Shown: piece after piece, positions 1-64,000 of the stretch
How positions within the stretch are numbered: position 1 is the stretch's first letter
Layout of the letters: each line of letters opens with the position of its first letter
From: an uncultured Gammaproteobacteria bacterium
Lineage (GTDB): Bacteria > Patescibacteriota > Patescibacteriia > UBA2196 > GWA2-42-15
NCBI GenBank assembly: GCA_964573135.1
Contig: CAZNIO010000001.1
Coordinates: 28,612 to 92,611 of the forward strand
Length of the DNA stretch: 64,000 nucleotides
Reading direction: 5' to 3'
Made by a program: the position numbers and the translations under genes
The notes under the pieces: generated by a model
Databases searched by the model: none
Told to the model about the DNA's origin: nothing
What the model saw: only the letters and a program-made list of their open reading frames with translations

Positions 1-476
1 TTTTATCCTTAGCCACTCCCATCTCGCTTACCAACTCACCTGTGTGCTTACTATTCACCGTTACGTATTTGGCATTTTGCAAAATCTTTCTAGCTAATTT
101 TTTCTTTCTGCTCTTCTTCTGCGCCTGTAAAATATCCTTGCCATGACATGATACAATATATGGGATTTTAAAAAATTTTGATAAAAAATATATTACCGTG
201 CCTGTGGGCAAAACTTCACCTGCCCACAACACCTTAACCTTCTCATTTCTAATAACCTTGTATGCATAAAAAAATATTGGCAACCACCTGGGCCAAATCA
301 CTCTACTCAATATTTTTTTTCTGACCAACTTAAAATCAAACTTACTATCTCCCTCCGTCATGTTTGTCAAAACTACTACATCTTTACCCAAACCTTTACA
401 TAAATTTAAATAATAATTAGCCACCCCGCCAGTTTTAGGATAAAAATCTAATGTTATAAGTAGTATTTTTTTCATA
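1..476 (-). CDS. Glycosyltransferase family 4, N-terminal part. The gene runs off the window start.
   Basis: Hand translation of the minus strand from the ATG at 474-476 gives MKKILLITLDFYPKTGGVANYYLNL..., with no stop codon before position 1. It is absent from the ORF track because it is incomplete. This is a GT4-type N-terminal domain. Confidence 0.65.
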
Positions 477-481
477 TATTT

Positions 482-1939
482 TTAACCCCTTATCACAGAA
501 TTCCATACATCTACCACATCCTGCTTGTTTATCCCGCGCAAAATCCACAACACCAAAAAGTATACTATCGCCCCAATCGGCACCAGCCACAAAAAATACA
601 TCTGTGGCAACAGATAATATATAACTCCAGCCATAACCAGGCTAGCTACAAGAATTTTACTAAAGCCTTTGACTAAATACCACCTGCTATAATCCACGAT
701 TTTTGGTACAAAATGCATACCCAAAAGAAACAAAACCACAGTACTGGCTAAAGACGCCACGGCCGCTCCCACATAGGTATACTGTGGAATTAAAATAATA
801 TTTAATACCACATTCACTAATACAGCAATCCCCATATTAATAGTATTAGTCACCTGCTTATTACACGCATTTAATAAATAACCCACCGGGAAGTTTATAA
901 ACAAAAAGAAAAGTCCTATCATTAAAATCCTTAAAGGCAATACTGAATTTAAATAACTATCTGTATAAATTGTCAAGATAGCCGGACGTGCCAACATTAT
1001 AATCCCTACAGAAATCGGCACGCTAATCGTCATTAAATAATGCATAGCTTTTTCAAAGGTAGCTCTTAACTTTTCTTTGTTTGATACAAAGTATTCACTC
1101 ATCGCCGGAAAGAGCGCTGCCATGAAGGCCATCGGTAAAAACTGCAAAGCCAAAGTAATTTTAACCGGAATACTATACCAACCCACATATGCATCCCCCG
1201 CCAAAGTGGACAGAAGCACTGTATCCAGTGTAGTATACACTCGGCTAAATATTCCCATTAAAGCAAAGGGCACGCCAATCCTAAATAATACTTTGAGCAC
1301 GCTTGGCTCATAGCGTGGCATAATGCTTAGCTTCAACTTCTTTTTAAGTACTATAATACTAAAAACAAAGCTAAATAAGCTGCCGCACAAAAGAGCAGCT
1401 ATTAAAAACTTTAGCCCTAGTCCTAAAAAAAGTACCAAACCGCCTAAAATAACTGTGATAAACTGCAAACCAACTACTCCCATACTCTCAAACTTCAACT
1501 GCTGGTGTCCACGCATCACCGCCCAAAAACTCAAAACAAAAGAATCTAAAAACATAATAATCCCAGAAATATATACCAACTGCCTGGTAATTGGCGGATA
1601 ACCCAAAATATTTATCATACCCACCACTAATAAGTAGACTACCAACGCCAAAGGAATCTTAAGAGCTAAAATATTTGATAAATATTTTTGCGTTTTCTCT
1701 TTTACCTTAGCTATTTCACGTGTTAAAACAGGCGATAAGCCAAGATCAATAAAAATAGCAAACAAAGTGGTAAAAGATAAAGCAAAAGTATACTTACCAG
1801 TATCTTCAACTCCCACAAAACGAGCTATCAGAGAAAAATATATAAATGCCAAAATCTTCTGCAATATTAACGCAGAAGTATAGTAAGTTGTATTGCGTGC
1901 TACAGAATCACGGTTTTGTCGCATATTTATTTCCACCAA
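482..1939 (-). CDS. Polysaccharide biosynthesis protein / oligosaccharide flippase (Wzx/MOP superfamily)
   Basis: 485-aa polytopic membrane protein with about 12-14 hydrophobic segments. It sits in a GT4-flippase-rfbB context. Its start overlaps rfbB. Confidence 0.6.
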   Translation of the reverse strand: MVEINMRQNRDSVARNTTYYTSALILQKILAFIYFSLIARFVGVEDTGKYTFALSFTTLFAIFIDLGLSPVLTREIAKVKEKTQKYLSNILALKIPLALVVYLLVVGMINILGYPPITRQLVYISGIIMFLDSFVLSFWAVMRGHQQLKFESMGVVGLQFITVILGGLVLFLGLGLKFLIAALLCGSLFSFVFSIIVLKKKLKLSIMPRYEPSVLKVLFRIGVPFALMGIFSRVYTTLDTVLLSTLAGDAYVGWYSIPVKITLALQFLPMAFMAALFPAMSEYFVSNKEKLRATFEKAMHYLMTISVPISVGIIMLARPAILTIYTDSYLNSVLPLRILMIGLFFLFINFPVGYLLNACNKQVTNTINMGIAVLVNVVLNIILIPQYTYVGAAVASLASTVVLFLLGMHFVPKIVDYSRWYLVKGFSKILVASLVMAGVIYYLLPQMYFLWLVPIGAIVYFLVLWILRGINKQDVVDVWNSVIRG

Positions 1940-2886
1940 TTTATATTATCCTCGTACCACTTAACAGTCTTAATCAAATATTCATCTAAACCAAATTTTG
2001 GCATGTAACTCAGTTCATTTTTAATCTTGCACCAATCTACCGCGTACCTTCTATCATGCCCCGGTCTATCTTTAGCATATTCCATACAGCTTTCATCTTT
2101 GCCCAAAATTTTAATAATCTTTTTAACAATTTCTAAATTGTTCACATCTTCCGTCATACCTCCCACGCAATATGTCTCCCCTATCTTGCCTTTCTCTAAA
2201 ATCAAATCAATTGCCAGGCAATGATCATCTACATATAGCCAATCACGCACATGTAGCCCGTCCCCATAAATTTGAGCCTTTTTTCCTTCTAATATGTTGG
2301 TTATAACTCTGGGTATAAACTTCTCTCTATGCTGATATGGCCCATAATTATTTGCACAATTAGAAATCGTGATTGGCAATCCATATGTTTTAAAATATGC
2401 CCGCACTAAATGATCAGAGCCAGCTTTTGAAGCCGAGTAAGGAGAATTTGGTTTATACACGGTATTCTCATCAAATTTTTCTTTTGTATCTAAAGCTAGA
2501 GAACCAAATACCTCATCAGTTGATACATGCTGAAATCTCTTTACCTTATTCTTCAAAGCTGACTTTAATAATACATGCGTACCCACCACATTCGTTTGAA
2601 CAAATACATCTGGTCCTGCAATCGAATTATCTACATGACTTTCTGCTGCAAAATGTACCACACTATCAATTCCTTTCATAACCTTATCTACCAGCTTACT
2701 ATCACAAATATCTCCTTTAATAAATTCATAATTTTTATTACTCTCAATATCTTTTAAATTCTCCAGATTCCCTGCATAAGTTAATTTATCCAAATTCAAA
2801 ATCTGATCATCTGCATGATGCTTTAAGAGGTAACGGATAAAATTTGATCCAATAAACCCAGCTCCGCCAGTTACTAATATTTTCAT
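1927..2886 (-). CDS. rfbB: dTDP-glucose 4,6-dehydratase
   Basis: N-terminal MKILVTGGAGFIGSNF Rossmann motif. Extended SDR with a YxxxK catalytic region (YSASKAGSDHLVRAY). Length 319 aa. Confidence 0.85.
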   Translation of the reverse strand: MKILVTGGAGFIGSNFIRYLLKHHADDQILNLDKLTYAGNLENLKDIESNKNYEFIKGDICDSKLVDKVMKGIDSVVHFAAESHVDNSIAGPDVFVQTNVVGTHVLLKSALKNKVKRFQHVSTDEVFGSLALDTKEKFDENTVYKPNSPYSASKAGSDHLVRAYFKTYGLPITISNCANNYGPYQHREKFIPRVITNILEGKKAQIYGDGLHVRDWLYVDDHCLAIDLILEKGKIGETYCVGGMTEDVNNLEIVKKIIKILGKDESCMEYAKDRPGHDRRYAVDWCKIKNELSYMPKFGLDEYLIKTVKWYEDNINWWK

Positions 2887-2892
2887 AAAAAT

Positions 2893-4152
2893 TTATGTTC
2901 CAATCTCCCAACTACTTAAATACTTCTTTTGCTCATTAGTTAATTTATCAATGGCTATTCCCATGCTTTTAAGTTTAAGCAATGCCACATTCTTATCAAT
3001 CCTCGCAGGCACATCATACACCTGCTTATCCATTTTCATATAATTTCCAACAATATGTTCTGCGCATAAGGCCTGATTAGCAAAACTCATATCCATCACA
3101 CTGGCTGGATGCCCCTCTGCTCCAGCTAAATTAATTAATCTGCCCTGCGCCAATAAATATATTTTTTTGTTATTTGATAAAACATATTCGTCAACCAACG
3201 GTTTTGCTTCTCTTTTGCTTTTGGCCATCTTGCTCAATGCAGCCACATTAATCTCTACATCAAAATGTCCTGAATTACATATAACTACCCCTGATTTCAT
3301 TAATTTAAAATGATGTTTATCAATCACATGAATATCCCCTGTTAGGGTAATAAATAAATCTCCTAAAGCAGCCGCCTTGGTCATGGACATTACCTGAAAT
3401 CCGTCCATTACCGCCTCAAGCGCCTTAACTTCATCAACTTCTGTCACAATTACCTTAGATCCCATCCCCCGCGCCTTCATGGCTACGCCACGCCCACACC
3501 AGCCGTATCCTGCTACCACAACATTTTTACCTGCTAATAGCATGTCAGTTAAACGTATAATACCATCCAAGGTACTCTGCCCCGTGCCATAGCGATTATC
3601 GAAAAAATGCTTTGTCATCGCATCATTAACTGCCACAATAGGATATTCGAGCTTGCCTTCTTCGGCCAAAGCCTTCAAACGAATAACACCCGTTGTCGTT
3701 TCCTCTGTACCACCAATTATCCGTGCCATATCCTTCTTTCTTTTAGAGTGTAATAGAGATACAATATCTGCCCCGTCATCCATGGTCACTTGTGGCTTAA
3801 AATCAATCGCCTGGTTTAGATGTTTATAATATGTCTTTCTGTCCTCTGCGTTTATAGCAAAAACCGAAATCCCAAAATCTTTAACTAACGACGCAGCCAC
3901 ATCATCTTGAGTAGATAAAGGGTTTGAGGCGCACAGCACAACTTCAGCTCCTCCAGCTTTTAAGGTGCGCATCAAATTAGCAGTTTCTGCTGTTACGTGT
4001 AAACAAGCTGCCATCTTTATTCCCTTCAACGGTTTTTTCTTAGTAAAATCATCCCTAATTCCCTGCAAAACTTCCATGTCTTTATCTGCCCATAAAATAC
4101 GCTTTTTGCCTTTAGCAGCTAACTTAATATTTTTCACATCATGTTTTATCAT
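2893..4152 (-). CDS. ahcY: Adenosylhomocysteinase
   Basis: 419 aa. NAD-binding GYGWCGRGVAMKARGMGSKVIVTEVD motif. Overall AhcY architecture. Confidence 0.85.
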   Translation of the reverse strand: MIKHDVKNIKLAAKGKKRILWADKDMEVLQGIRDDFTKKKPLKGIKMAACLHVTAETANLMRTLKAGGAEVVLCASNPLSTQDDVAASLVKDFGISVFAINAEDRKTYYKHLNQAIDFKPQVTMDDGADIVSLLHSKRKKDMARIIGGTEETTTGVIRLKALAEEGKLEYPIVAVNDAMTKHFFDNRYGTGQSTLDGIIRLTDMLLAGKNVVVAGYGWCGRGVAMKARGMGSKVIVTEVDEVKALEAVMDGFQVMSMTKAAALGDLFITLTGDIHVIDKHHFKLMKSGVVICNSGHFDVEINVAALSKMAKSKREAKPLVDEYVLSNNKKIYLLAQGRLINLAGAEGHPASVMDMSFANQALCAEHIVGNYMKMDKQVYDVPARIDKNVALLKLKSMGIAIDKLTNEQKKYLSSWEIGT

Positions 4153-4170
4153 AATTTTTTTTAAAAATAA

Positions 4171-4578
4171 TTAATTAATTTTATTACGAATTTTATTCGC
4201 CATTTCCGTTTGTTCCCCATCTTCATATTTCTTATTCGGCCAGCCAGACAAGCCATCGCCTTGATATCTTGGTATCACATGTATATGAGTATGAAATATT
4301 ATCTGGCCAGCAGCCTCTCCATTATTTAACCCAAAATTAATACCATCAGCATTAGTTTCCTCCTTGACTGCTATCGCAACTTTTTTAGCTATCACAAGTA
4401 GCTCTCGAGCTAGCTCATCAGGAGTTGCAATTAAATTCTCATAATGCTCTTTTGGAATAATCAAAGTATGACCTTTGTTCACCGGAGAAATATCAAGAAA
4501 AGCCAAAAATTTATCATCTTCATATATCTTATCTGATGGTAACTCTCCATTAATAATTTTACAAAATACACAATCCAT
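4171..4578 (-). CDS. HIT-family (histidine triad) hydrolase
   Basis: HTHIHVIP histidine-triad motif. 135 aa. Confidence 0.8.
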   Translation of the reverse strand: MDCVFCKIINGELPSDKIYEDDKFLAFLDISPVNKGHTLIIPKEHYENLIATPDELARELLVIAKKVAIAVKEETNADGINFGLNNGEAAGQIIFHTHIHVIPRYQGDGLSGWPNKKYEDGEQTEMANKIRNKIN

Positions 4579-4599
4579 AAATTTAAATTTAACTTCTAA

Positions 4600-5079
4600 C
4601 TAATATTTATCCCAATTAAAATTAATTGATTTATCATTATATGCCATTCTCTCTTCGTCTGGATTCTCTTTATTATACACTTCAGTTGTATGGTAAAAAA
4701 GCAACACTGGCTCATCTGATATTACCTTATACCCATGCGCAACTCCAACCGGAATACTGATCAATTTATAATCCCCTTCCCCTGCTTCAATCACTTGGGT
4801 TTCCTTATATGTCTTCGAGCCCTCTCGCAAATCATGTAAAACCACAACCGCTTTGCCCGTAGCAAAAAACCAATGATCATCTTGTTTCTTATGATAATGG
4901 AATGCCTTGACTGTCCCTTTGTGAGCTATGGTAAAAATGGTTTGACCAAACTTTTCTAGCAATCCTTCATCAGATCGCAAAACCTCCATCAAAATACCCG
5001 GCTCTTTAACTATCTCTTCGCCTTCATTAAATACATCCTTGTGTACTTTTAATTCTTTAATTTTTACTCCATCTATCAT
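4600..5079 (-). CDS. Cupin-fold dTDP-sugar epimerase/isomerase (RmlC/FdtA-like)
   Basis: 159 aa with a His-rich cupin core (FHYHKKQDDHWF). It is next to rfbB. The exact activity is uncertain. Confidence 0.45.
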   Translation of the reverse strand: MIDGVKIKELKVHKDVFNEGEEIVKEPGILMEVLRSDEGLLEKFGQTIFTIAHKGTVKAFHYHKKQDDHWFFATGKAVVVLHDLREGSKTYKETQVIEAGEGDYKLISIPVGVAHGYKVISDEPVLLFYHTTEVYNKENPDEERMAYNDKSINFNWDKY

Positions 5080-5082
5080 ATA

Positions 5083-5937
5083 TTATTCTTTGGTAAATAC
5101 AACATAATTTTTATCAATGCTCTCTTCATCTCCAAAATCACGTTCGGGATTTAATAGGGAGACACCTCTATATCCCTTCTCTAACGCTTGTTTTATGACC
5201 TCTCCATCATCCGGATCAATTAATACCTCCTTCTCCCCAAACTCTCCATTGAATTTCTGTATACTGCCACTTCTAACTTGTTCTGTCCAGTCAGCTGATT
5301 GGCTTTCCTGATCAAATTTTTTACGAAACCTATATGAATATTTAATCGCCTCGTCCGTCTCATCGTTCACTCCTTCAAGCACGTAATCATTCTTATTCAT
5401 GCGGAAACGCATACTTGCAGGATTATTACGATCAATGTCAGTTATAATCGAACTCTTACCAGCTTCTCTGGCTGCCCTCTCCTGTTCTTGCGCTAACCTC
5501 AAGGCAGTCTCGCCACTTCTTTTATCCTTTGCGATAAACGTTCCCGCTGCAAAAGCTTCATTATTTTGAATATCTTTTTCCATTGTCTCTGTGCCGCCTG
5601 GCGCATTCTCTAAAACCACCACGCTTGTGCCGATTAACTCTTCCCCCTCTTTGGCCGTAAAAACTTTCAACTGCCCATTCTCCATCTGGCCTTGCCGGAA
5701 TTTAGCCTGCCCATCAATAGTCCCCCCTTCGCGAAGTTTAGAAAAACTATTATCCACTTCAAACTTATAATACTCAGCGATATCGTTCAAATTTTCTGGA
5801 TCAATCTCGCTTATATTCACTTGTTTTTGTCCCTGCTCATGAATCTCATGACCGGGATCGCCATATGGATTATCAACATTCATATATGCTTTTGAGCCTT
5901 TAAAATTGATGTTAACACACCAAAAATCATTATCCAA
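5083..5937 (-). CDS. Hypothetical protein (acidic, no TM)
   Basis: 284-aa ORF. No motif recognised. Confidence 0.4.
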   Translation of the reverse strand: MDNDFWCVNINFKGSKAYMNVDNPYGDPGHEIHEQGQKQVNISEIDPENLNDIAEYYKFEVDNSFSKLREGGTIDGQAKFRQGQMENGQLKVFTAKEGEELIGTSVVVLENAPGGTETMEKDIQNNEAFAAGTFIAKDKRSGETALRLAQEQERAAREAGKSSIITDIDRNNPASMRFRMNKNDYVLEGVNDETDEAIKYSYRFRKKFDQESQSADWTEQVRSGSIQKFNGEFGEKEVLIDPDDGEVIKQALEKGYRGVSLLNPERDFGDEESIDKNYVVFTKE

Positions 5938-6067
5938 ATTAAAAACAAATTAAGGTCGAAATAATTAGAAATCAGACCCTCTTTAAGTAATTCTAACACA
6001 AAATATACTATATATGTAATCAGGGAAATATATAGGATATCTGGTACCAATTTTTGAATAAATTTCT

Positions 6068-6646
6068 TCATAATCTAAATAAACTTTTAAAACGCGTTAA
6101 AAAATTGTCCTTACTCAAAGGCTCTTTAATGAACTCAATTTCTATTCTATTAAATTCAATTTTCTCATTCATCTCATCTAACCCAGCAGATGAGATCAAA
6201 AATCTCATACGGCTATTATCCAGCCCAATATATGCCAAATCATATTCTGTTGTACCCATCATCCATCCATTATCCTCTTTTGTATATTCAATATCTTGCA
6301 ACAGCCATTTCCATTGGTTGTTATTAAACCTAGGGCCAATTTTAAATAAAACCTCTTCATTTTTCCTATACCACACCCTTAACTTAGCTTTTGAAAAACT
6401 CTGTGGTAAACGCACATCAAAATACACCGGATCAATCACCATTTCCTGGCTACATTCTCCCCTGTTCTTTTCTATCTCAAGCACTCTTCCCATCGGCGAA
6501 AACTTAGACACAAATGGATCTTCCTTGCAAAAATCATAATCCACTTTCAAAATTCCCTTAGGGCTAATATCTTTATAGACTAAACATCCTAGGGTTATAA
6601 TAGGGATTAAAATTAAAATTATTCGAATGTATTTATAATACTTCAT
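6068..6646 (-). CDS. Hypothetical membrane-anchored protein
   Basis: 192 aa with one N-terminal TM segment. Overlaps the upstream GT39-like gene by 4 nt (ATGA), so the two are probably translationally coupled. Confidence 0.45.
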   Translation of the reverse strand: MKYYKYIRIILILIPIITLGCLVYKDISPKGILKVDYDFCKEDPFVSKFSPMGRVLEIEKNRGECSQEMVIDPVYFDVRLPQSFSKAKLRVWYRKNEEVLFKIGPRFNNNQWKWLLQDIEYTKEDNGWMMGTTEYDLAYIGLDNSRMRFLISSAGLDEMNEKIEFNRIEIEFIKEPLSKDNFLTRFKSLFRL

Positions 6647-8286
6647 TTCAATTCAATAATATATATCCAATCACTTTTAAATACTTTCGCTCCTCGAACT
6701 ATCTTCATGCCCCTTGGCTCAAAATCTCTTTTAGATATAAAATCAACAATATCTTCCCCTGCAAAAGTATAGTAGTAGACATCCCGTAACTCCACCATGC
6801 GTCGTAAAGCCTCATAATCCTCGTCCACCGCTAACGCCGTAATTAATTTTTTCCTATCAGGAAAAAATATTTTATCAGCCTGCTTATACATCACAACCAC
6901 ATCCCCCTCTCGAGTAATCTCATTAACTAAATAAGACTTTGCTCTAGTCTCATCCAAATTACGCAATAGGAATAAACTTTCATCAGTTTTGCGTATAACT
7001 AAATTTAAGGTGGGCATACTTAATACCGCTATAAGCATGCCAGCCACTATCACCCTGTAAACCCCATAATATTTCAGTTTATCCCAAATCAATACCCTGC
7101 TTATCATATACACCAAGGTAGCTAAAAATGGCAGACACAACATATATATAGGTAAGAAGTAGCGTAAATACGAAGTGCCCAGAGATAAAGTATTTTGATC
7201 AATACGGTCAACTAGCCCCCAAGAACCATAGAATACTAATAAATATGCCATCAATACCAAGAAAAATGCAACATAAGTTATCCTTTTCTTATAATCAATT
7301 AAAATTAATTTTTTAGGTAATAAAATAAAAAGAAAGCCTCCAAGTATTGTCGGCAATGACCAATATGGCAAGAACTGATATAAATAATTAAAACCATTTA
7401 CTAAAATTGATTTTAAATCAAAACCAAACGGTGTAATTAAAATCCGAAATAATAACCCATTACTTATCATCTCCCCAACTCCACCTTCGGGAATTATCGC
7501 CCCATAACCAGCTGATATCACAGCACCATACAATATCTGATTACTGTACATCAACATTAAAGCTGGGATGTATAACCCACATAAAAACAAAATAAATCCA
7601 GGCCAATAAATTTTTTTAAAATTAAGAACAAACACGAAAAGAACGCTCAAGGCTAGCCATACAATTTCAGAAGTTCGAGTAACCACAGCCAGACCAATTA
7701 AAAACCCAGATAAGGCATAAACACCCAACTTAAACTTACCTCGATCCATCGCCCACAAAAGTAAATACACGCCAATTAAAAATAAACTTAAAAACAATAT
7801 ATTATGATACAGCCCTCGAGCGCTATAATATAGCCAAGGAGGTAGAAAAGATAACAGCACGGCAGAAATTAAAGCAATCTCCTTTCTCCCAAAAATTTGT
7901 TTTATTAATAAATAAAAAAAGATAATTCCCAAAACCCCAAATAAGGGAGTTAAATACGGAACTATCCATAAACCAAAAACTTTAGCTAAAAATCCATAAA
8001 TAAATATCATGCCCAAAAAACTACCTGGCACTATTTTACCCTCAACTGTGTTCAAACTACGTGCATGTACCAAGTTATTACCCACTCCATTTAATTCCTC
8101 AAAGTAATACAAACTTTCACCAGCAGCCATCCTCTCTATCCAAAAATAGTTGGCTGTTTCATCAGGCGAAGAAAACTTTGGATTGGGCTCTGCGCTAAGC
8201 AAATTAAAATTTGAGTAAATACAAAAAAAGACTACACAAAAAACTAACAAAAACAATATTTCTTTGTTTCTTTTAAGAAAATTCAT
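6643..8286 (-). CDS. GT39/GT83-like polytopic glycosyltransferase (PMT/ArnT-type, dolichyl/undecaprenyl-phosphate-sugar dependent)
   Basis: 547 aa. Many TM helices in the N-terminal two thirds, then a soluble C-terminal domain. This is the typical PMT/ArnT topology. Assignment by architecture only. Confidence 0.5.
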   Translation of the reverse strand: MNFLKRNKEILFLLVFCVVFFCIYSNFNLLSAEPNPKFSSPDETANYFWIERMAAGESLYYFEELNGVGNNLVHARSLNTVEGKIVPGSFLGMIFIYGFLAKVFGLWIVPYLTPLFGVLGIIFFYLLIKQIFGRKEIALISAVLLSFLPPWLYYSARGLYHNILFLSLFLIGVYLLLWAMDRGKFKLGVYALSGFLIGLAVVTRTSEIVWLALSVLFVFVLNFKKIYWPGFILFLCGLYIPALMLMYSNQILYGAVISAGYGAIIPEGGVGEMISNGLLFRILITPFGFDLKSILVNGFNYLYQFLPYWSLPTILGGFLFILLPKKLILIDYKKRITYVAFFLVLMAYLLVFYGSWGLVDRIDQNTLSLGTSYLRYFLPIYMLCLPFLATLVYMISRVLIWDKLKYYGVYRVIVAGMLIAVLSMPTLNLVIRKTDESLFLLRNLDETRAKSYLVNEITREGDVVVMYKQADKIFFPDRKKLITALAVDEDYEALRRMVELRDVYYYTFAGEDIVDFISKRDFEPRGMKIVRGAKVFKSDWIYIIELK

Positions 8287-8430
8287 ATAATCTTATCTTA
8301 CCAATTTTGGGGTAAAATTCAAGCCCACATAAATAAAAAATTGACACTATCACATAAATTTCATAAAATAAACTTAGTATTCACAAAAACTAATAATAAA
8401 TAAAAACTCACAAAATCAGGAGACGGAAAA

Positions 8431-9132
8431 ATGAGCACACATGTCAACGCACAACTAGGCGATATTGCCAAAACAGTATTACTACCAGGCGACCCACTGC
8501 GAGCAAAACACATAGCCGATACATTCTTATCACAAGTTGAACCCTATAACACTGTTCGAAACATGTTAGGGTTTACCGGCATTACGCCTCAAAAGGAAAA
8601 AATCTCAGTACAGGGGTCTGGTATGGGTATGCCATCCCTAGCTATTTACGTAAATGAACTAATAAACAATTTTGGTGTCAACCGAATAATACGGCTTGGC
8701 AGCTGTGGCGGATTACAGGAACACACCGAATTAAGAGACATAATCATAGCAGTAGGATCTTGCTCCGACTCTGCTATGAATAATAGAATCTTTTATAATA
8801 TGAGTTTTGCGCCAATTGCAGACTTTGAATTACTCTACAAAGCCAAGCAAGTCGCGCAAGAACTCAACATTCCCGTACAGTTTGGAAATGTTCTAGCGAC
8901 AGATAACTTTTACGATGACGCTGAGCCACCTGGCTGGAAAATTTTTAGCGAATACGGAGTTTTGGCAATCGAGATGGAAACTGCTATCCTATACACCATA
9001 GCAGCCAAGAAAAAAATTCAGGCGCTGACAATTTTGACTGTCAGCGATAAATTAGTAACAGGCGAACAGCTTGACGCACAAGACCGCCAAGAATCCTTCA
9101 ATCAAATGGTGGAGATAGCTTTAGGGCTTTAG
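8431..9132 (+). CDS. deoD: Purine nucleoside phosphorylase, DeoD type
   Basis: MSTHVNAQLGDIAKTVLLPGDPLRAKHIADTFL aligns with the E. coli DeoD N-terminus. 233 aa. Confidence 0.85.
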   Translation: MSTHVNAQLGDIAKTVLLPGDPLRAKHIADTFLSQVEPYNTVRNMLGFTGITPQKEKISVQGSGMGMPSLAIYVNELINNFGVNRIIRLGSCGGLQEHTELRDIIIAVGSCSDSAMNNRIFYNMSFAPIADFELLYKAKQVAQELNIPVQFGNVLATDNFYDDAEPPGWKIFSEYGVLAIEMETAILYTIAAKKKIQALTILTVSDKLVTGEQLDAQDRQESFNQMVEIALGL

Positions 9133-9156
9133 GAGTTTAAAAGCAAATAAAGCACG

Positions 9157-9196
9157 AAATGGCATTCAGCAAAGAATTCTGAATGCCATTTTTTAT
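9157..9196 (+). terminator. Rho-independent terminator downstream of deoD
   Basis: Hairpin aatggcattcag...ctgaatgccatt followed by TTTTT. Confidence 0.6.
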
Positions 9197-9227
9197 ACAA
9201 AAATCCCTAAAAAAGTTAGGATGTAAA

Positions 9228-9257
9228 ATCAAAAACCCGTCTATTTTAGACGGGTTG
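9228..9257 (-). terminator. Rho-independent terminator downstream of rpsI (end of the ribosomal operon)
   Basis: Hairpin acccgtcta-tttt-agacgggt. On the minus strand it is followed by a U-run (A-run on plus). Confidence 0.6.
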
Positions 9258-9274
9258 AAATAAATAATAAATAA

Positions 9275-9721
9275 TTAACGCTTAGACCACTGTGGGGCAC
9301 GTCTAGCTCGTTTTAATCCGGGTTTCTTTCTTTCTTTTGATCTTGGGTCTCTTGTCAAAAAGCCTTCTGCGCGCAAAACTTTTTTAAATCCTTCATCTGA
9401 TTTAAGCAATGCTCTTGAAATACCTAAGCGGCATGCCTCAGATTGTGATCTTTGCCCACTACCTACAACCTTAATCCACACATCAAAATTACCTTCTTTG
9501 CCAACTACTTTAAAAGGTTCTTCTAAATTTAACTGCCAAGTAAAATATGGAAAAAATTCCTTATAATCCCTATCATTAATAACCACTTGACCTGAACCTT
9601 TGGCATATATTCTAACTCTTGCAGAAGCAGTCTTTCTTCGACCCACTGCATAAATATATTTACCAGAAAACTTTACTGGCTTATCTTTAGATTCTTCTTT
9701 TTTAACTTTTTCTTCTGCCAT
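9275..9721 (-). CDS. rpsI: 30S ribosomal protein S9
   Basis: C-terminus ...RRAPQWSKR and a GGGxxxQ-type core (VVGSGQRSQSEACRLGISRAL). Confidence 0.9.
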   Translation of the reverse strand: MAEEKVKKEESKDKPVKFSGKYIYAVGRRKTASARVRIYAKGSGQVVINDRDYKEFFPYFTWQLNLEEPFKVVGKEGNFDVWIKVVGSGQRSQSEACRLGISRALLKSDEGFKKVLRAEGFLTRDPRSKERKKPGLKRARRAPQWSKR

Positions 9722-9725
9722 ATAA

Positions 9726-10091
9726 TTATTTAATAGTTAATCTCTTCAACATATCATTACGCAACTTGTTGCCAGGCAACATGCCATAAACTGCTCTTCT
9801 CAGAACTTCAGCCATACCTTTTTGAGCCACTAAATCTTTCATTTTAGTTTCTTTCAATCCACCTGGATACATAGAATGACGGTAATACACCTTTTTATCC
9901 ATCTTATTACCAGTAATTTTCATCTTATCTACGTTTTCCACAACTACACTGTCGCCCTGATCTAGATATGGCGTAAAATTAACCTTATGTTTACCACGCA
10001 AAAGCTGGGCAATCTGACTTGCCAATCTGCCAGGCGCTTGATCGCTGGCATCCAATATATGTTCTTTTCTTTCTATATTCTTTTTAGTCAT
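9726..10091 (-). CDS. rplM: 50S ribosomal protein L13
   Basis: LGRLASQIAQLLRGKHK...GMLPGNKLR motifs. Confidence 0.9.
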   Translation of the reverse strand: MTKKNIERKEHILDASDQAPGRLASQIAQLLRGKHKVNFTPYLDQGDSVVVENVDKMKITGNKMDKKVYYRHSMYPGGLKETKMKDLVAQKGMAEVLRRAVYGMLPGNKLRNDMLKRLTIK

Positions 10092-10099
10092 AAAATTTA

Positions 10100-10450
10100 T
10101 TAAACAAATTCAATAGCACACATTCGAGCTCCATCTCCTTTACGCTCTCCAATTTTAATGATACGCAAATAACCGCCCTTTCTCTCCTTATACTTGGGGC
10201 CAATCACTTCTAGCATTTTATCCACTGCTCCTTTGGTCATCAAACGCTTCATTAATTCACGTCTAGAATGCAACGAATTAACCTTGGCTCGAGTTACAAG
10301 CTTTTCTACTTTAGGTCTTAAAAATTTAGCTTTAGCTTCAGTTGTTTTAATTTTCTCATGTAATACTAAAGACGTAGCTAAATTTTTAACTAAAGCCTTT
10401 CTTTGCTTATAATTCCTATCTAATGTTTTTTTAGTACTTCTGTGTCGCAT
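10100..10450 (-). CDS. rplQ: 50S ribosomal protein L17
   Basis: MRHRSTKKTLDRNYKQRKAL N-terminus and the L17 fold length (116 aa). Confidence 0.9.
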   Translation of the reverse strand: MRHRSTKKTLDRNYKQRKALVKNLATSLVLHEKIKTTEAKAKFLRPKVEKLVTRAKVNSLHSRRELMKRLMTKGAVDKMLEVIGPKYKERKGGYLRIIKIGERKGDGARMCAIEFV

Positions 10451-10453
10451 AAA

Positions 10454-11308
10454 TTAAATATCTTCTTTTTTGGGTCGACCCTTCTTTTTCTTTGGTTCTT
10501 CCTCATTGTCTTCTTTCTCCTTTTCTTTATCAACCTCTTCTGTTTTTTCTTCTTCTTCCTTTTCTTCATCATCTACTACTGTTTCTTCTTGAGTCTCTTC
10601 TCCAGCCCCTTTATTTTGTAAAAAATTAACTTGATCTGATAAAATACCTACAGCTTCATCAAATGCTTCTTCTGGAGTTACTGAACCATCGGTTTCAACC
10701 ATCAAAATCAGTTTATCCCAGTTGGTCATTTCACCAACACGCACCCTGTCCACTTCGGCTGATACTTGAGTTATTGGCGTGAATATTGCATCCACTGCCA
10801 TATGTCCAATTGGCAATTTTTCTCCACTAAAACCCTCAACTGGTAAATATCCCCTGCCCTTTTCAACTGTAAACTCAACATCAAAATCTGCTGCCTCATC
10901 AGTTAAAGTGGCAATTACCATATCTTTATTAACTAAACTCACCTGTGAAGGTGCTTCAATATCACCTACTGTTACCTTACCTTCACCCGTCTTGTGTAAT
11001 TTCAATGCCAAAGGTTCGTCATGTGTGGCAGTTGCTAGTGGATCTACCTTAACCTTAATCTGTTTAATATTTAACATCACATCAACCATATCTTCCTTAA
11101 CATGCGGCAAACTGGAAAATTCATGATCAGTTCCCTTTATCTTAGCTGTAGTAATAGCTGATCCAGTAATTGAGGACAACAATACGCGCCGTAACATATT
11201 ACCAATAGTAATACCAAAACCTGGATACAAAGGCTCAACAATAAATTCACCCTTGTTGTCACTCTCAGCTTTATATTCAAATTTTTGTGGGACGGGGATC
11301 ATCTCCAT
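10454..11308 (-). CDS. rpoA: DNA-directed RNA polymerase alpha subunit. It has the N-terminal domain only; the alpha-CTD is replaced by an acidic tail plus an AT-hook.
   Basis: The alpha-NTD motifs (PLYPGFGITIGNMLRRVLLSSI...) are present. The last ~55 aa are E/K/D-rich and end KKKKGRPKKEDI. No alpha-CTD helix-hairpin-helix region is present. Confidence 0.85.
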   Translation of the reverse strand: MEMIPVPQKFEYKAESDNKGEFIVEPLYPGFGITIGNMLRRVLLSSITGSAITTAKIKGTDHEFSSLPHVKEDMVDVMLNIKQIKVKVDPLATATHDEPLALKLHKTGEGKVTVGDIEAPSQVSLVNKDMVIATLTDEAADFDVEFTVEKGRGYLPVEGFSGEKLPIGHMAVDAIFTPITQVSAEVDRVRVGEMTNWDKLILMVETDGSVTPEEAFDEAVGILSDQVNFLQNKGAGEETQEETVVDDEEKEEEEKTEEVDKEKEKEDNEEEPKKKKGRPKKEDI

Positions 11309-11331
11309 ATATTTCTAAATTAATTAAATAA

Positions 11332-11961
11332 TTATTTTGAATAATACTCAACAATAAGTCTAGTATCAATTCCTGGATCAAAATCCTTCTCTTGCGGATC
11401 ACTCACCATTGTCACGCCTTGTTCTTCAGGGTCATAACTCAACCACTCAGGAGTACTCTCTGGCTTTATACTTTCAAAAACGCCATCAAATGCAACTGAT
11501 TTTTTACTCTTTTCCTTAACAGTAATCATATCTTTTTCTTTCAACCCGTATGAAGGAATGTTCACTTTTCTACCATTTATCATAAAATGTGCATGATTGA
11601 TCAATTGGCGAGCCTTGCCACGAGATACTGCTAAACCTGATTTATATACTACATTATCAAATCTTTTCTCAAGTAAGGTTAAAAAATTAACTGATACATT
11701 GCCTTTCATAGCTAAGGCTTTTTTAAAATAATTTCTAAATTGTTTCTCATCTACACAATAGCTTTTTTTAGCGCGCTGTTTAGCTTGCAATTGCTTGCCA
11801 TATTCCGTAACTTTCACAAATCCCTTTTGGCCATGCAGACCAGGAGGATAATTCTTCTTAACCATAGCGCATTTAGCGCCAAAACATCGCTCACCCTTAA
11901 GGAAAAGCTTTTCACCTACACGTCTGCATTGTCTACATTTTGGATCTAAATTTCTACCCAT
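11332..11961 (-). CDS. rpsD: 30S ribosomal protein S4
   Basis: MGRNLDPKCRQCRRVGEKLFLKGERC N-terminus (zinc-ribbon type S4). Confidence 0.9.
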   Translation of the reverse strand: MGRNLDPKCRQCRRVGEKLFLKGERCFGAKCAMVKKNYPPGLHGQKGFVKVTEYGKQLQAKQRAKKSYCVDEKQFRNYFKKALAMKGNVSVNFLTLLEKRFDNVVYKSGLAVSRGKARQLINHAHFMINGRKVNIPSYGLKEKDMITVKEKSKKSVAFDGVFESIKPESTPEWLSYDPEEQGVTMVSDPQEKDFDPGIDTRLIVEYYSK

Positions 11962-11980
11962 GTTTTTTGTTTAATAATAT

Positions 11981-12391
11981 TTATACTCTTCTTGGTTTCT
12001 TAGGACGACAACCGTTATGTGGAACTGGTGTCACATCTTTAATACCAGCTATATTAATACCATTTATAGAAAGTGCTCTCACAGCCGCCTCTCTTGCCGG
12101 GCCAATACCTGACACGTAAGCATCCACTTCACGTACGCCTGCTCCTTTAGCTTTATCAACCACTGCTTTAACAACTACTCCAGCAGCATAAGGCGTAGCC
12201 TTTTTAGCGCTTTTAAATCCGCATCTGCCAGCAGATGACTGTGCAATAACCCCACCATTCAAATCAGTAATACTTACAATAGTATTATTATATGTTGATT
12301 TAACATAAGCTCGACCCCTGCCTTTAAGCAAGCGTCTAATCACGTTCTTCTTTTTCTTTCTTACTACTTTTTTCTTTTTTTCGTCTGCCAT
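11981..12391 (-). CDS. rpsK: 30S ribosomal protein S11
   Basis: S11 core (SSAGRCGFKSAKKATPYAAG...) with a lysine-rich N-terminal extension. Confidence 0.9.
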   Translation of the reverse strand: MADEKKKKVVRKKKKNVIRRLLKGRGRAYVKSTYNNTIVSITDLNGGVIAQSSAGRCGFKSAKKATPYAAGVVVKAVVDKAKGAGVREVDAYVSGIGPAREAAVRALSINGINIAGIKDVTPVPHNGCRPKKPRRV

Positions 12392-12399
12392 ATATTTTC

Positions 12400-12789
12400 T
12401 TAAGTTTTTTGTGCAGCTGATATTCTACCAGAACCCGCGGTTCTACGTACGTTTCCTCTAACAGTGCGTGAATTAGTTTTGGTTCGCTGTCCGCGTACCG
12501 GCAATCTCTTGGCATGACGTGAACCTCTATGGCTGTTAATCTCTTTTAAACGTTTAATATTACCCATTACTTCGCGCCGAAGTTCACCCTCTACTCTATG
12601 TTTAGATTCAATCACTTTACGCAGAGCTGCTACTTGACTATCATCAATATCTTTACATTTCATATTGGCATCCAATTTGGCCTCTTCAATAATTTTAACT
12701 GACATTGTACGACCAATACCAAAAATATAGGTTAAGCCTATTTCTAATTTTTTTTCATTTGGTAAATTAACTCCAACAATTCTTGCCAT
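12400..12789 (-). CDS. rpsM: 30S ribosomal protein S13
   Basis: MARIVGVNLPNEKKLEIGLTYIFGIGRT N-terminus. Confidence 0.9.
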   Translation of the reverse strand: MARIVGVNLPNEKKLEIGLTYIFGIGRTMSVKIIEEAKLDANMKCKDIDDSQVAALRKVIESKHRVEGELRREVMGNIKRLKEINSHRGSRHAKRLPVRGQRTKTNSRTVRGNVRRTAGSGRISAAQKT

Positions 12790-12794
12790 ATATT

Positions 12795-12908
12795 TTAACC
12801 TTGTCTCTGTTTATGTCGAGGATTCTTGCAAATCACAAACACCCGCCCTTTGCGGCGGATTACTTTACAATCTCGGCATATTTTTTTTACAGAGGCTCTT
12901 ACTTTCAT
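12795..12908 (-). CDS. rpmJ: 50S ribosomal protein L36
   Basis: Not in the ORF track, because it is 37 aa. Hand translation gives [37 protein letters not shown] with the canonical C-x2-C...C-x-NP-x-H zinc motif. It sits between infA and rpsM, as expected. Confidence 0.85.
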
Positions 12909-12953
12909 TTTAAATAAACTAAATATTAAAAAATAATAATCTTTATAGAAAGA

Positions 12954-13256
12954 TTATTGTCTATAAACCACCCGGCCCTTGGTTAGATCATACGGTGAAA
13001 TCTCCACCTTAACTTTATCCCCTGCTAAAAGCATTATTCGATGCATTCTCATCTTACCCGCAAGACTCGCAATAATCTCCTGGCCATTGTCTAAAACTAC
13101 CCTAAACTTAGCCCCGGGCAAAAGTTCAGTTACTTCACCTTGAGCTTCAATAAAGCCCTTCCTATTTATATTAAATTGGTCGGACTCTTGATTATTATTG
13201 GTGTTTTGATCGTTTTCCTCGATATTAATACAATTTTTATTTTTAAAGATTAGCAA
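12954..13256 (-). CDS. infA: Translation initiation factor IF-1 with an N/Q-rich N-terminal extension
   Basis: The C-terminal 70 aa align with IF-1 (…[34 protein letters not shown]). The track ORF begins at a TTG. The ~30-aa N-terminal NNNQ-rich segment may be real or an over-extension. Confidence 0.75.
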
Positions 13257-13372
13257 AAATTATGACTATCTAATATAGTCAATTTATCTTCAAATATTAA
13301 ACTATTATTCAATATATTCAAATTTAACAATATATGTATAATTATACAGAAATACAGATTTCTGTCAATTGT

Positions 13373-14587
13373 TTACCTGAAATTAAGTAAAACATTGATT
13401 CTATTGCCATTTTCCGGTATTTTATTAGTCACACTATAGCTGAATTTAAAACGCACATCTTTAATGTTATCCCTTTCAAGTAATAACCGCCTGGCTTCAA
13501 ATTCAGTCAAACCTTTTAACTCATCCTTTATCTTATCTATATATATAGGTAAAGACACCTGATTTTCAGCATGAATTTTAAGGGTTGCTAAAGCTTTAGA
13601 AATATCCACACTTTCCACCTCAACCTCAAATACATCCCGGGAAGTTTCCACAATCTTCTTGTTCTCATCAACTTCACTCTCTATTTTCCGCGCAATCATA
13701 TCTCTAACAATTGCCCCATCCCATACCAATGCGCTCCCTGTCATTTCAATTTTCATCTCAAACTCCTCAATCTCTTCTTCAAGTTCAACTGCTTTCTCTG
13801 TGTTTATAACTTCAAAATTAATTAAATCATCATACAATACCTGACTTTCAGATAATCTATCTTCGATTTTTGATTTCAATTCAGGCTCTAAACTTTCTCG
13901 TAAAGTTTTTTCAGCCTTATCCAAATCATCTTGGGACACCACTTTAATCACTTTTGAGGTTCCACCTTCTAATCTTGTCTTTACTTCCCCATATATCTTA
14001 TTTTGTTTTGAAAATGCTAGGTCTATTATAGTTAATCTGCCGGGATTTATATTGCCTTCTTCTCCAGCTTCTTTAGCCTCAACTTGGGCTACCAATGTTC
14101 CATAAACTATGGTGCCCTCAGCTGATACTTCAGCTTTTGGAATTTCTGCCACCCCTTTTAGAAAAAAAACAACACCATCATCTGATACCAAACTATTTAG
14201 CGTAGTTAAGGGCTGTACCAGCCCTGTTTGGTTATAGAAAACAACTTCACCCGAAGCCTTATCCCCCACGTTCTTTTCCCCGCTTGTTTTAAATGTTTTT
14301 TTCAAATTTCCATCCACATCAACCATTTCTCCCGGCATCTTATTATTCACCAAATCTTCTTTAGTTAAATTCCCATCAATTGTAATATTTAAATCATTTA
14401 CCTTGGTTTCTGTTTCTGGCACAATCGTTACTTCTACTTCAGGAAAGACATAAATGAATAAAGCTACAATCAAAGCAAAAAACAACAAAAAAACAAACAC
14501 TCGCCACACCTTGGACTTCTTTTTACCCTGTCTGGTGCCATAATAGTGCTCGCCTATCTGCTTTTTCTTGTAGTCGTATCTGCTCAT
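13373..14587 (-). CDS. Hypothetical protein with an N-terminal membrane anchor
   Basis: 404 aa. One TM segment (residues ~30-50), then an E/K-rich soluble region. No family recognised. Confidence 0.4.
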   Translation of the reverse strand: MSRYDYKKKQIGEHYYGTRQGKKKSKVWRVFVFLLFFALIVALFIYVFPEVEVTIVPETETKVNDLNITIDGNLTKEDLVNNKMPGEMVDVDGNLKKTFKTSGEKNVGDKASGEVVFYNQTGLVQPLTTLNSLVSDDGVVFFLKGVAEIPKAEVSAEGTIVYGTLVAQVEAKEAGEEGNINPGRLTIIDLAFSKQNKIYGEVKTRLEGGTSKVIKVVSQDDLDKAEKTLRESLEPELKSKIEDRLSESQVLYDDLINFEVINTEKAVELEEEIEEFEMKIEMTGSALVWDGAIVRDMIARKIESEVDENKKIVETSRDVFEVEVESVDISKALATLKIHAENQVSLPIYIDKIKDELKGLTEFEARRLLLERDNIKDVRFKFSYSVTNKIPENGNRINVLLNFR

Positions 14588-14713
14588 ATAACTACGGTTA
14601 TTATATCAATTTTAGCTTTAATGTCAAAAATTGGGGAATAATAAAAGAGATTCAATATTTACATGAATCTCTTTTATTTCGTAATTTTTTTGATCGCTTT
14701 TTTGTTTTAAAAA

Positions 14714-16201
14714 TTATTTCATCAATATCATTTTTTTTGTTTGAGCCAAACCGTTGGCATTCAGACAGTAAAAATACACACCAGAATACTGACCAACTGC
14801 ATTCCATTGAACTTTGTAAATACCAGCTACTTTTACACCGTCAACAAGTACCGCAACTTCCTGTCCAATTGAGTTATAAATTTTGAGAGAAACCTTTCCG
14901 GATTGCGGTACATAAAATTCAATGGCTGTTACCGGATTAAATGGATTTGGATAATTTTGCAGCAACGAAAATCCATTGGGTTGTCCGAGCATTTTTTCTT
15001 CATTAACATCAGTAGCACTTCCAGGCCATTCTGGCGGAGATGGTGGTAAAAACCCTGGATCACCAGGAGGCATATAATCTCCTGCCAAAACATAGCCCTC
15101 ATCATGTTTTATTTTCGTTAGCCCCAAAGACGGCTTTGTAAAAAGCAAAACGCATGAGTGAGACGCGTAAAACCACAATCCATGACCAGGTTTTGTTATA
15201 TCATCAGGACCAATCATTGTATAACCCTGATACCCATACTCAAACAAATATATTTGAAAGTCAGGTTCTCCGGGTGGCGGCAATATAAATAAAGATTGAC
15301 TCAATTCTGCAGAAAAACCAGGATAAGCTACCATGTGCCACTCTCCCTTTTCAAGGGAAACACTATCACTTTCGCTACCCAAAAGAATCAAGGCGCTGTT
15401 TCGCACATCTCCCTGCCAAAATGCCAACTCGCCATAATTCGCCATCCAAAACACATTATCTACTCTACTCGCATTGCGTGTAGGATTCCCAAACAGAATA
15501 TCAGATTGGCAATATTGACTATTTCCGCTTACATCCTCGTAAAAAACATATTCGCCAGCCATATTCGCAAAAACTTGTGTAGCAATAATATTTTCCGGTA
15601 AATATGTTGGAATACCCACCATGGTCCATCCATAACCATAGTATGACCTGAACCCTTCACGAATGGTGATTGTACAAATATGCAACATGGTAAAATTAGG
15701 CGACAACCAAACCGTAGAATTAGCCTGATCTCCAATAAAATATACCATGTTGTCACCAGTGTTTATCTCCACTCTTAATGTATCAAAATTTTGCCAATTA
15801 TTAGTCAAATCAAGCATAATTCTATACTCAATCTCAGTATTGGCCGGCTGGACAAATGGACTAAAATAAATCCTTCCGCTAACAAAATTAATACTGTCTA
15901 CGGTAGACACCACGCCGTACTGAGTGGCAATCCGCATACTATTAAGATCATCGCCAGTGGCAACCAATGAATTCAATTCATACGACAACACAGGGGACCA
16001 GCCCACACTACTAAATTCACTACTACTATCCGCCATTGTGTTTAGTTTAAAATAATTGAGCAGAGAAGTCTCTCCGGGCAAGTTAGTGTGATCGGTCCAC
16101 TCCTCAAAATCAATCCATGCCTCCTGCGCAAAAACCGGCATAGACAACAAAAAAACAACGAGCAACAAAACTACAATTTTATGTACCATAAAATCCTCCA
16201 A
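14714..16201 (-). CDS. Secreted protein with a type-A T9SS C-terminal sorting domain (Por_Secre_tail)
   Basis: N-terminal signal peptide (…LSMPVFAQEA). The C-terminal ~80 aa are LLQNYPNPFNPVTAIEFYVPQSGKVSLKIYNSIGQEVAVL...GVYFYCLNANGLAQTKKMILMK, the hallmark NYPNPFNP...TKKMxLLK pattern of type-A T9SS CTDs. Terminator-like hairpins flank it on both sides. Confidence 0.7.
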   Translation of the reverse strand: MEDFMVHKIVVLLLVVFLLSMPVFAQEAWIDFEEWTDHTNLPGETSLLNYFKLNTMADSSSEFSSVGWSPVLSYELNSLVATGDDLNSMRIATQYGVVSTVDSINFVSGRIYFSPFVQPANTEIEYRIMLDLTNNWQNFDTLRVEINTGDNMVYFIGDQANSTVWLSPNFTMLHICTITIREGFRSYYGYGWTMVGIPTYLPENIIATQVFANMAGEYVFYEDVSGNSQYCQSDILFGNPTRNASRVDNVFWMANYGELAFWQGDVRNSALILLGSESDSVSLEKGEWHMVAYPGFSAELSQSLFILPPPGEPDFQIYLFEYGYQGYTMIGPDDITKPGHGLWFYASHSCVLLFTKPSLGLTKIKHDEGYVLAGDYMPPGDPGFLPPSPPEWPGSATDVNEEKMLGQPNGFSLLQNYPNPFNPVTAIEFYVPQSGKVSLKIYNSIGQEVAVLVDGVKVAGIYKVQWNAVGQYSGVYFYCLNANGLAQTKKMILMK

Positions 16202-16393
16202 AAAAATATTTAGATTAAAATTTAACTCCCCTTTATGAGGAATTTTTTAAATTATTTATTTCTGCTTACAAAAAAGCGATCCAGCCACTTTACCATAAAT
16301 CCTCAAAAATGTCAAGAGTTAAACTAAAATTAGCTAAAAAAGAAAAAATACCCGTTATTTACGGGTATTTAAATATATACCTAAAATATACTA

Positions 16394-17341
16394 TCAATCC
16401 GTTTCATCCACTATCTCTATCTTTAAAACCTCTTCAATTACATCTTCTAAGGTTACCAATCCTTGAAATTCACCTTTCTTATCCTCAACCAATGCAATAT
16501 GCAACTTATTCTTTATAAAATCATTAAGAAGTTTATCTAATTTAGTACTAGTTTTTACATGCACTAATTTATGCTTATGGCATAATTTACCCACCTTTTC
16601 TTGACCCACATGACCCAATAAATCTTTTACATAGAGTATTCCAACTATATGGCTCTCGCTCTTATGGAATACCGGAATTCTTGTATGTCCCCTCTTTTTG
16701 ATTTTAGCTATTAATTTTTCATCAAACACCTCATCTTCGTTAATAGTATAAACTTTATCTCTTCCTGTCATTATCTCCCCTGCTTGCTTTTCTGAATAAG
16801 TTAAAGCTCCCCTAATAATCCTCTCTTCATCCCTATCTATATCACTCTCTTTAGAATCTTCGTGTTCTTCAATAATTTTTACCAATTCTTTCTTGGAATA
16901 AACTGTCGGCATCTCGGCTCCCAATGTTTTATCAAGTACCCAAGCAATTGGTGCACAGATTGGATAAAGGAGGACTATGAAAATTTTAACTATCCAAGCA
17001 GTTTTAGCTCCTACTTCAAGAGCATACTTAGCGAATGAAGCTTGTGGAATAATTTCACCAAAAATTACAATTAAACCAGTAGCCACAAGCCCGGCCATAA
17101 ACCCACTCGCAATATCTCCTAAAAATATAGCCAAAGCTGAATTAACTGCCACATTCCCTAAAAGCAAAGTACATAAAAGTAAATTTCCTTTTTTGCGCAC
17201 GCTATACACCTTCTTGGCTTTCTTGTCACCCAGCTCAATCTTTCTCTCAAGCTCGCCCTTACTCAAACTTAATAATCCCAAAGTTAATCCTGAAAAAAGA
17301 CCAGAAAAACCTACTAAAATTATTACAATTAAATATGTCAT
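16394..17341 (-). CDS. CNNM/CorC-type membrane protein (DUF21 + CBS pair), hemolysin-family
   Basis: N-terminal 4-TM DUF21-like region followed by tandem CBS-like regions. 315 aa. Confidence 0.6.
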   Translation of the reverse strand: MTYLIVIILVGFSGLFSGLTLGLLSLSKGELERKIELGDKKAKKVYSVRKKGNLLLCTLLLGNVAVNSALAIFLGDIASGFMAGLVATGLIVIFGEIIPQASFAKYALEVGAKTAWIVKIFIVLLYPICAPIAWVLDKTLGAEMPTVYSKKELVKIIEEHEDSKESDIDRDEERIIRGALTYSEKQAGEIMTGRDKVYTINEDEVFDEKLIAKIKKRGHTRIPVFHKSESHIVGILYVKDLLGHVGQEKVGKLCHKHKLVHVKTSTKLDKLLNDFIKNKLHIALVEDKKGEFQGLVTLEDVIEEVLKIEIVDETD

Positions 17342-17345
17342 ATAT

Positions 17346-19109
17346 TTATTCTAAAATTGCCTTTATTCTTCTCACTCCTGCTGAGCTTGACTCTTCCTTT
17401 AAAATCTTAAATGTTCCAAGTTCTGCAGTATTCTTAACATGCGGCCCCCCGCAAATTTCCTTAGAATAATCCCCCATAGAATATACCTTTACCTTTTCTC
17501 CATATTTATCTCCAAATATTCCCACTGCTCCTTGCTTCTTAGCTTCTTCCACACTCATCTCATCTTGTTTAATATCCAATCCTTTTTTAATCTTTGTATT
17601 AACAATATCTTCCACCTTCTTCTTCTCTTCATCACTCAATTTTTCACCATGTGAAAAATCAAAGCGTAGTCTTTCCCCGGTAATATTAGAGCCTCTCTGT
17701 TCCACACAATCCCCCAAAACTTCTCTCAAGGCAGCTAGCAGTAAATGCGTAGCTGTATGATATTTTATAGTATCCCCGCTTTCACCGCCTAATCCACCTT
17801 TAAATTTACCTGCCGTTGCACTGCGTGATAAATCCTGATGCTTTTTAAACTCATCTTCAAACCCTTGTTTATCTACCTTAAATCCCTGCTCTTTAGCCAA
17901 TTCTTCCGTTAATTCCCAAGGAAAACCATAAGTTTGGAATAAATCAAATACCAACTTTGAATTAAATTTTTTACCCTTAATTTTCTTTACTTCTTTATTA
18001 AATATTTTTAATCCTTGTTGCAAGGTTTTAGTAAACTTTTCTTCTTCTACTTCAAATAAAGATAATACCCGTTCCTTATTCTCCTCAAGCTCTTCATATA
18101 TCTCGCTCATCATCTCAATTGCCACTTGTGACACTTGGGCAGTAAAATTATCCTTTATACCAATCATTCTACCATGTCTAATAGCTCGACGTACTAATTT
18201 GCGTACCACATAACCCGCATCCACATTTGATGGCTCAATCAAAGCCTTGTCGGCCATGATAAAGGTAGCGGCCCGTACATGGTCAGATATAATTCTCATT
18301 GAGCGCTTTACCTCTTCACTCTCTTCATATTCCTTACCACTCAACTTCTCAATTTTTTTAATTATAGGTAAAAACAAGTCTGTCTTGTAATTATCATCCA
18401 ATCCATTCATAACGGCCAATAATCTTTCAAGCCCTGTACCATTATCAATATTCTTTTGTTTAGCCTCAACATATTTGCCTTTGCCTACTTTTTCATAACT
18501 CATCAGTACATCATTACCAATTTCAACCCATCTTGAATCTTCTGGATCAAATTCATCAGGTACTTTACTCTCATCCATCCAATAATGTGGCTCAGTATCT
18601 GGTCCGCACGGTCCGCCAGTGCCACTCGGCTCCCACCAGTTATCTTCCACATATTTAATCCTCTTTTCATCAATACCAATCTTTTGCCACAACTCATATG
18701 ACTCTTCATCCTTTTCCGCATCCTTATTACCCCCAAATACCGTAAAGGCTAATTTCTCTTTTTCTAATCCTAATTCTTTAGTTAAAAACTCATAGGTCAT
18801 TTGAATAGCTTCTTTTTTAAAATATTCTCCCAGCGACCAATGCCCCAGCATTTCAAAAAAAGTATGATGTGTCTTGTCCCCCACTTCATCAATGTCCCCT
18901 GTTCTAACGCACTTTTGTGCGTTAACTAATCTGACGCCACCAGGATGTTTTTCCCCGCACAAAAACGGCACCAAGGGCTGCATGCCTGCTGTTATAAAAA
19001 GAGTGGAAGGATCATTTTCCGGCAAAACAGAAGCTGACGGGATAATAGTATGACCCCGACTTGCAAAAAAATCTATATACTTTTGTCGCAATTCTTTAGA
19101 ACTAATCAT
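17346..19109 (-). CDS. alaS: Alanine--tRNA ligase, short form
   Basis: LRQKYIDFFASRGHTIIPSASVLPENDPSTLFITAGMQP aminoacylation-domain N-terminus. Editing-domain HTATHLL motif. The track ORF extends to 19169. The start is placed at the internal Met (MISSKELRQ…) to avoid a 52-nt overlap with the upstream toxin gene. At 588-607 aa it lacks the C-Ala domain. Confidence 0.8.
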   Translation of the reverse strand: MISSKELRQKYIDFFASRGHTIIPSASVLPENDPSTLFITAGMQPLVPFLCGEKHPGGVRLVNAQKCVRTGDIDEVGDKTHHTFFEMLGHWSLGEYFKKEAIQMTYEFLTKELGLEKEKLAFTVFGGNKDAEKDEESYELWQKIGIDEKRIKYVEDNWWEPSGTGGPCGPDTEPHYWMDESKVPDEFDPEDSRWVEIGNDVLMSYEKVGKGKYVEAKQKNIDNGTGLERLLAVMNGLDDNYKTDLFLPIIKKIEKLSGKEYEESEEVKRSMRIISDHVRAATFIMADKALIEPSNVDAGYVVRKLVRRAIRHGRMIGIKDNFTAQVSQVAIEMMSEIYEELEENKERVLSLFEVEEEKFTKTLQQGLKIFNKEVKKIKGKKFNSKLVFDLFQTYGFPWELTEELAKEQGFKVDKQGFEDEFKKHQDLSRSATAGKFKGGLGGESGDTIKYHTATHLLLAALREVLGDCVEQRGSNITGERLRFDFSHGEKLSDEEKKKVEDIVNTKIKKGLDIKQDEMSVEEAKKQGAVGIFGDKYGEKVKVYSMGDYSKEICGGPHVKNTAELGTFKILKEESSSAGVRRIKAILE

Positions 19110-19116
19110 AAAATAT

Positions 19117-19389
19117 TTACTTATAGACCTTATGGTCTCCGACATCCAAAAAGAGCACTTGATTATCATTTATAAATACAAACATAACTCGCAAACGCGG
19201 GGTAAGCGAAAACGACCACCGGTCTCTTAATTTTCCCTTAAGTTTATGTATCCTTAAAATTGGGTCAAAACAATTCACCCTAAAAATTTTTTCCTTCTTC
19301 CGGGCTATAACTCTCTCTATATTACTTAATTTCTTATACGACCTGACAAAATGAGATGCATAATCTATTTTTTTAATAGCTTTTTGCAT
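19117..19389 (-). CDS. Type II toxin, RelE/ParE superfamily
   Basis: 90 aa, basic. It lies 4 nt downstream of a Phd/YefM-like antitoxin on the same strand. The C-terminal region resembles RelE/ParE-family toxins (motif-level only). Confidence 0.55.
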   Translation of the reverse strand: MQKAIKKIDYASHFVRSYKKLSNIERVIARKKEKIFRVNCFDPILRIHKLKGKLRDRWSFSLTPRLRVMFVFINDNQVLFLDVGDHKVYK

Positions 19390-19393
19390 AAAA

Positions 19394-19675
19394 CTAATCC
19401 AAATCAGCCAAAGATTTTAAAGTTTTGGTCTTGCCCGTCCTATATTCTTCTTCTCCCTGGCGAGCTATATCCAAAGCCTCATCTTCTGTCATCTCTCTGT
19501 CTCTAACAATTTCTTCAAAAAAATCAGGGGCCAACAAGACTGCGGTCGGCTTATTCTGAGTGAGGATATATAGAGGCTCATGGGTCTCCTTTATATACTC
19601 AAACAACTCTTTATATTTTCTCTGAAGATCCCTAACAGAGGCTGTTTTAGGCATTATTTTTGTTGCTACAGGCAT
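19394..19675 (-). CDS. Type II antitoxin, Phd/YefM family
   Basis: 93 aa. ...YILTQNKPTAVLLAPDFFEEI... is typical of Phd/YefM. It precedes the toxin gene. Confidence 0.6.
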   Translation of the reverse strand: MPVATKIMPKTASVRDLQRKYKELFEYIKETHEPLYILTQNKPTAVLLAPDFFEEIVRDREMTEDEALDIARQGEEEYRTGKTKTLKSLADLD

Positions 19676-19698
19676 AATTACAATTTTAATTACTTATA

Positions 19699-19743
19699 TT
19701 GTCATTATATTTTATATAAAATTATATGTCAAATTAATGACAA
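19699..19743. promoter_or_regulatory. Inverted repeat in the TA-module promoter region; candidate operator
   Basis: 9-bp arms TTGTCATTA / TAATGACAA around a 27-nt AT-rich spacer. It sits immediately upstream of the antitoxin start and overlaps the rnhA stop. Confidence 0.4.
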
Positions 19744-20147
19744 CCCTCGTCAATCGCATCATTCACCAGCTTATCAGCCAACTTATTCTTCTCTCTCCTA
19801 ACATGGCTAAAAGTAACTTTCTTAAAATTATGTTTTAAATTATATACTTTAACAAACAACTTACCAAGCGCTACATTCTTCACCTTATATTCACCCTTTA
19901 TCTGCTTAACAATTAATTCTGAATCTAAATAAAAATCAATTGTCTCTGGCCCCAGTTCCTTGGCTTTTTCCAAAGCCAAAACCACAGCCGAATACTCCGC
20001 CACATTATTTGTGGCTTCACCTAAATATTTCTTATGAGTTGCTATAACCTCACCTTTGGGGGACATTATAGCGACACCAGCGCCTGCTGGCCCTGGATTA
20101 CCTCTGGCTCCACCGTCTGTGTATATAACTAGATGTTTATTGTCCAT
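19734..20147 (-). CDS. rnhA: Ribonuclease HI
   Basis: IYTDGGARGNPGPAGAGVAI...EATNNVAEYSAVVLALEKA RNase H motifs. Confidence 0.85.
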   Translation of the reverse strand: MDNKHLVIYTDGGARGNPGPAGAGVAIMSPKGEVIATHKKYLGEATNNVAEYSAVVLALEKAKELGPETIDFYLDSELIVKQIKGEYKVKNVALGKLFVKVYNLKHNFKKVTFSHVRREKNKLADKLVNDAIDEGCH

Positions 20148-20237
20148 GTATACTTATCTTAAACTAAATTAAGCAAAAAGTAAAAGCGCTGCGGTAAATT
20201 CACACAACACTTTTTTAAAATCGCTTGCCGATCAATA

Positions 20238-20555
20238 TTATTGATCGGTATTGCCAACCTTTTTTGTAAAAAAATCCGAAGCTCCTTCAAATTTTTCGAG
20301 ATAGCCTACCTCTACAAAAAAGCTAGCAATACTGTACACAGCTTCCTTCAAACACTTGTCTCCAAGTACCTCGAAAAGACGACAAGCTTGCATAAAACTT
20401 TCAAAGGGGATTTTTGTACAACGATACGCAACCACCCAATCATAAAGATCAGAAGTGGTCCTTAGGGAAACCAACGCTGTCGTTTTGCAGTCCAAGCTTT
20501 TTTTTGCATCTTCCCTTTCTCTAAAACGCACAGCAAATACGTCTGATTTTTTCAT
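20238..20555 (-). CDS. Hypothetical protein
   Basis: 105-aa ORF. No family recognised. A 21-bp perfect palindrome overlaps its stop codon. Confidence 0.35.
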   Translation of the reverse strand: MKKSDVFAVRFREREDAKKSLDCKTTALVSLRTTSDLYDWVVAYRCTKIPFESFMQACRLFEVLGDKCLKEAVYSIASFFVEVGYLEKFEGASDFFTKKVGNTDQ

Positions 20556-20587
20556 TTTTACTCCCTTAAAAAGTGAATATATCTTTA

Positions 20588-22318
20588 TTAATTTCTATTT
20601 TTTAATTTTTCTTTATTTTTAATATCTTTAATTCTACACTCAATCTCCCTGCTTCCATTCCACTCGTTAACTCCCACCTCATACACTATATCAACCCTGT
20701 CTCCTTCCTTAATTTTATTCTTCCACTCAGCCATGCTAAATCCTACAAATTTTTCCGCATCTCCATTACTCTCATCACGTAACAGTAATCGAATATGCTG
20801 GTTGTTACCACCCATTGTGAAAAAATCCATAACCTCTAAATTTTCACTTAAAAATTTAGGTTTCTTGTTACCTTCGCCAAAAGGCTCAAACTTTTCTAAA
20901 TTTTCAATTAAATCCCAATTCAATCCATTTAACCTCATTTCAACCTCAATGTCAATTGAGGGTATTAATTCCACGTCTTTTAACTTCTTTTTAGCAATTT
21001 TTGTAATTTTATCCATAAAATCAATATGATTCTTTTTTCCTAATATAGTCAATCCACATGCTTGAGCATGACCACCAAATTCTGCCAAATATTCCTTACA
21101 TTCCCCCAATGCTTTCGTTATGTCAAACTCTTCTATACTTCTACCAGATCCTACATATTTATCTCCCATCTTACCGAATACTATAACCGGCCTTGAAAAT
21201 TTGTCTGCCAATTTTCCAGCTGCTAAACCCACCATTCCTGGGGACCATCCATCATAGGTGCTAAACAATATCACATCATCTCCCTTAGGCTCACCAATTT
21301 GCTCCAAAGATATCTTCATCATCACTTCTGTCACTTTCTGTCTATTCTGATTTTTTTGATTTAAATCAATCGAAATTGCCAAGCTTTCCGCCTCATCTTC
21401 TGTAGTTAGCAGTTCAAAAGCCGTATTGGCATGATCCATTCTGCCAGCCGCATTGATCCTGGGTGCAATTTGAAATCCAATTGTACGCGTATCTATTTCT
21501 TTGCGGATTGATGCGCGTGATATTAATTCTTTAAGCCCCAATCTTTGCGTCTTATTCAAAACCAATAATCCCCACTTAACTAAAGTCCTATTCTCCCCCA
21601 TAAGTGGCACGCAATCAGCTACCGTGCCTAAAGCCAATAAATCCAGCAACCATTTCTCGTATGCCTCATTATCTTGACTTTTATCTTTTCTTAATAAGGC
21701 TTGGGCTAATTTAAAAGCTACACCCACCCCAGCTAAATATTGAAAAGGATATTTTTCTTTTTTCAAAGTTGGGACTATCATCGCATATGCTTTATCTGGC
21801 AGTTCAGTTGGCTCTTGATGATGATCTGTTATAATAACATCCATGCCAAGTTCTACAGCCAAATCAATCTCTTTTTTACCAGATATCCCACAATCTACTG
21901 TTATAATTAACTTGGTTCCTTGTTTGGCAATTTCTTTAATTGCCGATTCCTTCAATCCATACCCTTCTTTCATCCTATCTGGGATATATATCCCTAAATC
22001 AGATACTCCCACTCTTTTAAGGGCGCTATATAATAGAGAGGTGGATGTTACCCCATCAGCGTCATAATCACCATAAACTACGATTCTTTCTTTTTTAGAG
22101 ATACTTTCAAATATCCGCCCAACCGCCTTGGTCATATCATTGAATAAAAAAGGATCATGCTGATCCTTTAAATAATCAGGTGCTAAAAACTGATCAATTT
22201 CTTCTTGAGTTTTTAAGCCACGATTGTACAGCAACTGCAAAACAACCCCATTTATCTTGGGGAATTTTTCTTCAAATTCTTGATTATATTTAGGTTTAAT
22301 TTTCCATTTTCTAGACAT
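20588..22318 (-). CDS. recJ: Single-stranded-DNA-specific exonuclease RecJ
   Basis: DHH motifs (VVYGDYDADGVTS, ITDHH) plus a DHHA1 region. 576 aa. Confidence 0.85.
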   Translation of the reverse strand: MSRKWKIKPKYNQEFEEKFPKINGVVLQLLYNRGLKTQEEIDQFLAPDYLKDQHDPFLFNDMTKAVGRIFESISKKERIVVYGDYDADGVTSTSLLYSALKRVGVSDLGIYIPDRMKEGYGLKESAIKEIAKQGTKLIITVDCGISGKKEIDLAVELGMDVIITDHHQEPTELPDKAYAMIVPTLKKEKYPFQYLAGVGVAFKLAQALLRKDKSQDNEAYEKWLLDLLALGTVADCVPLMGENRTLVKWGLLVLNKTQRLGLKELISRASIRKEIDTRTIGFQIAPRINAAGRMDHANTAFELLTTEDEAESLAISIDLNQKNQNRQKVTEVMMKISLEQIGEPKGDDVILFSTYDGWSPGMVGLAAGKLADKFSRPVIVFGKMGDKYVGSGRSIEEFDITKALGECKEYLAEFGGHAQACGLTILGKKNHIDFMDKITKIAKKKLKDVELIPSIDIEVEMRLNGLNWDLIENLEKFEPFGEGNKKPKFLSENLEVMDFFTMGGNNQHIRLLLRDESNGDAEKFVGFSMAEWKNKIKEGDRVDIVYEVGVNEWNGSREIECRIKDIKNKEKLKNRN

Positions 22319-22714
22319 GTTTGGATTATATCACTCATAAGATTTTTGGCAAAATAAAAAAGTAACAATATTAAATTTAGTTACTTCTTTATTTTTTGAG
22401 CCAACTCTCCTTGACGATTATAACTCCGTGACGCCGGCAATATTCTTTTAATTGCTTTGGCACTTTTTTGACTACTAACGTAAGTATCCCCATTGTAGTT
22501 GTCCAAGCTACCAAATTACCCTGCGCCAAAAATTTAATATAATCAAGTACAAGGGCTAGCCCATGATCCAATAATCCTAATCCTGGATTCATACAGGCCC
22601 TCCTTTTAATCTATTAATTTTTGTTTACATATTAATCCTAGCTCCATAAAGGTATATTTGTCAAAAACCCTTAAAAAAGCTAGAATTAAAACATCAAATT
22701 AGCCTATCAAATAT

Positions 22715-24139
22715 ATGTCAAAACTACAACTCTACAATACCCTAACTCGCAAAAAAGAAGAATTTAAACCTCTTAAAAAAAACAAGGTTACTATCTACCA
22801 TTGCGGGCCAACAGTTTACTGGACTCAGCACATCGGTAACATGCGCGGCATGACTTGCGCTGATCTTATAACCCGCTCTTTAAACTACCTTGATTTTAAG
22901 GTTATCCTCACCCGCAACTACACAGATGTGGGACATTTAACTTCTGACGCCGATCAAGGCGAAGATAAAATGGAAAAAGCTGCTAAGCGCGATAAACTCT
23001 CACCAGATGAGGTAGCTGATAAATACATTAAAATATTTGAAAATGATGTTAAAAATTTAAATAATCTAGAACCCAAATACAAACCCAGAGCCACTCAGTG
23101 TATCAAGCCAATGATCAAAATGGTTAAAACATTGATTAATAAGGGTTATGCATATACCACCGATTTAGCCGTCTACTTTGATGTCTCTAAGGCCAAAGAC
23201 TATACGAAGCTCTCAAGACAAAACCTTGATAACCTTATATCCCAAACCGGTCAAGATAAGGTTATTGATAAACACAAAAAAAACACACATGATTTCGCCA
23301 TCTGGCTTTTCCGTGCTGGCGAGCATAAAAATGCTCTGCAGTATTGGAAATCCCCTTTTAAATCCAAATTGGTTGATAAAGGGCAAGGCTTTCCCGGCTG
23401 GCACCTCGAATGTTCTGTCATGGCTAAAAAATATTTAGGTGACACCATCGATATTCACATGGGTGGCATAGAACATATTCCCATTCACCACACCAATGAA
23501 ATTGCCCAATCCGAGGCTGCCAATGGAGTTAATTTCGCTAACTACTGGCTACACAATGAACACTTAATAGTCAATCAGGGCAAGATGGCTAAATCTGAAG
23601 GCACCAGCTATAGTCTGGGAGAAATAAAAGAAAAGGGTTTTGATCCCCTATCCCTACGCTACTTCTTCCTTAACGCCCACTATCGCTCCAAGCAAAATTT
23701 CACTTGGCAGGCCCTAGAGGCTGCAAATAAGGGATATTCTAACCTAAAAAAAGACATCCTATCTTTAGGTAATAAAAAAGGTAAAGTAGATCAAAAGTTT
23801 AAAGAGGAATTTATTAAAAAAATATCAGATGATTTCAATATCCCACAAGCCCTGGCGCTTATACCTCAAGTATTAAAATCAAACTTGAGTGATAAGGACA
23901 AATTAGCTACTCTATCAGATTTTGATAAGGTCTTTGGTCTAAATTTAGATAAAATAAAAGAAAAAAAAATAGCTGTACCAGCAGAGGTAGAAAAGCTAGC
24001 AGAAGACAGACTAAAAGCGCGCCAACAAAAAGACTGGGCTAAGGCCGATGAATTCAGAAATAAAATTCAAAAGCTAGGATTTACAGTTGAAGATAAAGAC
24101 AAGGGGTTTGAAATAAAAAAACATGAAACATTCTCTTAA
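22715..24139 (+). CDS. cysS: Cysteine--tRNA ligase
   Basis: HCGPTVY / HIGN (HIGH-type) and KMAKSEG (KMSKS) motifs. 474 aa. Confidence 0.9.
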   Translation: MSKLQLYNTLTRKKEEFKPLKKNKVTIYHCGPTVYWTQHIGNMRGMTCADLITRSLNYLDFKVILTRNYTDVGHLTSDADQGEDKMEKAAKRDKLSPDEVADKYIKIFENDVKNLNNLEPKYKPRATQCIKPMIKMVKTLINKGYAYTTDLAVYFDVSKAKDYTKLSRQNLDNLISQTGQDKVIDKHKKNTHDFAIWLFRAGEHKNALQYWKSPFKSKLVDKGQGFPGWHLECSVMAKKYLGDTIDIHMGGIEHIPIHHTNEIAQSEAANGVNFANYWLHNEHLIVNQGKMAKSEGTSYSLGEIKEKGFDPLSLRYFFLNAHYRSKQNFTWQALEAANKGYSNLKKDILSLGNKKGKVDQKFKEEFIKKISDDFNIPQALALIPQVLKSNLSDKDKLATLSDFDKVFGLNLDKIKEKKIAVPAEVEKLAEDRLKARQQKDWAKADEFRNKIQKLGFTVEDKDKGFEIKKHETFS

Positions 24140-24599
24140 AACTGGCCTTTCATTTGGCATCACCTCTGGCATTATCACCACTCTAGGCCTAATCGTTGGT
24201 CTACATGCCGGCACTCACTCAAAACTTGTCATCATTGGCGGTATTTTAACCATTGCCATTGCTGATTCGTTTTCAGATGCACTTGGCATTCATATCGCAG
24301 AAGAATCTAAACCAAATACTACAAATAAATCAGTCTGGGAAGCAACTCTGGCTACCTTGATCACCAAATTTGTTTTCGCCCTAACCTTCGTTATCCCTGT
24401 CTTGCTTTTAAATCTTAATTTAGCTATTCTTGTGAGTATTCTCTGGGGAATACTCATTTTGTCTATCTTAAGCTTCTCAATAGCTAAAAAACAGCAAAAA
24501 AAACCATACAAAGTAGTAACCGAACATACCCTTATCGCTATTATTGTCATTATCCTCACCCACTATGTCGGTCAATGGATCAATCAAGTATTTAATTAA
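24123..24599 (+). CDS. Small polytopic membrane protein (possibly VIT1/CCC1-like)
   Basis: 158 aa with 4-5 TM segments. Overlaps the cysS 3' end by 17 nt. The family call is tentative. Confidence 0.35.
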   Translation: MKHSLKTGLSFGITSGIITTLGLIVGLHAGTHSKLVIIGGILTIAIADSFSDALGIHIAEESKPNTTNKSVWEATLATLITKFVFALTFVIPVLLLNLNLAILVSILWGILILSILSFSIAKKQQKKPYKVVTEHTLIAIIVIILTHYVGQWINQVFN

Positions 24600-24602
24600 A
24601 TT

Positions 24603-25517
24603 ATGTATAACTTCTGGTTTAAATTCAAAAAACCAATTATAGCGCTAGCTCCCATGGCCGGATACACAGATTCGGCTTTTCGTTTACTTTGCCACCAAAT
24701 GGGGGCTGACATAGTTTATTCTGAGATGATATCAGTTGACGCTATCTGCTATAACAATCAAAAAACCCTTAAGATGTTTAAATACCACCCCAAAGAAAAA
24801 CCCATTGTTTTTCAACTGTTTGGCAATAAGGTAGATAAATTTAAACAAGCCATTAGCCAGCTCCCAGTTAAAGGTAAAAATATTGGCATTGACATAAACT
24901 CAGGCTGTCCAGCGCATAAAGTGTACAAAACCGGATCAGGCGCAGCCCTTATGAACGAACTTGATAAAGCATATAATATAATACAAACAGTCTGCCAAAA
25001 TACCGATCTACCAATCTCAGTTAAAATCAGGACTAAAGTAAAAGACACAACAGCAATTGATTTTATAAAAAAAATAAAAGATCTACCAATTTCTGCCATC
25101 ATGATTCACGGCAGAACCCTTAATCAAGGATTTGCGGGAGAGATAGATTATAAAATTATACACCAAGCAAAACAATTACTGCCAAACAAAATAGTATTAG
25201 CTAATGGTGGAATCAATAGCCAAAAGGATATAGCTGAAGTATTAGAAAAAACCCAAGCCGATGGCTTGGGTGTTGCCCGCGGAGCTTTAGGCAACCCATG
25301 GATATTTAAGAAAAAATCCAACCCCACTAAGAGAAATAGAAAAAAAATAATAATAAAACACGCCAAACTTTTCCTCAAAGATAACTACAGTCTAACGCCT
25401 CTGCGCCAACATCTCGTCCACTATATCAAAGGACAAAAAAATGCGTCAGCTATACGCCAACGCCTAATCCACGTCGAAAATCTAAATGAGCTTAAAAAAA
25501 TATTAAAAGATTTCTAA
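24603..25517 (+). CDS. dus: tRNA-dihydrouridine synthase
   Basis: IALAPMAGYTDSAFRLLCHQMGADIVYSEM N-terminus is typical of Dus flavoenzymes. Confidence 0.8.
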   Translation: MYNFWFKFKKPIIALAPMAGYTDSAFRLLCHQMGADIVYSEMISVDAICYNNQKTLKMFKYHPKEKPIVFQLFGNKVDKFKQAISQLPVKGKNIGIDINSGCPAHKVYKTGSGAALMNELDKAYNIIQTVCQNTDLPISVKIRTKVKDTTAIDFIKKIKDLPISAIMIHGRTLNQGFAGEIDYKIIHQAKQLLPNKIVLANGGINSQKDIAEVLEKTQADGLGVARGALGNPWIFKKKSNPTKRNRKKIIIKHAKLFLKDNYSLTPLRQHLVHYIKGQKNASAIRQRLIHVENLNELKKILKDF

Positions 25518-26128
25518 TATGACGGCCTGCCAGGTCGTCTTCTTCTCTTTCTGGTCAAAAATATTCCCACTAGAGGTAAAAATACCCATACAAAACGTCC
25601 CACCTCGCCCGCAAACATGCTCATCGCTCTTTCAGAAAATTGTGTTAAAAAATTTATCGGCAAAACACTTAAAATAACCGTTGCCAAAAGCCCAGTATAC
25701 AAAACACCATTGATAACAGCCATAACCCAACGTATCAAAAAATTATACTTATAATACGCCTTCATCAAATGAGTAGCAGATAATACAATGGCTATAATTA
25801 TTATACTAACTATAACTAAAACTATCTTAAACCACCATTCAAAAACAAAAGGAGCTCCCCCGCCAATAACCTCATAAGGAAAAAATAGAGCTGACAGCCA
25901 AGCTACGTAAGTACTAATAAAGGCAATCAGTACATTATGAGCATCCAATAAAAAACCAAATAAAAATATAACGATAATAGCGATCAAAAAAATCATCATA
26001 TCTCCCCAATATCCCTGACTGATCAGCTGCTCAGATACCTTGCCTGTGGCTTCTAAGCCTGCCTGACCTATGCTATCAGGAATTTTCAAACTAAAGGCAA
26101 ATAAATTTAAAAACATAGACAAAAACAA
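25514..26128 (-). CDS. Hypothetical polytopic membrane protein
   Basis: 204 aa with ~5 TM segments and a basic C-terminus (RKRRRRPGRPSY). Confidence 0.4.
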   Translation of the reverse strand: MFLSMFLNLFAFSLKIPDSIGQAGLEATGKVSEQLISQGYWGDMMIFLIAIIVIFLFGFLLDAHNVLIAFISTYVAWLSALFFPYEVIGGGAPFVFEWWFKIVLVIVSIIIIAIVLSATHLMKAYYKYNFLIRWVMAVINGVLYTGLLATVILSVLPINFLTQFSERAMSMFAGEVGRFVWVFLPLVGIFLTRKRRRRPGRPSY

Positions 26129-26199
26129 TTAATTATTATATAGATATATTATAACACAAATAAATAACTGAACCAAAAATCAAATATGGGAGTATAGCC

Positions 26200-26712
26200 A
26201 TGAAAACAATAGACAAGATTATGACCGCAGGCGTTATACTTTTGGCTCTCTACGCCTTCTGCCAGCTCTTCATGTGTTCATGTTCAACATTGCACAAAAA
26301 AGCGGCGAAAAGACCAATATACACCATTACACATGGTGTATATAAAATCTCCTTTTCGTGTGACAGCAGTTCACACGGAAAATTCGAGGCTATCTACAAA
26401 AAAATAGCCAAGTGCCTAGGTACCAGGAAAGACAACAATACAGTGGTCATCGGCCTTGATATAAAAACACTGGGCGACTACTGGGACACATTGAAGGTGC
26501 GCTACATCCAATACAAAGGTCAAGTTTACCCGGTTGGCGCGCAACTTCAAAAAAATAAAAATACTAATTGTAAAATAATACGAGAATTTCTCATTCACCA
26601 GCTACAATCAGTCTTTAAGCGGCACCAACTAAAAGAGGCTGAAATCGAAAGAAAAAAAATAAAGGATAATAAAAAAAGTCGGCCAATTAAGGCGGACTTT
26701 TTTAATATATAA
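26200..26712 (+). CDS. Hypothetical secreted / N-terminally anchored protein
   Basis: 170 aa with an N-terminal hydrophobic segment. Confidence 0.35.
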   Translation: MKTIDKIMTAGVILLALYAFCQLFMCSCSTLHKKAAKRPIYTITHGVYKISFSCDSSSHGKFEAIYKKIAKCLGTRKDNNTVVIGLDIKTLGDYWDTLKVRYIQYKGQVYPVGAQLQKNKNTNCKIIREFLIHQLQSVFKRHQLKEAEIERKKIKDNKKSRPIKADFFNI

Positions 26713-26723
26713 AAATTTTAAAT

Positions 26724-28292
26724 TTACAACCCAAACGACTTTCCAATTTTCTTCGTCTCCTCACTACCTATCATAAACCCAACTATCAAATAAACTACGA
26801 CTCCCATAATACCTGCTACTACAAATTGTGTCAGCACTCCCACAAATGTTTGCATGTCCACCATATCTGCCACTAAATATTTAGTAATCTGAATAGCCAC
26901 CACTCCCCCAATACTTCCTGTTATAATCTTCAATACAGCAAAACCTATTCTTTTCTCATCTAAAAATCCCACTTTATGTTTTAAAATCACTCCAAGCAAT
27001 ATAACATTCAAAATACTTGATATAGAAAAAGATAAAGCCAATCCCATAACTCCCATGGTTTTTGCCAAAACTAACGATAAAACAATATTAACTGCTACAG
27101 ACACTAACCCCGCAATAACTGGGGTTTTTGTATCATGCCTGGCATAAAATGCTCGTGCTAATACAGGCACCAATCCTTGAGCAAAAAGAGAAATACAAAA
27201 ATATCCTAAAGTGTCAGCTGTAAATATAGTATCCTGCCAATCAAAAGCTCCACTTCCCAAAATCAACCTAACAGTTTGAGCCCTAAGGGCAATCATAAAT
27301 ACAGATACAGGAATGATTAAATAAAGAATTCTCCGAATGGTTTTTGATAATTGTAAAACAAATTTCTCCTTGTTCTTCTCTGCCACGCTCTCACTCAATG
27401 CTGGAAAGCTAGCCACGGCAAATGATATGGCAAAAACAGAAACCGGTACTGAAGCCAAATTAAAAGCTAAGTTAAATACAGCGATTGAACCAGCTATTAA
27501 AGTTGAGCCAATAATAGTAATTACCAACTGATTAATTTGCCCCACCGCCAATCCAAAAGTACGCGGCAACATTAGCTTGCCTATTTTTCTAACTGCCCTG
27601 TCTTTTAATAATAAGACAGGTTTCCATTTAAATCCTGCCTTAACTACACTTGGTAATTGCACCACTAAATGCAAAAAGGCTCCAACCACCACTCCCCAAG
27701 CTAAACCAATTGGCCCCATTCTATCAACAAGAAATACTATACCAAAAATTATACCTGCGTTATACATAACTGGCGCCAAAGCATACATGGTAAATCTTTT
27801 CATCGCCTGCAAAATCCCAGATAATACATTACTTATACCAAAGAAAAGAATGGATACTAGCATTATACGAGTCATATTCGCAGCTAATTCCAGTTTTTCA
27901 CCCGTAAATCCAGGAGCAATCAATCCCATTAAGGGTTTAGCTAAAATAAAAAAGATGACACCTAAAACCAGCATCACCAAAAGTATTATATTCATTACAG
28001 CAGAAGACATCCGCCAATGGTCAATCCCTTTGCCACCATTCTTTAATTTAATAAATACGGGAATAAAGGCCGCAGACAAGGCTCCTAATACCAAAGTATT
28101 AAATATCAAATCGGGTAATTTAAAAGCTGCATAATATGCATCCAATATATCACCGGCGCCAAAACCAGATGCCAACAACCGATCACGAACCAAGGCTAAC
28201 AACTTACTCAAAACCGAAAAAACCGCTATGACTATAGCGCCTCCAGTAATGGAACTATTAAGTTTATTTAATAATTTCTTAATCAAATACAT
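26724..28292 (-). CDS. murJ: Lipid II flippase MurJ
   Basis: N-terminus ...SKLLALVRDRLLASGFGAGDILDAYYAAFKLPDLIFN and 14-TM architecture. 522 aa. Confidence 0.85.
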   Translation of the reverse strand: MYLIKKLLNKLNSSITGGAIVIAVFSVLSKLLALVRDRLLASGFGAGDILDAYYAAFKLPDLIFNTLVLGALSAAFIPVFIKLKNGGKGIDHWRMSSAVMNIILLVMLVLGVIFFILAKPLMGLIAPGFTGEKLELAANMTRIMLVSILFFGISNVLSGILQAMKRFTMYALAPVMYNAGIIFGIVFLVDRMGPIGLAWGVVVGAFLHLVVQLPSVVKAGFKWKPVLLLKDRAVRKIGKLMLPRTFGLAVGQINQLVITIIGSTLIAGSIAVFNLAFNLASVPVSVFAISFAVASFPALSESVAEKNKEKFVLQLSKTIRRILYLIIPVSVFMIALRAQTVRLILGSGAFDWQDTIFTADTLGYFCISLFAQGLVPVLARAFYARHDTKTPVIAGLVSVAVNIVLSLVLAKTMGVMGLALSFSISSILNVILLGVILKHKVGFLDEKRIGFAVLKIITGSIGGVVAIQITKYLVADMVDMQTFVGVLTQFVVAGIMGVVVYLIVGFMIGSEETKKIGKSFGL

Positions 28293-28488
28293 AATTATTA
28301 GGAAGTTTTCTTCATTACAATATCCATTATCAATCTAAATTTTCTCCATTGCCGACTATTGACATTTCTCTATTATATGCTATATTATATTTAGTGCTTG
28401 TGTAGGGCTTCGGCCCTCTCACGGTCAATCATTGTAAACCGTAGCACAGCACTAACAAAAAATCATCACACTAGGTGGTGTTTTTTTG

Positions 28489-29013
28489 TTAATCCTCGCC
28501 AGGATTTCCACTATATATTAATCTTTTTCCCAACATATCAGTTCTCCAAAATGGAATAATACTCCAAAAATGTGATTCTCCTCCATAAACTTTTTTAATA
28601 ATTACGCGGACACGATAATCATTTATTACAGCAATAAATTCAAAATACGTCACACGCTTCATTACATGTGCCCATTTTATCTTTTTTACTCTTACCATCT
28701 CATTCCTCTCCTGAATACCCTGCAATGTATGTGAAGCTTCAATAGTTTTAGAGGCAAGAGGGAGACAACGAAGGCGAATATATTGATCTTCGGCAGATCT
28801 TGTTTTATTTCTGTCTTTAAATTTAATATGCTCTAAACCCTTTGAATTAAAAGCAACCTGGTCTTTGAAATAGGGGCAATAGATGGAATCAATCTCCCTG
28901 TATTCTTGCTCTGCTTTATTTTTTATGTTTTTTAATTTTTCCTCATTTACTTCCATAAATAAAATTTCTAATCTACCTTCTAAACTCAAGATAGCCAACC
29001 TTATTCTTCCCAA
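28489..29013 (-). CDS. Hypothetical protein
   Basis: 174-aa ORF. No family recognised. Confidence 0.35.
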   Translation of the reverse strand: MGRIRLAILSLEGRLEILFMEVNEEKLKNIKNKAEQEYREIDSIYCPYFKDQVAFNSKGLEHIKFKDRNKTRSAEDQYIRLRCLPLASKTIEASHTLQGIQERNEMVRVKKIKWAHVMKRVTYFEFIAVINDYRVRVIIKKVYGGESHFWSIIPFWRTDMLGKRLIYSGNPGED

Positions 29014-29023
29014 ATACGGTATA

Positions 29024-30646
29024 TTATTTCCTCTTTTTTAATGATGCTTTAATAAAATCCCTAAATAAAGGATGTGATTTTAATGGCCGTGATTTAAATT
29101 CAGGATGGAACTGTACTCCCACCATCCATGGATGATCTTTTACTTCAACGATTTCAACCAAATTTCTTTTGGTATTCACTCCGGCAATTCGCAATCCGCC
29201 CTTCTCTAAAACATCCTTATAATCATTATTAAACTCATATCTATGCCTGTGACGTTCAGCAATTTTTTCTTTTTTATACGCTTTATAGCTCAATGAACCC
29301 TTAAAAAGTTTAGCCTCATAAGCGCCAAGTCGCATTGTGGCACCATAATCTTTATTCTTGATTTTTTCAACTTGATCTTCCATAGTATTGATTACCGGAT
29401 CTTTGGTTTTAGCCTTTAGCTCAGTCGAATTAGCATCTTTTAATCCTAATACATGACGTGCAAAAGAAATAGTTAAAATTTGCATACCAAGACACAAACC
29501 AAAATATGGAATTTTCTTTTTACGCGCATAATCAGCTGCCAGCATCATGCCTTCTGTCCCTCTTTTGCCAAATCCACCTGGTACTATAATCCCATCCATT
29601 TTATCAAGTTCTTTCAACTTCTTTTTGTCTTTTTCATATTTCTCAGAATCAAGCCATACTATATTTGGTCGCGCATTGTGATGCCAAGCCGCGTGATTTA
29701 TTGACTCAATTACAGAAATGTATGTATCCTTGCAAGATTTAAAATTAAAATACTTACCCACAATACCAATCGTCACTTCCTTTTTAATATTTCTAATTTT
29801 TTTAGCAAATCTTTTCCAGTCTTGCATATTCTTTCCTCTTACGCGAAGCCCCATTGTTTTAAGCAACTCATTACCGAAATTTTCTTTTTCAAAATTCACC
29901 GGAATATCATAAATTGAATAAACGTCTGGTGCTGATATAATACGTTCTTTAGGCAAAGAACAAACCGTACTGATTGTATTTTTTACATTATCTGATACCG
30001 CCTTATCGGCACGACACAATATAAAATCAGGCTGAATACCAGCTGAATTCAAAGTGCGGATAGCATATTGGGTCGGTTTTGATTTCTGCTCACCAATTAA
30101 AACAGGCGTTGGCAAATAACTCACCATAATAGTATATACGTCTCCTGGATGTCTAGCTTTCAACATGCGTGCTGCTTCCAAAAATAAAAGCACCTGATAT
30201 TCACCAACCGTTCCACCAAACTCAGTAATCACAATATCCGCCTTATTTTTTTCTCCACACAGCTTTATCCTGCGAATAATTTCGTTGGGAATATCGGGTA
30301 CTACTTCCACATCTTCACCTTGAAATTCTAAATTCCTTTCTCGACGAATTATCTCCTGATATACCTGACCCGTAGTAATATAGTTATCAGCCGTACATAC
30401 CTGATCAGTAAATCTCTCATAATTTCCAAGATCCTGATCAGCCTCAATACCGTCTTCTCCAACAAAAACCTCTCCATGCTCTGCCGGGCGAATAGTTCCG
30501 GCATCAATATTGACATACATGTCAGCCTTAATATTAGTCACTCGGTACCCTTTGGACTGTAAAATTTTACCAATTGAAGCTGCTGCCACTCCCTTACCAA
30601 CAGATGACATAACTCCACCCACTACAAATATATATTTAGTCTTCAT
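29024..30646 (-). CDS. pyrG: CTP synthase
   Basis: MKTKYIFVVGGVMSSVGKGVAAASIGKIL N-terminus and a GATase C-terminal half with conserved Cys. 540 aa. Confidence 0.9.
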   Translation of the reverse strand: MKTKYIFVVGGVMSSVGKGVAAASIGKILQSKGYRVTNIKADMYVNIDAGTIRPAEHGEVFVGEDGIEADQDLGNYERFTDQVCTADNYITTGQVYQEIIRRERNLEFQGEDVEVVPDIPNEIIRRIKLCGEKNKADIVITEFGGTVGEYQVLLFLEAARMLKARHPGDVYTIMVSYLPTPVLIGEQKSKPTQYAIRTLNSAGIQPDFILCRADKAVSDNVKNTISTVCSLPKERIISAPDVYSIYDIPVNFEKENFGNELLKTMGLRVRGKNMQDWKRFAKKIRNIKKEVTIGIVGKYFNFKSCKDTYISVIESINHAAWHHNARPNIVWLDSEKYEKDKKKLKELDKMDGIIVPGGFGKRGTEGMMLAADYARKKKIPYFGLCLGMQILTISFARHVLGLKDANSTELKAKTKDPVINTMEDQVEKIKNKDYGATMRLGAYEAKLFKGSLSYKAYKKEKIAERHRHRYEFNNDYKDVLEKGGLRIAGVNTKRNLVEIVEVKDHPWMVGVQFHPEFKSRPLKSHPLFRDFIKASLKKRK

Positions 30647-30647
30647 A

Positions 30648-31094
30648 TTATTTCAATATTACTTTTACTTTTATCATTTCTTCTAAATTTTTACCTAAAC
30701 TAACCTTTATCTTATACTCTCCAATTTCCTTTATGTGTTTCTCCATTTTGATAAATTTACTATCAACTTCAATCTTCTTCTGCTTTTTAAGCTCCTCTGA
30801 AATATCCTTCTCTGCCAACCCGGCAAACAGCTTTCCCCCATCAGATGCCTTAACTTTAATCTCTAATTTTATGCCTTTTAGCTTATTCATTAAACCTTGA
30901 TCTTTTTTATTCTTCTTCCCTTCTTGCCTATTCTTCTTACCTTCTTTAGCTTGTACCTCACTAACTCGTCTATCAGTCGCCATTTGTGCTAACTTGTGCG
31001 GTATCAAAAAATTCATAGCATAACCATCTGCCACATTTTTCACATCTCCTTTTTGGCCAACCTTGACCACGTTTTGTAATAAAATAACTTTCAT
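30648..31094 (-). CDS. rplI: 50S ribosomal protein L9
   Basis: [33 protein letters not shown]-terminus. Confidence 0.85.
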
Positions 31095-31114
31095 AAAATA
31101 TTAATTTATATAAT

Positions 31115-31702
31115 TTATAATCCACTCTCCTTTTTACGTTCTAATAAATAATCTTCATAAAGTTTCTTGGTTGTTTTGGTAGTAAAGGGTCGCTTGACTG
31201 GCTTGTCATTCTCTTCTAAAAATTTTATCATTTCTTTATCATTTTTACCAAGTTGCTTCTTTAATGCAATAAATCCTTTCGGTGCAGCCATCCACATATA
31301 ATCTAAGTCATTAAAAGTATGCAGTATTGTATCATTCTGATACACGCTGTCATCTCCTAAGCACCAATTGTCATGAACTGAAATATAGTAGCTTATTTTT
31401 TCAATCTTTTCTTTTGGATAATCAACTCGATTCAATATTTCTTTGGCTATTTTAGCCCCATCTTTCATGTGTATAGTTTTAAAATCAGGATCAAATTGAA
31501 GTTTATCTGTACCGCGATTAATGCTATACCCAACATCATGCAAAATAACTAATGGTAAAAGCAAAAAATCATCTATTTTTTCCTGCTGGCAAACTATTTC
31601 CGCATCTTGCATCATCCACTCAATATGATCAATATCCATCGGCCTACCTTTTATATAATATGGCATAGCTAATTCCCATATCTTTTTATATACTTCTTTC
31701 AT
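31115..31702 (-). CDS. HD-domain phosphohydrolase (putative)
   Basis: H...HD...D spacing (ILHDVGY, SVHDNW). 195 aa. Confidence 0.4.
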   Translation of the reverse strand: MKEVYKKIWELAMPYYIKGRPMDIDHIEWMMQDAEIVCQQEKIDDFLLLPLVILHDVGYSINRGTDKLQFDPDFKTIHMKDGAKIAKEILNRVDYPKEKIEKISYYISVHDNWCLGDDSVYQNDTILHTFNDLDYMWMAAPKGFIALKKQLGKNDKEMIKFLEENDKPVKRPFTTKTTKKLYEDYLLERKKESGL

Positions 31703-31714
31703 AATTATACTGCC

Positions 31715-33052
31715 TTATTCCCCCTCCACAAAAAATTTAATTGCTCTATCCATTTGCGGATCCTTATCCGCATTGTAATCCTCGAGGGTTAATTCTACTG
31801 GAATATCTGGTTGAATTCCATCCATGTCAATTTGCTTGCCATCTGGCGTTAGCCAGCGAGCAATGGTCAACTTAACTGCTGAGCCATCTTCCAATTCATC
31901 CATTACGCGCTGTACTGATCCTTTGCCAAAACTCACCTCTCCAATAATAGTTGCCACTCCATGATCCTGCAAAGCACCTGCTACAATTTCAGAAGCCGAA
32001 GCCGACCCTATATTAATCAAAACTACTGTCTTAAATTCACCAAGCTTAGCCCCTAACGGCGCTGTGTGTATTTCACTCTCCCCAGTTGCCATTTCTTCTC
32101 GCACCACCACTTCACCTTGCTCCAGCCAATAATCTGATATATTTATAGCTCCATCAAGATATCCCCCTGGATTACTGCGCAAATCAAGGATTAAACCATC
32201 AGGATTTTCCAAAAGTATCTCCTGAACAGCCTCAGCAAAACGACTCTCGGTATCTGCATTAAAACTCGTTATGCGCACCACCATAATTTTCTTGTCCCCC
32301 AGCTCAGCATAATCACTCCCATCAAATATATTCTTACGTACAGAAACAATACGGATGGTATCACGCACTATAGATATTTCTACAAATTCTTTAATTTTTG
32401 GTCGATAAATTTTTAAAGTTACTGCCGTACCCTTATCTCCTCGGATCTTAGCTACTGCCTCAGACAAATCCATGCCTTGCGTATCCTCATTCTCTATCTC
32501 TATTATTATATCTCCCGCCCTAAGACCCGCCTTTTCTGCCGGTGAATCAGGCAAAGGTGAAATTACGGTTAATAAATTATTACGGATGCCAATTTCTGCA
32601 CCAATACCCTCAAATCTTCCCTGCAACTCCTCAATGTATTCTGTTGCTTTTTTAGGCACCATAAAAACAGAGTATGGATCTCCCAAAGAAGCTACCATGC
32701 CTGCTAAGGCGCCATAGAACAATTTGGTCTCACCCACTGGTCCCTCTATGTATGTATTTTGAATTTCATTCCATACCTGCCAGAAAACTCGAAAATTAAC
32801 ATCACGTCCCAAATATTCGGGAATGGAATTCTCTTTCTCTGCAATTACTCCATAATCTGTCGATGTGGCTGAACTGCTTACAATATTAACCTCTCCTCTG
32901 TCCTTGCCCACCATGATACCAATGCCAAAACTAATGATGACTAGGATTATAGTAATGTAAATAAAAAAACCACCTCTAAAGGAAAAGCGTTTACGAGGTT
33001 TTTGGTCTTCAATTAATGACGAATCTTGTTTATTTTTTGAAAACATAATCAT
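31715..33052 (-). CDS. ctpA: Carboxyl-terminal processing protease (S41 family)
   Basis: N-terminal TM, a PDZ region (GDIIIEIENEDTQGM), then LDLRSNPGGYLD and an S41 catalytic region. Confidence 0.8.
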   Translation of the reverse strand: MIMFSKNKQDSSLIEDQKPRKRFSFRGGFFIYITIILVIISFGIGIMVGKDRGEVNIVSSSATSTDYGVIAEKENSIPEYLGRDVNFRVFWQVWNEIQNTYIEGPVGETKLFYGALAGMVASLGDPYSVFMVPKKATEYIEELQGRFEGIGAEIGIRNNLLTVISPLPDSPAEKAGLRAGDIIIEIENEDTQGMDLSEAVAKIRGDKGTAVTLKIYRPKIKEFVEISIVRDTIRIVSVRKNIFDGSDYAELGDKKIMVVRITSFNADTESRFAEAVQEILLENPDGLILDLRSNPGGYLDGAINISDYWLEQGEVVVREEMATGESEIHTAPLGAKLGEFKTVVLINIGSASASEIVAGALQDHGVATIIGEVSFGKGSVQRVMDELEDGSAVKLTIARWLTPDGKQIDMDGIQPDIPVELTLEDYNADKDPQMDRAIKFFVEGE

Positions 33053-33095
33053 TTATCTACCCCCATTATATCATCATTTGAAAACATAGCAAAAT

Positions 33096-33437
33096 TTGTG
33101 TATAATTAACCTGTTAATAACTAAATATATCCCTATGCTTGAAACTTCTAAAGATTTACTTTTTATAACTATCGCTTTTTGTGCCCTGCTTTTCACCGGC
33201 GTTATCTGTATACTCATCTGGCAATTTATCTCTATTATAGGTAATGTGCGCGGTATTATGAGTGGTGTCAGACAAAAATTAGACCTGATCGACGACGTGG
33301 TTAAAACCCTAAAGGAAAAAATTCAAAATTCTGCCGGTTATGTAGTTCTCATCGTCAAAGCCGTTGAAAAAATAGTTGACCATCTGCAAGGCAAACGAGC
33401 AGTAACCAAGACAGCCAAGAAAGATAAGGCAAAATAA
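33096..33437 (+). CDS. Hypothetical small membrane protein
   Basis: 113 aa with one TM segment. Confidence 0.35.
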   Translation: MCIINLLITKYIPMLETSKDLLFITIAFCALLFTGVICILIWQFISIIGNVRGIMSGVRQKLDLIDDVVKTLKEKIQNSAGYVVLIVKAVEKIVDHLQGKRAVTKTAKKDKAK

Positions 33438-33665
33438 CTCCTAAATATTTAAGTATTAAAAAACTGTCGCAACACTATTATACAGTATTGTGACAGTTTT
33501 TTATTTTCTTAGCCCAGTGGTCTTACTTCATGGCAATATAAACTAAATACCATATTGGCAGAGACAAAAGCACTGCCGTAATAACGCCCTGGATAAAGGA
33601 CCGATTGTATCTGTTTTTTAATTTCGCTCCCATAGTCTATCCTCCCGTCAATTTATTTATATTTA

Positions 33666-35060
33666 CTATACCGCTGTCCTTGAAAACAATACTACCAACG
33701 GCGTTTTTAATAAAATTAAAATATCCAATCGCATACTCCATGTCTCTATATACAATGTATCTAACTTTACTTCCATCTCAAAGTCAAGCGTTGATCTGCC
33801 AGACACCTGTGCCAACCCTGTAATCCCTGGCTTTATATCCAACAACTTCCTATGATGCTTCTGATATCTTTCTACCTCCCTGGGTTCATGCGGCCGTGGA
33901 CCAACTAAACTCATATTGCCAATCAATACATTCCAAAAATTAGGTATTTCATCCAAACTCGTTCTCCTAAGAAACTTGCCAATCCCAGTAATACGCGGAT
34001 CATTTTCCATTTTAAATAATGGTCCATCAGGCCGCTCATTCTTTTGCATCAACTCTTCCTTCATCTTATCTGCGCCTGAAACCATTGATCTAAATTTATA
34101 TAAATAAAATTTCTTACCCCGAGCTCCTACTCTGTGTGTCCTATAAACCGCTTTCCCTCTTGAATCCATCTTAATAACCAAAGGCAAAATTAAAAACACA
34201 GGAGATAATATAATCATAGCTAAAATCGAACCCAATATATCACACATTCTCTTAACTACTCGACCCCAACCATCCAACGGAGTTTTTTTTATTTCGATTA
34301 AAGGAATACCAGCCACCGCATTTACCTCGATGTTAGTTCGACGCGCTCCAAGTAAGTCCGCCGCGTACTTAAAATCCAAATGATACTCATTGGCTAAATC
34401 CATAAGTTTTAAAGTTTCCTCGCGACTTAAATTAGCATCAGCCTGCACAATTTCATCTATTCTACCCTGCTTGTATAATTCTTGAATTTTTGCAATTAAT
34501 TCATCTCCATAATGATCCGCCACATATGCCACCTCGATTCCTAATTTCGTCGTATTCGAAAATTCTTCAACCAATTCCCTGCTTGTCTTATCTCCACCCA
34601 CTAATACCATCCTGTGTACGCCTATGCCTTTCCTATAAGCCAATCTTTGAATATAACGCAAAAGTAAATGAGCAATACTTATATACACTATACTAATGAT
34701 CCAAACAGCTAATATTATAAATCGAGAAGAAAAAAGTTCACGTGAAAAAAAGAAAACCACAATCACCGCCAAAGTACCCGTTGAACAAGCTAACACCACC
34801 TTATTAAGTAAACCAAACACCTTCCTTTGTGGTCGCATTGAAAAAAGACCAGACATAGCAAAAATTACAATCCAAATAATAGCAAAAATGTATACGAACT
34901 TTAAATAATCTACTAAAGCCAAACTAAAAACAACTTCCCGAATGTTTTCTGTATAACCTCGCGAATAACGCACAAAATATGCTGACATGCCAGCTAATAC
35001 CAATAAGACATAATCAATTGGCACCAGCATTGATGAAAATATTATCTCTGACTTCTTCAT
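33666..35060 (-). CDS. Polyprenyl-phosphate hexose-1-phosphate transferase (bacterial sugar transferase, WbaP/PssY-like)
   Basis: N-terminal TM block. The C-terminal 'bacterial sugar transferase' domain has ...YLYKFRSM...DEIPNFWNVLIGNMSLVGPRP. Confidence 0.8.
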   Translation of the reverse strand: MKKSEIIFSSMLVPIDYVLLVLAGMSAYFVRYSRGYTENIREVVFSLALVDYLKFVYIFAIIWIVIFAMSGLFSMRPQRKVFGLLNKVVLACSTGTLAVIVVFFFSRELFSSRFIILAVWIISIVYISIAHLLLRYIQRLAYRKGIGVHRMVLVGGDKTSRELVEEFSNTTKLGIEVAYVADHYGDELIAKIQELYKQGRIDEIVQADANLSREETLKLMDLANEYHLDFKYAADLLGARRTNIEVNAVAGIPLIEIKKTPLDGWGRVVKRMCDILGSILAMIILSPVFLILPLVIKMDSRGKAVYRTHRVGARGKKFYLYKFRSMVSGADKMKEELMQKNERPDGPLFKMENDPRITGIGKFLRRTSLDEIPNFWNVLIGNMSLVGPRPHEPREVERYQKHHRKLLDIKPGITGLAQVSGRSTLDFEMEVKLDTLYIETWSMRLDILILLKTPLVVLFSRTAV

Positions 35061-35108
35061 ATAATTTTATATTACCACTTTACCGCCCAAAATCAAGCAA
35101 AACAAAAA

Positions 35109-35474
35109 CCCAAGCAGGTTATAAGCCGGGTTCTGTCATATCCCGGCACAAAGCCGGGATCGGATGGTCATCTATCTAAACGAGCTACCATTTGTGCTCT
35201 TGCACCAGGCAGGGTTTACCGCGAGACTACGTCACCGTAATCAAGTGTGAGCTCTTACCTCACATTTTCACCCTTACCTCAAAAGAGGCGGTTTACTTTC
35301 TGTTGCACTTTCCCTGGGTTTTGAGATTGTCCACAAAAAATTTCTCGAGAGAACTTCTTAATGTATCTCTTATACCCGGTCACTTTCACGACTGCCATGA
35401 CTCCCGAAAAACGGGAGGGTGCCCGGACTTTCCTATCTAGCTAAAAGCTAGATTAACCATCGTACCTACTTGAG
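35109..35474 (-). ncRNA. rnpB: RNase P RNA, bacterial type A
   Basis: Read on the minus strand: GGAAAGUCCGGGCACCCUCCC (P4 5' strand), GGUAAGGGUGAAAAUGUGAGGUAAGAGCUCAC (P10/11/12 consensus) and UGACAGAACCCGGCUUA (P4 3' strand). P1 closes with CUCAAGUAGGU / AACCUGCUUGGG, including GU wobbles. There is a P3 hairpin AUCUAGC-UUUU-GCUAGAU. Track ORFs 34979..35179(+) and 35192..35440(+) lie inside it and are spurious. Confidence 0.85.
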
Positions 35475-35513
35475 TAAAATTATATTACCAAATTATTACC
35501 TTTTTGTCAAATA

Positions 35514-35729
35514 CTATTTACCATTTTTCTTAACCACAAACCAAATACCCAGAAAAATAATAAACAAAGGCCAGACATAATCCCAAGGTATATTACCTAA
35601 AATTTTTATACTAAATACTTTTTCAAAGAAAAAGACCACGCCAATAATAATTAGAATAACACCAATTACAGATATCTTGCTCTTTCCCTGACAACACACT
35701 TTATTCTCTTCTTGTTTATTTTCTTCCAT
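35514..35729 (-). CDS. Small membrane protein (hypothetical)
   Basis: 71 aa with two TM segments. May not be real. Confidence 0.25.
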   Translation of the reverse strand: MEENKQEENKVCCQGKSKISVIGVILIIIGVVFFFEKVFSIKILGNIPWDYVWPLFIIFLGIWFVVKKNGK

Positions 35730-35770
35730 ATATATTTTTTAACTTATAATTATATCCTTAAACGTTCATT

Positions 35771-36199
35771 CTATTTAGTAATAATACCCTTAGCTTCTTC
35801 CAAAAAATCCTTAGCTTTACCTAACAATTTTTTAGCGTTCATCTCGCTAAAATCACCATAATAATCCGCTGATTCTCTTAAGCGCTTTGCTTCAAGGAGT
35901 GCTTCTAAAAACAAAACACTTAATTCCCCAGATTTAACATATAATTCCCGTATTGATTGAGCCAGACAATAATGGCTCCTCTCTCTGTAATTCTTGTGAT
36001 AAATCAAAGCTCGAGCAGAATGAAACATTGAATAATACACTTGAACAATTGACCAGCGATAACTTGAATCAGCAAAACTCTGCTTGGCTGCCTTTAAGTC
36101 CTCTTGAGCTAACCTTAATTCTTTAGACGCTAATTCCTTGCCTCTAGAAAATTTTTTAATTTTACCCGCCTTAAGGCAGTCTTTAAAATTCTTAATCAT
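35771..36199 (-). CDS. HEPN-domain protein (toxin of a HEPN/MNT pair)
   Basis: 142 aa, all-alpha, with an Rx4-6H-like motif. Overlaps the upstream nucleotidyltransferase gene by 4 nt. Confidence 0.6.
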   Translation of the reverse strand: MIKNFKDCLKAGKIKKFSRGKELASKELRLAQEDLKAAKQSFADSSYRWSIVQVYYSMFHSARALIYHKNYRERSHYCLAQSIRELYVKSGELSVLFLEALLEAKRLRESADYYGDFSEMNAKKLLGKAKDFLEEAKGIITK

Positions 36200-36747
36200 A
36201 AATTGGAAAACAATTTAATACCTTGTTTTACTTCATTATAAAATTCAGGATCTTTAATTTCCATTTCGCTCCATTGACTCGGCGTTTTAATAACCGAATT
36301 AATCTTCATCTTTAGAGCATCTTTTTTAATAGCGCCCTCAATTCCGCCCACATTGTCGGTCAAAACAAACAGATCAACGTCGCTCTCAGCTGTTTGCTCA
36401 CCACGGGCAGCCGATCCAAATAGAATAATCTCATGACTTATATTCTTAATCTTATCAACAACGGGCAATAATTTTTTAGTCACTACTGCTGATTTAAACT
36501 GTCGAACAAAAGGATTGTTATCAACAATTTGATAAAATTTCATATTCCCTTTTTGTAAAACATCTACCAGCTTCTCCTTAACCAGAAACTTCAATGCGCC
36601 ATGCACTCCGCCCAAGCTTATCTTTAATTTAGAAGCGATTTCACTGCCAAAAAACTCTTCCTCTGGATGATCACCCAGGAAAATAATAATTTTTTCACGA
36701 TTCTTAGTTAATTTAATCATATTAATAAAAAATGAAAGTACTTTCAT
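36196..36747 (-). CDS. Minimal nucleotidyltransferase (MNT) with an N-terminal winged-helix; cognate antitoxin/regulator of the HEPN protein
   Basis: LFGSAARGEQTAESDVDLFVLTD (GS...DxD Pol-beta NTase motif). N-terminal wHTH-like segment. Confidence 0.65.
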   Translation of the reverse strand: MKVLSFFINMIKLTKNREKIIIFLGDHPEEEFFGSEIASKLKISLGGVHGALKFLVKEKLVDVLQKGNMKFYQIVDNNPFVRQFKSAVVTKKLLPVVDKIKNISHEIILFGSAARGEQTAESDVDLFVLTDNVGGIEGAIKKDALKMKINSVIKTPSQWSEMEIKDPEFYNEVKQGIKLFSNL

Positions 36748-36765
36748 TTTTTTGAAAGTACTTTC
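36734..36765. promoter_or_regulatory. Two tandem copies of the perfect 12-bp palindrome GAAAGTACTTTC; candidate operator pair
   Basis: Palindromes at 36734-36745 and 36754-36765, each inside a TGAAAGTACTTTCATTTT unit. The first overlaps the MNT start codon and the second lies 10 bp upstream. Confidence 0.55.
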
Positions 36766-36801
36766 ATTTTATCTCATGCTTGTAAATCTGTCAAATAGCC
36801 C

Positions 36802-37860
36802 TTATCTCAAATATTTATTCTTGTTCTCAATATGTCCCTCAAAATCTTCCGCATAGTGTACACCACCTTCCTTATCCGTTAAAAAATACCAATAATCTGT
36901 ACTTGCTGGGTAAATGGCTGCTTCAATCGACGCAATACCAGGATTTGAAATTGGTCCTGGCGTCAACCCCGCATATTTATATGTATTATATGCTGAATCA
37001 ATTTCAAGATCCTTAAGAGACACCGCAGGTGTCTTTTTGCCTGTTATATAATTTACAGTTGAGTCAGCCTGCAAGGCTCTGCCTGCCCCAAATCTATTCC
37101 AAAATATTCCTGAAACTATTGGCCTATCGTCTTCTGTTCTAACTTCCCTTTCAATAATTGATGCCATTATTATAATATCAAAAATAGTTTTATCTTGCTT
37201 TTCAACATCTTCTCTCATCTTAGATGTTAATTTTTTATCAAAATTATTAAGCATCTTAAAAATCACATCCTCAATGCTAGCATCAGGAAAAAACCTATAA
37301 GTATCTGGGAATAAATATCCTTCTAAACTCACTCCATCTGGCTTATCCTCCAAAAAATCATATTTAGAAGAAAAATCTGCCCCAACAGCCCCCAAAAAAT
37401 CATCAACTGAAAATTTTTCAGACTTCTCAAGCAATCCCCCTATTTCCTTAACCGTCAATCCCTCAATCACTGTTAATTCCCACTCGTCTCCTTTTTGTCC
37501 TGTAGTTAGAATGTCCACCAATCTCTTAATGTTAATCACTTCTGGAAAATCATAAGATGCTGCCTGAAAGTTGCTCTCAACTCCTTTTAAAAATGCATAG
37601 ATTTCAAAAACAAAGGAGTTTTTAATAACTCCTTTATCTTTCAAATTTTGACTTATTCGATTTACCCCTTCTCCTTGATTAATAATAAACTTATCCTCTA
37701 GCCCAACTTTTTTTGGTACAGATATTGCAAAAACAAACCAGGCACTTAAAACAAGCCCCACCACAATTACTAATACAATTAATGTACCAAAAATTCGACT
37801 ACTCTTAGATGGTCCTTTTGTTTCCCCTCTTCTCATTGGTACTACCCTATTTTTCTCCAT
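36802..37860 (-). CDS. mltG: Endolytic murein transglycosylase MltG (YceG-like)
   Basis: N-terminal TM, then a YceG domain. 352 aa. Confidence 0.7.
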   Translation of the reverse strand: MEKNRVVPMRRGETKGPSKSSRIFGTLIVLVIVVGLVLSAWFVFAISVPKKVGLEDKFIINQGEGVNRISQNLKDKGVIKNSFVFEIYAFLKGVESNFQAASYDFPEVINIKRLVDILTTGQKGDEWELTVIEGLTVKEIGGLLEKSEKFSVDDFLGAVGADFSSKYDFLEDKPDGVSLEGYLFPDTYRFFPDASIEDVIFKMLNNFDKKLTSKMREDVEKQDKTIFDIIIMASIIEREVRTEDDRPIVSGIFWNRFGAGRALQADSTVNYITGKKTPAVSLKDLEIDSAYNTYKYAGLTPGPISNPGIASIEAAIYPASTDYWYFLTDKEGGVHYAEDFEGHIENKNKYLR

Positions 37861-37865
37861 ATACT

Positions 37866-38903
37866 TTAAAGATATTTATCATTCCCCTCTTCTTCTAATT
37901 TTTCAACTAATTGGGTGACTTCTTTAACTTTTTCTTTGGGTACTACGATCATGGCATCTTTAGTATTAACTACCACCATTCCTTCAAGCCCCACTGTAGT
38001 TACCAGCTTTTCACCCTCTAAATTATATACCAAACAGTCTTTTGAGTGCAAATTAGTTACCTTGCCTTGTACTACATTACTTTCTTTATCCTTTTGGAGT
38101 GCTTCTTTAAGCGCATACAAGGTGCCTGGATCGCTCCAACCCATATCTGTCTTTAATACCACAGCTTCCTCTGCCTTAATTTTTTCAGCAATTACATTAT
38201 CAAAATGAATTGGCTCAATTTGATCATATTTGCCTTGACTAATCTTTTCTAGCATTGGCGCAGCCAATTCTTTGTATTTAGATAAAATAAAATCAAGTGA
38301 ACTCACAAAATATCCTGAATTCCACAAATACTCTCCTGACTCAAACATTCTATCACACTCATTTTGGCTTGGCTTGTATTTCCAATTTCTAAATTCAAAA
38401 TAATCATTTCCTCCAGCTTCTCCCAACTTTTCACCCAAATGAATATATCCAAAGTTATTATTAGCAAATCTTGGTTTTTCTGCCAAAAAAACAAACCTTT
38501 GAGAATCTTCTTCAATTAGCTCTTCAGCTAATTGAAGATTTTTAATAAAGTTCTCTGGTTTTTCCATTATATGATCAGCCCAAGCTATGGCTACCGGTCC
38601 CCTATATCCCAAACCCAATAACTTAGACATGGCCAAAGCTACTGCTGGCCCCACATTCCTTCTGCATGGCTCAATAAATAGATTTTTCTTGGGTAACCCT
38701 TTAATTTGCTCTTCAACTATTCCCTTATATTCTTCAACTGTTTGAATATATATATTTTCCATGCCAAAACAAGCCAATCTCTCAACAGCTAATTCTAGGG
38801 TAGATTTACCATTAAATATACGATCAAATTGTTTGGGCGAGTTCTTTCTAGACAATGGCCACAATCTAGTACCCTTGCCACCAGCAAATATTACGATTTT
38901 CAT
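37866..38903 (-). CDS. Mannose-1-phosphate guanylyltransferase-like nucleotidyltransferase
   Basis: MKIVIFAGGKGTRLWPLSRKNSPKQF N-terminus. The track ORF starts 20 codons earlier, at 38963. The internal Met is preferred as the start. Confidence 0.7.
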   Translation of the reverse strand: MKIVIFAGGKGTRLWPLSRKNSPKQFDRIFNGKSTLELAVERLACFGMENIYIQTVEEYKGIVEEQIKGLPKKNLFIEPCRRNVGPAVALAMSKLLGLGYRGPVAIAWADHIMEKPENFIKNLQLAEELIEEDSQRFVFLAEKPRFANNNFGYIHLGEKLGEAGGNDYFEFRNWKYKPSQNECDRMFESGEYLWNSGYFVSSLDFILSKYKELAAPMLEKISQGKYDQIEPIHFDNVIAEKIKAEEAVVLKTDMGWSDPGTLYALKEALQKDKESNVVQGKVTNLHSKDCLVYNLEGEKLVTTVGLEGMVVVNTKDAMIVVPKEKVKEVTQLVEKLEEEGNDKYL

Positions 38904-39000
38904 ATAATTTAAGCTTAACATAACATGCGGAAATGACAAATAACAAAAATACCCCATCCACAAATGGATGGGGTATTAAAAAAAATCTAATAAAAATACT

Positions 39001-39327
39001 TTATAAATTCAGCCTAATACCTTCTTTTCTTATTTCTTCAATCAAAGATGAGCCCTCCTTAAAATCCTTTGGGCTATACCCAAGTGGCTCAACAGTTAAA
39101 TCCATATCAAAAATTCTTTTTTGCCAAAGATATTGCGTTGCATCAAATGAATTTTTGAATTTAGGTGAAACCACACACACGTCAATGTCACTCCACTTAT
39201 GCCAAGCTCCCCTTGCATAAGAACCAAAAAGCCAAACTTCGCCAATAGGCAAACTATCTTCTCTTAAAATATCAACATATTCTTTCACTTTTTTTTTCAC
39301 TTTTTCAGGTATTCGCTTTTTAGCCAT
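39001..39327 (-). CDS. Minimal nucleotidyltransferase (MNT), apparently orphan
   Basis: LFGSYARGAWHKWSDIDVCVV NTase motif. No adjacent HEPN ORF was found on either side. Confidence 0.6.
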   Translation of the reverse strand: MAKKRIPEKVKKKVKEYVDILREDSLPIGEVWLFGSYARGAWHKWSDIDVCVVSPKFKNSFDATQYLWQKRIFDMDLTVEPLGYSPKDFKEGSSLIEEIRKEGIRLNL

Positions 39328-39443
39328 AAAAATATTTGTTCACAATTTTTTAAATTCTTATAAGTATAACTTCTGGTGCACTTTTTATAAAAAGCTAACT
39401 TCTCATCACCATGGCGTCCAGCGATATTAAAAATTCTAATAAA

Positions 39444-40139
39444 TTATTTAACTGACAAATAACTTTTTAATAAAAATAGGGTTTCCTGCTTTAAATTTTC
39501 CCTTGCCCATTCTTTATCTTTATCACTCAAAACCTCGCCCAATCCCTGCAATATGTTCCGCTGATCAATCTTTTCTATAATCCTAATACTCTCCTCTAAT
39601 TGTTCTTTAATATTGTTACCTGTCCAAAATTTAAGAACATCCTCATCAATATCCCAACCATTTTTCGCGAAATAATAAAGGTCATAAATATCTCTCATTG
39701 CAATATTTTTACGCCCTGTCAAGGCTGATAATTTATTAGCAAAAAGTGATTCTTTTTTGGCACTAAGCATTGGAATTCCCAGATATTCCTTTGGCACATA
39801 TTCATTATTATTTTCACGAGTAGAAATTTCTATTTTAATATTATGATCTTCATCACCATAAGATAAAAGGAAAAATATTGTCCATCTTTCAATACATTTT
39901 TCTTTAATTATTCCGAACTCTTTTAATATATTTTCTATTTTTTTAAAAACTAACTCTTTATTCGGTTCACTCGCCTCAATTAAATCAAAATCCAAATCAA
40001 CCGAGAATCTGGGGAGATTATAAAAAAAGTAAGCACAAGTCCCACCCTTAAACCCTAGTAGTGATGAAATTTCAACATCACTATAAATACTTTTTAAAAT
40101 TTGCACCATTATTAATTGATGCTTTTCTCTATTTAGCAT
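39444..40139 (-). CDS. AbiEii/AbiGii-type nucleotidyltransferase toxin (type IV TA / abortive infection)
   Basis: FKGGTCAYFFYNLPRFSVDLDFD matches the GGTAL...RFSEDLDF signature of AbiEii (DUF1814). Confidence 0.65.
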   Translation of the reverse strand: MLNREKHQLIMVQILKSIYSDVEISSLLGFKGGTCAYFFYNLPRFSVDLDFDLIEASEPNKELVFKKIENILKEFGIIKEKCIERWTIFFLLSYGDEDHNIKIEISTRENNNEYVPKEYLGIPMLSAKKESLFANKLSALTGRKNIAMRDIYDLYYFAKNGWDIDEDVLKFWTGNNIKEQLEESIRIIEKIDQRNILQGLGEVLSDKDKEWARENLKQETLFLLKSYLSVK

Positions 40140-40698
40140 ATTTATAATATTTTTTTAATCTGGCCTCTAGCCGCTTGTTTTTATAAATTCTCGCCAATTG
40201 AGCACATTTTTCCCAGTCAATCTTTCTTAAATTATCAAAATGGTAATCTTTAAATAAATAAATCATATCAAGAAATGCACGCTCTTTAGTCGCTTGGCCG
40301 TACCCATTTTTATTCACAACCCCTTGGTTGTTCGCCAAAACTTCATTTTTTAATTTTCTAAATACAAATTTATGCCCCTCACACCTTAATGCCCTTGATA
40401 AATAACTTGCTACAAAAACAGCATTGTGGTGTTGAAATATAACCCCCTCTTCACGAAGTACGGTTTCAAAACTGATATAAGCTGGTGTATAGATACTTGT
40501 TGCGAATTCTTTGGGATTAAAATTTTTATCTTTACAGAATATTCCTTTCCTCAATCTAAATAAATTGCCCGTCTTTACATAATACGAAATTTTAGATTTC
40601 AAATTATCTTTATCTTTTTCTTTCCACAAAAAAGCTATATCCTTCGTCGTTAATACAGTTTTTTTAGATTTATAAAGCTTTAATAATGAATTATCCAC
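40129..40698 (-). CDS. AbiEi-type antitoxin / transcriptional regulator
   Basis: N-terminal ...KTGNLFRLRKGIF (AbiEi_4-like). Lies upstream of the AbiEii gene with an 11-nt overlap. Confidence 0.55.
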   Translation of the reverse strand: MDNSLLKLYKSKKTVLTTKDIAFLWKEKDKDNLKSKISYYVKTGNLFRLRKGIFCKDKNFNPKEFATSIYTPAYISFETVLREEGVIFQHHNAVFVASYLSRALRCEGHKFVFRKLKNEVLANNQGVVNKNGYGQATKERAFLDMIYLFKDYHFDNLRKIDWEKCAQLARIYKNKRLEARLKKYYKYAK

Positions 40699-40854
40699 AA
40701 ATTTAGTATAAAGGTAAGACTTTCTCTTACTTTCATTCTACGCTCCTTATTTTAGACTGTCAACTATGCTCATGGACTTGAACACTGAAATAATGCAAGA
40801 TAACTATCCATCATTGATGTATTAATTTAATAATAGCACATTAAACAAACGCAA

Positions 40855-40933
40855 CAAAAACAAAACCACCCCTTTTCTCAAATAACCTTATATAAAGACT
40901 AGCTGAAAAATGAAGTGGTTTTGATGTTTTTTT
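40855..40933. repeat. Repeat element copy 1: 29-bp core (CAAAAACAAAACCACCCCTTTTCTCAAAT) inside an ~80-bp bidirectional terminator-like hairpin
   Basis: Identical 29-mer at 40855-40883 and 48948-48976. The next ~50 nt are homologous but diverged (…TAAAGA..AGCT..AAAAT.GAAGTGGTT..G.TGTTTTTTTAT). AAAACCAC...GTGGTTTT pairing with flanking T/A runs. Confidence 0.7.
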
Positions 40934-41177
40934 ATATTAAATTTGTTTGTTTTTTGTTTTAGTTATGGACGGGATGCGAAGGCCTGTTTAATGTTGGGTT
41001 ACAATAACCCGATCGAGGAAAAATTTATAGATAATTGCCTCCGCATTCCGTCCTGGTGATCATTAAACATGTCAAACATTAGCACATTTAAAAAATTTGT
41101 CGATAACCCAAAAAACCAAGACACTTCTGCCCTAGCCTCCTATACCTATTAATTAGTTTTAGTAATGTAATATAAAA

Positions 41178-43607
41178 TCAAGCCGCCACCCTATGAACAT
41201 GCTGACTCAATCCGCGTGTCTTTCCTCTGGGGCTTGAATACCCATCATTAGCCCGAACTCTTTCTCTTTTGCCTTTTAGCATCTCTCCGAGCTCATCTGC
41301 CAACCGCCTCACAGCTCCACCAGTTAAATCTTCAATATCTAAATTTTTAACATCAACTATGCCAGACGTAATTGTGCCAAACTTTTCACACTCTTGACTG
41401 CTTCTTCTGGGATCATTCCTCCTAATATATTCTTTAATATGATTATATAAACTATCGGTACTTGGCTCATCTTCACCCTGCTGAGCAAAAGATATTTCAT
41501 ACGACTTCAAATATTCATCAATTTCGACCTTAAGTTCTTTATTAATCTCCTGCATTATCCTAATCGCAGTACTTTCATCTATGCCAGAAAAAGTAATCAC
41601 AAATTCCTCTCCACCAGTCATCCTGACCAATTCCGGCTTACTATTATCAGACGAATAACTAATACCACATTTTTCTCTAATATATTCTTCATCATTCAAT
41701 TTATCTTGAATAAATTGTGTTGTTTTTAATAAAACAATATCACCCATAATATGCCCGCCAACATTATTTACTGCACGTAAATTATCAAAATCCAATGCAC
41801 ACACAGAAAAACTCTGTTTTTTCTCTAAGTTCTCCTCTTTCTTATTTTCCCTAATAACATTATTAATTTTAGGTACTATAATCTCATCGAAATAATAGCC
41901 ATTTTTAACGCTTGTCAAAGATTCAACATATAACCTTTGCTGGATATTAAAACACTCTTCCTTCAGGCGAATCAATAATTCATCTATTTTCTGTTTATCC
42001 GCGCCGCTCTTCTCAATATATCTCCTAGCCAATCTTTCCGCTAATCTTATCTTTCTTTTATATACGTCATTAATTAATACCGCCTCTCCCTCTTCATCTC
42101 TAGCTACTAACTCTGACTGTCTTTTTGTTTCTTTAAAAATCTCCTGAAAATCAGCCACAAAACGCGGATCGCCCTTTATCCCCTCTCTTGCTCCTTCAAT
42201 TTCATTGCTGGGTATTTCCTTATCCAGATTATCGGGATCAAAATAGCCTACGCTATTCTTCTGATATATTTTCTGCTCTTCTTGTATTACATTGGCTTGA
42301 TTTAAAAACCTAGCTGCTCTTTCTCGATAGAGACCATCTATCAGGCTGTATAGCTGGTCTCTATCTTCTTCAAGCAACCCTTTGCCCACCTTCTCCTCAC
42401 CATATTTCAATATCTTACGTCGAAAATCATAATAGGTTATTTTTTCATTAAATACAATTCCATCGTCCTGCATTTGCGTACAATCAGAAAAAACATCATG
42501 GAGTATTACTTTTGAAACAAATTCTTTTTCACCATTCACCCGCTGATATATAAGCGACAAATCTCTTTCATTGAGATAACTCTTATCTTTACCACCCTTA
42601 AAATCCACCGTTAATGCTCCAAGTGTTATCGTGCCATTCTCCAATTTAAATCTCCCCCTATATTCACCTAAAATTTGAAGAACCTCATCGTCTTGCATGC
42701 TATCAATTCGCTGTTTGGCTTGGGGATGAGGCGGGTCAAGCAATACTTTCAACATCTCAGCAATCTTTCGCTCATCAATAATACCAGCGTCAAATAACTC
42801 TTTAACGGCCTTTTGTGCTTCTTCATTATTCTTAAATTGATCCTCAAGGGCGTCAGCCCTTTCCTCAAGAGTTATCCAATTAAGCTCATTTCTAACATCA
42901 AAATCTTCTTCAACTTCAGTATCGCGAAGTTTTGCGTCATCTTCATACATTTGATTAAATTCATCAAACATCTTATTTACTGCAATTTTAACTTGTTCTC
43001 TTACGCTATTAGCGTAAGAGCTGGTAGTCCCTTCACCCCCGAATTCTTTAGGATAAGTTGCCATGCTCAATTCTTCCCCGCCTACCCTCATACTATTCTC
43101 TGCATTAGCCAGCAGCTTATCAGCCACCACTAAAAGCTCCCAATTGCCAAACTCATGTCCAACCGCGTTATTCGAAGACTGGAAATAGTCAATATCTGTA
43201 TTAATAAAACTCAATCCATTTTCCTCTTCAGCGTCTTTTATCATACGCGCAGTAGAATAAAGACCGGCTTCACGCGTGTAAAGTCGAGTCAACTTATTAT
43301 CCCTATCCGCTACTTTATTCAATTTCTCTAATAGTGAAGTCAAAAGAACCTCACCCTGGTTATCACCATCTTCCAAATTCCAATTCTCAAAAACTTCCTT
43401 TATATCATTCTCCCCAGGTTCTTCAAGCCCATATTTAATTGCTATTTCTTTTCTTAAATTATCCACTTTTTGATTAATCTTTGTTTTCAATTCCTGGCTA
43501 ATTTCCATAGAAGTTTCGCGAGCACTAAAACCACACTTCTCTAATTGGCCTAGAGTTATAGGTTTCTCTTCATCAATTATCTCTTTTCTTTCTCTTATTC
43601 CTTCCAT
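41178..43607 (-). CDS. Large soluble protein with two GGDEF-like (nucleotide cyclase / palm) domains
   Basis: C-terminal domain: ALDFDNLRAVNNVGGHIMGDIVL...RMTGGEEFVITF (DxD...N..GH..GD...R.GGEEF). N-terminal degenerate copy: TDIDYFQSSNNAVGHEFGN...RVGGEELSMA. No TM segments and no recognisable sensor domain. 809 aa. Confidence 0.6.
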   Translation of the reverse strand: MEGIRERKEIIDEEKPITLGQLEKCGFSARETSMEISQELKTKINQKVDNLRKEIAIKYGLEEPGENDIKEVFENWNLEDGDNQGEVLLTSLLEKLNKVADRDNKLTRLYTREAGLYSTARMIKDAEEENGLSFINTDIDYFQSSNNAVGHEFGNWELLVVADKLLANAENSMRVGGEELSMATYPKEFGGEGTTSSYANSVREQVKIAVNKMFDEFNQMYEDDAKLRDTEVEEDFDVRNELNWITLEERADALEDQFKNNEEAQKAVKELFDAGIIDERKIAEMLKVLLDPPHPQAKQRIDSMQDDEVLQILGEYRGRFKLENGTITLGALTVDFKGGKDKSYLNERDLSLIYQRVNGEKEFVSKVILHDVFSDCTQMQDDGIVFNEKITYYDFRRKILKYGEEKVGKGLLEEDRDQLYSLIDGLYRERAARFLNQANVIQEEQKIYQKNSVGYFDPDNLDKEIPSNEIEGAREGIKGDPRFVADFQEIFKETKRQSELVARDEEGEAVLINDVYKRKIRLAERLARRYIEKSGADKQKIDELLIRLKEECFNIQQRLYVESLTSVKNGYYFDEIIVPKINNVIRENKKEENLEKKQSFSVCALDFDNLRAVNNVGGHIMGDIVLLKTTQFIQDKLNDEEYIREKCGISYSSDNSKPELVRMTGGEEFVITFSGIDESTAIRIMQEINKELKVEIDEYLKSYEISFAQQGEDEPSTDSLYNHIKEYIRRNDPRRSSQECEKFGTITSGIVDVKNLDIEDLTGGAVRRLADELGEMLKGKRERVRANDGYSSPRGKTRGLSQHVHRVAA

Positions 43608-43846
43608 AACACCAACTAATTATCTGATAAAACCAACTTTTCCACCAATTGCCAAAAACCAGCCTCATCCATTTGCATAAGGCTATCCTTATCATCAATC
43701 TTCTCTGTTTCTTCAACTAATATTTGCAATAGTTCTTCATTACTCATGCGTTAATAGTAGCACATTAACCAAGTCTGACAATTTATTGGTGGCTTATTAA
43801 CACTGCTACCAAGCAGGATAATTATTGCGCTTAAAATTATAATAAA

Positions 43847-46800
43847 TTATTCAAACAACCCCTTAATATCATCCCATGTCAATTTGGTAAACAAATCCTT
43901 ACTCTCACCAACAAGACGATCAAAAAGAAGTTTCTTTTTTTCTTGAAGTTTTACAATCTTTTCTTCAATGGTTCCTTTGGTTATCAAGCGATAAACATTT
44001 ACCGAATTCTTTTGGCCAATTCGGTGAGTACGATCTATGGCTTGATTTTCAACACTTGGATTCCACCAGGGATCAAAAATAATTACAGTGTCAGCTGAAG
44101 TTAAATTTATGCCTGTTCCACCAGCTTTTAAACTAATTAAAAAAACCTTTAGGTTGTTATTTTCATTAAAATCATCAATCAACTCCTGCCTGTTCCTTGT
44201 TTTACCAGATAAATAGTGATAATTAATCTTCTTTTTATCCAATTCCTTACCCAAAATATCAAGCATTTTCGTGAACTGGCTAAATACTAAAACTTTTCTT
44301 TTGTTTTCAATAATTTCGTCAATTAGCTCCAAAAACATATTTAATTTTGATGATTCGTATTTTGTATAATCATCATCTTTTAACAACAGAACAGGATGAT
44401 TGCAAACCTGTCTTAATTTTGTCAATCCAGCTAAAATATGAATTCGTGATTTATTAAAGCCTTTTGTTTTTACAGTTTCAAAAATTTCTGATTTTACATT
44501 TGCTAAAATTTCCTGATAAAGAATATTCTGTCCTTTGCCTAAATGACAGTGGCTCATTTGCTCCACTTTTGGCGGAAGTTCTTTTAGCACCTCGGATTTT
44601 GTACGGCGCAACATAAAACATTCAATTTTTTTACGCAAATTATCAAGAGCAAGCTTGTTATTGTGTTGCATAATCGGTTTTTCGAACTTCTTGGCAAACA
44701 ACCGATATGATCCCAAAAATCCCGGCATTAAAAAATCAAAAATAGACCAAATTTCTGATACGCTATTCTCAAGCGGCGTGCCAGTCAAAGCCAAACGATA
44801 ATCAGCATTAACTTTTTTTACTACTTGCGCATTCTTTGTGATATGATTTTTAATAAACTGTGCCTCATCTAAAACACAATAATTAAATTTAATTTTTTGT
44901 TTTTCATAAATTGCACTATCTTTTTTTATGGTTGCATAACCCGTAATGATTAAATCATAATTTTTTATTTTTTTTATTATCTTCTCTCGCTCTAATGGAT
45001 TTCCATCAATCACAATCGTTTTTAATTTTGGAACAAACTTTTCTGCTTCATTCTGCCAATTATAAAGCAATGTTTTTGGGCAAATGACAATTGACGGATT
45101 GCCCTTAACTTTTTCTTTTTCCAATAAAACCAAGGCCTGCAAAGTTTTACCAAGACCCATATCATCAGCCAAAATTCCGGCAAATCTATATTTGCGCAAA
45201 AAATAAAGCCAGTCAACTCCCTCCTTCTGATAATCACGCATAATTCTGTCAAGCTTTGCGGGCAACTTAATTTTTTTAACCGACTTGCCGTTTTGTGCTT
45301 CTTTTATAAAATTATTAAAACTTTTCTGTACCTTGGCATTATAATATTCAGATTTTGTAAAAACATTTTCAAGTTCCGGTGCATGGTATAATTTACCTTC
45401 AAATCCACCCTTTTCCCGTGCGTAAAAACTTTCAAGCATTAAAACAAACCTCTCCAGCTCTTCTAAATTTGTAATTTTAAGCATCCGTCCGTCATCCATT
45501 TTTATAAATTCTTTTTTATCCTCAACATATTTTCTCAAGTCTTCCAGCCTAATTTTTTCGTCCCCACAATAGCAACTAACATCAAAACCAAGCCAATCAT
45601 TTTCAGCATTCAAGTCCACATCAAAATCAGCCTTAAAATTTGCTACAGTAAAACTAAATTTATCACCAATGAATTCAATTTTATAATTTTTCTTATTAGC
45701 GAATTTTTCCAAATTGTCCCAATGCTTTGTAAAATATTTGAATATCTCTTTTTCTCCTTCCAGCTTACACTCAACTCTTTTTTTAAATCCATAATCTTTG
45801 TGAAAAAAATAAAAATGCTTATAAATCTCTATTTCTTTTTTCTCATCCACCAATCCATAACTAATATTCTTTTTACTTATGCCAATAACATATTTATCCA
45901 ATCCAGTCCTGCTAAAAGTATCCATACCCATATTGCGGTAACGGTTGACTGACTGACCCACATTTATTTTTTTAAACCCATAATCAACGCCTGCCTGAAT
46001 TTCCAACAAATCTTTTTTACTATCATAATCCACCACTACACAAGGTTTTGCTTCTGTAAATTCTTCAATTTCAAAATTTTGCGTTAAATCAGTTTGAAAA
46101 TCAAAACATTTATGACAATCTTCAATAATTTTATTTAATTCAAGAATCTCTTCCTGCTCAAGCATTGTTTTAAAATATCTTTCATTTCCAAAATGATAAC
46201 CCGTTCTAATTAAATCTATGCGTGACAATATTTTAACCAATGGATTAGTCAACTGATAAAAACCGATAGATTTGTCTTCAATCTTTATAAAGCCATCGCT
46301 GTAAAATAAAAATACCAATGGATCAACTTTTTTGTACTTGTCATCAAGTTCAAAAACAAATTCCTTCTTCAGTCTTTCGTTAAACTCATATTTTACATCC
46401 TCCAATTTTAACAAAATTTTAATTTTGTTGTCATCGGCTACCGGAGAAAATGTCAACAAATTATCAGCAGTGTGCCTGTTCCAATATATTTTCAACTTTG
46501 AATTTCGCAAAATATTAAATAATTTTTTATAATCAATATCGCCGTGATAAACAAAAGATAATTTTCGTAAAAACTTAAACAATTCTTTATGTGGCCCATC
46601 CAAATCATATTGCCTGAGCATCACGCTGGGATCCGTCTCGGATCCGCTATTTTTTTTCACTCGAATATCGGAAAGAGTATTTTTCCCATATCCATCTTCT
46701 AAAATAACATAATAGCTATCCGGGTTAAATCGTTTCTTTTTTATTGGGCTACATTGCGATGTCTCTAAACCATTACGAACATCCACCCCTTTGGCGGCCA

Positions 46801-47374
46801 AAGCTTTGATTAATCCATCTACGACCCCGTCAGGCGCATCTCCAATATCAAGCATACTTTTAAATTCATCCAAAAGTTCTTCTTTGGTTCTATTCTGTCT
46901 ATAATCATCTATTTCTTCAAACTCGCCTTCAACAATATCATCATCAAATTTAACTTTTCTCAATACTTTATCTCCTCCGTAATTTTCAGCTTTAACTTGG
47001 CTATTAATCCAATGAATCAAATCATTTCTTATTGTAGCTCTTCTTAAAACAGAATTATCCATAAACTCTATATAAAAATCTATAAACTCCAATCCAACAG
47101 CTGCGATATGCTTGCAAGCGTCGCCATAAGGACAATCACAATCCATTTTTCTAAAACTATTTTTTTTAAAATCAAAAAACAGACTAGTTGAATAATCATC
47201 ACTGCCTGCAACTTCACTGCGAATCTCAATTTCACTGTCAATCTCGGATGGAAAAACTTTTAAACTCAAAACATTGCCTGAATGATAATATCCGACTCCG
47301 CGACTAAATATATGAGATTCAAAATTTAATTTTAAATTGTTTTTTAACGACTTTTCACTAATTATATGAAACAT
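43847..47374 (-). CDS. SNF2-family helicase with an N-terminal SWIM zinc finger
   Basis: SWIM: CDCPYGDACKHIAAVGL. SNF2 ATPase motifs: GLGKT (motif I), DEAQFIKN (motif II), LTGTPLENS, and the helicase-C GGTGINLTSADTVIIFDPWWNP...QAIDRTHRIGQ. 1175 aa. Confidence 0.8.
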   Translation of the reverse strand: MFHIISEKSLKNNLKLNFESHIFSRGVGYYHSGNVLSLKVFPSEIDSEIEIRSEVAGSDDYSTSLFFDFKKNSFRKMDCDCPYGDACKHIAAVGLEFIDFYIEFMDNSVLRRATIRNDLIHWINSQVKAENYGGDKVLRKVKFDDDIVEGEFEEIDDYRQNRTKEELLDEFKSMLDIGDAPDGVVDGLIKALAAKGVDVRNGLETSQCSPIKKKRFNPDSYYVILEDGYGKNTLSDIRVKKNSGSETDPSVMLRQYDLDGPHKELFKFLRKLSFVYHGDIDYKKLFNILRNSKLKIYWNRHTADNLLTFSPVADDNKIKILLKLEDVKYEFNERLKKEFVFELDDKYKKVDPLVFLFYSDGFIKIEDKSIGFYQLTNPLVKILSRIDLIRTGYHFGNERYFKTMLEQEEILELNKIIEDCHKCFDFQTDLTQNFEIEEFTEAKPCVVVDYDSKKDLLEIQAGVDYGFKKINVGQSVNRYRNMGMDTFSRTGLDKYVIGISKKNISYGLVDEKKEIEIYKHFYFFHKDYGFKKRVECKLEGEKEIFKYFTKHWDNLEKFANKKNYKIEFIGDKFSFTVANFKADFDVDLNAENDWLGFDVSCYCGDEKIRLEDLRKYVEDKKEFIKMDDGRMLKITNLEELERFVLMLESFYAREKGGFEGKLYHAPELENVFTKSEYYNAKVQKSFNNFIKEAQNGKSVKKIKLPAKLDRIMRDYQKEGVDWLYFLRKYRFAGILADDMGLGKTLQALVLLEKEKVKGNPSIVICPKTLLYNWQNEAEKFVPKLKTIVIDGNPLEREKIIKKIKNYDLIITGYATIKKDSAIYEKQKIKFNYCVLDEAQFIKNHITKNAQVVKKVNADYRLALTGTPLENSVSEIWSIFDFLMPGFLGSYRLFAKKFEKPIMQHNNKLALDNLRKKIECFMLRRTKSEVLKELPPKVEQMSHCHLGKGQNILYQEILANVKSEIFETVKTKGFNKSRIHILAGLTKLRQVCNHPVLLLKDDDYTKYESSKLNMFLELIDEIIENKRKVLVFSQFTKMLDILGKELDKKKINYHYLSGKTRNRQELIDDFNENNNLKVFLISLKAGGTGINLTSADTVIIFDPWWNPSVENQAIDRTHRIGQKNSVNVYRLITKGTIEEKIVKLQEKKKLLFDRLVGESKDLFTKLTWDDIKGLFE

Positions 47375-47416
47375 TGTATCTGCTAGACAAGTCTATAAAT
47401 TAAGATTGTGCTAGGC

Positions 47417-48649
47417 TTATATATAACGATAATCTATATACTTAATTAAATTATCCTGATAATTAAAATCCAAGTTAACAACCATAGTTTTTTTAATATT
47501 GCCCTCTCTCTCAATAAAATTTTGTAAAATCCTAGTGTCAATTGGCTTAATAAGCTTTTTGTATTTAGCTTCCACTAATATAATTTTTGCTTTTTCTTCA
47601 ATAATAAAATCAATTTCTGTTTTATTAATAGTACGATAAAAAAATATTTTATTTTTTGCTTTATTCTTTAACTCCAAAAAAACAAAATTCTCAAATATAC
47701 TACCTGCGTCTTGCCTGCTTGTCAAATCCAAAAAATTTCCTAAAATGGCATTGCGAATTCCTAAGTCAAAAAAATAGATTTTAGGCATTTTGGTGACTTG
47801 CGCCCTTATGTTTTTTCTAAAAGGCAGAACTTTGTCTAAAACAAAAGTGAATTCTAAAAGATCTAGATATTTTTCCGTGTCTCTGCGCGAAATTCCGATT
47901 GTATTGCTTAATTCATTAACATTTAATAAATTTCCGATCTGAGAAGCTAAAAGTTTCATCAAACCGTTAAAATGAGCAATATTTTCAATTTTACCAATGG
48001 CCCTGATATCTTTATTAATATAAGTTCCAACATATTCATCCAACATTTTTTCCTTTAACGTTTTATTTTTTTGCAAAGCTATTGCAGGCATTCCCCCGTA
48101 AACCAAATATTCACTTAAATTATTGTCAAAATTTCTTCTGATATCCAGCGGCAAATCTTGCTTTTTAAAATAATTTAAATAAGGAAAATTTTTAAAAATC
48201 AAAAATTCTTCAAAATCCAAAGGATTAACTGAAAATGAAACCTTGCGTCCGGCTAAAGAATCCTGAAACTTTGCTTTTAATTCCAAGCTAGACGATCCTG
48301 TAGTAATAATCTTTATTTTCCCGGCGTACTTATCGTAAAGGTGTTTTAAAAAATTAGACGGGTTGTCTAAATACTGAATTTCATCTATAAGAAAAAAACT
48401 TTTTTCCTTTGGCTTAATAACATATCTGAAAATATTTTCAGGATCATCATTCAAGGTGTCTAACACTTTCATTTCTTCCAGATTAAGATAAAAAATTTGT
48501 TCTTTTTTAATTTTTTTACGGATCAGTTCTTCCTCTATTAATTTCAAAAGGGATGTTTTGCCAACTTGCCTGGGGCCGTTTAAAATAATGATTTCTTTTT
48601 CAAAAAGCCAATTTTTAAGTTCTTTTATTATTTTTCGAGGATAAAGCAT
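47417..48649 (-). CDS. AAA-type ATPase, DUF4143 family
   Basis: Walker A ILNGPRQVGKTSLLK, Walker B FLIDEIQY, then a DUF4143-like C-terminal region. 410 aa. Confidence 0.65.
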   Translation of the reverse strand: MLYPRKIIKELKNWLFEKEIIILNGPRQVGKTSLLKLIEEELIRKKIKKEQIFYLNLEEMKVLDTLNDDPENIFRYVIKPKEKSFFLIDEIQYLDNPSNFLKHLYDKYAGKIKIITTGSSSLELKAKFQDSLAGRKVSFSVNPLDFEEFLIFKNFPYLNYFKKQDLPLDIRRNFDNNLSEYLVYGGMPAIALQKNKTLKEKMLDEYVGTYINKDIRAIGKIENIAHFNGLMKLLASQIGNLLNVNELSNTIGISRRDTEKYLDLLEFTFVLDKVLPFRKNIRAQVTKMPKIYFFDLGIRNAILGNFLDLTSRQDAGSIFENFVFLELKNKAKNKIFFYRTINKTEIDFIIEEKAKIILVEAKYKKLIKPIDTRILQNFIEREGNIKKTMVVNLDFNYQDNLIKYIDYRYI

Positions 48650-48947
48650 ATTTTTATAGTTTAATCTATTAGAATAAAATGTTAAAACTTATACAATAAT
48701 TTTAACACTTTATGTTAAAATTATCAATATCTTCTAAAAATAATTATCACTCGGCTATTCCAATAATCCAAATCCCTGCTTTCGCTCATATTAAAATACC
48801 AGCCAAGTCCCAAAAATTAGGCTAAAACTAGCAAACTCCATATTCCCGCTGATCGCTGGCTCAGTGGTCTCATCAGAGCCACAAAGCCAATAAAACAAGA
48901 TTAATAAATCCATAAATTCGTATAAGCTCCTTATAATTTACCGTCAG

Positions 48948-49029
48948 CAAAAACAAAACCACCCCTTTTCTCAAATGATCTTTTCGTAAAGATCAGCTAA
49001 GAAAATTGGAGTGGTTCTGGTGTTTTTTT
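48948..49029. repeat. Repeat element copy 2 (same 29-bp core and terminator-like hairpin as 40855-40933)
   Basis: See copy 1. AAAACCACCCC...GGAGTGGTT pairing followed by TTTTTTT. Confidence 0.7.
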
Positions 49030-49432
49030 ATGTTTGTACATTTCGTCTTCTTAAAGACGAAGGAACCGAGAATTTTTTTATTTTTATATTAATAACGAAA
49101 CGCGGCACCAAATACCGAATTGCTTACAGCCACGTCTACACTAGCCGCGCTCCGTTATTTTCGATTATATAGTAGCCAAAGCGGCATCATCTGGGCATTG
49201 TCTCAAACAGATACGGGAGGGTATATATGTGAGACAAAGGATACATAAGATGATGCCAACTTCGGCAAATTTCGCGAGCGTGAGGGCTATCCATTACTGT
49301 TCAACGAGGTCTTAACCGCGCCCTTTCTAATTCAAGACCAACCACATGGCAAAACAAGGGCTCCTCACGCTCACATTTCATCTACGGCAACATTACCAGA
49401 TTCTTAAAAAATGTCAATAGCCACGTAACAGC

Positions 49433-49458
49433 CAAAAAGCCCCGTCATTGACGGGGCT
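49433..49458 (-). terminator. Rho-independent terminator downstream of the 1526-aa gene
   Basis: Minus-strand hairpin AGCCCCGUCAAUGACGGGGCU followed by UUUUU. It lies 25 nt past the stop codon. Confidence 0.65.
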
Positions 49459-49482
49459 CTAACATTAATTAGCTAATATTAG

Positions 49483-52400
49483 CTAAAAACACTTACACCA
49501 ATATATTAAATACTCAAGTACAAAGACCAATACACTTACAGCCACAATACTTAATATCAATAAATTAAATGCTACCTTGTCTTTCTTGGTTAATCCTAAT
49601 ATAAAGGCCAAGGCGCACAAGGCGTATATAATAATCACTCCTACCCAGCCCATCGGGCTAAATCCCTGGCAAAATATTAAGGTAATAACTGGAGCCAAGG
49701 TAGCGAGTACTGCCACGCTTGTCCTCCTGGCTACATCCGAAGTATCTGCCATTAGCCAATGCATTGCGAATAAGGTTCCAAAATATGCCAGCAATACTAA
49801 AGCCAAAGGCAAAGCCGATAAATTACCAATTAAGAATAAAATTAGAAATATTACTACCATGCCCAGTATACCTGGCCACCACCAAATCCAACTACCCTTA
49901 AATTGAAATTTATCATTTTCTTCATTTTCTTTTGGCTTATCAAATTTACTGTCTGTCTCTTCACCTGGATCAAATGCTCCACCTTCTTTATCATCTTCAC
50001 CAGATGCTAGGAAATAGTAATAAACAGCCAATACTATAACATGTACTAAAGCTACTAGCAACCACATCCACCATAAAGATCCATCGTCACACTTAGTTGT
50101 CCCTAAAACTTCTCCATTTTTATCATCATCGCCGGCTACCTCTCCATTCTCTTTCTCAGTTTCATCAGTTGTGGCAGCTGAAGAAACCTCAATTTCTTCT
50201 GGAGTGCCACCTGTTGGAGTACCGCCAGTCGTTCCTGTTCCACCCACAGCTCCTCCTTCTTCTCCGCCACCTGTACCGCCTTCTTCTTCCTCAGGCCCAC
50301 CGCCCACTCCTGCAAAAAAGATATCTTCAAGCATTGAACCCATGTCATTGGCTTGATCAAAGACTACTGATACTTGAGTTATTGCTTCACCTTCATTTTC
50401 TGCTAATACTTCAATTGCAAAAATTTGGTCACTGCCCACACTTAGGGCGCTCATATCCCAAGTAGCAACTTGGGTGCTGGTCGTATAGGAAGTCCAAGCA
50501 GGATTAGCCCCTACAAAACTCAACTTATCTTCAGGTAAATCTACGGTCAATATTTCATTTGTTAATATTATATTTCCCGTATTCGAGACGACGATTGTTT
50601 CGGTGTATACTTCACCTACCTCTTTAATTAAATCATATGTTAAATCCAATTCCACATCAGGCCGTGAGGTAAAGCTACCTCCACCGCCTCCGCTACTCTT
50701 TTCTTCTAAAATACATGAAGAATTACATTGATACCCATCTGGAGCACTACCATCACATTCTTCCTCTCCATTAACTATATTATCTCCACAATAACCAGAA
50801 TAGTAGTTATAGAAATCAATAGTAGTTGTGGGTACTTCTTCTACTAAGTTAAATGCATAATATAAGGGATCTATAGGATAAGTCTGTGACCAGCCATTCT
50901 GGGCTGTCTCAGACACCTTATAATCCCCGCTAACTAGCTCCGTAAACCTATAACAACCAAAATATTCAGATTGCTCATCACTCTCAGTACTCTGCCGATC
51001 CACTTCTACAAAGCTGCTCTCTTCCTCTCTCTCCAAAACCATTTCAAATCCACCTACCTTTTCTTCTCCATCATCCAATACCCCATTATTATTCACATCA
51101 TCATATTTACAGCCAAATATATATCCTTCTGGCCCATCGTAGTAGTTTATAAAATTAGTTGTGGTGGCTGTACCAGATATAAGGGTAAATGAACTTGAGG
51201 TTGCCGATAATGCAGTCCAATATGTTGGACTATCTTCAATTACCGTATAATCTCCAGGAATTAAACCATTAAATTCATAATATCCATCCACATCTGTTGT
51301 AGTTGTGGCCACTGGTATTGAATCCGAGCTAGAATTAAATAAATTAATCAACCAATCAGATTTTAATACCCTATCACCCGCAGTTTCTGAATCTCCATCC
51401 ATATCCTCATGCTTATACCCTGAAATGGTTGAATACTCTGTGTTATAATATGAAACTTCTACAGTTTGATCCGTTGCCACATTAAATGAATGACCCTGCA
51501 ATTCATCATTCAATAAATACCAATTATCTCTTACCTCTTCAGTAACTGTATGATTACCCGGTACTACGCTAAATAGAGCATAACCATTAACTGTTGTAGT
51601 TGCTGTAGAGCTAGTCGCTCCAGAATCAACCGTAAAACTCCAATCCGAAACTGGAAAAATATCACTATTTGGATTCTCAGTTGAACCATCCATATCTTTA
51701 TATTTCCAAATCTTAAGATATCCGGGTAAAATAGGGGGTCCGGTTCCACAACTGGCGTCAGCTACGTTTTGAGTTGTATCTGTACAATATGTATGTTCAG
51801 TTAAATTATTTCTTGTTTGCTCTCGCTGTGTTGAAGACACGCATGCTCCATCTACCCAGGGGGAATAATCACAATTACAATCTGTATCTGGCTCTTCTTG
51901 ATTATATACTCCGCCACATGTCGGATCATTCCATGAATAATATACTGTTGCATATCCGTCTGACACACACATTCGATCATCTTCACTTTCAACGCAATCA
52001 ATACCGCCACAGGCGTCATTTACCGCCCCAGGTGTACCTGAATCTCCTGCGCCATAAGTAGATGACGATTCACACCAATTGGATCCAACGTTATTATCCA
52101 AATTAGGATTTGAAAGAATCATTGATTTACCAGGATATTGAATCGGGAATCCGCTATTGTATTCTACTCTGTCAATTTCCACGCCATTGCAGGTCAAAAC
52201 TACCTCATCAGCTAAATTGCCAAGCACAAAGCTAGTATATTTATAATCACCAGATACCCCACCATTACTTCCAGTATCGTCGTCTCTGACAAGAACTATA
52301 TACCCGTCCTGAGAAATCAATAAAGATGAACCAATAATATGTAAATTTCCATTGTTATCACTTATCTCACACCCTTGTAAATCTAAAACCTTATCCGAAT

Positions 52401-54063
52401 TATTATATAATTCAAACCATTCACCATAAATATCTGAAACCTTGCCAGGATTTTGCATTATTTCATTAATAACTATATCCCCAGGCTGGATACCTTCTGG
52501 GGCATCTGTTTCATTATTATCTGTTCCACTATCACACCCTGGATCATCTGAATAATCAATTTTACCATCTATGTCATTGTCAACTCCGTCATTACATTGA
52601 TAAGTAATCACACACTGGCTAGAACATCCATCTCCGTCATCCAAATTCCCATCATCACATTCTTCTCCAGCCTCCAAAGTGCTATTACCGCATACTGGAT
52701 CAGATATTTCAATGATACATTGTGCTGAGCATCCGTCATCATCATCTGTATTTCCATCATCGCAGTCTTCCCCATCTTCTTGAATATTATTTCCACATTC
52801 TGGATCAGCTATTTCTACCACACACTGGCTAGAACATCCATCTCCGTCATCCAAATTGCCATCATCGCATTCTTCTCCTGCATCATCAATACTATTTCCG
52901 CATTCTGGATAATAGTTAGCAAAATCCTGATCTGCTACATCATTATGTCCTGCAATAGTCACTGCATAGCTTTCGCTTTGAGGATAAGTCTGCGCCCAAC
53001 CTAGTTGTGGGGTTTCAGATATTGTATAATCCCCGTCTTCCAAACCAGAAAAAGTGTAACATCCGTCAATAGTTGTTTGCGTAGTAGTTGCTACTCCATT
53101 ATTCAAATTTATTTCCCAATCTGATATCGTCAGCTCATCCTGATCAATTTCTCCGTTATTATTCACATCATTGTATTTACACCCGGAAACTGAACCATAC
53201 TCACAAATTTGTTGTGAAATATCTTCATAAATACCAGTCAAGTCATCACCGCTAGGTGCATGATGATATGTAGCTCCAGTAGTATTGGCAATATTTTGTA
53301 ACATTCCTTCATTAATATCACCGTTACTTCCCAGCCCAATCGTAAATATCTTATAACCCAAATTAGCTGCTTCTTCTGCTTTGCTTTCAGCATAAGTCAC
53401 ATCAGCCGGATACTCATCATAGCCATAACCATTTGGCTTGTTGGCCTTGCCATCAGTCAAAAGAATCATCACTTTAGTCGCCTGAGGATTGGCTCTTTCA
53501 GAAACTAATTCCCCAATACCAAAATTTATTGCATCACCAATATTAGTCGCACCGCCTGACACCAAACTGTCAACTGCACTCTTGGTTGCACTATGATTAC
53601 CGCTCAACGCCTGGTTAAGTAAAGCAAAATCACTAAAAGACACCAAAGCAGACTGATCGTTCACGCCCATATTATTTACAAAGGCTTTAGCTGCGTCTTT
53701 AGCTGCATTAATTTTACTCTGAGAGGCTGGGGTATAGCTATAACCAGTACAAGGTAAACCACTTTCCTGAGTAGCACACCACTCCTCACTTACACCTTCT
53801 TGTACATAGGGAACACAAGAGGGGGGCTCATACTCGTACCACTCGCATCTGCTTGGTGCTTCCCCGTCCGTCATACTCCCTGATCTATCCATAATCAAAA
53901 CCACATCAACTGCCACTTCACACAAATCATCTACTGGTTGCACCGCCGATGCCGTTGGCACAGGCACAGACGCAACGCCAGTAAAAAAAGAACCAAACAC
54001 CAACATAAAAATAGAAAAACAAGTGACGAGCTTGGATATCCTTTTTTTGGCTAATAAATACAT
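49483..54063 (-). CDS. Giant multi-domain surface protein with a C-terminal multi-TM anchor. Domains: VWA, Myxococcus-type Cys-rich repeats, lamin-tail domain and SdrD-B-like repeats.
   Basis: Signal-like N-terminus. VWA with a MIDAS motif (DVVLIMDRSGSM...T..G). Three tandem CGNxxxExGEECDDGNxDDGDGCSxQC repeats. LTD (GDIVINEIMQNPGKVSDIYGEWFELYN). Several G.Y.F.GL..GDY.V.E SdrD-B-like modules. A Gly-rich segment, then 4-5 C-terminal TM helices. 1526 aa. Confidence 0.7.
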   Translation of the reverse strand: MYLLAKKRISKLVTCFSIFMLVFGSFFTGVASVPVPTASAVQPVDDLCEVAVDVVLIMDRSGSMTDGEAPSRCEWYEYEPPSCVPYVQEGVSEEWCATQESGLPCTGYSYTPASQSKINAAKDAAKAFVNNMGVNDQSALVSFSDFALLNQALSGNHSATKSAVDSLVSGGATNIGDAINFGIGELVSERANPQATKVMILLTDGKANKPNGYGYDEYPADVTYAESKAEEAANLGYKIFTIGLGSNGDINEGMLQNIANTTGATYHHAPSGDDLTGIYEDISQQICEYGSVSGCKYNDVNNNGEIDQDELTISDWEINLNNGVATTTQTTIDGCYTFSGLEDGDYTISETPQLGWAQTYPQSESYAVTIAGHNDVADQDFANYYPECGNSIDDAGEECDDGNLDDGDGCSSQCVVEIADPECGNNIQEDGEDCDDGNTDDDDGCSAQCIIEISDPVCGNSTLEAGEECDDGNLDDGDGCSSQCVITYQCNDGVDNDIDGKIDYSDDPGCDSGTDNNETDAPEGIQPGDIVINEIMQNPGKVSDIYGEWFELYNNSDKVLDLQGCEISDNNGNLHIIGSSLLISQDGYIVLVRDDDTGSNGGVSGDYKYTSFVLGNLADEVVLTCNGVEIDRVEYNSGFPIQYPGKSMILSNPNLDNNVGSNWCESSSTYGAGDSGTPGAVNDACGGIDCVESEDDRMCVSDGYATVYYSWNDPTCGGVYNQEEPDTDCNCDYSPWVDGACVSSTQREQTRNNLTEHTYCTDTTQNVADASCGTGPPILPGYLKIWKYKDMDGSTENPNSDIFPVSDWSFTVDSGATSSTATTTVNGYALFSVVPGNHTVTEEVRDNWYLLNDELQGHSFNVATDQTVEVSYYNTEYSTISGYKHEDMDGDSETAGDRVLKSDWLINLFNSSSDSIPVATTTTDVDGYYEFNGLIPGDYTVIEDSPTYWTALSATSSSFTLISGTATTTNFINYYDGPEGYIFGCKYDDVNNNGVLDDGEEKVGGFEMVLEREEESSFVEVDRQSTESDEQSEYFGCYRFTELVSGDYKVSETAQNGWSQTYPIDPLYYAFNLVEEVPTTTIDFYNYYSGYCGDNIVNGEEECDGSAPDGYQCNSSCILEEKSSGGGGGSFTSRPDVELDLTYDLIKEVGEVYTETIVVSNTGNIILTNEILTVDLPEDKLSFVGANPAWTSYTTSTQVATWDMSALSVGSDQIFAIEVLAENEGEAITQVSVVFDQANDMGSMLEDIFFAGVGGGPEEEEGGTGGGEEGGAVGGTGTTGGTPTGGTPEEIEVSSAATTDETEKENGEVAGDDDKNGEVLGTTKCDDGSLWWMWLLVALVHVIVLAVYYYFLASGEDDKEGGAFDPGEETDSKFDKPKENEENDKFQFKGSWIWWWPGILGMVVIFLILFLIGNLSALPLALVLLAYFGTLFAMHWLMADTSDVARRTSVAVLATLAPVITLIFCQGFSPMGWVGVIIIYALCALAFILGLTKKDKVAFNLLILSIVAVSVLVFVLEYLIYWCKCF

Positions 54064-54116
54064 AGTACTTTTATTAATTTTAATTTAATAATTTATAATT
54101 CCAGAAATATTCTGGT

Positions 54117-55079
54117 TTAATTTGCACTTTGAACTTTTTTCTTTGGATTGTTTTTTTGTATATATACTCTTACAATCCTAATAATTATCACTAAAATACT
54201 CACGATAACAGCTAAAGCTATTAAATAAACCCAACTATTCATATCGCTTGCTCCTTTCACAATACCGCCCCAAAAACCCGTATTATTAAGTGTGAAAAAA
54301 AACTGATCGCGATGCTTCTCTTCTCCATTAAGAGTAATAATAGCCTCAACCCTATATTTACCCTGTTTTAAATCATCTGTATTACGCACAACCTCAATCA
54401 CCTTCGTTGCACGTGGGCGAACAGGTGCTTCCATTTCAGGATAAGGATAAATAACATTAAAAATTTCCTTTTCAGAAGAATCAAATATTTTAACCTGTGC
54501 ATTTGGCCTAATGGCAATATTCCCATTATTTGTGTAAATCATCTTTATTTTTAAAGGTGTATTCTTCTTAACAACATATTTTTCGGGCATTACTGTCGCT
54601 TTAAAATCAACGATCTCTTCATCAGTTACAACTATTTTAACTGGTCGATCAAATTTTTGGGCAATACCCACAACAAATTCCCCCTCATCTCCCTCACTAG
54701 AAGATGGGGAAATAAGAGCTACTAAAGATCCATTATATTCACCATTCGGCGTATCATCAGGTATTCTTATAAATACCCTTGCCTTAGCCCACTCCTCGGA
54801 CAAAGCAGTAATTTCAGTTATTAAGCCCTCTATATCACCTGACTGCTTATAAGAAACCCAATCAGCTATATCACCTTCCGCACTGAGCTTAAAAACAATC
54901 TCGGAATCACTTGTATTAACCAAACTCAATAATTCCTCAACTTCCTGCCCACGCATAGCGTCTTCTATCTCAATTGATTGAGAAATAATGCCAGAAGCAG
55001 ACACAAATAAAGGCATTATTAAACTGAATACACCAAGTATTACAATAGCTTTACCTATATTTTTCTTATTTATATTCAT
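54117..55079 (-). CDS. Hypothetical exported protein with a C-terminal TM anchor
   Basis: 320 aa with a signal peptide and one C-terminal TM. It sits immediately upstream of the giant gene on the same strand. Confidence 0.45.
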   Translation of the reverse strand: MNINKKNIGKAIVILGVFSLIMPLFVSASGIISQSIEIEDAMRGQEVEELLSLVNTSDSEIVFKLSAEGDIADWVSYKQSGDIEGLITEITALSEEWAKARVFIRIPDDTPNGEYNGSLVALISPSSSEGDEGEFVVGIAQKFDRPVKIVVTDEEIVDFKATVMPEKYVVKKNTPLKIKMIYTNNGNIAIRPNAQVKIFDSSEKEIFNVIYPYPEMEAPVRPRATKVIEVVRNTDDLKQGKYRVEAIITLNGEEKHRDQFFFTLNNTGFWGGIVKGASDMNSWVYLIALAVIVSILVIIIRIVRVYIQKNNPKKKVQSAN

Positions 55080-55169
55080 ATTTGTTATTTATTAATAATA
55101 TTAATAACCTCCTAATTTTGAAACGACTTTTAAGAGGACTAAAGCCAAACACTACTTAGCTGTAATCCT

Positions 55170-55197
55170 CTTAAGGAGTGTTAAAACACTCCTTAAG
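55170..55197. repeat. Perfect 13-bp-arm palindrome (CTTAAGGAGTGTT-AA-AACACTCCTTAAG) in an intergenic region
   Basis: Seen directly. It lies between two co-oriented secreted-protein genes. Candidate terminator, attenuator or protein-binding site. Confidence 0.5.
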
Positions 55198-55214
55198 TTT
55201 CAAATTACCAAATA

Positions 55215-56459
55215 CTACTTACTGCATGTTCTAAATTCTGCTTTTTGGCTTGAAAGAGTCATTTCACCAGAACCAGCAAGATTAGGCCACTGTTTAATCA
55301 TGATTTGGAAATCAATTTTTTCATCTTCAGATAGATCTAAAATATCTTCCAAAGTGGCTGTTTCATAAGGGGTATATTCCCACCAATCTGCCTCTTCGTG
55401 CCCAAGTCTGGCACGATAAGCAACATTATATGACAAATCAGACTGCTGGCCGAATTCCATATCATCCTGGTATACATCTATGTAAAGACGCACATTACCA
55501 AGATTTCTAATGGTTGGCATGTCAACTGTTGCCATATCTTGATCGCCATGAGGACCATACCATTGATTCAAGTTATCAACAATTCCATAATTAACACCAA
55601 CTTGATCAAAATCAACTTCAAAAGACTTTAATTCCAAATAAGTCATTAAGTTTGTGACTTCATCTTTTAAAGTATTGTCGTTTTGAGCCTTAACATGAAT
55701 TGTATATTCACCTGCTGGATCCTCATAATAAAGGCTTCTTGTCCCACAGTAAACATATGCTTGTTCCTGAGGTAGTGTAACTCCGCAGATTTCATTATAC
55801 TCATCATTGGTATAAAAATGGGTTAGATTACCACTATGATAATCTTTAATATTAGCAGAATTAACACTGCCGTCAGCTCTAGTACCACAGAATAATTCTA
55901 GTCCATCTTCTTTTGTCAACTGAGTCAATTCAAGTTCGTTACCGAAAACGTCCTGAAAACAACCTGTGTCTGAAGGATCATAACCAGTTGAAGGTACATC
56001 CTGAGGTGTTAATACGCTTGTTGCGGGGCCACCATCGATTTGATCAGCTATAGTGGAATGAGGATGAAAGCCATATCCTATTGGATAATGAACTTCGTTA
56101 ACCCAAACACCAGCCAAATCTTGATTGCCACTACTGTTAGTTACACCATCTGTAACGATGGCACAAACTGTAAAAGGAACGCGACTTTCAAATAATCCGC
56201 TAGGACTTAGTTGAGTGAACGGATTAGTGCTATCATCTCTATCTGTATCATCCATATATGCAGGTGCCACTGATCCATTATCAAAACCTATCGCACTTTT
56301 TGTTTCCCATTTAGCCAAAATAATAGGAGCTGAGCCGCCTGTACCACCTTGCACAACGCTAGTCGGAACGGTAGTTGGAGTACCAGCTGCGACAGCAGGA
56401 ACACCTACCATACTAAATGTCAAAGCAAAAAGCAATGACATTATAAATAATTTTTTCAT
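55215..56459 (-). CDS. Hypothetical secreted protein
   Basis: 414 aa with a signal peptide (MKKLFIMSLLFALTFSMVGVPAVAAG). No TM elsewhere. Confidence 0.45.
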   Translation of the reverse strand: MKKLFIMSLLFALTFSMVGVPAVAAGTPTTVPTSVVQGGTGGSAPIILAKWETKSAIGFDNGSVAPAYMDDTDRDDSTNPFTQLSPSGLFESRVPFTVCAIVTDGVTNSSGNQDLAGVWVNEVHYPIGYGFHPHSTIADQIDGGPATSVLTPQDVPSTGYDPSDTGCFQDVFGNELELTQLTKEDGLELFCGTRADGSVNSANIKDYHSGNLTHFYTNDEYNEICGVTLPQEQAYVYCGTRSLYYEDPAGEYTIHVKAQNDNTLKDEVTNLMTYLELKSFEVDFDQVGVNYGIVDNLNQWYGPHGDQDMATVDMPTIRNLGNVRLYIDVYQDDMEFGQQSDLSYNVAYRARLGHEEADWWEYTPYETATLEDILDLSEDEKIDFQIMIKQWPNLAGSGEMTLSSQKAEFRTCSK

Positions 56460-56865
56460 AAATTTTATATTTACTAATAATATAATATATTAAAGTATCT
56501 CTCAAAGAGCGAAACGACCTACCAATTCGTAAAGAAACGAACTGACAGGTGAGATCTCTCTAATCTTTGAAAAGATAGCTAATATATTCTTTCTAAAGAC
56601 TGAATTCGCCAGATCTTGGAATACAGTCTTAAATAGCCCCGACCTTTCATTTTCCCGCATATGCGGGATAAATGGCTTAGGATAACAAATATATTCATAT
56701 TTCCTATCCCAAGCCATTAAAAAACACCCTTAGCTAAAATAATCTGGATAATTCATATATTATTGAATTATTCACATTATTTTTTCTAAAGGCGTTTATG
56801 TCTATATATTGCAGACGTTTTGTACCTATAATGAATTATTTAGTTGTAATTATTCAGTAAGTTAA

Positions 56866-57111
56866 TTAATAACTGTCATCCTCATAATTACTAACTTCTC
56901 GTAATTCACCGTGGTACCCGTCCGTAGCTTGGTCATACACTTTACAATGTAATATTATCTCCTGTTTGGTTAATGTAAGAATATTTAAAGATTTACATTT
57001 GGGACATTTCTTCTCTTCTTTGAGCATGCCTTCTATCTTAGCGATATTGGCAAAATGATAAAAACATTTTGCACAACGCCACATATACATATAGTTCTGT
57101 GCTTGAGACAT
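56866..57111 (-). CDS. Small zinc-ribbon protein (hypothetical)
   Basis: 81 aa with CxxC...CPKC pairs. Confidence 0.35.
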   Translation of the reverse strand: MSQAQNYMYMWRCAKCFYHFANIAKIEGMLKEEKKCPKCKSLNILTLTKQEIILHCKVYDQATDGYHGELREVSNYEDDSY

Positions 57112-57466
57112 AATTACTCGTATTTATTATATAAATAAACTGCTCTAAACAAAAAAACAAGATCCCTCTATCCCCTCTTCCTTGTGTCCTAACCTATTCC
57201 ATTCTAAAATTTTATGATCTTGTTTCTAAAAATGTAACCCAAATTGTATTCATTATCTTAACACTCTTTATATAGAAGGGCAAATTGATTTATACCCAGA
57301 AATTTTTGCTAATAATAAGGGGAAAAAGAAATACTGTGGATAACTAAAAACTACAATTAAAAAACCCTCTGCAAAATATACAAATCTTTGCAAAGGGTTT
57401 TTTTATTTAATCGGAGGAAAACTCGATTTATCCACCTCTATCCCGTAGAGGTATCCCGTCTATAAT

Positions 57467-57994
57467 TCATCCATTGTAACTGCGGCTAACCGAGTTATGC
57501 GACATCACGCTTGAATGGATTTCATTATAATGGATTACATCATTATCAGAAATGAGCAGGTTGGCGTTTACTGAATTTAAATTCATGTTAACTGATGGAG
57601 CACGTGCTCGCATACTTGAAATCACCATGGTTAAATTATCGACACTATTGCTTTCAGCTCTAACAATTGGCTGATTTGCGATAGTCGCCGCGACTATTAC
57701 TTCCAGAGAATCTGATACCATCATTGTATCTTTTTTACCTTCAGAGATAACAGCCATCAATATTGTGGTTTCTGTACTGTTCATCTCGGATAACGCAGCT
57801 TCTGATAAATTGACTAAATTAGTATCTAAAATTTTGAAATTATCGACGGACATTGCGTCATGCTGTGCCGATACCATTACGCCTTTTTCGCCATCATGGC
57901 TTAATACCGTTTCAGTTTGTACTGTTTGTGATGTGGTCAATAAAACTAAAATCACAATCATTAAAGCCAAGAAACGAGGGATTTTGTTTCCCAT
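57467..57994 (-). CDS. Hypothetical secreted protein (Cys-free, S/N/V/M-rich)
   Basis: 175 aa with a signal peptide. A GGAGG RBS lies 8 nt upstream. A hairpin+U-run terminator lies downstream. Confidence 0.4.
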   Translation of the reverse strand: MGNKIPRFLALMIVILVLLTTSQTVQTETVLSHDGEKGVMVSAQHDAMSVDNFKILDTNLVNLSEAALSEMNSTETTILMAVISEGKKDTMMVSDSLEVIVAATIANQPIVRAESNSVDNLTMVISSMRARAPSVNMNLNSVNANLLISDNDVIHYNEIHSSVMSHNSVSRSYNG

Positions 57995-58589
57995 AAGAAA
58001 CCTCCATAATTAAGAAGATTAAAATCCTCTGTTACTGTGATTTAATAAAACTATTAAAACAATAGTCTCACCTCCTTTCATATTTTTTGTGGGGTTTTTT
58101 TATATTTTTTTATTGGTTTTATTTGCTCTTTCAGTATACCAAACAGCCGATATAAGGCAAACAACGCATAAATAAAACAAAAAAACCTTTGTCTTATTCT
58201 TGTAAAATTAGCAACATTTTGCTAATCTATATATAGAACACAAGCCTAATTTACGTTGTTTTCTACTTTTCACATAAATATATAATAAAAAAATATAACA
58301 TCAAATAAGAAAGGAAACGAAATGAATGAAGTAACCATCTGTCGACTATGTGCAATAGGAGGGGCTATCATCCTAATAGCCACCTGCCTACTGACACGAA
58401 ATTACTCCGCATCCGCTAGAATAATAATTAGCTGCGGAGTGGTAGCAATTTTAGGAAGAACAAATTGCTTTTCATTGTTCTTCATCCACCACAAAAATAC
58501 AAATATAAAATCACCCGAGTAGGTCCGGGTGACCTTGCCCTAAAAAACCGTTAGAGAGAAGCCCTTCTCTTTTCTTTAACGGTTTTATA

Positions 58590-59066
58590 TTACCTACTAA
58601 TTATCTGAATAATATCATCCTCATCATATTGATTTAATCCCACCCCATTTGGTCCATACGACCCCACTACCGCCCTATCAACCCCGTCTACCTCATAATC
58701 ACTATCAAAAAAATAGTTATTTCCCCATGGATCCGCAGTTAAAATTTGGATATATGGACCTCTCCAATTGGGAAAACTGCCATCAGTTCTTTTTATACCC
58801 GCCACAGGCAAAAACAAATTTACAATCTCGTTATTATCACACGACCCACTACATGCCACATATGGCGTTTGATGACCCGGCCATTGCCTAGAATCTAATG
58901 CCAAAGCATCAATTGCTTTAGCAATTGTCGCTACATCAGCTTCAGCCTTTGTTTTTTTGGCATATTTTTTAGCATAATGACTACCACCCATGACTATGGT
59001 TGCTAAAAGAGCAATAATACCAATGACTACAAGTATTTCAATTAGAGTAAAACCTTTTTTCTCCAT
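58590..59066 (-). CDS. Type IV pilin / pseudopilin (prepilin-type N-terminal methylation domain)
   Basis: MEKKGFTLIEILVVIGIIALLATIV: class III signal, G-F-T-L-I-E. 158 aa. Confidence 0.8.
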   Translation of the reverse strand: MEKKGFTLIEILVVIGIIALLATIVMGGSHYAKKYAKKTKAEADVATIAKAIDALALDSRQWPGHQTPYVACSGSCDNNEIVNLFLPVAGIKRTDGSFPNWRGPYIQILTADPWGNNYFFDSDYEVDGVDRAVVGSYGPNGVGLNQYDEDDIIQIISR

Positions 59067-59067
59067 A

Positions 59068-59994
59068 TTATAATATCTTAACAGCCTCTCCAGCTACACT
59101 TTCTAAAAAGTGTAGTTTTAAAGCCAACATTAGAAGTAAAAGCAAAAGTACAAAAATTAAATGCAATATAATAGGTTTATGCTGTACTTTTATACGAATA
59201 AATATTGTTAAAATTAAATTTATTATCATAAACACTGCCAATACCAATAGAATCTTTTCTGTATAAAAAACAATCTTACTCACCTTGCTCCTGTATTTAG
59301 TATCACGAAAAGTTACCTCAATCTCTTCTCCGCCTCCAACAAGCGTCACTCCAGCCACCTGTGTTGCCTGCTCACCAGCCGATGGCCCAAACTCAGCTAC
59401 ATTTGAAGTCACAAAACTCTTGCCAAAATGCTGTACTACGACTGTAGTTTGCTTGCCTTCTATTTCGCCCACCATCACAGCCACGCCAATCTCATCATAG
59501 TTATTATTCAACATATTTTCTCTATGTGTTGGGCTCAAAAGCCAGGCTTCAATAGCTTCTTCAGCATCAGAAAAATTCATGGCTAAATTTTCACCCGCAT
59601 ATGTGTAGTTATATCCTGCTTGGCGAAACCATTCCCAAGGATTAACTCCTTGGGGAGAATCATGGTCAAAATATCCATACTTAACCATGTCTTTCGCCTT
59701 CATCATAGCTGACTCATCTAAAATACTATTATGTGAAAGAATTGATGATCCTGCCTCTATCCTCGCCTTATTAGTCAGCTCAACTATTCGGTTGACTGTA
59801 ACAGTAGAAAATTCAGCCACATTCGGCGCTACAATCAAAAAAGAGCATAAAACAAAAATCTTTATGCCCAAAATTAAAGCGCTATAGAAATGTAGAGCTT
59901 TATGCCGCACCAAATGAGGCTTGTGATCATTATGCTCACTTGGAATTATATAATGGTGCAGTCTTTTTTTTGGTGGTTTTGCTATAAACATCAA
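59068..59994 (-). CDS. CAP-domain (SCP/PR-1/YkwD-like) protein with N- and C-terminal membrane segments
   Basis: GYNYTYAGENLA...AWLLSPTHRENML...YDEIGVAV matches bacterial YkwD-type CAP domains. There is 1 nt between it and the pilin gene. Confidence 0.65.
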   Translation of the reverse strand: MMFIAKPPKKRLHHYIIPSEHNDHKPHLVRHKALHFYSALILGIKIFVLCSFLIVAPNVAEFSTVTVNRIVELTNKARIEAGSSILSHNSILDESAMMKAKDMVKYGYFDHDSPQGVNPWEWFRQAGYNYTYAGENLAMNFSDAEEAIEAWLLSPTHRENMLNNNYDEIGVAVMVGEIEGKQTTVVVQHFGKSFVTSNVAEFGPSAGEQATQVAGVTLVGGGEEIEVTFRDTKYRSKVSKIVFYTEKILLVLAVFMIINLILTIFIRIKVQHKPIILHLIFVLLLLLLMLALKLHFLESVAGEAVKIL

Positions 59995-60190
59995 TAGATA
60001 TTTATTTTTAAAAAGTATCCAAAATACAATACAATCTATATTATCCCATTTATTACACCTTTATTGTAGCAAACTTTAGGGAAAAACAAAATAAAACACG
60101 TAATTAAAATCAAAAAACTACATAGTTATAAGTAGTTTTTTGTGTTAATGACACTTTAATGAAAACATTATTAACCCAGCTATCTATAAT

Positions 60191-60358
60191 TTAAGTAATC
60201 TTCGCTCTTGATCCTTTTAAAAACTCTTTACTAAACTGATGGATATCAAACTTTTTATGTCGCTTCATATAACTTTTTGTAAAATCATTTCTAAATCGAC
60301 GTATTTTATCCACTACGCTTCTGTTCTCATTTACATTTTGTATATTATTTTCCTTCAT
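60191..60358 (-). CDS. Small basic ORF (55 aa) overlapping the 3' end of the PIN gene; possible partner (antitoxin?) of the PIN protein
   Basis: Hand translation: MKENNIQNVNENRSVVDKIRRFRNDFTKSYMKRHKKFDIHQFSKEFLKGSRAKIT. Not in the ORF track because it is under 60 aa. Its start lies 11 nt upstream of the PIN stop. Confidence 0.25.
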   Translation of the reverse strand: MKENNIQNVNENRSVVDKIRRFRNDFTKSYMKRHKKFDIHQFSKEFLKGSRAKIT

Positions 60359-60827
60359 ATGATTTTATTATTTCTTCAGGTGTCGTCAACTGAGGAATAC
60401 TTAAATTATTTTTAACATTAAATTCCGTTAATTTCTTCCTTCTGCCGGGATTGGCCATATGCGTAATATTCCAAGTCACTAAATAATCTATCTTATGAAT
60501 GGTCGCACAAGCGATATGCAAGGCATCAATCGGATATGACACTGGAATTATTCCAGCCTTTAAATACTCGTCTGCCAAATTCTCAACCATCTCATTAATT
60601 TTTAAAATTTCAAACTCATTAATTAACTTAATTATATTGCCTCTTTTAATAATATCTTGCGTTCTTTTTACTTCCTGAAGTGTAGCTTGAGAAATAAAAC
60701 TAAAAAAATTCTTAAGGTGGTCTTCCCAAAGTAACCTTGTAATTGCCGTCTGCTCTGGCGCAGTCGTATCATAAAAACTACTTGGCACCGACGTATCAAA
60801 ATAAATTTTTAACGTTACTCTGCTCAT
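60345..60827 (-). CDS. PIN-domain protein (VapC-like)
   Basis: IYFDTSV (first acidic residue) and DALHIACA (conserved D in a helix) fit PIN spacing. 160 aa. Confidence 0.5.
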   Translation of the reverse strand: MSRVTLKIYFDTSVPSSFYDTTAPEQTAITRLLWEDHLKNFFSFISQATLQEVKRTQDIIKRGNIIKLINEFEILKINEMVENLADEYLKAGIIPVSYPIDALHIACATIHKIDYLVTWNITHMANPGRRKKLTEFNVKNNLSIPQLTTPEEIIKSYEGK

Positions 60828-61043
60828 TAATAATATTATACCGTATATTATTCAATTTGTCAAAAATCCGAAATTTCTATCAAATCAAACACTTATCAAC
60901 ACATTCTAAATTTCCCTGCCCTTGACAACCAAGAAGCACCACCTTAAAATTAATCTATAGCTAAAATTAGCTAACTTATTACATAGTTTTAGCTAACTAC
61001 AGGGAAATTAACTTCCCGCCTTTTTAGCACTCACGTAAATTTT

Positions 61044-61397
61044 ATGGATAAACAAGAAAACCCTCAAATATTAAACCCAGAAAGTGAACAAAAAGTAAGA
61101 AAAGAAGGCGAGTTTAAGCAAAAAGCAAATCAGATGAGAGAAGGCTACCGCCACCGAGCATTTATACTTATGCTTGAATTAGCTGTCATCATCGCTATCC
61201 CTGCTTTTGTTGCCCTTATCATTGGTAAAAAAATTGATGCTCGCCTGCAAGGCGATTTTCAATATACCTTGCCTCTTCTAGCTCTTGCTTTCATTCTCTC
61301 TTGGGCCATTATTATATTAAAATACGTTAAATTTAATAAACACATTAAAAAGGTTGATGATCAAATTAGACAAGAAAAAGAGAAATTAGATAAATAA
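61044..61397 (+). CDS. AtpZ/AtpI-like small membrane protein preceding atpB
   Basis: 117 aa with two TM segments. By position it matches atpI/atpZ. Confidence 0.4.
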   Translation: MDKQENPQILNPESEQKVRKEGEFKQKANQMREGYRHRAFILMLELAVIIAIPAFVALIIGKKIDARLQGDFQYTLPLLALAFILSWAIIILKYVKFNKHIKKVDDQIRQEKEKLDK

Positions 61398-61400
61398 ATT

Positions 61401-62198
61401 ATGTTTTTACAAGTACCGGCTGACAAACCGCCCCTACAACCAGATATCTTATTCAATATCTTTGGCTGGCCAATTACCAATACCTTTATAATGATTTGGC
61501 TTATTATAGCCCTGCTTGTTATAATCTTCCTTAAAATTAGAAAATTTAAAACAAAACCAACCGGCAAATTCCAACATATTACAGAAATGATGTATGAAGT
61601 TATGCATTCATTTATTGGCCAGCTAACTGGCAGTAAAAAACATGCTAAGGCTATCTTTCCACTAATTGCAACCATCTTTGTCTTTGTTGGATTTTCCAAT
61701 CTAATAGGTCTTATTCCTCTTTTAACCAGTATTACATATAAAGGCACAGCTCTATTTAGAACACCAACCAATGATTTTAATACAACCTTCAGTATGGCTC
61801 TAGGAATAGTCATCCTAACTCATGTTATAAGTATTAAAGAATGGGGCCTACTTGGCCATTTAGGAAAATACTTCAAATTCAAAGAAGTATTCCTTGGATT
61901 TAAAAAAAGTTTTGGCGATGGCATGACTGCCATCATTGATTTCTTTATTGGAATATTAGATATTATATCAGAAGTAGCAAAGACCATTTCACTTTCCCTA
62001 CGTTTGTTCGGCAATATGTATGCTGGTGAAGTTTTAACCGTTGTAATATTCGCAGGCCTAGCATATGGATTGCCATCAATTTGGCTAGCCATGAGTTTGC
62101 TGGTAGCAGTAGTACAAACCATTGTTTTTGGCTCCCTAACCGTGGCCTACTATATGATGGCTGTCAAACCAGAAAAAGTAGAAGAATTGCAAAATTAA
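61401..62198 (+). CDS. atpB: F0F1 ATP synthase subunit a
   Basis: Conserved LSLRLFGNMYAGEV helix with the essential Arg. Confidence 0.9.
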   Translation: MFLQVPADKPPLQPDILFNIFGWPITNTFIMIWLIIALLVIIFLKIRKFKTKPTGKFQHITEMMYEVMHSFIGQLTGSKKHAKAIFPLIATIFVFVGFSNLIGLIPLLTSITYKGTALFRTPTNDFNTTFSMALGIVILTHVISIKEWGLLGHLGKYFKFKEVFLGFKKSFGDGMTAIIDFFIGILDIISEVAKTISLSLRLFGNMYAGEVLTVVIFAGLAYGLPSIWLAMSLLVAVVQTIVFGSLTVAYYMMAVKPEKVEELQN

Positions 62199-62236
62199 AA
62201 GTCTAAAAAGCATTTACTAATTAATTATATAAAAAT

Positions 62237-62452
62237 ATGGAAATAGATTCAGCAAGACTTATTGCTAAAGGAATATGTACCATCGCCATGGGTGGCTCTG
62301 GTATTGGTGAAGGTTATCTTATTGGTAAAGCCCTAGAAGCTATGGGTAGAAATCCAGAAATGGAAGGCAGTCTTTTCTCTAAAATGATTATCGGTGTAGC
62401 TTTGGCAGAATCAACCGCTATTTACGCTTTCGTCGCTTTCTTTATAGTTTAA
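62237..62452 (+). CDS. atpE: F0F1 ATP synthase subunit c
   Basis: 71-aa hairpin proteolipid with a GxGxGxG helix and an essential Glu (ALAEST). Confidence 0.9.
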   Translation: MEIDSARLIAKGICTIAMGGSGIGEGYLIGKALEAMGRNPEMEGSLFSKMIIGVALAESTAIYAFVAFFIV

Positions 62453-62515
62453 CCCGTGATGCGTGGCCAGTATCTATTTACTGGTTACCAATTACTGGTT
62501 ACTTAATATAAATTT

Positions 62516-63010
62516 ATGGATATCCTAGAAATTCTCGGTAAAATTGGTTTTGATTGGCGCATGGGTTTAGCCAACCTGGTTAATTTCCTAATAATCTTCT
62601 GGTTGCTAAAAAAATATGCCTTTGGCCCTATTGCTAAAAAAATAAAGGAAAGAGACGAGAAAATACAAAAAGGACTAGACGACGCCACTCAAGCAGCCTC
62701 AGAAATTACCATGGCCAAGGAAAACTATGAAAAAAAAATAAATGAAGCCAAACGTGAAGCCAACCTAATTATAACCAAAGCCTCAGAACAAGGTAAAGAA
62801 TTAGTTAATCAAGCTGCCAATGACGCCCAGGGCAAAGCAGAAAAAATAATTAGTGATGCCAAAAATGTTATCATTAAAGAAAAAGAAAACATGATGGCAC
62901 AAGTTAAAGAAGAAACAGTTGAATTAGCAGTTGAAATTTCTTCCAAAATTCTTAAAGAAAAGTTAGATAAAGATAAGAACGAAGCTTTAATTAAAAAATT
63001 AGTTTCCTAA
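62516..63010 (+). CDS. atpF: F0F1 ATP synthase subunit b
   Basis: N-terminal TM plus a long charged helix. Position in the operon. 164 aa. Confidence 0.8.
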   Translation: MDILEILGKIGFDWRMGLANLVNFLIIFWLLKKYAFGPIAKKIKERDEKIQKGLDDATQAASEITMAKENYEKKINEAKREANLIITKASEQGKELVNQAANDAQGKAEKIISDAKNVIIKEKENMMAQVKEETVELAVEISSKILKEKLDKDKNEALIKKLVS

Positions 63011-63012
63011 TT

Positions 63013-63402
63013 ATGTTCTATAGCTCAAAACAATTAGCCAAATCCCTAGTAGAACTTATCAAAGAAAATCCCACTAAACAAGAAGAAATTATCAAAGATT
63101 TTCTAATTTTTTGTAAAGAAAAAAATTTACTCAATCAATTATCTAATATAATAAAACATTTAGAAATTATTGATAAAAATAAATCAGACTTGGAGCAATT
63201 ACATATTCATAGCGCTCAACCCTTGAGTCAAAATATAATACAACGTATACAGAAATTAGTTGGCGCAGCCAATCAAGTCACAGTCAATACCCAAGAAAAC
63301 AAGGATATCCAAGGTGGCTTTATCGCCAAATACAATGGTATGATTTACGACGCTAGCGTCAAAACACAACTTTCAAATTTAAAACAATCAATCCAAGTTT
63401 GA
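63013..63402 (+). CDS. atpH: F0F1 ATP synthase subunit delta (short form)
   Basis: C-terminal GGFIAKYNGMIYDASVKTQLSNLK matches the delta/OSCP C-terminal domain. Only 129 aa. Confidence 0.7.
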   Translation: MFYSSKQLAKSLVELIKENPTKQEEIIKDFLIFCKEKNLLNQLSNIIKHLEIIDKNKSDLEQLHIHSAQPLSQNIIQRIQKLVGAANQVTVNTQENKDIQGGFIAKYNGMIYDASVKTQLSNLKQSIQV

Positions 63403-63403
63403 C

Positions 63404-63439
63404 ATATTTAAGTATATAATATATTATATACTTAAATAT
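63404..63439. promoter_or_regulatory. 17-bp-arm perfect inverted repeat (ATATTTAAGTATATAAT-AT-ATTATATACTTAAATAT); candidate operator of the downstream TA module
   Basis: Seen directly. It lies 24 nt upstream of the antitoxin start, in the atpH-antitoxin gap. Confidence 0.5.
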
Positions 63440-63462
63440 ATAATAAACTAAGTATAAAATAC

Positions 63463-63768
63463 ATGAATACAAAAATTTTACAAACGGGATTCTTGCCACG
63501 TACTGTTTCTGTCAGTGATCTGCAAAAAAAAACAAAAAATATTTTTGCAGACATGACTGAGCAAGACTCACCCACCCTGGTGCTTAATCGCAACGAAAAA
63601 GTTGGTGTTTTACTAAAACCAAAAATTTACGAGGAACTAATGGAAGTATATGAAGATTATTTAGATGGGTTGGAATTAGCAAAAGCAGTTGAAAATAGCT
63701 CCGCAGCAGATATGGTGCCCTGGGAAAAAGTAAGAAAAAAATTACAAAAAGAAGGTAGATTGTCTTAA
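63463..63768 (+). CDS. Type II antitoxin, Phd/YefM family
   Basis: 101 aa. ...TLVLNRNEKVGVLLKPKIYEEL... is a Phd/YefM-like fold signature. It sits directly upstream of a RelE/ParE-like ORF. Confidence 0.55.
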   Translation: MNTKILQTGFLPRTVSVSDLQKKTKNIFADMTEQDSPTLVLNRNEKVGVLLKPKIYEELMEVYEDYLDGLELAKAVENSSAADMVPWEKVRKKLQKEGRLS

Positions 63769-63773
63769 AAATA

Positions 63774-64000
63774 TGTATAAAATAATTTTAGATAAAAAAG
63801 CGGAAAAAAGCCTAGATAAAATACCGGACCAGATCCTTCAAAAAATTGATAACGCCATTCAAATTATTAAAAATAATCCGTTCGTTTTTAATCCTAAAAT
63901 TAAAAAATTGCACAAGCCTTTAAGCGGCTACCGCTATAAAATATGGCCATACAGAATTTTATACACTATTGATGAAAAGAAAAAAGAGATATCAATTTAC
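63774..64000 (+). CDS. Type II toxin, RelE/ParE family (partial; runs off the window end)
   Basis: Starts MYKIILDKKAEKSLDKIPDQILQKIDNAIQIIKNNPF...LSGYRYKIWPYRILYTIDEKKKEISIY, which is the RelE/ParE pattern. Confidence 0.55.

What the first reader, a model, noticed from the sequence alone, without database searches (positions are those of the whole stretch)
10454..11308. RNA polymerase alpha subunit lacking the alpha-CTD; it ends in a poly-acidic/lysine tail with an AT-hook-like KKKKGRPKK
The alpha-NTD is intact, but after ~230 aa the protein ends …EETQEETVVDDEEKEEEEKTEEVDKEKEKEDNEEEPKKKKGRPKKEDI. The alpha-CTD normally contacts UP elements and class I activators. Replacing it with an acidic tail plus a GRP AT-hook would imply a different mode of promoter DNA recognition (minor-groove AT binding in a 33%-GC genome) and loss of alpha-CTD-dependent activation.
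Basis: seen in the sequence. Interest (0 to 1): 0.5.

Follow-up and report, generated by a model that had tools for sequence, protein, structure and literature searches.

The report
RNA polymerase alpha with AT-hook tail
This small-genome (Patescibacteria/CPR) bacterium, like about a hundred relatives, makes an RNA polymerase alpha subunit that lacks the usual DNA- and activator-binding end domain. In its place is a floppy acidic tether ending in a short, strongly conserved AT-hook peptide, which probably grips AT-rich DNA.

Summary
ORF 10454-11308 (-) is rpoA in its normal place (rpsM-rpsK-rpsD-rpoA-rplQ). Residues 1-232 are a complete alpha-NTD. There is no alpha-CTD. The last 52 residues are a predicted-disordered tail: a 39-aa acidic linker (net -16), then PKKKKGRPKK, then EDI.

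It is not a frameshift. rplQ starts 3 nt after the stop codon. No CTD is encoded in any frame of the 64 kb. The identical protein occurs in at least 3 independent metagenomes.

The architecture is shared by many relatives. Of 162 distinct CTD-less relatives, 91 carry RGRP, with consensus E-K-P-K-K-K-R-G-R-P-K-K; shuffled tails give 0.04. All synonymous codons are used at the core, so selection acts on the protein. This window is the only K-for-R variant.

CTD loss is patchy within Patescibacteria. Of 80 species representatives, 32 keep the CTD, 18 have a hook, 23 have a lysine patch and 7 have neither.

The most likely function is minor-groove tethering of polymerase to upstream AT-rich DNA, replacing the CTD's DNA contact but not its activator docking. 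This is inferred, not shown. CTD loss has been mentioned once in the literature. I found no paper describing the AT-hook.

The parts
10454..11308 (-). rpoA coding sequence (284 aa plus stop codon): RNA polymerase alpha subunit without an alpha-CTD
   Evidence: ORF listing and sequence. Pfam PF01193 and PF01000 only. TIGR02027 scores 238.3 bits against a cutoff of 227.8. The identical protein is found on at least 10 contigs from at least 3 samples.
10613..11308 (-). alpha-NTD, residues 1-232: dimerisation domain and beta/beta' assembly platform
   Evidence: AF2 pLDDT is mostly above 90 up to about residue 232, and the last helix is 212-231. The region aligns with solved RpoA NTDs, for example 7ye1_A at E=9.5e-55 over query residues 7-229. 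The conserved GN.LRRVLLSS motif is present, with R40 and R41 invariant.
10496..10612 (-). Acidic disordered linker, residues 233-271 (KGAGEETQEETVVDDEEKEEEEKTEEVDKEKEKEDNEEE): 22 D/E, 6 K, net charge -16
   Evidence: Composition. pLDDT is 41-56 with no secondary structure. The sequence is hypervariable among relatives but always acidic.
10466..10495 (-). AT-hook-like motif, residues 272-281: PKKKKGRPKK. The GRP core lies at 10472-10480. The codon AAG (Lys) sits where relatives have Arg.
   Evidence: The consensus in relatives is P-K-K-K-R-G-R-P-K-K, with R, G, R, P present in 91, 92, 92 and 92 of 92 hook-bearing tails. The Pfam AT_hook model matches relatives' tails, at 15.0 bits for P0001 and 25.7 bits for P0115, but not the window's tail.
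10457..10465 (-). C-terminal acidic cap E-D-I after the hook. The stop codon follows at 10454-10456.
   Evidence: Relatives have a median of 5 residues after GRP, usually K-K then E/D.
10100..10450 (-). rplQ (ribosomal protein L17). It starts 3 nt after the rpoA stop, which leaves no room for a CTD.
   Evidence: PF01196 is called for the same gene on the JGI contig.
11332..11961 (-). rpsD (ribosomal protein S4), immediately upstream of rpoA. With rpsK and rpsM further upstream, this is the canonical alpha-operon context.

Best explanation
Shown: this is the genuine, complete rpoA of a Kuenenbacteria-like Patescibacteria (CPR) bacterium. The protein has a normal alpha-NTD, so it can dimerise and scaffold beta/beta'. 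It has no folded alpha-CTD. It ends in an intrinsically disordered tail of about 50 aa, made of a roughly 40-aa polyacidic tether, one AT-hook (family consensus PKKKRGRPKK, here PKKKKGRPKK) and a few residues to the C-terminus. This architecture is shared by about a hundred distinct relatives and is held by purifying selection on the protein.

Inferred mechanism: each polymerase carries two such tails. [quoted passage not shown] This gives the enzyme an upstream DNA anchor that takes over the UP-element and DNA-tethering role of the alpha-CTD. The acidic tether was inherited from the interdomain linker of CTD-bearing ancestors. It keeps the hook mobile, and it may repel the tail from non-target DNA or mask the hook until DNA competes for it. 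The activator-docking surface of the alpha-CTD (class I activation) has no replacement, so that mode of regulation is presumably absent.

In this organism the first core Arg is Lys, which probably makes a weaker or less AT-selective hook.
For: - Gene identity and completeness.
- No CTD in any frame of the window, nor in 508 kb around 48 CTD-less relatives, while the same HMM finds the fused CTD in all 32 CTD-bearing loci at E of 1e-15 to 1e-28.
- Tail predicted disordered, pLDDT 41-56.
- Hook conservation: 91 of 162 distinct CTD-less tails have RGRP against 0.04 expected. Flanks are K at -1 (89/92), K at -2 (85/92), K or R at +1 (84/92) and K at +2 (86/92). The linker is hypervariable, 24-90 aa.
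- All synonymous codons are used at R, G, R and P across 16 species, so selection acts on the peptide and not on the DNA.
- The motif fits the literature definition of an AT-hook: a GRP core, K/R flanks, a proximal P, and the Reeves consensus TPKRPRGRPKK (PMC11354804). Pfam AT_hook matches relatives' tails.
- CTD-bearing CPR alphas already have an acidic linker, 28% D+E, so the hook sits where the CTD used to be tethered.
- Precedents for RNAP-associated AT-hooks acting upstream of promoters: WhiB7 bound to sigma contacts promoter DNA through an AT-hook (PMC8786299). Myxococcus CarD binds RNAP-beta and carries a disordered acidic segment plus RGRP hooks that bind an AT-rich site upstream of a promoter (PMC4374960).
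Against: - No binding experiment has been done, and there are no TSS data.
- A crude comparison of AT content at -36..-59 against regions further upstream of strong consensus promoter-like sites showed no enrichment in hook-bearing loci: 0.687 vs 0.681, n=35.
- 53 of 162 CTD-less relatives have only a lysine-rich patch. 17 have a purely acidic tail or none, including alphas of 230-231 aa in L029 and L051. An upstream DNA anchor on alpha is therefore dispensable in some lineages.
- The same KKRGRPKK peptide occurs at the N-terminus of ribosomal protein uS9 in two CPR genomes, where the partner would be RNA.
- A single hook binds DNA weakly on its own (PMC11354804).
- The window's K-G-R-P lacks one of the two groove-inserting arginines and gets no Pfam AT_hook match.
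Confidence: 0.55

Rival explanations
1. Generic polyampholyte tail. The basic end simply gives non-specific affinity for nucleic acid, either DNA or nascent RNA. That would speed the DNA search or keep the polymerase on the nucleoid, with no UP-element-like sequence or position preference. In this view the AT-hook is just one convenient basic peptide among several.
For: - One third of CTD-less relatives use plain K-rich patches such as KKTRKKK, KKKAAKKKK or KKKGRTKK in the same position.
- No AT enrichment was seen upstream of -35 boxes.
- Hook presence is unrelated to GC content, which spans 33-55%.
- The same peptide is found on ribosomal protein uS9.
- A 2026 preprint argues that flexibly tethered alpha-CTDs accelerate DNA association by a general physical mechanism (10.64898/2026.07.21.739884, abstract seen).
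Against: Charge alone does not explain the near-absolute conservation of R-G-R-P across sequences whose NTDs are only 44-60% identical (91, 92, 92 and 92 of 92 hook-bearing tails), nor the conserved proline before the lysines. G and P contribute no charge.
Confidence: 0.27
2. The acidic stretch is the functional part. It would act like the acidic disordered tail of the Firmicutes delta subunit, or like sigma region 1.1, mimicking nucleic acid to clear DNA or RNA from the polymerase and sharpen promoter selectivity. The basic hook would be its intramolecular partner or regulator.
For: - Acidity is the most universal tail feature. D+E makes up 29-38% of the tail in all classes against 14% in the NTD, and the 17 tails with no basic patch are all net negative, median -10.
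- Delta has a disordered C-terminal region with net charge -47 and acts in RNAP recycling (PMC7749165).
Against: CTD-bearing CPR alphas have similarly acidic linkers, so acidity predates CTD loss and may only be a tether property. The tail attaches at the alpha-NTD, on the face of the polymerase away from the main channel (from established RNAP structures; not tested here). The charge is much lower than in delta, -16 here.
Confidence: 0.1
3. The alpha-CTD still exists, either as a separate gene elsewhere in the genome that works in trans, or because the gene here is truncated by a frameshift or assembly error.
For: Only 64 kb of this genome, plus about 10 kb around each of 48 relatives, could be searched.
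Against: - rplQ begins 3 nt after the stop codon.
- No CTD-like segment appears in six frames of the window. The best hit has E=0.027, lies antisense to a membrane-protein gene and is a chance match.
- Nothing was found in 508 kb of relatives' flanks.
- The identical protein occurs in at least 3 independent samples.
- More than 160 relatives have the same architecture.
Confidence: 0.03

Closest known systems
Canonical bacterial RNA polymerase alpha subunit (RpoA: NTD, flexible linker, alpha-CTD PF03118)
   Same: The NTD is orthologous and sits at the same operon position. A flexible linker leaves the NTD at the same point, about residue 232. [quoted passage not shown]
   Different: There is no folded helix-hairpin-helix CTD, and therefore no 261, 265 or 287 determinants for activators. 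The DNA reader is a roughly 10-aa peptide. [quoted passage not shown]
Myxococcus xanthus CarD (RNAP-beta-binding domain plus HMGA-like tail)
   Same: Both attach to the polymerase and carry an intrinsically disordered tail made of an acidic segment followed by RGRP AT-hook(s). In CarD the tail binds an AT-rich site upstream of the promoter and boosts activity, and other basic disordered domains can substitute for it (PMC4374960). That parallels the variation between hooks and K-patches seen here.
   Different: CarD is an accessory factor with four hooks, is restricted to myxobacteria and needs CarG. Here a single hook is fused to a core subunit, giving two per enzyme, and it replaces a domain rather than adding one.
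Mycobacterial WhiB7 (sigma-bound activator with a C-terminal AT-hook)
   Same: An AT-hook is held on the holoenzyme and contacts promoter DNA. [quoted passage not shown]
   Different: WhiB7 is an inducible Fe-S regulator bound to sigma region 4 and acts at specific promoters. Here the hook is constitutive on every polymerase molecule.
CTD-less alpha subunits of extreme endosymbionts (Hodgkinia, Tremblaya) and Euglena plastids; archaeal and eukaryotic Rpb3/RpoD
   Same: The alpha-like subunit is reduced to the assembly platform (PMC8321222). That paper also says in one sentence that loss of the alpha-CTD occurs in Parcubacteria.
   Different: Those cases are described as simple erosion. Here the lost domain is replaced by a conserved, selected peptide motif. 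The cited source for Parcubacteria (PMC4508563) does not discuss it in its main text.
Delta subunit (RpoE) of Firmicutes RNA polymerase
   Same: Both are long, acidic, disordered tails attached to the polymerase (PMC7749165).
   Different: Delta is a separate subunit with its own folded NTD, has a much higher negative charge and has no AT-hook. There is no homology.

Membership tests
Bacterial RpoA (TIGR02027 / PF01193 + PF01000 + PF03118) | Alpha-NTD: Rpb3/Rpb11-type dimerisation domain with the RpoA insert domain | tested here: met
   PF01193 at E=3.3e-20 and PF01000 at E=1.2e-25. TIGR02027 scores 238.3 bits against a cutoff of 227.8. PDB RpoA NTDs match at E down to 9.5e-55. The AF2 model is confident for residues 1-232.
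Bacterial RpoA (TIGR02027 / PF01193 + PF01000 + PF03118) | Position in the alpha operon (rpsM-rpsK-rpsD-rpoA-rplQ) | tested here: met
   S13, S11 and S4 lie upstream, and L17, L13 and S9 downstream.
Bacterial RpoA (TIGR02027 / PF01193 + PF01000 + PF03118) | C-terminal helix-hairpin-helix domain (alpha-CTD, PF03118) | tested here: not met
   No PF03118 hit at E<=1. Custom CTD HMMs, one of them built from 31 CPR CTDs, find nothing in the protein or in six frames of the window.
AT-hook (Pfam PF02178; literature definition in PMC11354804) | GRP core flanked by K/R residues, with a proximal proline | tested here: met
   The motif is P-K-K-K-K-G-R-P-K-K. The definition is quoted.
AT-hook (Pfam PF02178; literature definition in PMC11354804) | R-G-R core, whose two arginines enter the minor groove | tested here: not met
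   The window has K-G-R, with codon AAG. 91 of 92 hook-bearing relatives have R-G-R. The Lys is real, because the identical protein is found in at least 3 samples.
AT-hook (Pfam PF02178; literature definition in PMC11354804) | Score against the Pfam AT_hook model (gathering cutoff 17.4 bits) | tested here: inconclusive
   The window tail gives no reported match. The closest relative, P0001, scores 15.0 bits (E=0.022). The two-hook relative P0115 scores 25.7 bits and passes. A single 13-position motif rarely reaches the whole-protein cutoff.
AT-hook (Pfam PF02178; literature definition in PMC11354804) | Lies in an intrinsically disordered segment | tested here: met
   pLDDT is 41-56 with no secondary structure for residues 233-284.
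AT-hook (Pfam PF02178; literature definition in PMC11354804) | [quoted passage not shown] | not testable with these tools
   This needs EMSA, NMR or footprinting. The indirect promoter-context check was inconclusive.
HMGA-like domain as in CarD | Acidic segment followed by repeated RGRP hooks in a disordered domain | tested here: not met
   The acidic segment is present, but there is only one hook. Only 1 of 162 relatives (P0115) has two. The tail may work like such a domain, but it is not a member.
RNAP delta subunit (RpoE) | Separate subunit with its own folded N-terminal domain ahead of the acidic disordered region | tested here: not met
   The acidic tail here is fused to the alpha-NTD, which matches only the two RpoA NTD families. 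It is not a separate subunit with a delta-type N-terminal domain (delta organisation quoted from PMC7749165).

The most novel reading that the evidence does not exclude
A large radiation within Patescibacteria would have rebuilt the upstream-promoter interface of bacterial RNA polymerase. By submitter names it includes Kuenen-, Falkow-, Veblen- and Kerfeldbacteria and their allies. The folded alpha-CTD was exchanged for a eukaryote-style AT-hook on the pre-existing acidic tether. Every polymerase then carries two minor-groove readers and no class-I activator docking site. Sister lineages went further, to plain lysine patches or to bare alpha-NTDs. That would be a natural series showing how dispensable and how replaceable the alpha-CTD is. 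It would imply that promoter architecture and activation logic in these organisms differ systematically from the E. coli and Bacillus paradigm.
Probability: 0.4. Interest if true: 0.72.

Novelty: new variant of a known kind. Interest (0 to 1): 0.6.

Why it matters
The alpha-CTD is the textbook target of UP elements and class I activators, and a recent survey calls it ubiquitous in bacteria (PMC12531629). These data show a broad set of ultrasmall bacteria that lack it and have put a conserved AT-hook in its place. One review calls that motif 'rare in bacteria' (PMC8786299).

If the hook reads upstream AT-rich DNA, this is a minimal natural replacement of a DNA-binding domain by a 10-residue peptide on a core transcription subunit. 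It would change how promoters and regulators should be predicted in Patescibacteria genomes. It would explain why PF03118 fails as a universal marker in that group. It would also supply a compact module for engineering polymerase-promoter affinity.

The graded series in the group runs from CTD to hook to lysine patch to nothing. It gives a comparative handle on what the alpha C-terminus is really needed for.

Tried and rejected
- Frameshift or truncation: rejected.
- Stand-alone CTD in the window: the best six-frame hit, 6617-6769 (+), has E=0.027, lies antisense to the membrane-protein gene 6643-8286 (-), and matches only a GxKS turn. It is a chance match.
- 'CTD loss is CPR-wide': rejected. 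32 of 80 species representatives keep the CTD.
- Link between the hook and low GC: rejected. Median locus GC is 0.43 for hook, 0.46 for basic and 0.41 for CTD, with overlapping ranges.
- UP-like AT enrichment upstream of consensus promoters: inconclusive. Promoter calls are only consensus matches and the numbers are small.
- A neighbour-joining tree of NTDs places CTD-bearing sequences in at least two blocks, with tail-only sequences nested among them. This suggests several losses, but the tree is too crude to count events.
- Literature: no paper in the library combines AT-hook with Candidate Phyla Radiation, Patescibacteria or rpoA in this sense. Two reviews, one of alpha-like subunits (PMC13374769) and one of Patescibacteria biology (PMC11665869), do not mention it. 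The one statement of CTD loss in Parcubacteria (PMC8321222) cites a paper whose main text lacks it.
- Submitter labels such as 'uncultured Gammaproteobacteria', 'Bacillota' and 'Bdellovibrionales' on some loci (L007, L048, L054 and others) were not trusted as evidence for hooks outside Patescibacteria. Their RpoA NTDs are 41-51% identical to the query, like those of the loci named as Patescibacteria.

Full report
**1. The observation**

It lies in the canonical alpha-operon context. infA, rpsM, rpsK and rpsD are upstream, and rplQ, rplM and rpsI are downstream.

Pfam finds only the two alpha-NTD families, PF01193 and PF01000, and no PF03118 even at E<=1. NCBIfam rpoA models align only up to about position 250 of 300-340, and TIGR02027 still passes its cutoff. 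Solved RpoA chains align to residues about 7-232 and no further. An AlphaFold2 model built on a 42-sequence alignment is confident for residues 1-232. It gives pLDDT 41-56 and no secondary structure for residues 233-284.

The tail consists of a 39-residue linker with 22 acidic and 6 basic residues, then P-K-K-K-K-G-R-P-K-K, then E-D-I.

**2. Not an artefact**

rplQ starts 3 nt after the rpoA stop, so there is no space for a CTD. I built an alpha-CTD HMM from E. coli, B. subtilis and two CTD-bearing hits. I then built a second one from 31 CTDs of Patescibacteria, and searched all six frames.

- Nothing in the 64-kb window reaches significance. The best hit has E=0.027 and lies antisense to a membrane-protein gene.
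- The second HMM recovers the fused CTD in all 32 CTD-bearing relatives at E of 1e-15 to 1e-28.
- It finds nothing in 508 kb around 48 CTD-less relatives.
- The exact 284-residue protein, including the Lys before GRP, is recorded on at least 10 contigs from at least three samples: JGI 3300005915, JGI 3300005916 and ENA ERZ27315495.

**3. Relatives**

Of the 120 best database hits, 118 are 248-337 residues long with the NTD domains only. Where named, they are Kuenenbacteria, Komeilibacteria or 'Patescibacteria group'. The nearest hit is 86% identical. Named Kuenenbacteria are 53-64% identical, and the NCBI lineage is Patescibacteria group > Parcubacteria group > Kueneniibacteriota.

Reading the C-termini shows a striking pattern. 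The linkers are hypervariable and acidic, and they end in an almost invariant ...P-K-K-K-R-G-R-P-K-K-(E/D)....

- Over 162 distinct CTD-less sequences, 91 contain RGRP in the tail. Composition-preserving shuffles give 0.04 on average and never more than 1.
- Within the 92 hook-bearing tails, G, the second R and P are invariant. The first R is present in 91. The two preceding positions are K in 85 and 89. The two following positions are K or R in 84 and K in 86.
- The linker before the basic run is 24-90 residues, median 39.5, with median net charge -9.
- The hook sits a median of 5 residues from the C-terminus.
- Across 16 species, the codons for R, G, R and P use every synonymous alternative: AGA, AGG, CGC, CGG, CGA and CGT for Arg, GGN for Gly, and CCN for Pro. 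The conservation is therefore at the protein level.
- The window's protein is the single exception at the first Arg (AAG, Lys).

**4. Distribution**

A scan of one genome per species returned 80 loci. Their state is as follows.

| State of RpoA C-terminus | Loci | Submitter names |
|---|---|---|
| Fused alpha-CTD retained | 32 | Saccharibacteria/Saccharimonadia, Doudna-, Moran-, Wildermuth- and Portnoybacteria, some Paceibacterota |
| RGRP hook | 18 | Kuenen-, Veblen-, Falkow- and Kerfeldbacteria, BM507, several 'Patescibacteria group' |
| Lysine-rich patch in the same place (e.g. KKTRKKK, KKKGRTKK, KKRGRSKK) | 23 | various |
| No basic element | 7 | includes alphas of 230-231 residues that stop right after the NTD (L029, L051) |

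No CTD-bearing protein also has a hook.

A rough neighbour-joining tree places CTD-bearing sequences in at least two blocks, with tail-only sequences among them. This hints at repeated loss but cannot be relied on. The loss is therefore common but patchy, not 'CPR-wide'.

Hook presence does not track GC content. Locus GC is 33-55% for hook-bearing loci, and the window is 35.5%.

**5. What was exchanged**

In CTD-bearing Patescibacteria alphas, the interdomain linker is already acidic, with 28% D+E in the first 25 residues after the NTD. The simplest reading is that the acidic tether is ancestral. The folded CTD of about 65 residues at its end was replaced by a peptide of about 10 residues.

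That placement is the main argument that the hook substitutes for the DNA-contact role of the CTD. Two other facts support it. The alpha-CTD reads the minor groove of A/T-rich UP elements (established knowledge). [quoted passage not shown]

**6. Is it an AT-hook?**

By the literature definition, yes. That definition is a GRP core, K/R flanks and a proximal Pro, with the Reeves consensus TPKRPRGRPKK. The family consensus PKKKRGRPKK is a near-perfect match.

The Pfam AT_hook model scores the closest relative's tail at 15.0 bits and a two-hook relative at 25.7 bits, against a cutoff of 17.4. The window's K-G-R-P tail gets no reported match. The family therefore carries a canonical hook, and this organism carries a slightly degenerate one.

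**7. Mechanism: most likely, and inferred**

Two hooks per enzyme, on long flexible acidic tethers, anchor the polymerase to AT-rich DNA upstream of the -35 element. The activator-docking role of the alpha-CTD is not replaced.

There are precedents for AT-hooks held on bacterial polymerase. WhiB7 on sigma contacts promoter DNA through an AT-hook (PMC8786299). Myxococcus CarD binds RNAP-beta and has a disordered 'acidic segment followed by RGRP AT-hook repeats'. That tail binds an AT-rich site upstream of a promoter and maximises activity. It can also be swapped for other basic disordered domains (PMC4374960), which mirrors the hook and K-patch alternation seen here.

**8. Evidence against, and rivals**

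- I could not show any promoter signature. At strong consensus promoter-like sites, AT content at -36..-59 equals that further upstream in hook-bearing loci (0.687 vs 0.681, n=35). CTD-bearing loci show a small excess (0.673 vs 0.635, n=46). The test is weak.
- The window does have textbook sigma-70 promoters, for example 12/12 matches at 14627->14600 and 13368->13341. Their upstream flanks are T-rich, but that is unremarkable in this genome.
- The K-patch, acidic-only and tail-less relatives argue that sequence-specific reading is not essential.
- The same KKRGRPKK peptide appears at the N-terminus of ribosomal protein uS9 in two genomes, so it may be a general nucleic-acid-binding module.
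- A delta-subunit-like role for the acidic stretch is possible, since delta has a disordered tail with net charge -47 (PMC7749165). It is weakened by the acidic linkers of CTD-bearing relatives.
- A CTD encoded elsewhere in the genome is not excluded genome-wide. Nothing supports it.

**9. Novelty**

One paper on endosymbiont polymerases states in a single sentence that alpha-CTD loss 'is also present in Parcubacteria' (PMC8321222). The paper it cites does not discuss this in its main text. A 2025 study calls the alpha-CTD ubiquitous in Bacteria (PMC12531629). A 2026 review of alpha-like subunits and a 2024 Patescibacteria perspective do not mention the loss.

No paper in the searchable library links AT-hooks with CPR, Patescibacteria or rpoA in this sense. 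The library is incomplete, so prior description elsewhere cannot be excluded.

I rate the finding as a new variant of a known kind. It is a core alpha subunit whose CTD is replaced by a conserved AT-hook.

**10. Verdict**

DNA binding, AT specificity and promoter role remain inferred. The GC argument and the 'acidic tail as replacement' detail need correcting. Interest is 0.6.

Noticed in passing
L007 7643-8179 (+) and L059 7500-7988 (+): Ribosomal protein uS9 in two Patescibacteria genomes has an N-terminal extension carrying the same hook peptide (…EKPKKRGRPRKT… and …TTKKRGRPKKTK…). The window's own uS9 (9275-9721, -) has a K/E-rich extension without GRP. The peptide may be a reusable nucleic-acid-binding module in this group.
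   Followed up: partly
window 25514-26128 (-): A 204-aa ORF with no Pfam match ends in KRRRRPGRPSY*. This is the only other basic-flanked GRP in the six-frame translation of the window.
   Followed up: partly
L029 6001-6693 and L051 6001-6696 (+): Some relatives encode alpha subunits of only 230-231 residues that stop right after the NTD, with no linker or tail at all.
   Followed up: partly
window 14714-16201 (-): A 495-aa protein has a C-terminal Por_Secre_tail (type IX secretion sorting domain) match at 29 bits against a cutoff of 27. This is unexpected in a Patescibacteria genome.
   Followed up: no
window 1-62000: GC skew is very strong and uniform, about -0.2 to -0.4 on the + strand. Almost all long ORFs lie on the - strand, so the coding strand is markedly G-over-C rich across the whole window.
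   Followed up: no
window 17346-19169 (-): Alanyl-tRNA synthetase is only 607 aa. It has the catalytic and SAD domains and looks shorter than is usual for this enzyme.
   Followed up: no
window 14600-14627 and 13341-13368 (- strand): Two perfect 12/12 sigma-70 consensus promoters (TTGACA-16-TATAAT) lie upstream of the 404-aa ORF and of infA. The first also has a TG extension and a T-rich upstream flank.
   Followed up: partly
window 49483-54063 (-) and 43847-47374 (-): One ORF encodes a 1526-aa protein with VWA, SdrD_B, lamin-tail and SpaA-like domains, probably a surface protein. The other encodes a 1175-aa SNF2-family helicase with a SWIM zinc finger.
   Followed up: no
window 35106-35473 (-): Bacterial class A RNase P RNA is present (165 bits). 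No tRNA gene is found anywhere in the 64 kb.
   Followed up: no
L026 (Kerfeldbacteria) and L028 RpoA tails: There are near-hook variants, KKKRGRSKK (Pro to Ser) and KKKGRTKK. They look like intermediates between the canonical hook and plain lysine patches.
   Followed up: no

What the first reader, a model, noticed from the sequence alone, without database searches (positions are those of the whole stretch)
14714..16201. Canonical type-A T9SS C-terminal sorting domain on a secreted protein in a genome window with no other Bacteroidota-type features
The last ~80 aa (…LLQNYPNPFNPVTAIEFYVPQ…GVYFYCLNANGLAQTKKMILMK) are a textbook Por_Secre_tail (TIGR04183-like) domain. Its cognate secretion machinery (PorK/L/M/N, SprA, PorU/V) is restricted mainly to the FCB group. 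The gene is an isolated transcription unit flanked by hairpin terminators (14640-14690 and 16345-16375). Its codon composition looks slightly GC-richer than its neighbours. Either the organism encodes a T9SS-like export route, or this is a horizontally acquired gene whose CTD is non-functional or repurposed.
Basis: partly seen in the sequence, partly recalled or inferred. Interest (0 to 1): 0.55.

Follow-up and report, generated by a model that had tools for sequence, protein, structure and literature searches.

The report
T9SS sorting domain in a patescibacterium
A secreted protein of an ultra-small bacterium (Patescibacteria/CPR), a group thought to lack an outer membrane, ends in a textbook export tag for an outer-membrane secretion machine known only from the Bacteroidota superphylum, so the tag was probably borrowed from other bacteria and now serves another purpose.

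Summary
The ORF at 14714-16201 (-) is real, although its true start is the ATG at 16189 (491 aa). Its last ~80 residues pass the curated cut-offs of TIGR04183 (38.7 bits, cut-off 23) and PF18962 (29, cut-off 27). It is a monocistronic unit with its own promoter-like site, RBS and flanking hairpins.

The new information is the host. AlaRS and RpoA place the contig in Patescibacteria, near Kuenenbacteria, a group proposed to lack an outer membrane. About 81 kb of the contig shows no T9SS or outer-membrane gene and no second CTD.

The gene is neither an assembly artefact nor a recent import. It recurs in independent assemblies and its GC and GC3 are native. Its 387-aa N-terminal region has one relative cluster among 1.84 billion representatives, apparently also patescibacterial. 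Between the two proteins the CTD is 54% identical and the N-domain 29%, so the CTD is maintained.

Best reading: a Sec-secreted protein whose FCB-derived CTD is retained as a repurposed C-terminal β-sandwich, not as a signal for the cell's own T9SS. Published structures show the CTD motifs specify fold, so their retention does not prove T9SS use. A speculative alternative is docking onto a host's PorV. The whole-genome T9SS check could not be run.

The parts
16346..16370 (-). Intrinsic-terminator-like hairpin (10-bp stem, 5-nt loop, T-run) that ends the upstream AlaRS-CNNM/CBS unit and insulates the CTD gene
16287..16315 (-). Sigma-70-like promoter site TTGACA-17-TAAAGT with a TG extension (10 of 12 matches)
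   Evidence: This is a consensus match only; the region's total count of such sites is not above the shuffle expectation.
16268..16281 (-). 5'-UTR arm of a perfect 14-nt inverted repeat that brackets the coding sequence (ACAAAAAAGCGATC on the + strand)
   Evidence: 8 of 2000 shuffles reach 14 nt, and it is the longest 5'/3' flank pairing among the 42 window genes.
16195..16199 (-). Shine-Dalgarno sequence GGAGG, 5 nt upstream of the ATG
   Evidence: read directly from the sequence
16127..16189 (-). Start codon ATG (16189) and Sec-type signal peptide MVHKIVVLLLVVFLLSMPVFA, with a predicted signal peptidase I site VFA|QE and no lipobox cysteine
   Evidence: It is the only hydrophobic segment in the protein. 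The cleavage site is inferred from the sequence pattern.
15074..16126 (-). Orphan N-terminal region (~350 aa) that is β-rich, acidic and rich in aromatic residues, with no Pfam, NCBIfam or PDB relative
   Evidence: The AF2 model is poor.
14972..15073 (-). Proline-rich linker (MPPGDPGFLPPSPPEWPGSATDVNEEKMLGQPNG)
   Evidence: pLDDT is below 50 in the CTD model.
14717..14971 (-). Type A T9SS C-terminal sorting domain (Por_Secre_tail) with the motifs NYPNPFNP and SGVYFY and the C-terminus QTKKMILMK
14714..14716 (-). Stop codon TAA
14692..14705 (-). 3'-UTR arm of the 14-nt inverted repeat (GATCGCTTTTTTGT on the + strand)
14640..14678 (-). AT-rich hairpin with perfect 15-nt arms and a 9-nt loop; its 3' arm runs into TTTTATTATT, making it the likely terminator of the CTD gene
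   Evidence: I8. It fails the scan's G+C criterion.

Best explanation
The gene encodes a Sec-exported, acidic, β-rich extracellular protein of about 52 kDa in a Kuenenbacteria-like member of Patescibacteria (CPR). It is transcribed as a single-gene unit. The protein is a chimera of three parts: an N-terminal region found only in two apparently patescibacterial lineages, a proline-rich linker, and a genuine type A T9SS C-terminal domain. The CTD most likely came from an FCB-group bacterium (Ignavibacteria/KSB1/Kryptonia type) by domain-level transfer. Transfer happened long enough ago for the gene to acquire native composition. The cell very probably has neither an outer membrane nor a T9SS, so the CTD cannot act as an export signal for the cell's own machinery; the signal peptide alone takes the protein out. 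The CTD is kept under purifying selection as a folded C-terminal β-sandwich with a new role. The most likely role is an extracellular binding or anchoring module for the variable N-terminal part. Shown here: the gene structure, CTD family membership, the host's phylum, native composition, the orphan N-domain, and stronger conservation of the CTD than of the N-domain. Inferred: absence of a T9SS in the whole genome, the direction of transfer, and the new role.
For: CTD membership: above the curated cut-offs of TIGR04183 and PF18962. All 13 invariant family columns are kept. P0002 keeps 26 of 31 columns that are >=80% conserved. The C-terminal basic residues are kept. The CTD model is a confident β-sandwich (pLDDT 80.6). 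T9SS CTDs (PorZ, mirolase, 8glk_D, 8gl8_D) are among the best fold matches. The family profile's only PDB hit is the substrate CTD 8glj_D. Host: AlaRS is 72% and RpoA 64% identical to Kuenenbacteria, and the other named hits are Patescibacteria. Not an artefact: the gene has identical flanks in several independent assemblies, with 0-1 mismatches. No T9SS or outer-membrane genes, and no second CTD, in 81 kb of this contig or 43 kb of relatives. Native composition. The N-domain has one relative cluster among 1.84e9 representatives, on a 722-kb contig that also appears to carry patescibacterial AlaRS and RpoA. CTD 54% against N-domain 29% identity. Literature: T9SS is an outer-membrane system of FCB bacteria. 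[quoted passage not shown] The CTD motifs specify fold and do not contact the translocon (PMC10994853), so fold constraint alone explains their retention.
Against: Only about half of one contig was inspected, so absence of a T9SS from the whole genome is inferred from phylum-level knowledge and not shown. The family has just two members, so 'purifying selection' rests on a single pairwise comparison. The N-domain could simply be evolving fast. The near-invariant C-terminal lysine, which matters for T9SS transport, is also retained; a pure fold-module role does not obviously require that. No function could be assigned to the N-domain. The FCB-type comparison set was chosen by similarity to the target, which inflates its apparent closeness to the consensus.
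Confidence: 0.55

Rival explanations
1. The CTD acts on another cell's T9SS. Patescibacteria live attached to host cells. The CTD, displayed on a secreted or surface protein, would bind the T9SS carrier PorV or the PorU/PorZ attachment complex exposed on the outer membrane of an FCB-group host. This would serve as a docking or interference device.
For: The CTD remains a fully canonical type A domain, including the C-terminal lysine that is functionally important for T9SS transport. It is the most conserved part of the protein. Substrate CTDs bind the extracellular loops of PorV through a plastic, shape-based and mainly hydrophobic pocket (PMC10994853), so binding from outside the host is sterically conceivable. 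The N-domain is fast-evolving, as expected for a host-interaction surface. Cultivated Patescibacteria are obligate episymbionts (abstract of PMC11623550).
Against: There is no evidence on the host's identity. The conserved motifs are explained by fold alone. In the solved complexes the CTD is bound to PorV inside the SprA pore, and free surface PorV binding an external CTD has not been shown. Only two genomes carry the protein, so it is not a general patescibacterial strategy.
Confidence: 0.17
2. The protein is ordinary T9SS cargo, because the organism encodes a T9SS (or a reduced version) elsewhere in its genome.
For: The protein has the full cargo architecture: signal peptide, passenger, linker and type A CTD. 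Only about 81 kb of the genome could be inspected.
Against: [quoted passage not shown] T9SS is described only in the FCB superphylum. No T9SS or outer-membrane gene and no second CTD protein appear in 81 kb, whereas a Bacteroidetes locus shows three CTDs in 12 kb. No paper in the library links T9SS with CPR genomes.
Confidence: 0.03
3. The CTD is a functionless relic of a transferred gene and is slowly decaying.
For: No cognate machinery is expected. The family is tiny, with two clusters. The Pfam score (29 bits) is at the low end for the family.
Against: The reading frame is intact in both lineages. The CTD is 54% identical between them against 29% for the rest, and AlaRS of the two genomes is only 61% identical. 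All invariant family positions are kept. The model is a confident fold. The gene has a good RBS and its own promoter-like site and terminator in both genomes.
Confidence: 0.1
4. The gene is an assembly or binning artefact: an FCB gene wrongly joined to a patescibacterial contig.
For: None beyond the taxonomic oddity.
Against: The gene sits between AlaRS-CNNM and the infA-S13-S11-S4-rpoA block, with patescibacterial genes on both sides. The same junctions occur in six contigs from several samples, with 0-1 mismatches. Composition is native. The homologue is likewise embedded in contigs from ENA, NCBI and Logan assemblies.
Confidence: 0.02

Closest known systems
Type A T9SS cargo proteins of the FCB superphylum (CTD family TIGR04183 / Pfam PF18962 Por_Secre_tail)
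   Same: N-terminal Sec signal peptide, passenger region, Pro-rich linker and an ~80-aa CTD at the extreme C-terminus. The CTD scores above the curated cut-offs, carries the NYPNPFNP and GVYFY motifs and the basic C-terminus, and is predicted to be a β-sandwich. It is 57-66% identical to CTDs of Ignavibacteria-, KSB1- and Kryptonia-type proteins.
   Different: The host is a patescibacterium, not an FCB bacterium. No T9SS or outer-membrane genes and no other cargo were seen nearby. The passenger domain has no relative in FCB bacteria. Export across an outer membrane is therefore not expected to be its role.
Type B T9SS CTD (CHU_C, PF13585 / TIGR04131)
   Same: A C-terminal β-sandwich sorting domain of the same secretion system, with a weak overlapping hit (18.4 bits, E 0.0024).
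   Different: The hit is below the cut-off of 27. The type A model scores much better, so the protein is not a type B member.
FlgD Ig-like domain (PF13860)
   Same: There is a weak hit over 36 residues (15.1 bits), and FlgD appears far down the fold-match list (7bhq_B, rank 49).
   Different: The hit is below the cut-off of 27 and covers under half the domain. The full-length match is to Por_Secre_tail.
Usual patescibacterial surface proteins (membrane-anchored giant adhesin-like proteins and type IV pilins)
   Same: Sec-dependent extracellular proteins of an episymbiont. The same window encodes a 1526-aa VWA/SdrD_B/LTD/SpaA protein with a hydrophobic C-terminal anchor and a GspG-type pilin.
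   Different: Those proteins are held by transmembrane segments or assembled into pili. The CTD protein has no TM anchor, lipobox or LPxTG motif; it ends instead in a domain borrowed from a diderm secretion system.

Membership tests
Type A T9SS C-terminal domain (TIGR04183 / PF18962), membership by domain | Profile score at or above the curated cut-off | tested here: met
   TIGR04183 38.7 bits against 23; PF18962 29 bits against 27; near full-length model coverage (2-70 of 72 and 2-74 of 75). The homologue P0002 scores 33.7 bits.
Type A T9SS C-terminal domain (TIGR04183 / PF18962), membership by domain | Located at the extreme C-terminus of a protein that has an N-terminal Sec signal peptide | tested here: met
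   The domain ends 3 residues before the stop codon. The only hydrophobic segment is residues 1-21, with a VFA|QE site. The signal peptide is inferred from the sequence pattern, not from a dedicated predictor.
Type A T9SS C-terminal domain (TIGR04183 / PF18962), membership by domain | Conserved fold-specifying motifs and the near-invariant lysine close to the C-terminus | tested here: met
   All 13 invariant columns of a 59-sequence alignment are present. The target keeps 31 of 31 and P0002 26 of 31 columns that are >=80% conserved (the set is biased towards the target). K at -6 and -1. The lysine's importance is from PMC10994853.
Type A T9SS C-terminal domain (TIGR04183 / PF18962), membership by domain | Seven-stranded β-sandwich fold | tested here: inconclusive
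   The AF2 model of the CTD has pLDDT 80.6 and forms a β-sandwich with six long strands plus short N-terminal bridges. T9SS CTDs are among the top Foldseek hits, but no hit has E <= 1e-3 and generic Ig domains score about the same. The fold is compatible but not discriminating.
T9SS cargo (functional membership: exported by a T9SS of the same cell) | The genome encodes the T9SS core (PorK/L/M/N or GldK/L/M/N, SprA/Sov, PorV, PorU) | tested here: inconclusive
   None appear among the precomputed Pfam calls over contig positions 18544-99627 (81 kb). The rest of the 162-kb contig and of the genome could not be read with these tools.
T9SS cargo (functional membership: exported by a T9SS of the same cell) | Diderm host belonging to the FCB superphylum | tested here: not met
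   AlaRS and RpoA place the contig in Patescibacteria near Kuenenbacteria. An outer membrane is proposed to be absent in this phylum (PMC12102498). The envelope itself is not testable here.
T9SS cargo (functional membership: exported by a T9SS of the same cell) | One of many CTD-bearing proteins in the genome | tested here: inconclusive
   It is the only CTD hit in six-frame ORFs of 81 kb of this contig. The homologue is the only one in 43 kb of relatives. A Bacteroidetes locus has three in 12 kb. The whole genome was not available.
FlgD Ig-like domain (PF13860) | Profile score at or above the gathering cut-off | tested here: not met
   15.1 bits against 27, covering 36 residues only.

The most novel reading that the evidence does not exclude
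A patescibacterial episymbiont has captured the type A T9SS sorting domain of its FCB-group host and displays it on a secreted protein as a molecular mimic. The CTD would bind the host's surface-exposed T9SS carrier PorV, or be processed by the PorU/PorZ attachment complex. That would tether the symbiont's effector, or the symbiont itself, to the host outer membrane, or jam host secretion. It would be the first case of a secretion-system targeting signal used between cells, and it would give a sequence-level clue to host range in CPR bacteria.
Probability: 0.15. Interest if true: 0.85.

Novelty: new variant of a known kind. Interest (0 to 1): 0.5.

Why it matters
T9SS sorting domains are routinely read as evidence that a protein is T9SS cargo. 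NCBI already auto-names the homologue 'T9SS type A sorting domain-containing protein'. Here a canonical, conserved type A CTD sits in a lineage that by current knowledge has neither an outer membrane nor a T9SS. This shows the domain can persist outside its system, so such annotations should not be taken as functional predictions. It is also a clean case of domain-level capture by a reduced-genome episymbiont. If the CTD still engages T9SS components, it would point to FCB bacteria as hosts and to a new kind of symbiont-host interface. That idea can be tested with simple binding and reporter-secretion assays in Flavobacterium johnsoniae.

Tried and rejected
1. Full-length AF2 model from the 3-sequence family alignment: mean pLDDT 38, unusable, so no fold search was run on the N-domain.
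2. N-domain against Pfam at E up to 10, split in two halves: nothing (one search was a frame error). Against NCBIfam: nothing for the N-domain, and against PDB with the family profile: only CTD hits.
3. The marginal representative hit P0242 is only a ~45-residue similarity to a repeated Ig-like segment of an 889-aa CTD protein. I did not treat it as homology of the N-domain.
4. Exact look-up of the 495-aa TTG-start product and of P0002: not on record. The ATG-start product and P0121 were found instead.
5. Viral-contig scan with the N-domain: no match, so there is no sign of a phage origin.
6. The genome-contig scan with the whole protein returned only CTD matches in a Bacteroidetes and an Ignavibacterium MAG.
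7. Recent whole-gene transfer: rejected on composition and on the absence of FCB relatives of the N-domain.
8. Motif retention as proof of T9SS recognition: rejected after reading PMC10994853.
9. Provenance of the closest CTD (P0012): it comes from an unrelated JGI sample, which is uninformative about a donor.
10. Literature searches linking T9SS or Por_Secre_tail with CPR/Patescibacteria: nothing relevant.
11. Paralogues of the N-domain on the held contig stretches: none.
Full report

Yes. The ORF listing gives a 495-aa ORF at 14714..16201 on the minus strand. Reading the upstream sequence shows GGAGG at 16199-16195, followed 5 nt later by the ATG at 16189. The TTG at 16201 is part of the ribosome-binding site. 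The real product is therefore 491 aa (MVHKIVV...), identical to the JGI gene call P0001.

The C-terminal 76 residues match TIGR04183 at 38.7 bits (curated cut-off 23). They match Pfam PF18962 at 29 bits (cut-off 27), over essentially the whole model. The type B CTD model (CHU_C, 18.4 bits) and FlgD_ig (15.1 bits) stay below their cut-offs.

The gene is a self-contained transcription unit on the minus strand:
- A terminator-like hairpin at 16370-16346 closes the upstream AlaRS-CNNM/CBS unit.
- A TTGACA-17-TAAAGT site with a TG extension lies at 16315-16287.
- After the stop codon there is a perfect 15-nt-arm AT-rich hairpin at 14678-14640.
- A perfect TTGACA-16-TATAAT site at 14627-14600 then serves the next gene.

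The 'slightly GC-richer' remark is numerically true: GC is 0.399 against a mean of 0.360 for 42 window genes. It is unremarkable, however. The z-scores are +1.3 for GC and +0.95 for GC3, and the excess is mostly at second codon positions.

**2. What organism is this?**

The window carries a bacterial class A RNase P RNA but no rRNA or tRNA. It is identical, apart from one mismatch, to part of JGI metagenome contig Ga0075122_10000010 (162 kb). The gene and its flanks recur in six contigs from several samples. Misassembly is therefore excluded for practical purposes.

Two independent housekeeping markers place the contig in Patescibacteria (CPR):
- AlaRS: the best named relatives are Candidatus Kuenenbacteria (72% identity). 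The other named hits carry Patescibacteria-group, Portnoy-, Pace- and Falkowbacteria labels or plain 'bacterium'.
- RpoA: the best named relatives are again Kuenenbacteria (64%, 53%, 51%), then Patescibacteria-group and Komeilibacteria entries.
- NCBI taxonomy places Kuenenbacteria in the Parcubacteria group of the Patescibacteria group.

Gene content fits this placement. There are many glycosyltransferases, MurJ, MreB, an F-type ATPase and several toxin-antitoxin pairs. There is also a GspG-type pilin and a 1526-aa VWA/SdrD_B/LTD/SpaA surface protein with a hydrophobic C-terminus.

**3. Is there a T9SS for this cargo-like protein?**

T9SS moves cargo across the outer membrane and is described for the FCB superphylum (PMC8754138 and PMC12398890). 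[quoted passage not shown]

Precomputed Pfam calls cover contig positions 18544-99627, which is the whole window plus about 8 to 10 kb beyond each end. They show no T9SS component and no outer-membrane biogenesis gene.

I built a CTD HMM from 118 hits and ran it over all six-frame ORFs. It finds only this one CTD in those 81 kb, and only the homologue in 43 kb of related patescibacterial contigs. A Bacteroidetes comparison locus has three CTDs in 12 kb.

The rest of the genome was out of reach, so whole-genome absence is inferred and not shown. No paper in the library connects T9SS or Por_Secre_tail with CPR bacteria.

**4. Where does the gene come from?**

The full-length protein has a single homologue cluster: P0002/P0121, 34-36% identical, auto-named 'T9SS type A sorting domain-containing protein [bacterium]' by NCBI. 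I searched the N-terminal 387 residues alone, with HMMER, against 1.84 billion cluster representatives. The search returned only the protein itself, that cluster (E 1.4e-44), and one marginal short hit. That hit is a ~45-residue resemblance to an Ig-like repeat. Pfam, NCBIfam and PDB give nothing for the N-domain.

P0121's longest contig is 722,062 bp. That is the same length as the longest contig of AlaRS hit P0155 (61% identical to ours) and of RpoA hit P0310 (47%). The second carrier is therefore also a patescibacterium. This is an inference from the matching contig length.

The two genes are not syntenic. In the relative, AlaRS is followed directly by the 403-aa membrane protein and infA-L36-S13-S11-S4-rpoA. 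Its CTD gene lies between def and glycosyltransferase genes. In our window, a CNNM gene and the CTD gene sit between AlaRS and the 404-aa gene.

In contrast to the N-domain, the CTD has thousands of relatives. Its identity to CTDs of proteins named Ignavibacteria, KSB1, Kryptonium and the like is 57-66%. The simplest history is domain-level capture of an FCB CTD by a patescibacterial gene. The resulting gene was then inherited or exchanged within Patescibacteria, long enough ago for its composition to become native.

**5. Is the CTD maintained?**

Between the two carriers the N-domain is 29% identical, the linker 28% and the CTD 54%. AlaRS of the two genomes is 61% identical.

Family positions are well kept:
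- Both proteins keep all 13 invariant columns of a 59-sequence CTD alignment.
- The target keeps 31 of 31 columns that are at least 80% conserved, and P0002 keeps 26 of 31. The comparison set was selected by similarity to the target, so P0002 is the fairer test.
- Both end in the family's basic C-terminus: QTKKMILMK in the target and QTKRLVLTK in P0002.

AF2 with a deep alignment folds the CTD confidently (pLDDT 80.6, about 90 over the sandwich). Foldseek against the PDB puts PorZ, the mirolase CTD and the substrate CTDs of the SprA translocon complexes among the best matches. Generic Ig domains score about the same, so fold alone does not discriminate. The family profile's only PDB sequence hit is the substrate CTD 8glj_D (E 0.005).

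An unused domain would not be expected to stay this intact. The 'non-functional relic' reading is therefore disfavoured.

**6. How does it most likely work?**

The protein has one hydrophobic segment, the signal peptide with a VFA|QE site. It has no other TM segment, no lipobox and no LPxTG motif. The mature form is about 52 kDa, with pI 4.4 and 14% aromatic residues. In a single-membrane cell the Sec system alone puts it outside, so the CTD cannot be acting as an outer-membrane export signal for the cell's own machinery.

The translocon-substrate structures settle how to read the conservation (PMC10994853). The conserved type A motifs specify the fold and do not contact SprA or PorV. Recognition relies on a plastic, mainly hydrophobic pocket. 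Only a near-invariant C-terminal lysine has a functional role.

Motif retention in the patescibacterial CTDs is therefore explained by selection for a folded β-sandwich. My best explanation (confidence 0.55) is a repurposed C-terminal binding or anchoring module attached to a fast-evolving, lineage-specific N-terminal part.

The same paper states that substrates bind the extracellular loops of PorV. The conserved lysine is kept here as well. This leaves room for a more interesting reading (about 0.15-0.17): the CTD engages T9SS surface components of an FCB host of this presumably episymbiotic bacterium. Nothing here tests that.

**7. Comparison with what is known, and novelty**

By domain criteria this is a member of the type A CTD family. 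By functional criteria (a T9SS in the same cell, a diderm FCB host) it is not shown to be T9SS cargo, and the host criterion is not met. It is best described as a new variant of a known kind: a canonical T9SS sorting domain conserved in a lineage outside the system's known range, fused to an orphan passenger.

It is worth a follow-up. The evidence rests on two genomes, and the decisive whole-genome search could not be run here.

**8. Side observations**

- A perfect 14-nt inverted repeat brackets the coding sequence inside the transcription unit, at 14692-14705 and 16268-16281. Only 8 of 2000 shuffles reach that length. It is the longest such flank pairing among the 42 window genes. It could be pairing between the mRNA's 5' and 3' UTRs, or a cassette boundary.
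- GC skew is strongly negative across 1-61 kb, with nearly all genes on the minus strand. It flattens where genes switch to the plus strand at about 61.4 kb.
- The RpoA is the short form without an αCTD Pfam hit and ends in a highly charged tail.

Noticed in passing
window 14692-14705 and 16268-16281: A perfect 14-nt inverted repeat (GATCGCTTTTTTGT / ACAAAAAAGCGATC) brackets the CTD gene's coding sequence. One arm lies between the promoter-like site and the RBS, the other between the stop codon and the terminator hairpin. 8 of 2000 shuffles reach 14 nt, and it is the longest 5'/3' flank pairing among the 42 window genes (the next is 11). It may be mRNA 5'-3' UTR pairing or a cassette boundary. 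The homologue's locus has only 10 nt.
   Followed up: partly
window 16394-19169 compared with L011 10001-13099: Synteny break. In a related patescibacterium, AlaRS is followed directly by the 403-aa membrane protein and infA-L36-S13-S11-S4-rpoA-L17-L13-S9. In the window, a CNNM/CBS gene and the CTD gene are inserted between them. The window's infA-S13 stretch has no called L36 gene.
   Followed up: partly
window 1-64000 (switch near 61.4 kb); L014: GC skew is strongly negative (-0.1 to -0.45) over 1-61 kb, with almost all genes on the minus strand. It becomes roughly zero where the ATP synthase operon starts on the plus strand, but does not turn clearly positive over the next 10 kb. So this is a strand-switch point and not a clean origin or terminus signature.
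   Followed up: partly
window 49483-54063 (-): A 1526-aa surface protein with VWA, three SdrD_B, Lamin-tail, SpaA/CarboxypepD_reg and DUF4215 domains and a hydrophobic C-terminal anchor. It is followed by three proteins with no Pfam hit (320, 414 and 175 aa), a GspG-type pilin (58590-59066) and a CAP-domain protein (59068-59994). This is a likely host-interaction or adhesion gene cluster.
   Followed up: no
window 10454-11308 (-): RpoA is only 284 aa and has no αCTD (PF03118) hit, like its patescibacterial relatives. It ends in a highly charged Glu/Lys-rich tail (…EEKEEEEKTEEVDKEKEKEDNEEEPKKKKGRPKKEDI).
   Followed up: no
window 35106-35473 (-): A complete bacterial class A RNase P RNA (165 bits, full model length). 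It is the only Rfam hit in the 64 kb, and there are no tRNA genes in the window.
   Followed up: no
window 36196-36747, 39444-40698, 60345-60827; L001 6515-7073; L014 10948-11515: A high density of toxin-antitoxin or abortive-infection-type modules for a small genome: nucleotidyltransferase/HEPN pairs, AbiEii with a partner, a PIN protein, PhdYeFM with a small partner, and PhdYeFM-ParE inserted inside the ATP synthase operon.
   Followed up: no
window 41178-43607 (-) and 43847-47374 (-): An 809-aa protein with only a weak, partial GGDEF match, next to an 1175-aa SNF2-family helicase. Both lie in a lower-GC stretch (0.28-0.32 around 44-49 kb) that may be a more recently acquired island.
   Followed up: no

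Follow-up and report, generated by a model that had tools for sequence, protein, structure and literature searches.

A candidate structured noncoding RNA of no known class between a giant surface-protein gene and a defence-island-like gene set in a Patescibacteria genome

Introduction

What occupies a gap of 830 nt, crowded with inverted repeats, between two genes of a Patescibacteria genome? A sequence-only reading of this DNA had marked the interval 49030-49432 as a candidate large structured noncoding RNA of no recognized class, and several questions follow from it: do the stems exceed chance, on which strand and between which limits would such an RNA be read, does it belong to a known family, and could the same features arise without an RNA gene? 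All coordinates below refer to the window, that is, the whole stretch of 64,000 nt that was analysed, unless a locus of another genome is named. The literature on structured RNAs in Patescibacteria (the candidate phyla radiation) yielded nothing bearing on this region.

Results

The gap and its neighbours

The gap (48650-49482) is flanked by two minus-strand genes, encoding a giant surface protein, whose TAG stop codon lies at 49485-49483, and an ATPase (Table 1). Its largest open reading frame has 53 aa, in agreement with the earlier remark that it holds none of 60 aa or more, and a search for coding signal returned 3-9 stops in each of the six frames and no tblastn, blastp or Pfam similarity. 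The giant gene is closed by an intrinsic terminator that sits between it and the candidate RNA and whose U-run is present on the minus strand only. At the other end of the gap, a 40-aa ORF whose product has two hydrophobic stretches matched only itself in a search of 5.8 billion proteins, and it is uncertain whether it is a real gene or part of the RNA unit. A 64-nt AT-rich palindromic stretch upstream of the ATPase gene (48679-48741; ATGTTAAAA...TTTTAACA) is 84% identical to an intergenic stretch of a Parcubacteria genome (L008:1809-1872), and could be a common promoter or operator motif or a low-complexity coincidence.

A defence-island-like gene set was observed at 39444-48649 on the minus strand. 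The AAA_14/DUF4143 ATPase matches the PADLOC candidate system PDC-S01 (E = 7e-91), an SNF2 helicase of 1175 aa matches the DpdE/ZorD models of PADLOC, and an 809-aa protein has a weak GGDEF match and no PADLOC match; an AbiEi/AbiEii pair adjoins this 8-kb ATPase/SNF2/GGDEF-like block. Elsewhere, the F-type ATP synthase operon contains genes for a Phd/YefM antitoxin and its ParE toxin partner (63463-63768 and the gene after it; L022:10001-10568), which separate the OSCP (delta) subunit gene from that of the alpha subunit.

Table 1. Positions of the candidate RNA, its predicted parts and the features compared with it
Feature	Position	Strand	Details
RNase P RNA, class A (Rfam RF00010)	35106-35473	minus	165 bits
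Second candidate small RNA unit	40847-41103	minus	
AAA_14/DUF4143 ATPase	47417-48649	minus	410 aa
ATPase promoter-like site	48727-48699	minus	TTGATA-17-TAAAAT with TG
40-aa ORF	48791-48913	minus	MDLLILFYWLCGSDETTEPAISGNMEFASFSLIFGTWLVF; AAGGAG ribosome-binding site; start 31 nt past the terminator U-tract
Long hairpin, presumed RNA terminator	48945-49027	minus	hairpin at 49027-48949, followed by UUUUGUUUUUG
H4	49042-49061	minus	8-bp hairpin with tetraloop
A/U-rich linker	49062-49090	minus	AAUAUAAAAAUAAAAAAAUUCUCGGUUCC; unpaired in minimum-energy and centroid folds
H3	49091-49159	minus	16-bp stem (2 G-U), 37-nt loop; pair probability 0.98
H2	49175-49266	minus	rod-like hairpin, 8 bp (2 G-U) + 10 + 4 + 7 + 4 bp
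H1	49274-49374	minus	12-bp closing stem GUGAGCGUGAGG/CCUCACGCUCGC (1 G-U), multi-branch junction
Promoter-like site	49390-49417	minus	TTGACA, 16-nt spacer ending TGG, TAATGT (extended -10)
Intrinsic terminator of the giant gene	49438-49458	minus	AGCCCCGUCA-A-UGACGGGGCU then UUUUU; perfect 10-bp inverted repeat, G+C-rich
Giant surface protein (VWA/SdrD_B)	49483-54063	minus	1526 aa

Excess of inverted repeats

Every stem named by the sequence-only reading was found in place. A 10-bp stem (GGCATCATCT, 49183-49192, with AGATGATGCC, 49248-49257) encloses a shorter one (TTGTCTCA, 49198-49205, with TGAGACAA, 49230-49237), and another of 10 bp (GAGCGTGAGG, 49276-49285, with CCTCACGCTC, 49363-49372) encloses GGTCTT and AAGACC; AATAACG...GCGGC (49091-49106) is complementary to GCCGC...CGTTATT (49144-49159), and TTCGTCTT-CTTA-AAGACGAA forms a tetraloop hairpin at 49042-49061. 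To estimate chance, the interval 49030-49432 was shuffled 1000 times with its dinucleotide composition kept. Perfect inverted repeats with loops of 3-100 nt and a stem of 8 bp or more number 4 in the real sequence and 0.45 in the average shuffle; for stems of 10 bp or more the figures are 2 and 0.031, and in neither class did any shuffle attain the real count. The excess of stems beyond chance is therefore confirmed, and the hairpins are real.

Strand, fold and base composition

Although the stems had been written on the plus strand, it is the minus strand that folds better. Over 49030-49432 the minus strand has a fold energy of -132.1 kcal/mol (z = -5.0) and the plus strand one of -99.8 kcal/mol (z = -3.0), and for 48940-49440 the minimum free energies are -173 and -127 kcal/mol, respectively. 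The latter interval holds 23 G-U pairs on the minus strand versus 6 on the plus strand, a count that is inflated in part because the minus strand is G+U-rich throughout the window; the wobbles fall within the high-probability helices of H1, H2 and H3. The shuffle-corrected z-scores, -6.3 on the minus and -4.0 on the plus strand for the 299-nt H1-H3 body, still favour the minus strand as the sense of the RNA. Over the predicted transcript (49383-48942) the fold reaches z = -9.0, and the RNase P RNA of the same genome, which served as an internal positive control, has z = -4.8.

When the whole window was scanned with correction for composition, the locus ranked second, after 56450-57000 on the minus strand. 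A tiled shuffle scan found 200-nt tiles at z = -3 to -5 in most gaps, and one at -11, versus -0.19 +/- 1.19 for coding control tiles. Since hairpin-rich gaps are this widespread, strong hairpins are a general trait of the intergenic DNA of this genome, and what sets the locus apart is that its GC content, size, promoter and terminator occur together.

Two other hairpin-rich gaps were seen. The most over-structured locus of the window (56460-57060, minus strand; minimum free energy -178 kcal/mol, z = -10.6) is a row of long near-perfect hairpins upstream of the gene for a 414-aa secreted protein, the first of the operon whose last gene is the giant gene; a 71-aa ORF called by the JGI pipeline (56502-56717) spans these hairpins, and a Zn-ribbon-like ORF of 81 aa lies at 56866-57111. 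The gap at 58295-58589, upstream of or beside a 175-aa gene, is hairpin-rich on both strands, with tiles at z = -4.7 to -6.3 and up to 42% GC.

With regard to base composition, the H1-H3 body has 47.2% GC and the RNase P RNA 46.7%, while the window has 35.5% and the remainder of the gap 30%. Among the 15 gaps of at least 150 nt that entered this comparison, only the RNase P gap and the present one contain 250 nt at 48% GC. Structured RNAs have been sought as GC-rich islands in the long intergenic regions of AT-rich genomes by the GC-IGR method (PMC6429828).

Promoter, domains and extent of the unit

Directly past the strong terminator of the giant gene lies a promoter-like site with its boxes at 49417-49412 (TTGACA) and 49395-49390 (TAATGT), from which transcription would start at about 49383-49381. 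Three of the six positions of its -10 hexamer agree with TATAAT. Over both strands of the 64 kb, TTGACA-N12-15-TGNTAATNT is matched twice where 0.05 matches would be expected by chance, a statistic that is post hoc and overstates the evidence, because the pattern was built from its own two matches. The second match belongs to the RNase P RNA gene, whose promoter (TTGACA-17 nt-TGgTAATAT, 35482-35510) ends 9 nt before the start of the Rfam match. The candidate site nevertheless bears a direct likeness to this promoter, which serves the only RNA gene of the window that is certain. On the plus strand no promoter-like site was found ahead of the body, which in that orientation would sit downstream of the long hairpin and a T-run.

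Three hairpin domains follow on the minus strand. The closing stem of H1 has a mean pair probability of 1.00, and within this domain an alternative GGUCUU/AAGACC pairing could make a pseudoknot with CCCUU/AAGGG. In H2 the pair probabilities are 0.85-0.99 and the apical loop is CCUCCC, which is anti-Shine-Dalgarno-like. The G-U pairs of H3 become A-C mismatches if the plus strand is read (88% complementary there), where separate stems of 7 and 6 bp stand in place of the continuous 16-bp helix of the minus strand. Among H1, H2 and H3 no similarity was found that would make them diverged tandem copies. The linker that precedes H4 has a comparable A-rich counterpart ahead of the second copy of the long hairpin (40852-40938).

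At the level of motifs this is the generic layout of a noncoding RNA gene, with a promoter-like site upstream on the same strand and a hairpin and U-tract downstream. The unit would be wider than the interval 49030-49432, running from the promoter at about 49417 to the terminator at 48945, with a predicted transcript from about 49383 to 48945, approximately 440 nt long, and it would take in as its terminator the element that the sequence-only reading had set apart as "repeat copy 2". The placement of the region between that copy and the terminator of the giant gene was accurate, the copy being the hairpin at 48945-49034 and the terminator that at 49438-49458.

A family of long terminator hairpins and a second unit

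The long hairpin has an 83% identical copy at 40852-40938 and a third in a Kuenenbacteria genome (L017:4720-4805), where it stands straight after the stop codon of a homologous giant gene, whose product also conserves the C-terminus of the giant protein (...YWC[KR]CF). The long hairpins are flanked by an A-tract and a U-tract. In the alignment of the three copies, compensatory double changes occur in 5 of the 32 pairs, and several further one-sided changes preserve G-U pairing in the sense orientation; these compensatory changes are confined to the terminator hairpin, the body being known from one sequence. When the three copies were made into a covariance model, they scored 104, 101 and 79 bits in sense and 41, 38 and 50 bits in antisense. 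The compensatory changes and the higher sense scores together identify the hairpin as a conserved, sense-specific RNA element, which is most simply read as a terminator. The model found no further convincing members in 275 kb, and a scan for one 20-mer of the long hairpin in metagenome contigs, a set from which the source contig is absent, gave three chance matches within coding genes.

The copy at 40852-40938 belongs to a second candidate unit, in which the short terminator of the upstream 809-aa gene, a TCGACA-16 nt-TAATGT site (41103-41076), a hairpin, an A-rich linker and the long hairpin copy follow one another. Its body is an 88-nt hairpin (GGACGG...CCGUCC) of 45% GC, and the fold of the unit has z = -5.9; when compared, the bodies of the two units were not homologous. 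The two hairpin copies of the window are direct repeats around the 8-kb block of PDC-S01-type ATPase, DpdE/ZorD-like SNF2 helicase and GGDEF-like protein, and could mark the borders of an inserted island.

Search for known families and relatives

With Rfam 15 at gathering threshold, RNase P was the only match in the whole window, and no family model reached that threshold in the region. At E<=10, the best match in 48600-49550 had 25.5 bits (threshold 55) and lay on the terminator of the giant gene, and no large-RNA family was listed within this interval. The sequence-only reading could not match the region to tmRNA, 6S or SRP RNA, and these were likewise rejected here, as Rfam at gathering and permissive thresholds and ARAGORN gave no match. 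Intron-containing tRNA genes have been reported for Patescibacteria; ARAGORN found no tRNA or tmRNA in the window even with introns of up to 600 nt and thresholds relaxed to 90%, and a tRNA gene with a group I intron was also rejected. Other candidates set aside were a hammerhead ribozyme (a CUGAUGAG motif at ~48870, but within the 40-aa ORF and with no Rfam match), a retron RNA (no gene for a reverse transcriptase in the vicinity), arrays of the TIGR or CRISPR type (tandem repeats absent) and HEARO/omega-RNA (no IscB, TnpB or HNH gene, the neighbours being the VWA/SdrD_B protein and the AAA_14/DUF4143 ATPase).

As for relatives of the body, phage and plasmid sequences yielded no relevant match to blastn in distant mode, and pattern searches of viral contigs gave zero matches or chance palindromes. 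Three IMG/VR contigs (L019-L021) share a hairpin, CAGTGAGGCATCATCTG...CAGATGATGCCTCACTG, an unrelated chance match to the H2 stem pattern. As proxies for nucleotide homology, a 50-aa ORF called by JGI inside the region and regarded as spurious, and the 40-aa ORF, were compared with 5.8 billion proteins, and each matched only itself. No paralogue of the body was found in the rest of the window and 18 kb of flanking contig (82 kb in total). A scan of genome contigs with the giant protein returned only relatives of at most 42% identity and no close species representative; the closest relatives of the giant protein have 50-59% identity over the best aligned segment. Downstream of giant-gene homologues the body was not found at nine loci (L014-L017 and L025-L029) of seven relatives among related Patescibacteria, where the gaps are short and AT-rich (11-29% GC) and have no similarity to it. 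The gap is covered by four independent assemblies, which agree with one another at 100% identity over its length. The sequence is found in JGI metagenome 3300005915 (contig Ga0075122_10000010, where the window corresponds to about 26618-90617) and likewise in SRR5581654, ERZ27315495 and 3300025586, and the NCBI copy of the contig measures 171 kb.

Discussion

A structured noncoding RNA of no known class is the best-supported reading of the region, because of its single-sequence statistics, GC content, promoter, terminator, strand-specific G-U pairs and absent coding signal, although near-perfect long stems are also compatible with young or neutral sequence. The most economical form of this reading is a stand-alone minus-strand gene for a lineage-specific noncoding RNA of about 440 nt and of no known family, and on this proposal our judgement is evenly balanced. 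According to this proposal, RNA polymerase would begin about 7 nt past TAATGT (near 49383), using a promoter with an extended -10 box of the type seen at the RNase P RNA gene, and the nascent transcript would fold into three self-contained GC-rich hairpin domains (H1, H2 and H3), after which the A/U-rich linker and the small hairpin H4 would come; the long hairpin and its U-tract near 48945 would end the transcript, giving about 440 nt. The stems and their excess, the strand asymmetry, the GC island, the promoter and terminator motifs and the conserved structure of the terminator are shown by the sequence itself, whereas transcription and a role in trans, regulatory or protein-binding, are inferred. 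The loop of H2, being C-rich, might for instance pair with Shine-Dalgarno sequences, but a search for duplexes between the unpaired segments and the 62 translation-initiation regions of the window gave no outlier target.

The region can also be read without an RNA gene. The region might be neutral or recently acquired DNA, a mobile-element or other foreign fragment lodged between the giant gene and an ancestral terminator hairpin, with palindromes that have no RNA function. In L017 the long hairpin directly follows the stop codon of the giant gene, and compared with that genome the ~455 nt between stop codon and long hairpin (49030-49482) look like extra material; moreover, the body has no homologues found, its GC content is atypical of the local intergenic DNA, its stems are near-perfect and the site adjoins a variable defence island (PDC-S01 ATPase, DpdE/ZorD-like SNF2 helicase and AbiE). 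We nevertheless consider this origin unlikely, though it has to be taken seriously: neither terminal inverted repeats nor a target-site duplication was seen, the 82 kb of this genome and the viral, plasmid and phage sets contained no other copy, and nearly all of the helix mismatches are G-U pairs of a single strand, a bias not expected of palindromes at the DNA level. The insert also brings exactly the layout of a gene, with its terminator, RNase P-type promoter and structured body. Still less can be said for a decayed protein-coding gene, which we hold to be very improbable. The GC content does approach the level of coding DNA, of which the giant gene (40%) is an example, but 3-9 stops per frame, the want of any tblastn, blastp or Pfam similarity, and a JGI 50-aa ORF that matches itself only all speak against such a gene, in which perfect inverted repeats of 10-16 bp would moreover be unexpected.

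Two other explanations assign the region to the mRNA of a gene on one side of it. As a 5' leader of riboswitch or attenuator type for the 40-aa ORF and the ATPase-SNF2 operon, with the long hairpin as a conditional terminator, it would have the order of a classical expression platform, since a promoter, a structured domain of 300 nt and a terminator hairpin are followed by AAGGAG about 10 nt and ATG about 30 nt past the U-tract, and the multi-branch junction of H1 is of aptamer-like size. However, hairpins of this family close a protein-coding gene in L017 and stand after another body at 40850-41068, and so behave as a generic terminator; besides, the ATPase has a good promoter-like site of its own (48727-48699), the 40-aa ORF has no homologues, and riboswitch, T-box and leader models were unmatched. 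No convincing anti-terminator pairing was seen, a possible alternative pairing of 6 bp found by eye being that of GUGGUU in H1 with AACCAC in the 5' arm of the terminator. Taken together, these points make a leader rather improbable. A 3' untranslated extension of the giant mRNA, that is, a stabilizing array of hairpins reached by read-through of the first terminator, would fit the position of the region directly downstream of the giant gene on the same strand, and strong hairpins do stand at many gene ends of the window. Yet a canonical terminator (10-bp G+C-rich stem, U5) comes between the stop codon and the body, a promoter-like site follows that terminator, and relatives have no such extension, so that we assign this explanation a small probability.

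If the preferred reading of a structured RNA gene is transcribed as predicted, it would be among the very few candidate regulatory or structural RNAs from this uncultured group, and its place between the giant surface-protein operon and the defence island would hint at a biology of host interaction or defence. Patescibacteria genomes are tiny and hold little non-coding DNA, so a gap of 830 nt with RNase P-like GC content and fold is unlikely to be filler. More speculative, and in our opinion doubtful, is the proposal that the RNA is the first known representative of a hitherto undescribed class of structured Patescibacteria RNAs of ~300-440 nt, which with the unit at 41103-40847 would make a family of RNA gene cassettes. 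If that were true, the cassettes would have conserved promoter and terminator ends around differing structured bodies, with a promoter of the housekeeping-RNA type, at the boundary of a defence island and beside the PDC-S01 ATPase and DpdE/ZorD-like SNF2 helicase. For the present, the worth of the locus is that of a well-delimited target in a single genome, with its strand, ends, promoter and domains defined by prediction.

Several known systems share features with the candidate. Like the REP/BIME elements, the long hairpin (48945-49034) is a palindrome that recurs in intergenic DNA, twice in the window and once in a relative, but only this terminator hairpin is repeated, whereas the 300-nt body is single-copy. 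Leaders of riboswitches and attenuators share with the candidate the sequence of promoter, structured domain, terminator hairpin and ribosome-binding site; unlike them, it has no aptamer model match, and its terminator is a generic repeated hairpin. The trans-acting sRNAs of the RsaE/RoxS type in Firmicutes have C-rich apical loops that pair with Shine-Dalgarno sequences. The candidate resembles them in having its own promoter and intrinsic terminator, a C-rich loop on a stable stem and an A/U-rich single-stranded linker, and differs from them in its length of ~440 nt compared with the 50-250 nt of typical sRNAs, in showing no homology and in having no target of outstanding complementarity in the window.

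The sequence-only reading had likened the region to OLE, GOLLD, ROOL and HEARO. These RNAs, to which raiA may be added here, are indeed similar to it in being long, GC-enriched, ORF-free regions of AT-rich genomes, in an accessory or defence-island context and with no assigned function. The likeness does not extend to the RNA itself, for which no Rfam match appeared at E<=10. ROOL, OLE and GOLLD are roughly 580-800 nt long, and the body of the candidate, at ~300 nt, is smaller; it consists of three independent hairpins, in contrast to the long-range multi-domain fold of the large ornate RNAs, and no family of homologues was found for it. HEARO adjoins an IscB, TnpB or HNH gene, and the candidate does not. 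Of the original description, a structured RNA outside the known families is the part best supported, while the comparison with the OLE type is not supported.

A further comparison is with the RNase P RNA that this genome itself encodes. RNase P is universal, whereas the candidate has no detectable relatives, and between the two there is no similarity of sequence or structure and no RNase P match at E<=10. Nevertheless, both have TTGACA, a spacer of 16-17 nt and TGgTAAT[A/G]T, both have 47% GC and a comparable size, and the fold z-score of the RNase P RNA (-4.8) is comparable to, or weaker than, that of the candidate.

Follow-up and report, generated by a model that had tools for sequence, protein, structure and literature searches.

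VWA-type tip adhesins of the sortase-assembled pili of Gram-positive bacteria (RrgA, EbpA, GBS PilA/GBS104 and SpaC) present a MIDAS head, with insertions beside the MIDAS, on CnaB/SpaA-type beta-sandwich domains. Such a design, with a conserved MIDAS at the far end of a stalk, characterises ligand-binding adhesins, as in these pilus proteins and in integrin I domains. In EbpA, the MIDAS is required for adhesion (PMC3419518). Integrin I-domain receptors, which combine a MIDAS-VWA head with a beta-sandwich and Cys-rich stalk and a membrane anchor, are single-pass heterodimers with cytoplasmic signalling tails. The WxL/Csc clusters of Firmicutes encode a WxL-interacting protein (WxLIP; DUF916, DUF3324 and a TM helix) alongside small and large WxL proteins, and its role in these clusters has been described (PMC10599100). 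Nearest to the protein described here are Patescibacterial paralogues annotated as “VWA domain-containing”, “SdrD B-like domain-containing” or “lamin tail domain-containing protein”, for example P0003 (Candidatus Kuenenbacteria), P0018, P0048 and P0100. These are its family, sharing its N-terminal VWA domain, Cys insert included, and its repertoire of stalk domains. They differ at the C-terminus, where most have a sortase-type LAxTG signal or a Cys/Trp tail with a single TM helix, and the fused six-helix module reported below is confined to a minority.

Results

The locus lies in a 64-kb window (the whole stretch of DNA analysed), in which a bacterial RNase P RNA was found; the named homologues are all from Patescibacteria. 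The 1526-aa ORF reported in an earlier, sequence-only reading is real, and is the last gene (C-D) of a minus-strand cassette (Table 1). Genes A and B lie upstream on the same strand, with intergenic gaps of 135 and 53 nt, and are kept in synteny in other genomes. Beyond the window, nine loci (eight of them different) have B immediately 5' of the gene for a VWA protein, and in six further loci A immediately precedes B. The two neighbours had been called exported proteins, which their signal peptides bear out, and the cluster is conserved across loci. As to the proposed co-transcription, the common strand, the short gaps and the synteny stand, and from these we infer that A, B and C-D are probably cotranscribed. 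Promoter and terminator scans, taken as a whole, did not rise above chance; for the promoter-like site in Table 1, the scan was compared with shuffled sequence.

Table 1. Coordinates of the cassette genes and of the features of C-D.
Feature	Positions	Strand	Residues (aa)	Basis or remark
Promoter-like site TTGAGA-17-TATTAT	56477..56505	-		just 5' of gene A; weak
Gene A	55215..56459	-	414	secreted; signal peptide, six invariant Cys, no membrane anchor
Gene B	54117..55079	-	320	bitopic; signal peptide, two beta-sandwich domains, C-terminal TM helix
Gene C-D	49483..54063	-	1526	adhesin fused to its own membrane dock (apparent); ORF and Pfam/NCBIfam domain matches
Signal peptide	53944..54063	-	1-40	KKR, hydrophobic core, ASA|VQ; hydropathy; probable cleavage site, placed by eye from the sequence
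VWA domain, complete MIDAS	53209..53916	-	about 50-285	Pfam VWA
Four-Cys insert, 48 aa	53725-53868	-	66-113	directly after DxSxS motif
SdrD_B / prealbumin-like domain 1	52909..53196	-	about 290-385	Pfam SdrD_B 3.3e-10 (fragment)
Three tandem 35-aa Cys-rich acidic repeats	52603..52902	-		TIGR02232 / DUF4215; 105-nt period
CNDGxDND...C motif	52534-52596	-		right after the tandem Cys-rich repeats
Lamin tail domain (LTD)	52156..52488	-	526-636	Pfam 2.7e-16 full-length, 2.2e-18 fragment
Cys-rich region	51694..52146	-	640-790	family-less
Three SpaA/SdrD_B-type beta-sandwich domains	50794..51696	-	about 790-1090	stalk
Fourth Cys-rich repeat	50704..50790	-	1092-1120	TIGR02232
DUF11-type beta-sandwich, “pre-anchor”	50344..50622	-	1148-1240	Pfam DUF11 2.4e-7
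Gly/Glu/Thr-rich linker	50098-50301	-		follows the DUF11 domain
Adhesin tail: Cys1325, Trp-rich LWWMW, TM1	50002..50091	-	1331-1354 (TM1)	TM1 boundaries from the AF2 model
Predicted cytoplasmic TM1-TM2 loop	49891..50001	-	1355-1391	fusion joint
D-equivalent five-TM bundle, TM2-TM6	49486..49890	-	1392-1526	AF2 helices

The VWA domain and its MIDAS, both named earlier, were confirmed. The Pfam match is above the curated cut-off (E 1.3e-17 with the full-length protein, 1.2e-19 in the fragment search), and the MIDAS is complete, comprising D59, S61 and S63 (D-x-S-x-S), T173 and D204. The first four residues are kept in 84 of 85 homologues, a count to which D204, read from the query sequence only, does not belong. 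Of the 85 homologues, 75 have a Cys-containing insert of 50-60 aa at the VWA domain. The identification of C-D as an exported multi-domain MIDAS-VWA surface protein is supported.

For the stalk, the LTD and SdrD_B-like modules were likewise recovered by Pfam above the curated cut-offs; in the full-length search SdrD_B covered three stretches (E 2.9e-24) and SpaA, also above its cut-off, four. Individual stalk fragments matched SdrD_B at 3.6e-8 and 1.6e-9, and the fragment search of the first unit (aa 790-885) gave no match. The Pfam search of aa 640-790 returned nothing at E<=0.05. The DUF11 match, again above the cut-off, surfaced when the protein was searched fragment by fragment, and a DUF11-type domain likewise stands ahead of the membrane module in P0124, P0127 and P0128. 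The Cys-rich repeats are of the TIGR02232 type, as had been proposed (NCBIfam, four stretches, E 1.4e-24; Pfam DUF4215, three stretches; both above the curated cut-offs), although they number four rather than three, with three in tandem and one at aa 1092. TRF recovered the expected 105-nt period (52609-52910, 2.9 copies). The units, described earlier as near-identical, have pairwise nucleotide identities of 72%, 74% and 57%, with an identical 39-nt run between units 1 and 3. The number of repeats varies among distant homologues (tandem runs of 1 to 6); at 57-74% identity, the suggestion that near-identical units could drive copy-number variation is unsupported, as is any variation between strains.

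The polytopic C-terminal anchor without a sortase signal held up, in that TM helices were modelled and no C-terminal LPXTG motif was found in the 1526-aa protein. The helices number six, not four or five, by hydropathy, by the AF2 model of the module (mean pLDDT 80, pTM 0.75, helices >90 pLDDT) and by the K+R count of the loops (8 inside versus 0 outside). The TM1-TM2 loop is acidic, Lys-rich and variable (pLDDT <50), and aligns with the hydrophilic N-termini of stand-alone five-TM proteins. The five-TM bundle bears Cys1465, Cys1523 and Cys1525 on its outer face. A profile of the module, searched against 1.84 billion proteins, retrieved 54 representatives at E<=1e-3 (best E 1e-74), with the match at the extreme C-terminus in nearly all of them. 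The conserved positions are C, W, P and Y, and the motif is kept down to 18-30% identity; W, P, Y and L positions are invariant, and besides Cys no polar residue is. It belongs to no Pfam family, and at the level of fold it has no specific relative.

Two independent relatives have the same module in split form, with the Cys/Trp motif and TM1 at the tail of the adhesin and five TM helices encoded by an adjacent gene of 147-163 aa. At L011, the P0096 tail covers profile positions 20-65 (E 2e-8), and its 147-aa neighbour covers 73-224 (E 1e-19). At L013, the corresponding ranges are 4-66 for the P0055 tail (E 5e-12) and 63-224 for the 163-aa gene that begins 6 nt further on (E 1e-24). Adhesin tails of this type (P0096, P0083 and P0055) stay within positions 4-71 of the profile, and the stand-alone five-TM homologues (135-186 aa) start with Met. 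The split arrangement was confirmed at the DNA level in L011 and L013 only; a 146-aa gene lies 19 nt downstream of P0004, and L012 has an adhesin with no adjacent five-TM gene. Judged by these sequence comparisons, the membrane anchor of C-D joins, by gene fusion, the tail helix of the adhesin itself to a five-helix protein that is encoded separately in relatives.

Six conserved extracytoplasmic Cys sites (s1-s6) are all found on the predicted outer face of the module. Of 28 modules, 27 have an even number of conserved Cys, and sites are lost in pairs: s2 with s3 in at least three lineages, s4 with s5 in at least two, and s1 with s6 in one. The exceptions are P0123, with an odd count, and P0032, whose pattern misfits simple pairing. 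On the basis of this covariation among 28 related sequences, up to three disulfides are predicted (s1-s6, s2-s3 and s4-s5), two of which would tie the flank of TM1 to the five-helix bundle. In the window protein, the predicted disulfides are C1325-C1525 and C1465-C1523.

Homologues of A (E 1e-41 to 1e-64) sit directly upstream of B in L006-L009, and others occur in L010, L012 and L013. They form an orphan family of 41 members from Patescibacteria, in none of which a Pfam domain was found. A sequence search of the PDB gave no match for A, which shows no recognisable relationship either with TasA-like proteins or with B. For B, the best structural match is a Firmicute WxLIP, with a fold match only marginally above that of generic tandem beta-sandwich proteins and marginal sequence similarity (E 0.044); the biofilm scaffold RbmA is also among the fold matches. 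Pfam found neither DUF916 nor DUF3324 in B, nor any WxL domain in A or C. The likeness to WxL clusters extends to arrangement: B has the architecture of a WxLIP (signal peptide, two Ig-like domains and a C-terminal TM helix), and its gene, as in those clusters, adjoins the genes of a smaller secreted protein and of a large surface protein with several domains (PMC10599100). The large protein here differs in that it is anchored in the membrane, whereas a WxL domain would attach it to peptidoglycan. Neither the WxLIP likeness of B nor the fusion in the anchor had featured in the sequence-only reading.

Discussion

We favour, with rather better than even confidence, the interpretation of C-D as a host- or surface-binding adhesin with an Ig-like stalk and a fused, disulfide-stapled membrane dock, belonging to an A-B-C cassette. 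After Sec export and cleavage of the signal peptide, the VWA MIDAS, flanked by the family-specific Cys-rich insert, would be displayed at the far end of a stalk (SdrD_B/SpaA domains, acidic disulfide-rich repeats, LTD and DUF11) that spaces it away from the cell. The membrane domain would derive from two evolutionary parts, the tail with the Cys/Trp motif and TM1 and then the five-helix bundle “D”. Disulfides on the outer face would staple TM1 to the bundle, and the resulting force-resistant anchor would take the role that sortase has in paralogues ending in LAxTG signals. If WxL clusters are a guide, B probably keeps A, and possibly C as well, on the cell surface in a complex. A role in host or surface attachment is reasonable, and the ligand may be the surface of a host cell; the LTD and VWA domains are also known from non-adhesive extracellular proteins. 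The comparison with pilus tip adhesins has its limits, as the window protein has no LPXTG or pilin motif and possesses the six-helix anchor, as well as the LTD, the TIGR02232 repeats and the DUF11 domain that those adhesins lack. The integrin parallel is a functional analogy only, with homology limited to the VWA fold and no conserved cytoplasmic domain in the window protein. The cluster showed no sortase gene. C-D is a concrete candidate for sortase-free fastening of a host-binding protein to the membrane in ultrasmall CPR/Patescibacteria bacteria.

An unlikely alternative is that C-D is a structural component of an envelope or matrix (an S-layer-like coat, or a cell-cell or biofilm scaffold) that works with TasA-like fibres, and not a host adhesin. 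TasA homologues have been reported in Patescibacteria (PMC9245690). TasA-like Peptidase_M73 genes adjoin the cassette in L005, L006, L008, L011 and L013, SipW-like signal peptidases are present in L005-L008 with a putative 177-aa candidate in L011, and the RbmA match of B points the same way. However, the 64-kb window contains no M73-like or SipW-like ORF, the protein is individually membrane-anchored rather than secreted, and a MIDAS at the stalk tip matches the adhesin architecture. It is quite improbable that the five helices form an enzyme for sorting or processing, comparable in function to exosortase, archaeosortase or rhombosortase, that recognises the tail with the Cys/Trp motif and TM1 as its signal. 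The tail would then be cleaved, or the adhesin moved to another envelope component, and the fused form would be a self-processing precursor. Known sorting enzymes of the exosortase type span the membrane several times and have a catalytic Cys. The CxxC-x-WW-x-W motif with its TM helix resembles a dedicated C-terminal signal and is found on many bundle-less adhesins, and a bundle gene lies immediately 3' of such adhesins. Yet the lack of any invariant polar residue besides Cys speaks against an enzyme, and each Cys site is lost in some members, in pairs, which fits structural disulfides and not a catalytic nucleophile. Covalent fusion of substrate to enzyme in about 28 proteins from several lineages would also be hard to square with turnover.

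The absence of a Pfam family or a specific fold relative would suit a module that is merely a generic hydrophobic anchor with unrelated neighbours. We regard this as highly improbable: the motif positions persist at 18-30% identity, the profile finds its matches, down to 1e-74, almost exclusively at C-termini, fused and split gene forms recur, Cys sites are lost in pairs, and A and B are syntenic on many contigs.

The adhesin reading that we prefer places C-D in a widespread family. The domain combination had been called an unusual mosaic, whereas the same architecture recurs across Patescibacteria (1561 matches at E<=1e-5, including many proteins with VWA, Cys-rich repeat, LTD and SdrD_B). 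In many homologues of this radiation the C-terminus consists of LA[EP]TG/LPxTG, a TM helix and a basic tail, that is, of a sortase-type signal. This runs counter to the earlier proposal that the anchor fits an envelope without canonical anchoring systems; the polytopic anchor appears to be one of several interchangeable anchors, and not a consequence of lacking sortase.

The putative adhesin and its family

The open reading frame on the minus strand exists as called and encodes 1526 residues. Every domain that the sequence-only reading had named in its product was borne out above the curated thresholds of Pfam or NCBIfam, and the VWA and lamin tail (LTD) assignments both stood above the Pfam gathering score. 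The VWA domain (PF00092) reached 65 bits against a cut-off of 23.8 on the full protein and 71.6 bits on a fragment. The LTD (PF00932) scored 60.3 bits against 34.3 and covered profile positions 5-108 of 109, SdrD_B (PF17210) scored 85.8 against 29.7 in three stretches, SpaA (PF17802) 61.4 against 23.1 in four stretches, and the "cysteine-rich acidic repeat" of NCBIfam (TIGR02232) 85.6 against 20.8, again in four stretches. DUF4215 gave 52 bits on a fragment (Pfam), and a DUF11 domain was detected by Pfam when the protein was searched as ten fragments; the Cys-rich region of residues 640-790 was without a Pfam match. The MIDAS (DxSxS, then T, then D) is complete, as D59-x-S61-x-S63, T173 and D204, with D59, S61, S63 and T173 kept in 84/85 aligned homologues and D204 taken from the query sequence alone. 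A Cys-containing insert of 50-60 residues directly after DxSxS, found in 75/85 homologues, is a hallmark of the family. From this architecture alone, the reading of the protein as an adhesin is reasonable.

The tandem Cys-rich units have a period of 105 nt (TRF). They had been described as near-identical, a description that does not fit their pairwise nucleotide identities of only 72%, 74% and 57%. Units 1 and 3 share an identical run of 39 nt despite an overall identity of ~74%, which may reflect gene conversion or a recent duplication.

A homology search with the protein returned 1561 proteins at E<=1e-5, and the named homologues were all from Patescibacteria (Kuenenbacteria, Staskawiczbacteria, Falkowbacteria and Buchananbacteria). 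The set of VWA, DUF4215, LTD and SdrD_B/SpaA is common to many of the best 120 of these 1561. What had been called an unusual mosaic is therefore no oddity: the architecture is common in this radiation, and the protein belongs to a large Patescibacteria family that is already annotated but uncharacterised. A single-protein scan of GTDB genomes returned one locus. The identical protein is carried by a JGI metagenome contig of 162 kb. The window also holds a full-length match to the bacterial class A RNase P RNA (165 bits, E 1.9e-51), which marks it as bacterial.

A six-helix membrane module as anchor

The C-termini of the 120 best homologues (of 1561) took several forms: (i) a sortase-type signal, composed of LA[EP]TG/LPxTG, a TM helix and a basic tail; (ii) one TM helix preceded by a CxxC-x-WW-x-W motif; (iii) a six-TM module, the form of the window protein, in which helix 1 bears the same Cys/Trp motif as form (ii); and (iv) a four-TM variant. 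The combination of LPXTG, TM helix and basic tail was not found at the C-terminus of the window protein, as the sequence-only reading had held, and its sole LPxTG-like string is LPCTG at residue 103, within the VWA insert. The LPXTG-type C-terminal signal is present in homologues P0044, P0058, P0103, P0117 and others. Since close relatives thus use sortase signals, the idea that the polytopic anchor reflects an envelope lacking canonical anchoring is not supported. The four-TM variant was seen at the C-termini of homologues P0035, P0037, P0100 and P0113, where the Cys/Trp motif seems to stand in for the motif that stand-alone five-TM proteins have at the TM2-TM3 turn, which points either to an internal repeat in the module or to fusion at another point.

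Both the sequence and the AF2 model of the module gave six hydrophobic helices, where four to five had been counted previously. The model has a mean pLDDT of 80 and a pTM of 0.75, with the helices above 90. When the ectodomain is placed outside, the inside loops carry 8 Lys/Arg residues and the outside loops 0. In an alignment of ten modules, positions of C, W, P and Y are invariant or nearly so down to 18-30% identity. Pfam scans of these ten modules yielded no family, only scattered sub-threshold matches. Among 1.84 billion representatives, searched exhaustively with the profile, just 54 proteins matched at E<=1e-3, and in these the matched stretch ends at the C-terminus nearly always. The match of the window protein itself to the profile of this alignment (A1; E 2.8e-69, positions 5-224, ending at residue 1525 of 1526) is given by construction, because the query is among the ten profile-building sequences; the family is independently real, as other proteins match the profile down to E 8.8e-74. 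As a rule, the module follows the same DUF11-type domain and a linker rich in Gly, Thr and Glu, and other passengers include TSP1-like repeats (P0122) and DUF11 repeats (P0128). Literature searches returned nothing on this family or module. As judged from these sequences, the anchor is a new element: a rare, undescribed membrane module that is encoded in both fused and split form and whose cysteine covariation points to putative disulfide staples on its outer face.

Fused and split forms

The same profile search returned complete proteins of 135-186 residues, starting with Met, that match only TM2-TM6. At locus L011, the tail of the adhesin P0096 matches profile positions 20-65 (E 2e-8), and a 147-aa gene ~100 nt downstream matches positions 73-224 (E 1e-19). 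At locus L013, which is of a different clade, the tail of the adhesin P0055 matches positions 4-66 (E 5e-12), and a 163-aa gene that begins 6 nt past its stop matches positions 63-224 (E 1e-24). The homologue P0004 has a 146-aa candidate gene 19 nt downstream. The separate occurrence of the TM1 tail and of the five-TM gene (hereafter D) in these relatives indicates that the six-helix anchor of the window protein is a fusion of the adhesin tail with D. By the Rosetta-stone argument, the existence of both forms predicts that TM1 and D interact. This is a natural prediction of a protein-protein interaction that can be checked without cultivating the organism.

Paired loss of cysteines

Of the six Cys-rich columns in the module, all of which face outward in the predicted topology, s1 and s2 immediately precede TM1, s3 falls within the TM2-TM3 turn, s4 lies where TM4 ends, and s5 and s6 form a C-terminal CxC. 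Across 28 modules, the patterns over s1-s6, as counted before a correction to P0124, were CCCCCC in 15, C..CCC in five (the window protein included), CCC..C in three, CCC... in two, and.CCCC., C.CCC. and.CC... in one each. The C-terminus of P0124 had been misaligned, and its pattern is corrected from CCC... to CCC..C. After this correction the Cys count is even in 27/28 modules (binomial p 1e-7, phylogeny ignored). Sites s2 and s3 were lost jointly in at least three lineages, whose mutual identity is no more than 30%, and s4 and s5 in at least two. Such paired loss is what is expected for disulfides s2-s3, s4-s5 and s1-s6, and it argues against a catalytic role of these cysteines. Two of the three predicted bonds would join the TM1 flank to the D bundle. 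The window protein keeps an even set at the conserved sites (C1325, C1465, C1523 and C1525), for which the predicted bonds are C1325-C1525 and C1465-C1523.

The surface cassette

The genes preceding the adhesin gene (C) are those for A, a secreted protein of 414 aa, and B, a surface protein of 320 aa; the window gaps are 135 nt from A to B and 53 nt from B to C. In the related loci L002, L003/L004 and L005, the gene for the VWA protein is immediately preceded by a homologue of B (E about 1e-49), and a B homologue lies likewise directly upstream of the VWA protein in L008, L009, L011, L012 and L013. In L006, L007 (two copies), L008 and L009, the gene immediately preceding B is a homologue of A (E 1e-41 to 1e-64), and A is found upstream of B also in L010, L012 and L013. 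Contigs of equal size recur in the match lists of A, B and C. In the window there is no minus-strand terminator-like site between A, B and C; the promoter and terminator scans as a whole did not rise above shuffled expectation. The guess that C is co-transcribed with the two exported genes is thus supported indirectly, by synteny. As gene order indicates, the module is part of a surface cassette, A-B-C(-D), that is conserved and includes a WxLIP-like partner. The locus offers a clearly delimited set of genes (A, B, C, D) that is widely conserved and centred on a MIDAS adhesin.

A is a member of an orphan Patescibacteria family (41 members, all "hypothetical") with six invariant Cys, and it gave no Pfam match and no PDB sequence match. 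Its reading as a divergent TasA-like protein was rejected (hhalign probability 11%), as was that as a relative of B (4.5%). One family member, P0241 (602 aa, ENA), is fused to LTD and DUF4215, which are passenger domains also in C; such a fusion may point to binding partners common to A and C, or to module swapping between them.

The AF2 model of B (pLDDT 85) has helix 5-25, beta-sandwiches 36-123 and 141-265, and helix 282-310. It shares with WxLIP the signal peptide, the two tandem Ig-like domains and the C-terminal TM helix. B gave no Pfam match to PF06030/PF11797 (DUF916/DUF3324) at E<=0.1, its family profile matched 9i1y at E 0.044 only, and its fold match to WxLIP is only marginally better than those to generic tandem beta-sandwich proteins such as RbmA and PapD-like chaperones. 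WxLIP clusters have WxL-domain proteins alongside, whereas neither A nor C gave a WxL match at E<=0.1, and a cluster with at least two WxL-domain proteins was not found. Given the small fold margins and the missing DUF916/DUF3324 match, we term B WxLIP-like, not a family member. A proposed role of WxLIP is to bind WxL proteins and keep them stable through an inserted beta-hairpin (PMC10599100). By analogy, B may hold A, which lacks an anchor, at the surface, and perhaps C as well, and its resemblance to WxLIP suggests that a Firmicutes surface-complex logic extends to CPR.

A tentative anchoring model

Work on host attachment in Patescibacteria has so far centred on type IV pili. Host-binding mechanisms in this group are largely unknown (PMC12206443). 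We tentatively propose, at somewhat less than an even chance, that the Cys/Trp tail and D constitute an undescribed, sortase-independent anchoring system of Patescibacteria. The C-terminal helix of the surface protein would dock into a small polytopic membrane protein dedicated to it, and a pair of intermolecular disulfides at the outer face would tie the two together covalently. The window gene would be the fused form, and together with A and the WxLIP-like B the system would make up the host-contact complex of these episymbionts. The model is specific and testable for anchoring, and possibly also for host attachment in CPR bacteria.

Genomic surroundings

Positions of features in the window, in the window protein and in related loci
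Feature	Position	Strand	Source
Gene A	window 55215-56459	minus	
Gene B	window 54117-55079	minus	
Adhesin gene (C)	window 49483-54063	minus	
TM1	aa 1331-1354		AF2
TM2	aa 1392-1412		AF2
TM3	aa 1417-1439		AF2
TM4	aa 1444-1464		AF2
TM5	aa 1470-1492		AF2
TM6	aa 1495-1525		AF2
DUF11 domain	aa 1148-1240		Pfam
Tandem Cys-rich units	window 52609-52910		TRF
Repeat units 1 and 3	window 52588-52902		
RNase P RNA	window 35106-35473	minus	
Pilin-like and CAP genes	window 58590-59994	minus	
Possible defence or mobile island	window 39444-48649	minus	
Stretch downstream of adhesin gene	window 48650-49482		
Weak terminator-like hairpin	window 49103-49117		
Weak PIN-domain match and PhD/ParE-type pair	window about 60345-60827 and 63463-64000		L001 Pfam table
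Divergent strand switch	window about 61000-64000		
TasA-like (M73) gene region	L005 1632-5434		
TasA-like (M73) gene region	L006 2137-7007		
TasA-like (M73) gene region	L008 14900-17959		
TasA-like (M73) gene region	L011 750-4549		
TasA-like (M73) gene region	L013 8095-8625		
A-B pair with pilin-like genes	L010 10445-13316		
CAP gene	L007 2496-4148		

Peptidase_M73 (TasA-like) genes lie near the cassette in five related loci (see the table), and SipW-like signal peptidase genes in L005-L008, those of L005, L006 and L008 being of the S24/S26 type. L011 has an unannotated 177-aa gene in the SipW position, and no SipW-like gene was seen beside the cassette of L013. A TasA/SipW fibre operon comprises M73 and SipW-like genes, whereas the window cluster is without both: phmmer gave no M73-like or SipW-like match at E<=1 among all ORFs of at least 60 aa in the whole 64-kb window. 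These genes are thus optional neighbours of the cassette.

Some 2 kb upstream of A, the window encodes a CAP-domain protein and a type IV pilin-like protein of 158 aa with an N-terminal GFTLIEILV. The A-B pair of L010 borders on three pilin-like genes and on a gene of 401 aa that is possibly PilC-like, and in L007 a CAP protein is found upstream. These neighbours raise the possibility of a link between the cassette and pili.

In the 833 nt downstream of the adhesin gene, the only called ORFs are two tiny ones of 40 and 50 aa, and there is a single weak hairpin that resembles a terminator. The stretch beyond, possibly a defence or mobile island, encodes an AAA_14/DUF4143 ATPase (410 aa), a SNF2-family helicase (1175 aa) with an N-terminal Cys/His motif that is possibly SWIM-like, an 809-aa protein with a weak GGDEF match and an AbiEii-like gene. 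Further matches, from the Pfam table precomputed for L001, are a weak one to a PIN domain and a PhD/ParE-type toxin-antitoxin pair near the ATP synthase operon. GC skew is strongly negative (-0.1 to -0.4) over 1-62 kb, where most long ORFs are on the minus strand, and is ~0 or positive after 62 kb, where the plus strand carries the F-type ATP synthase operon. A strand switch of this divergent kind resembles a replication origin region.
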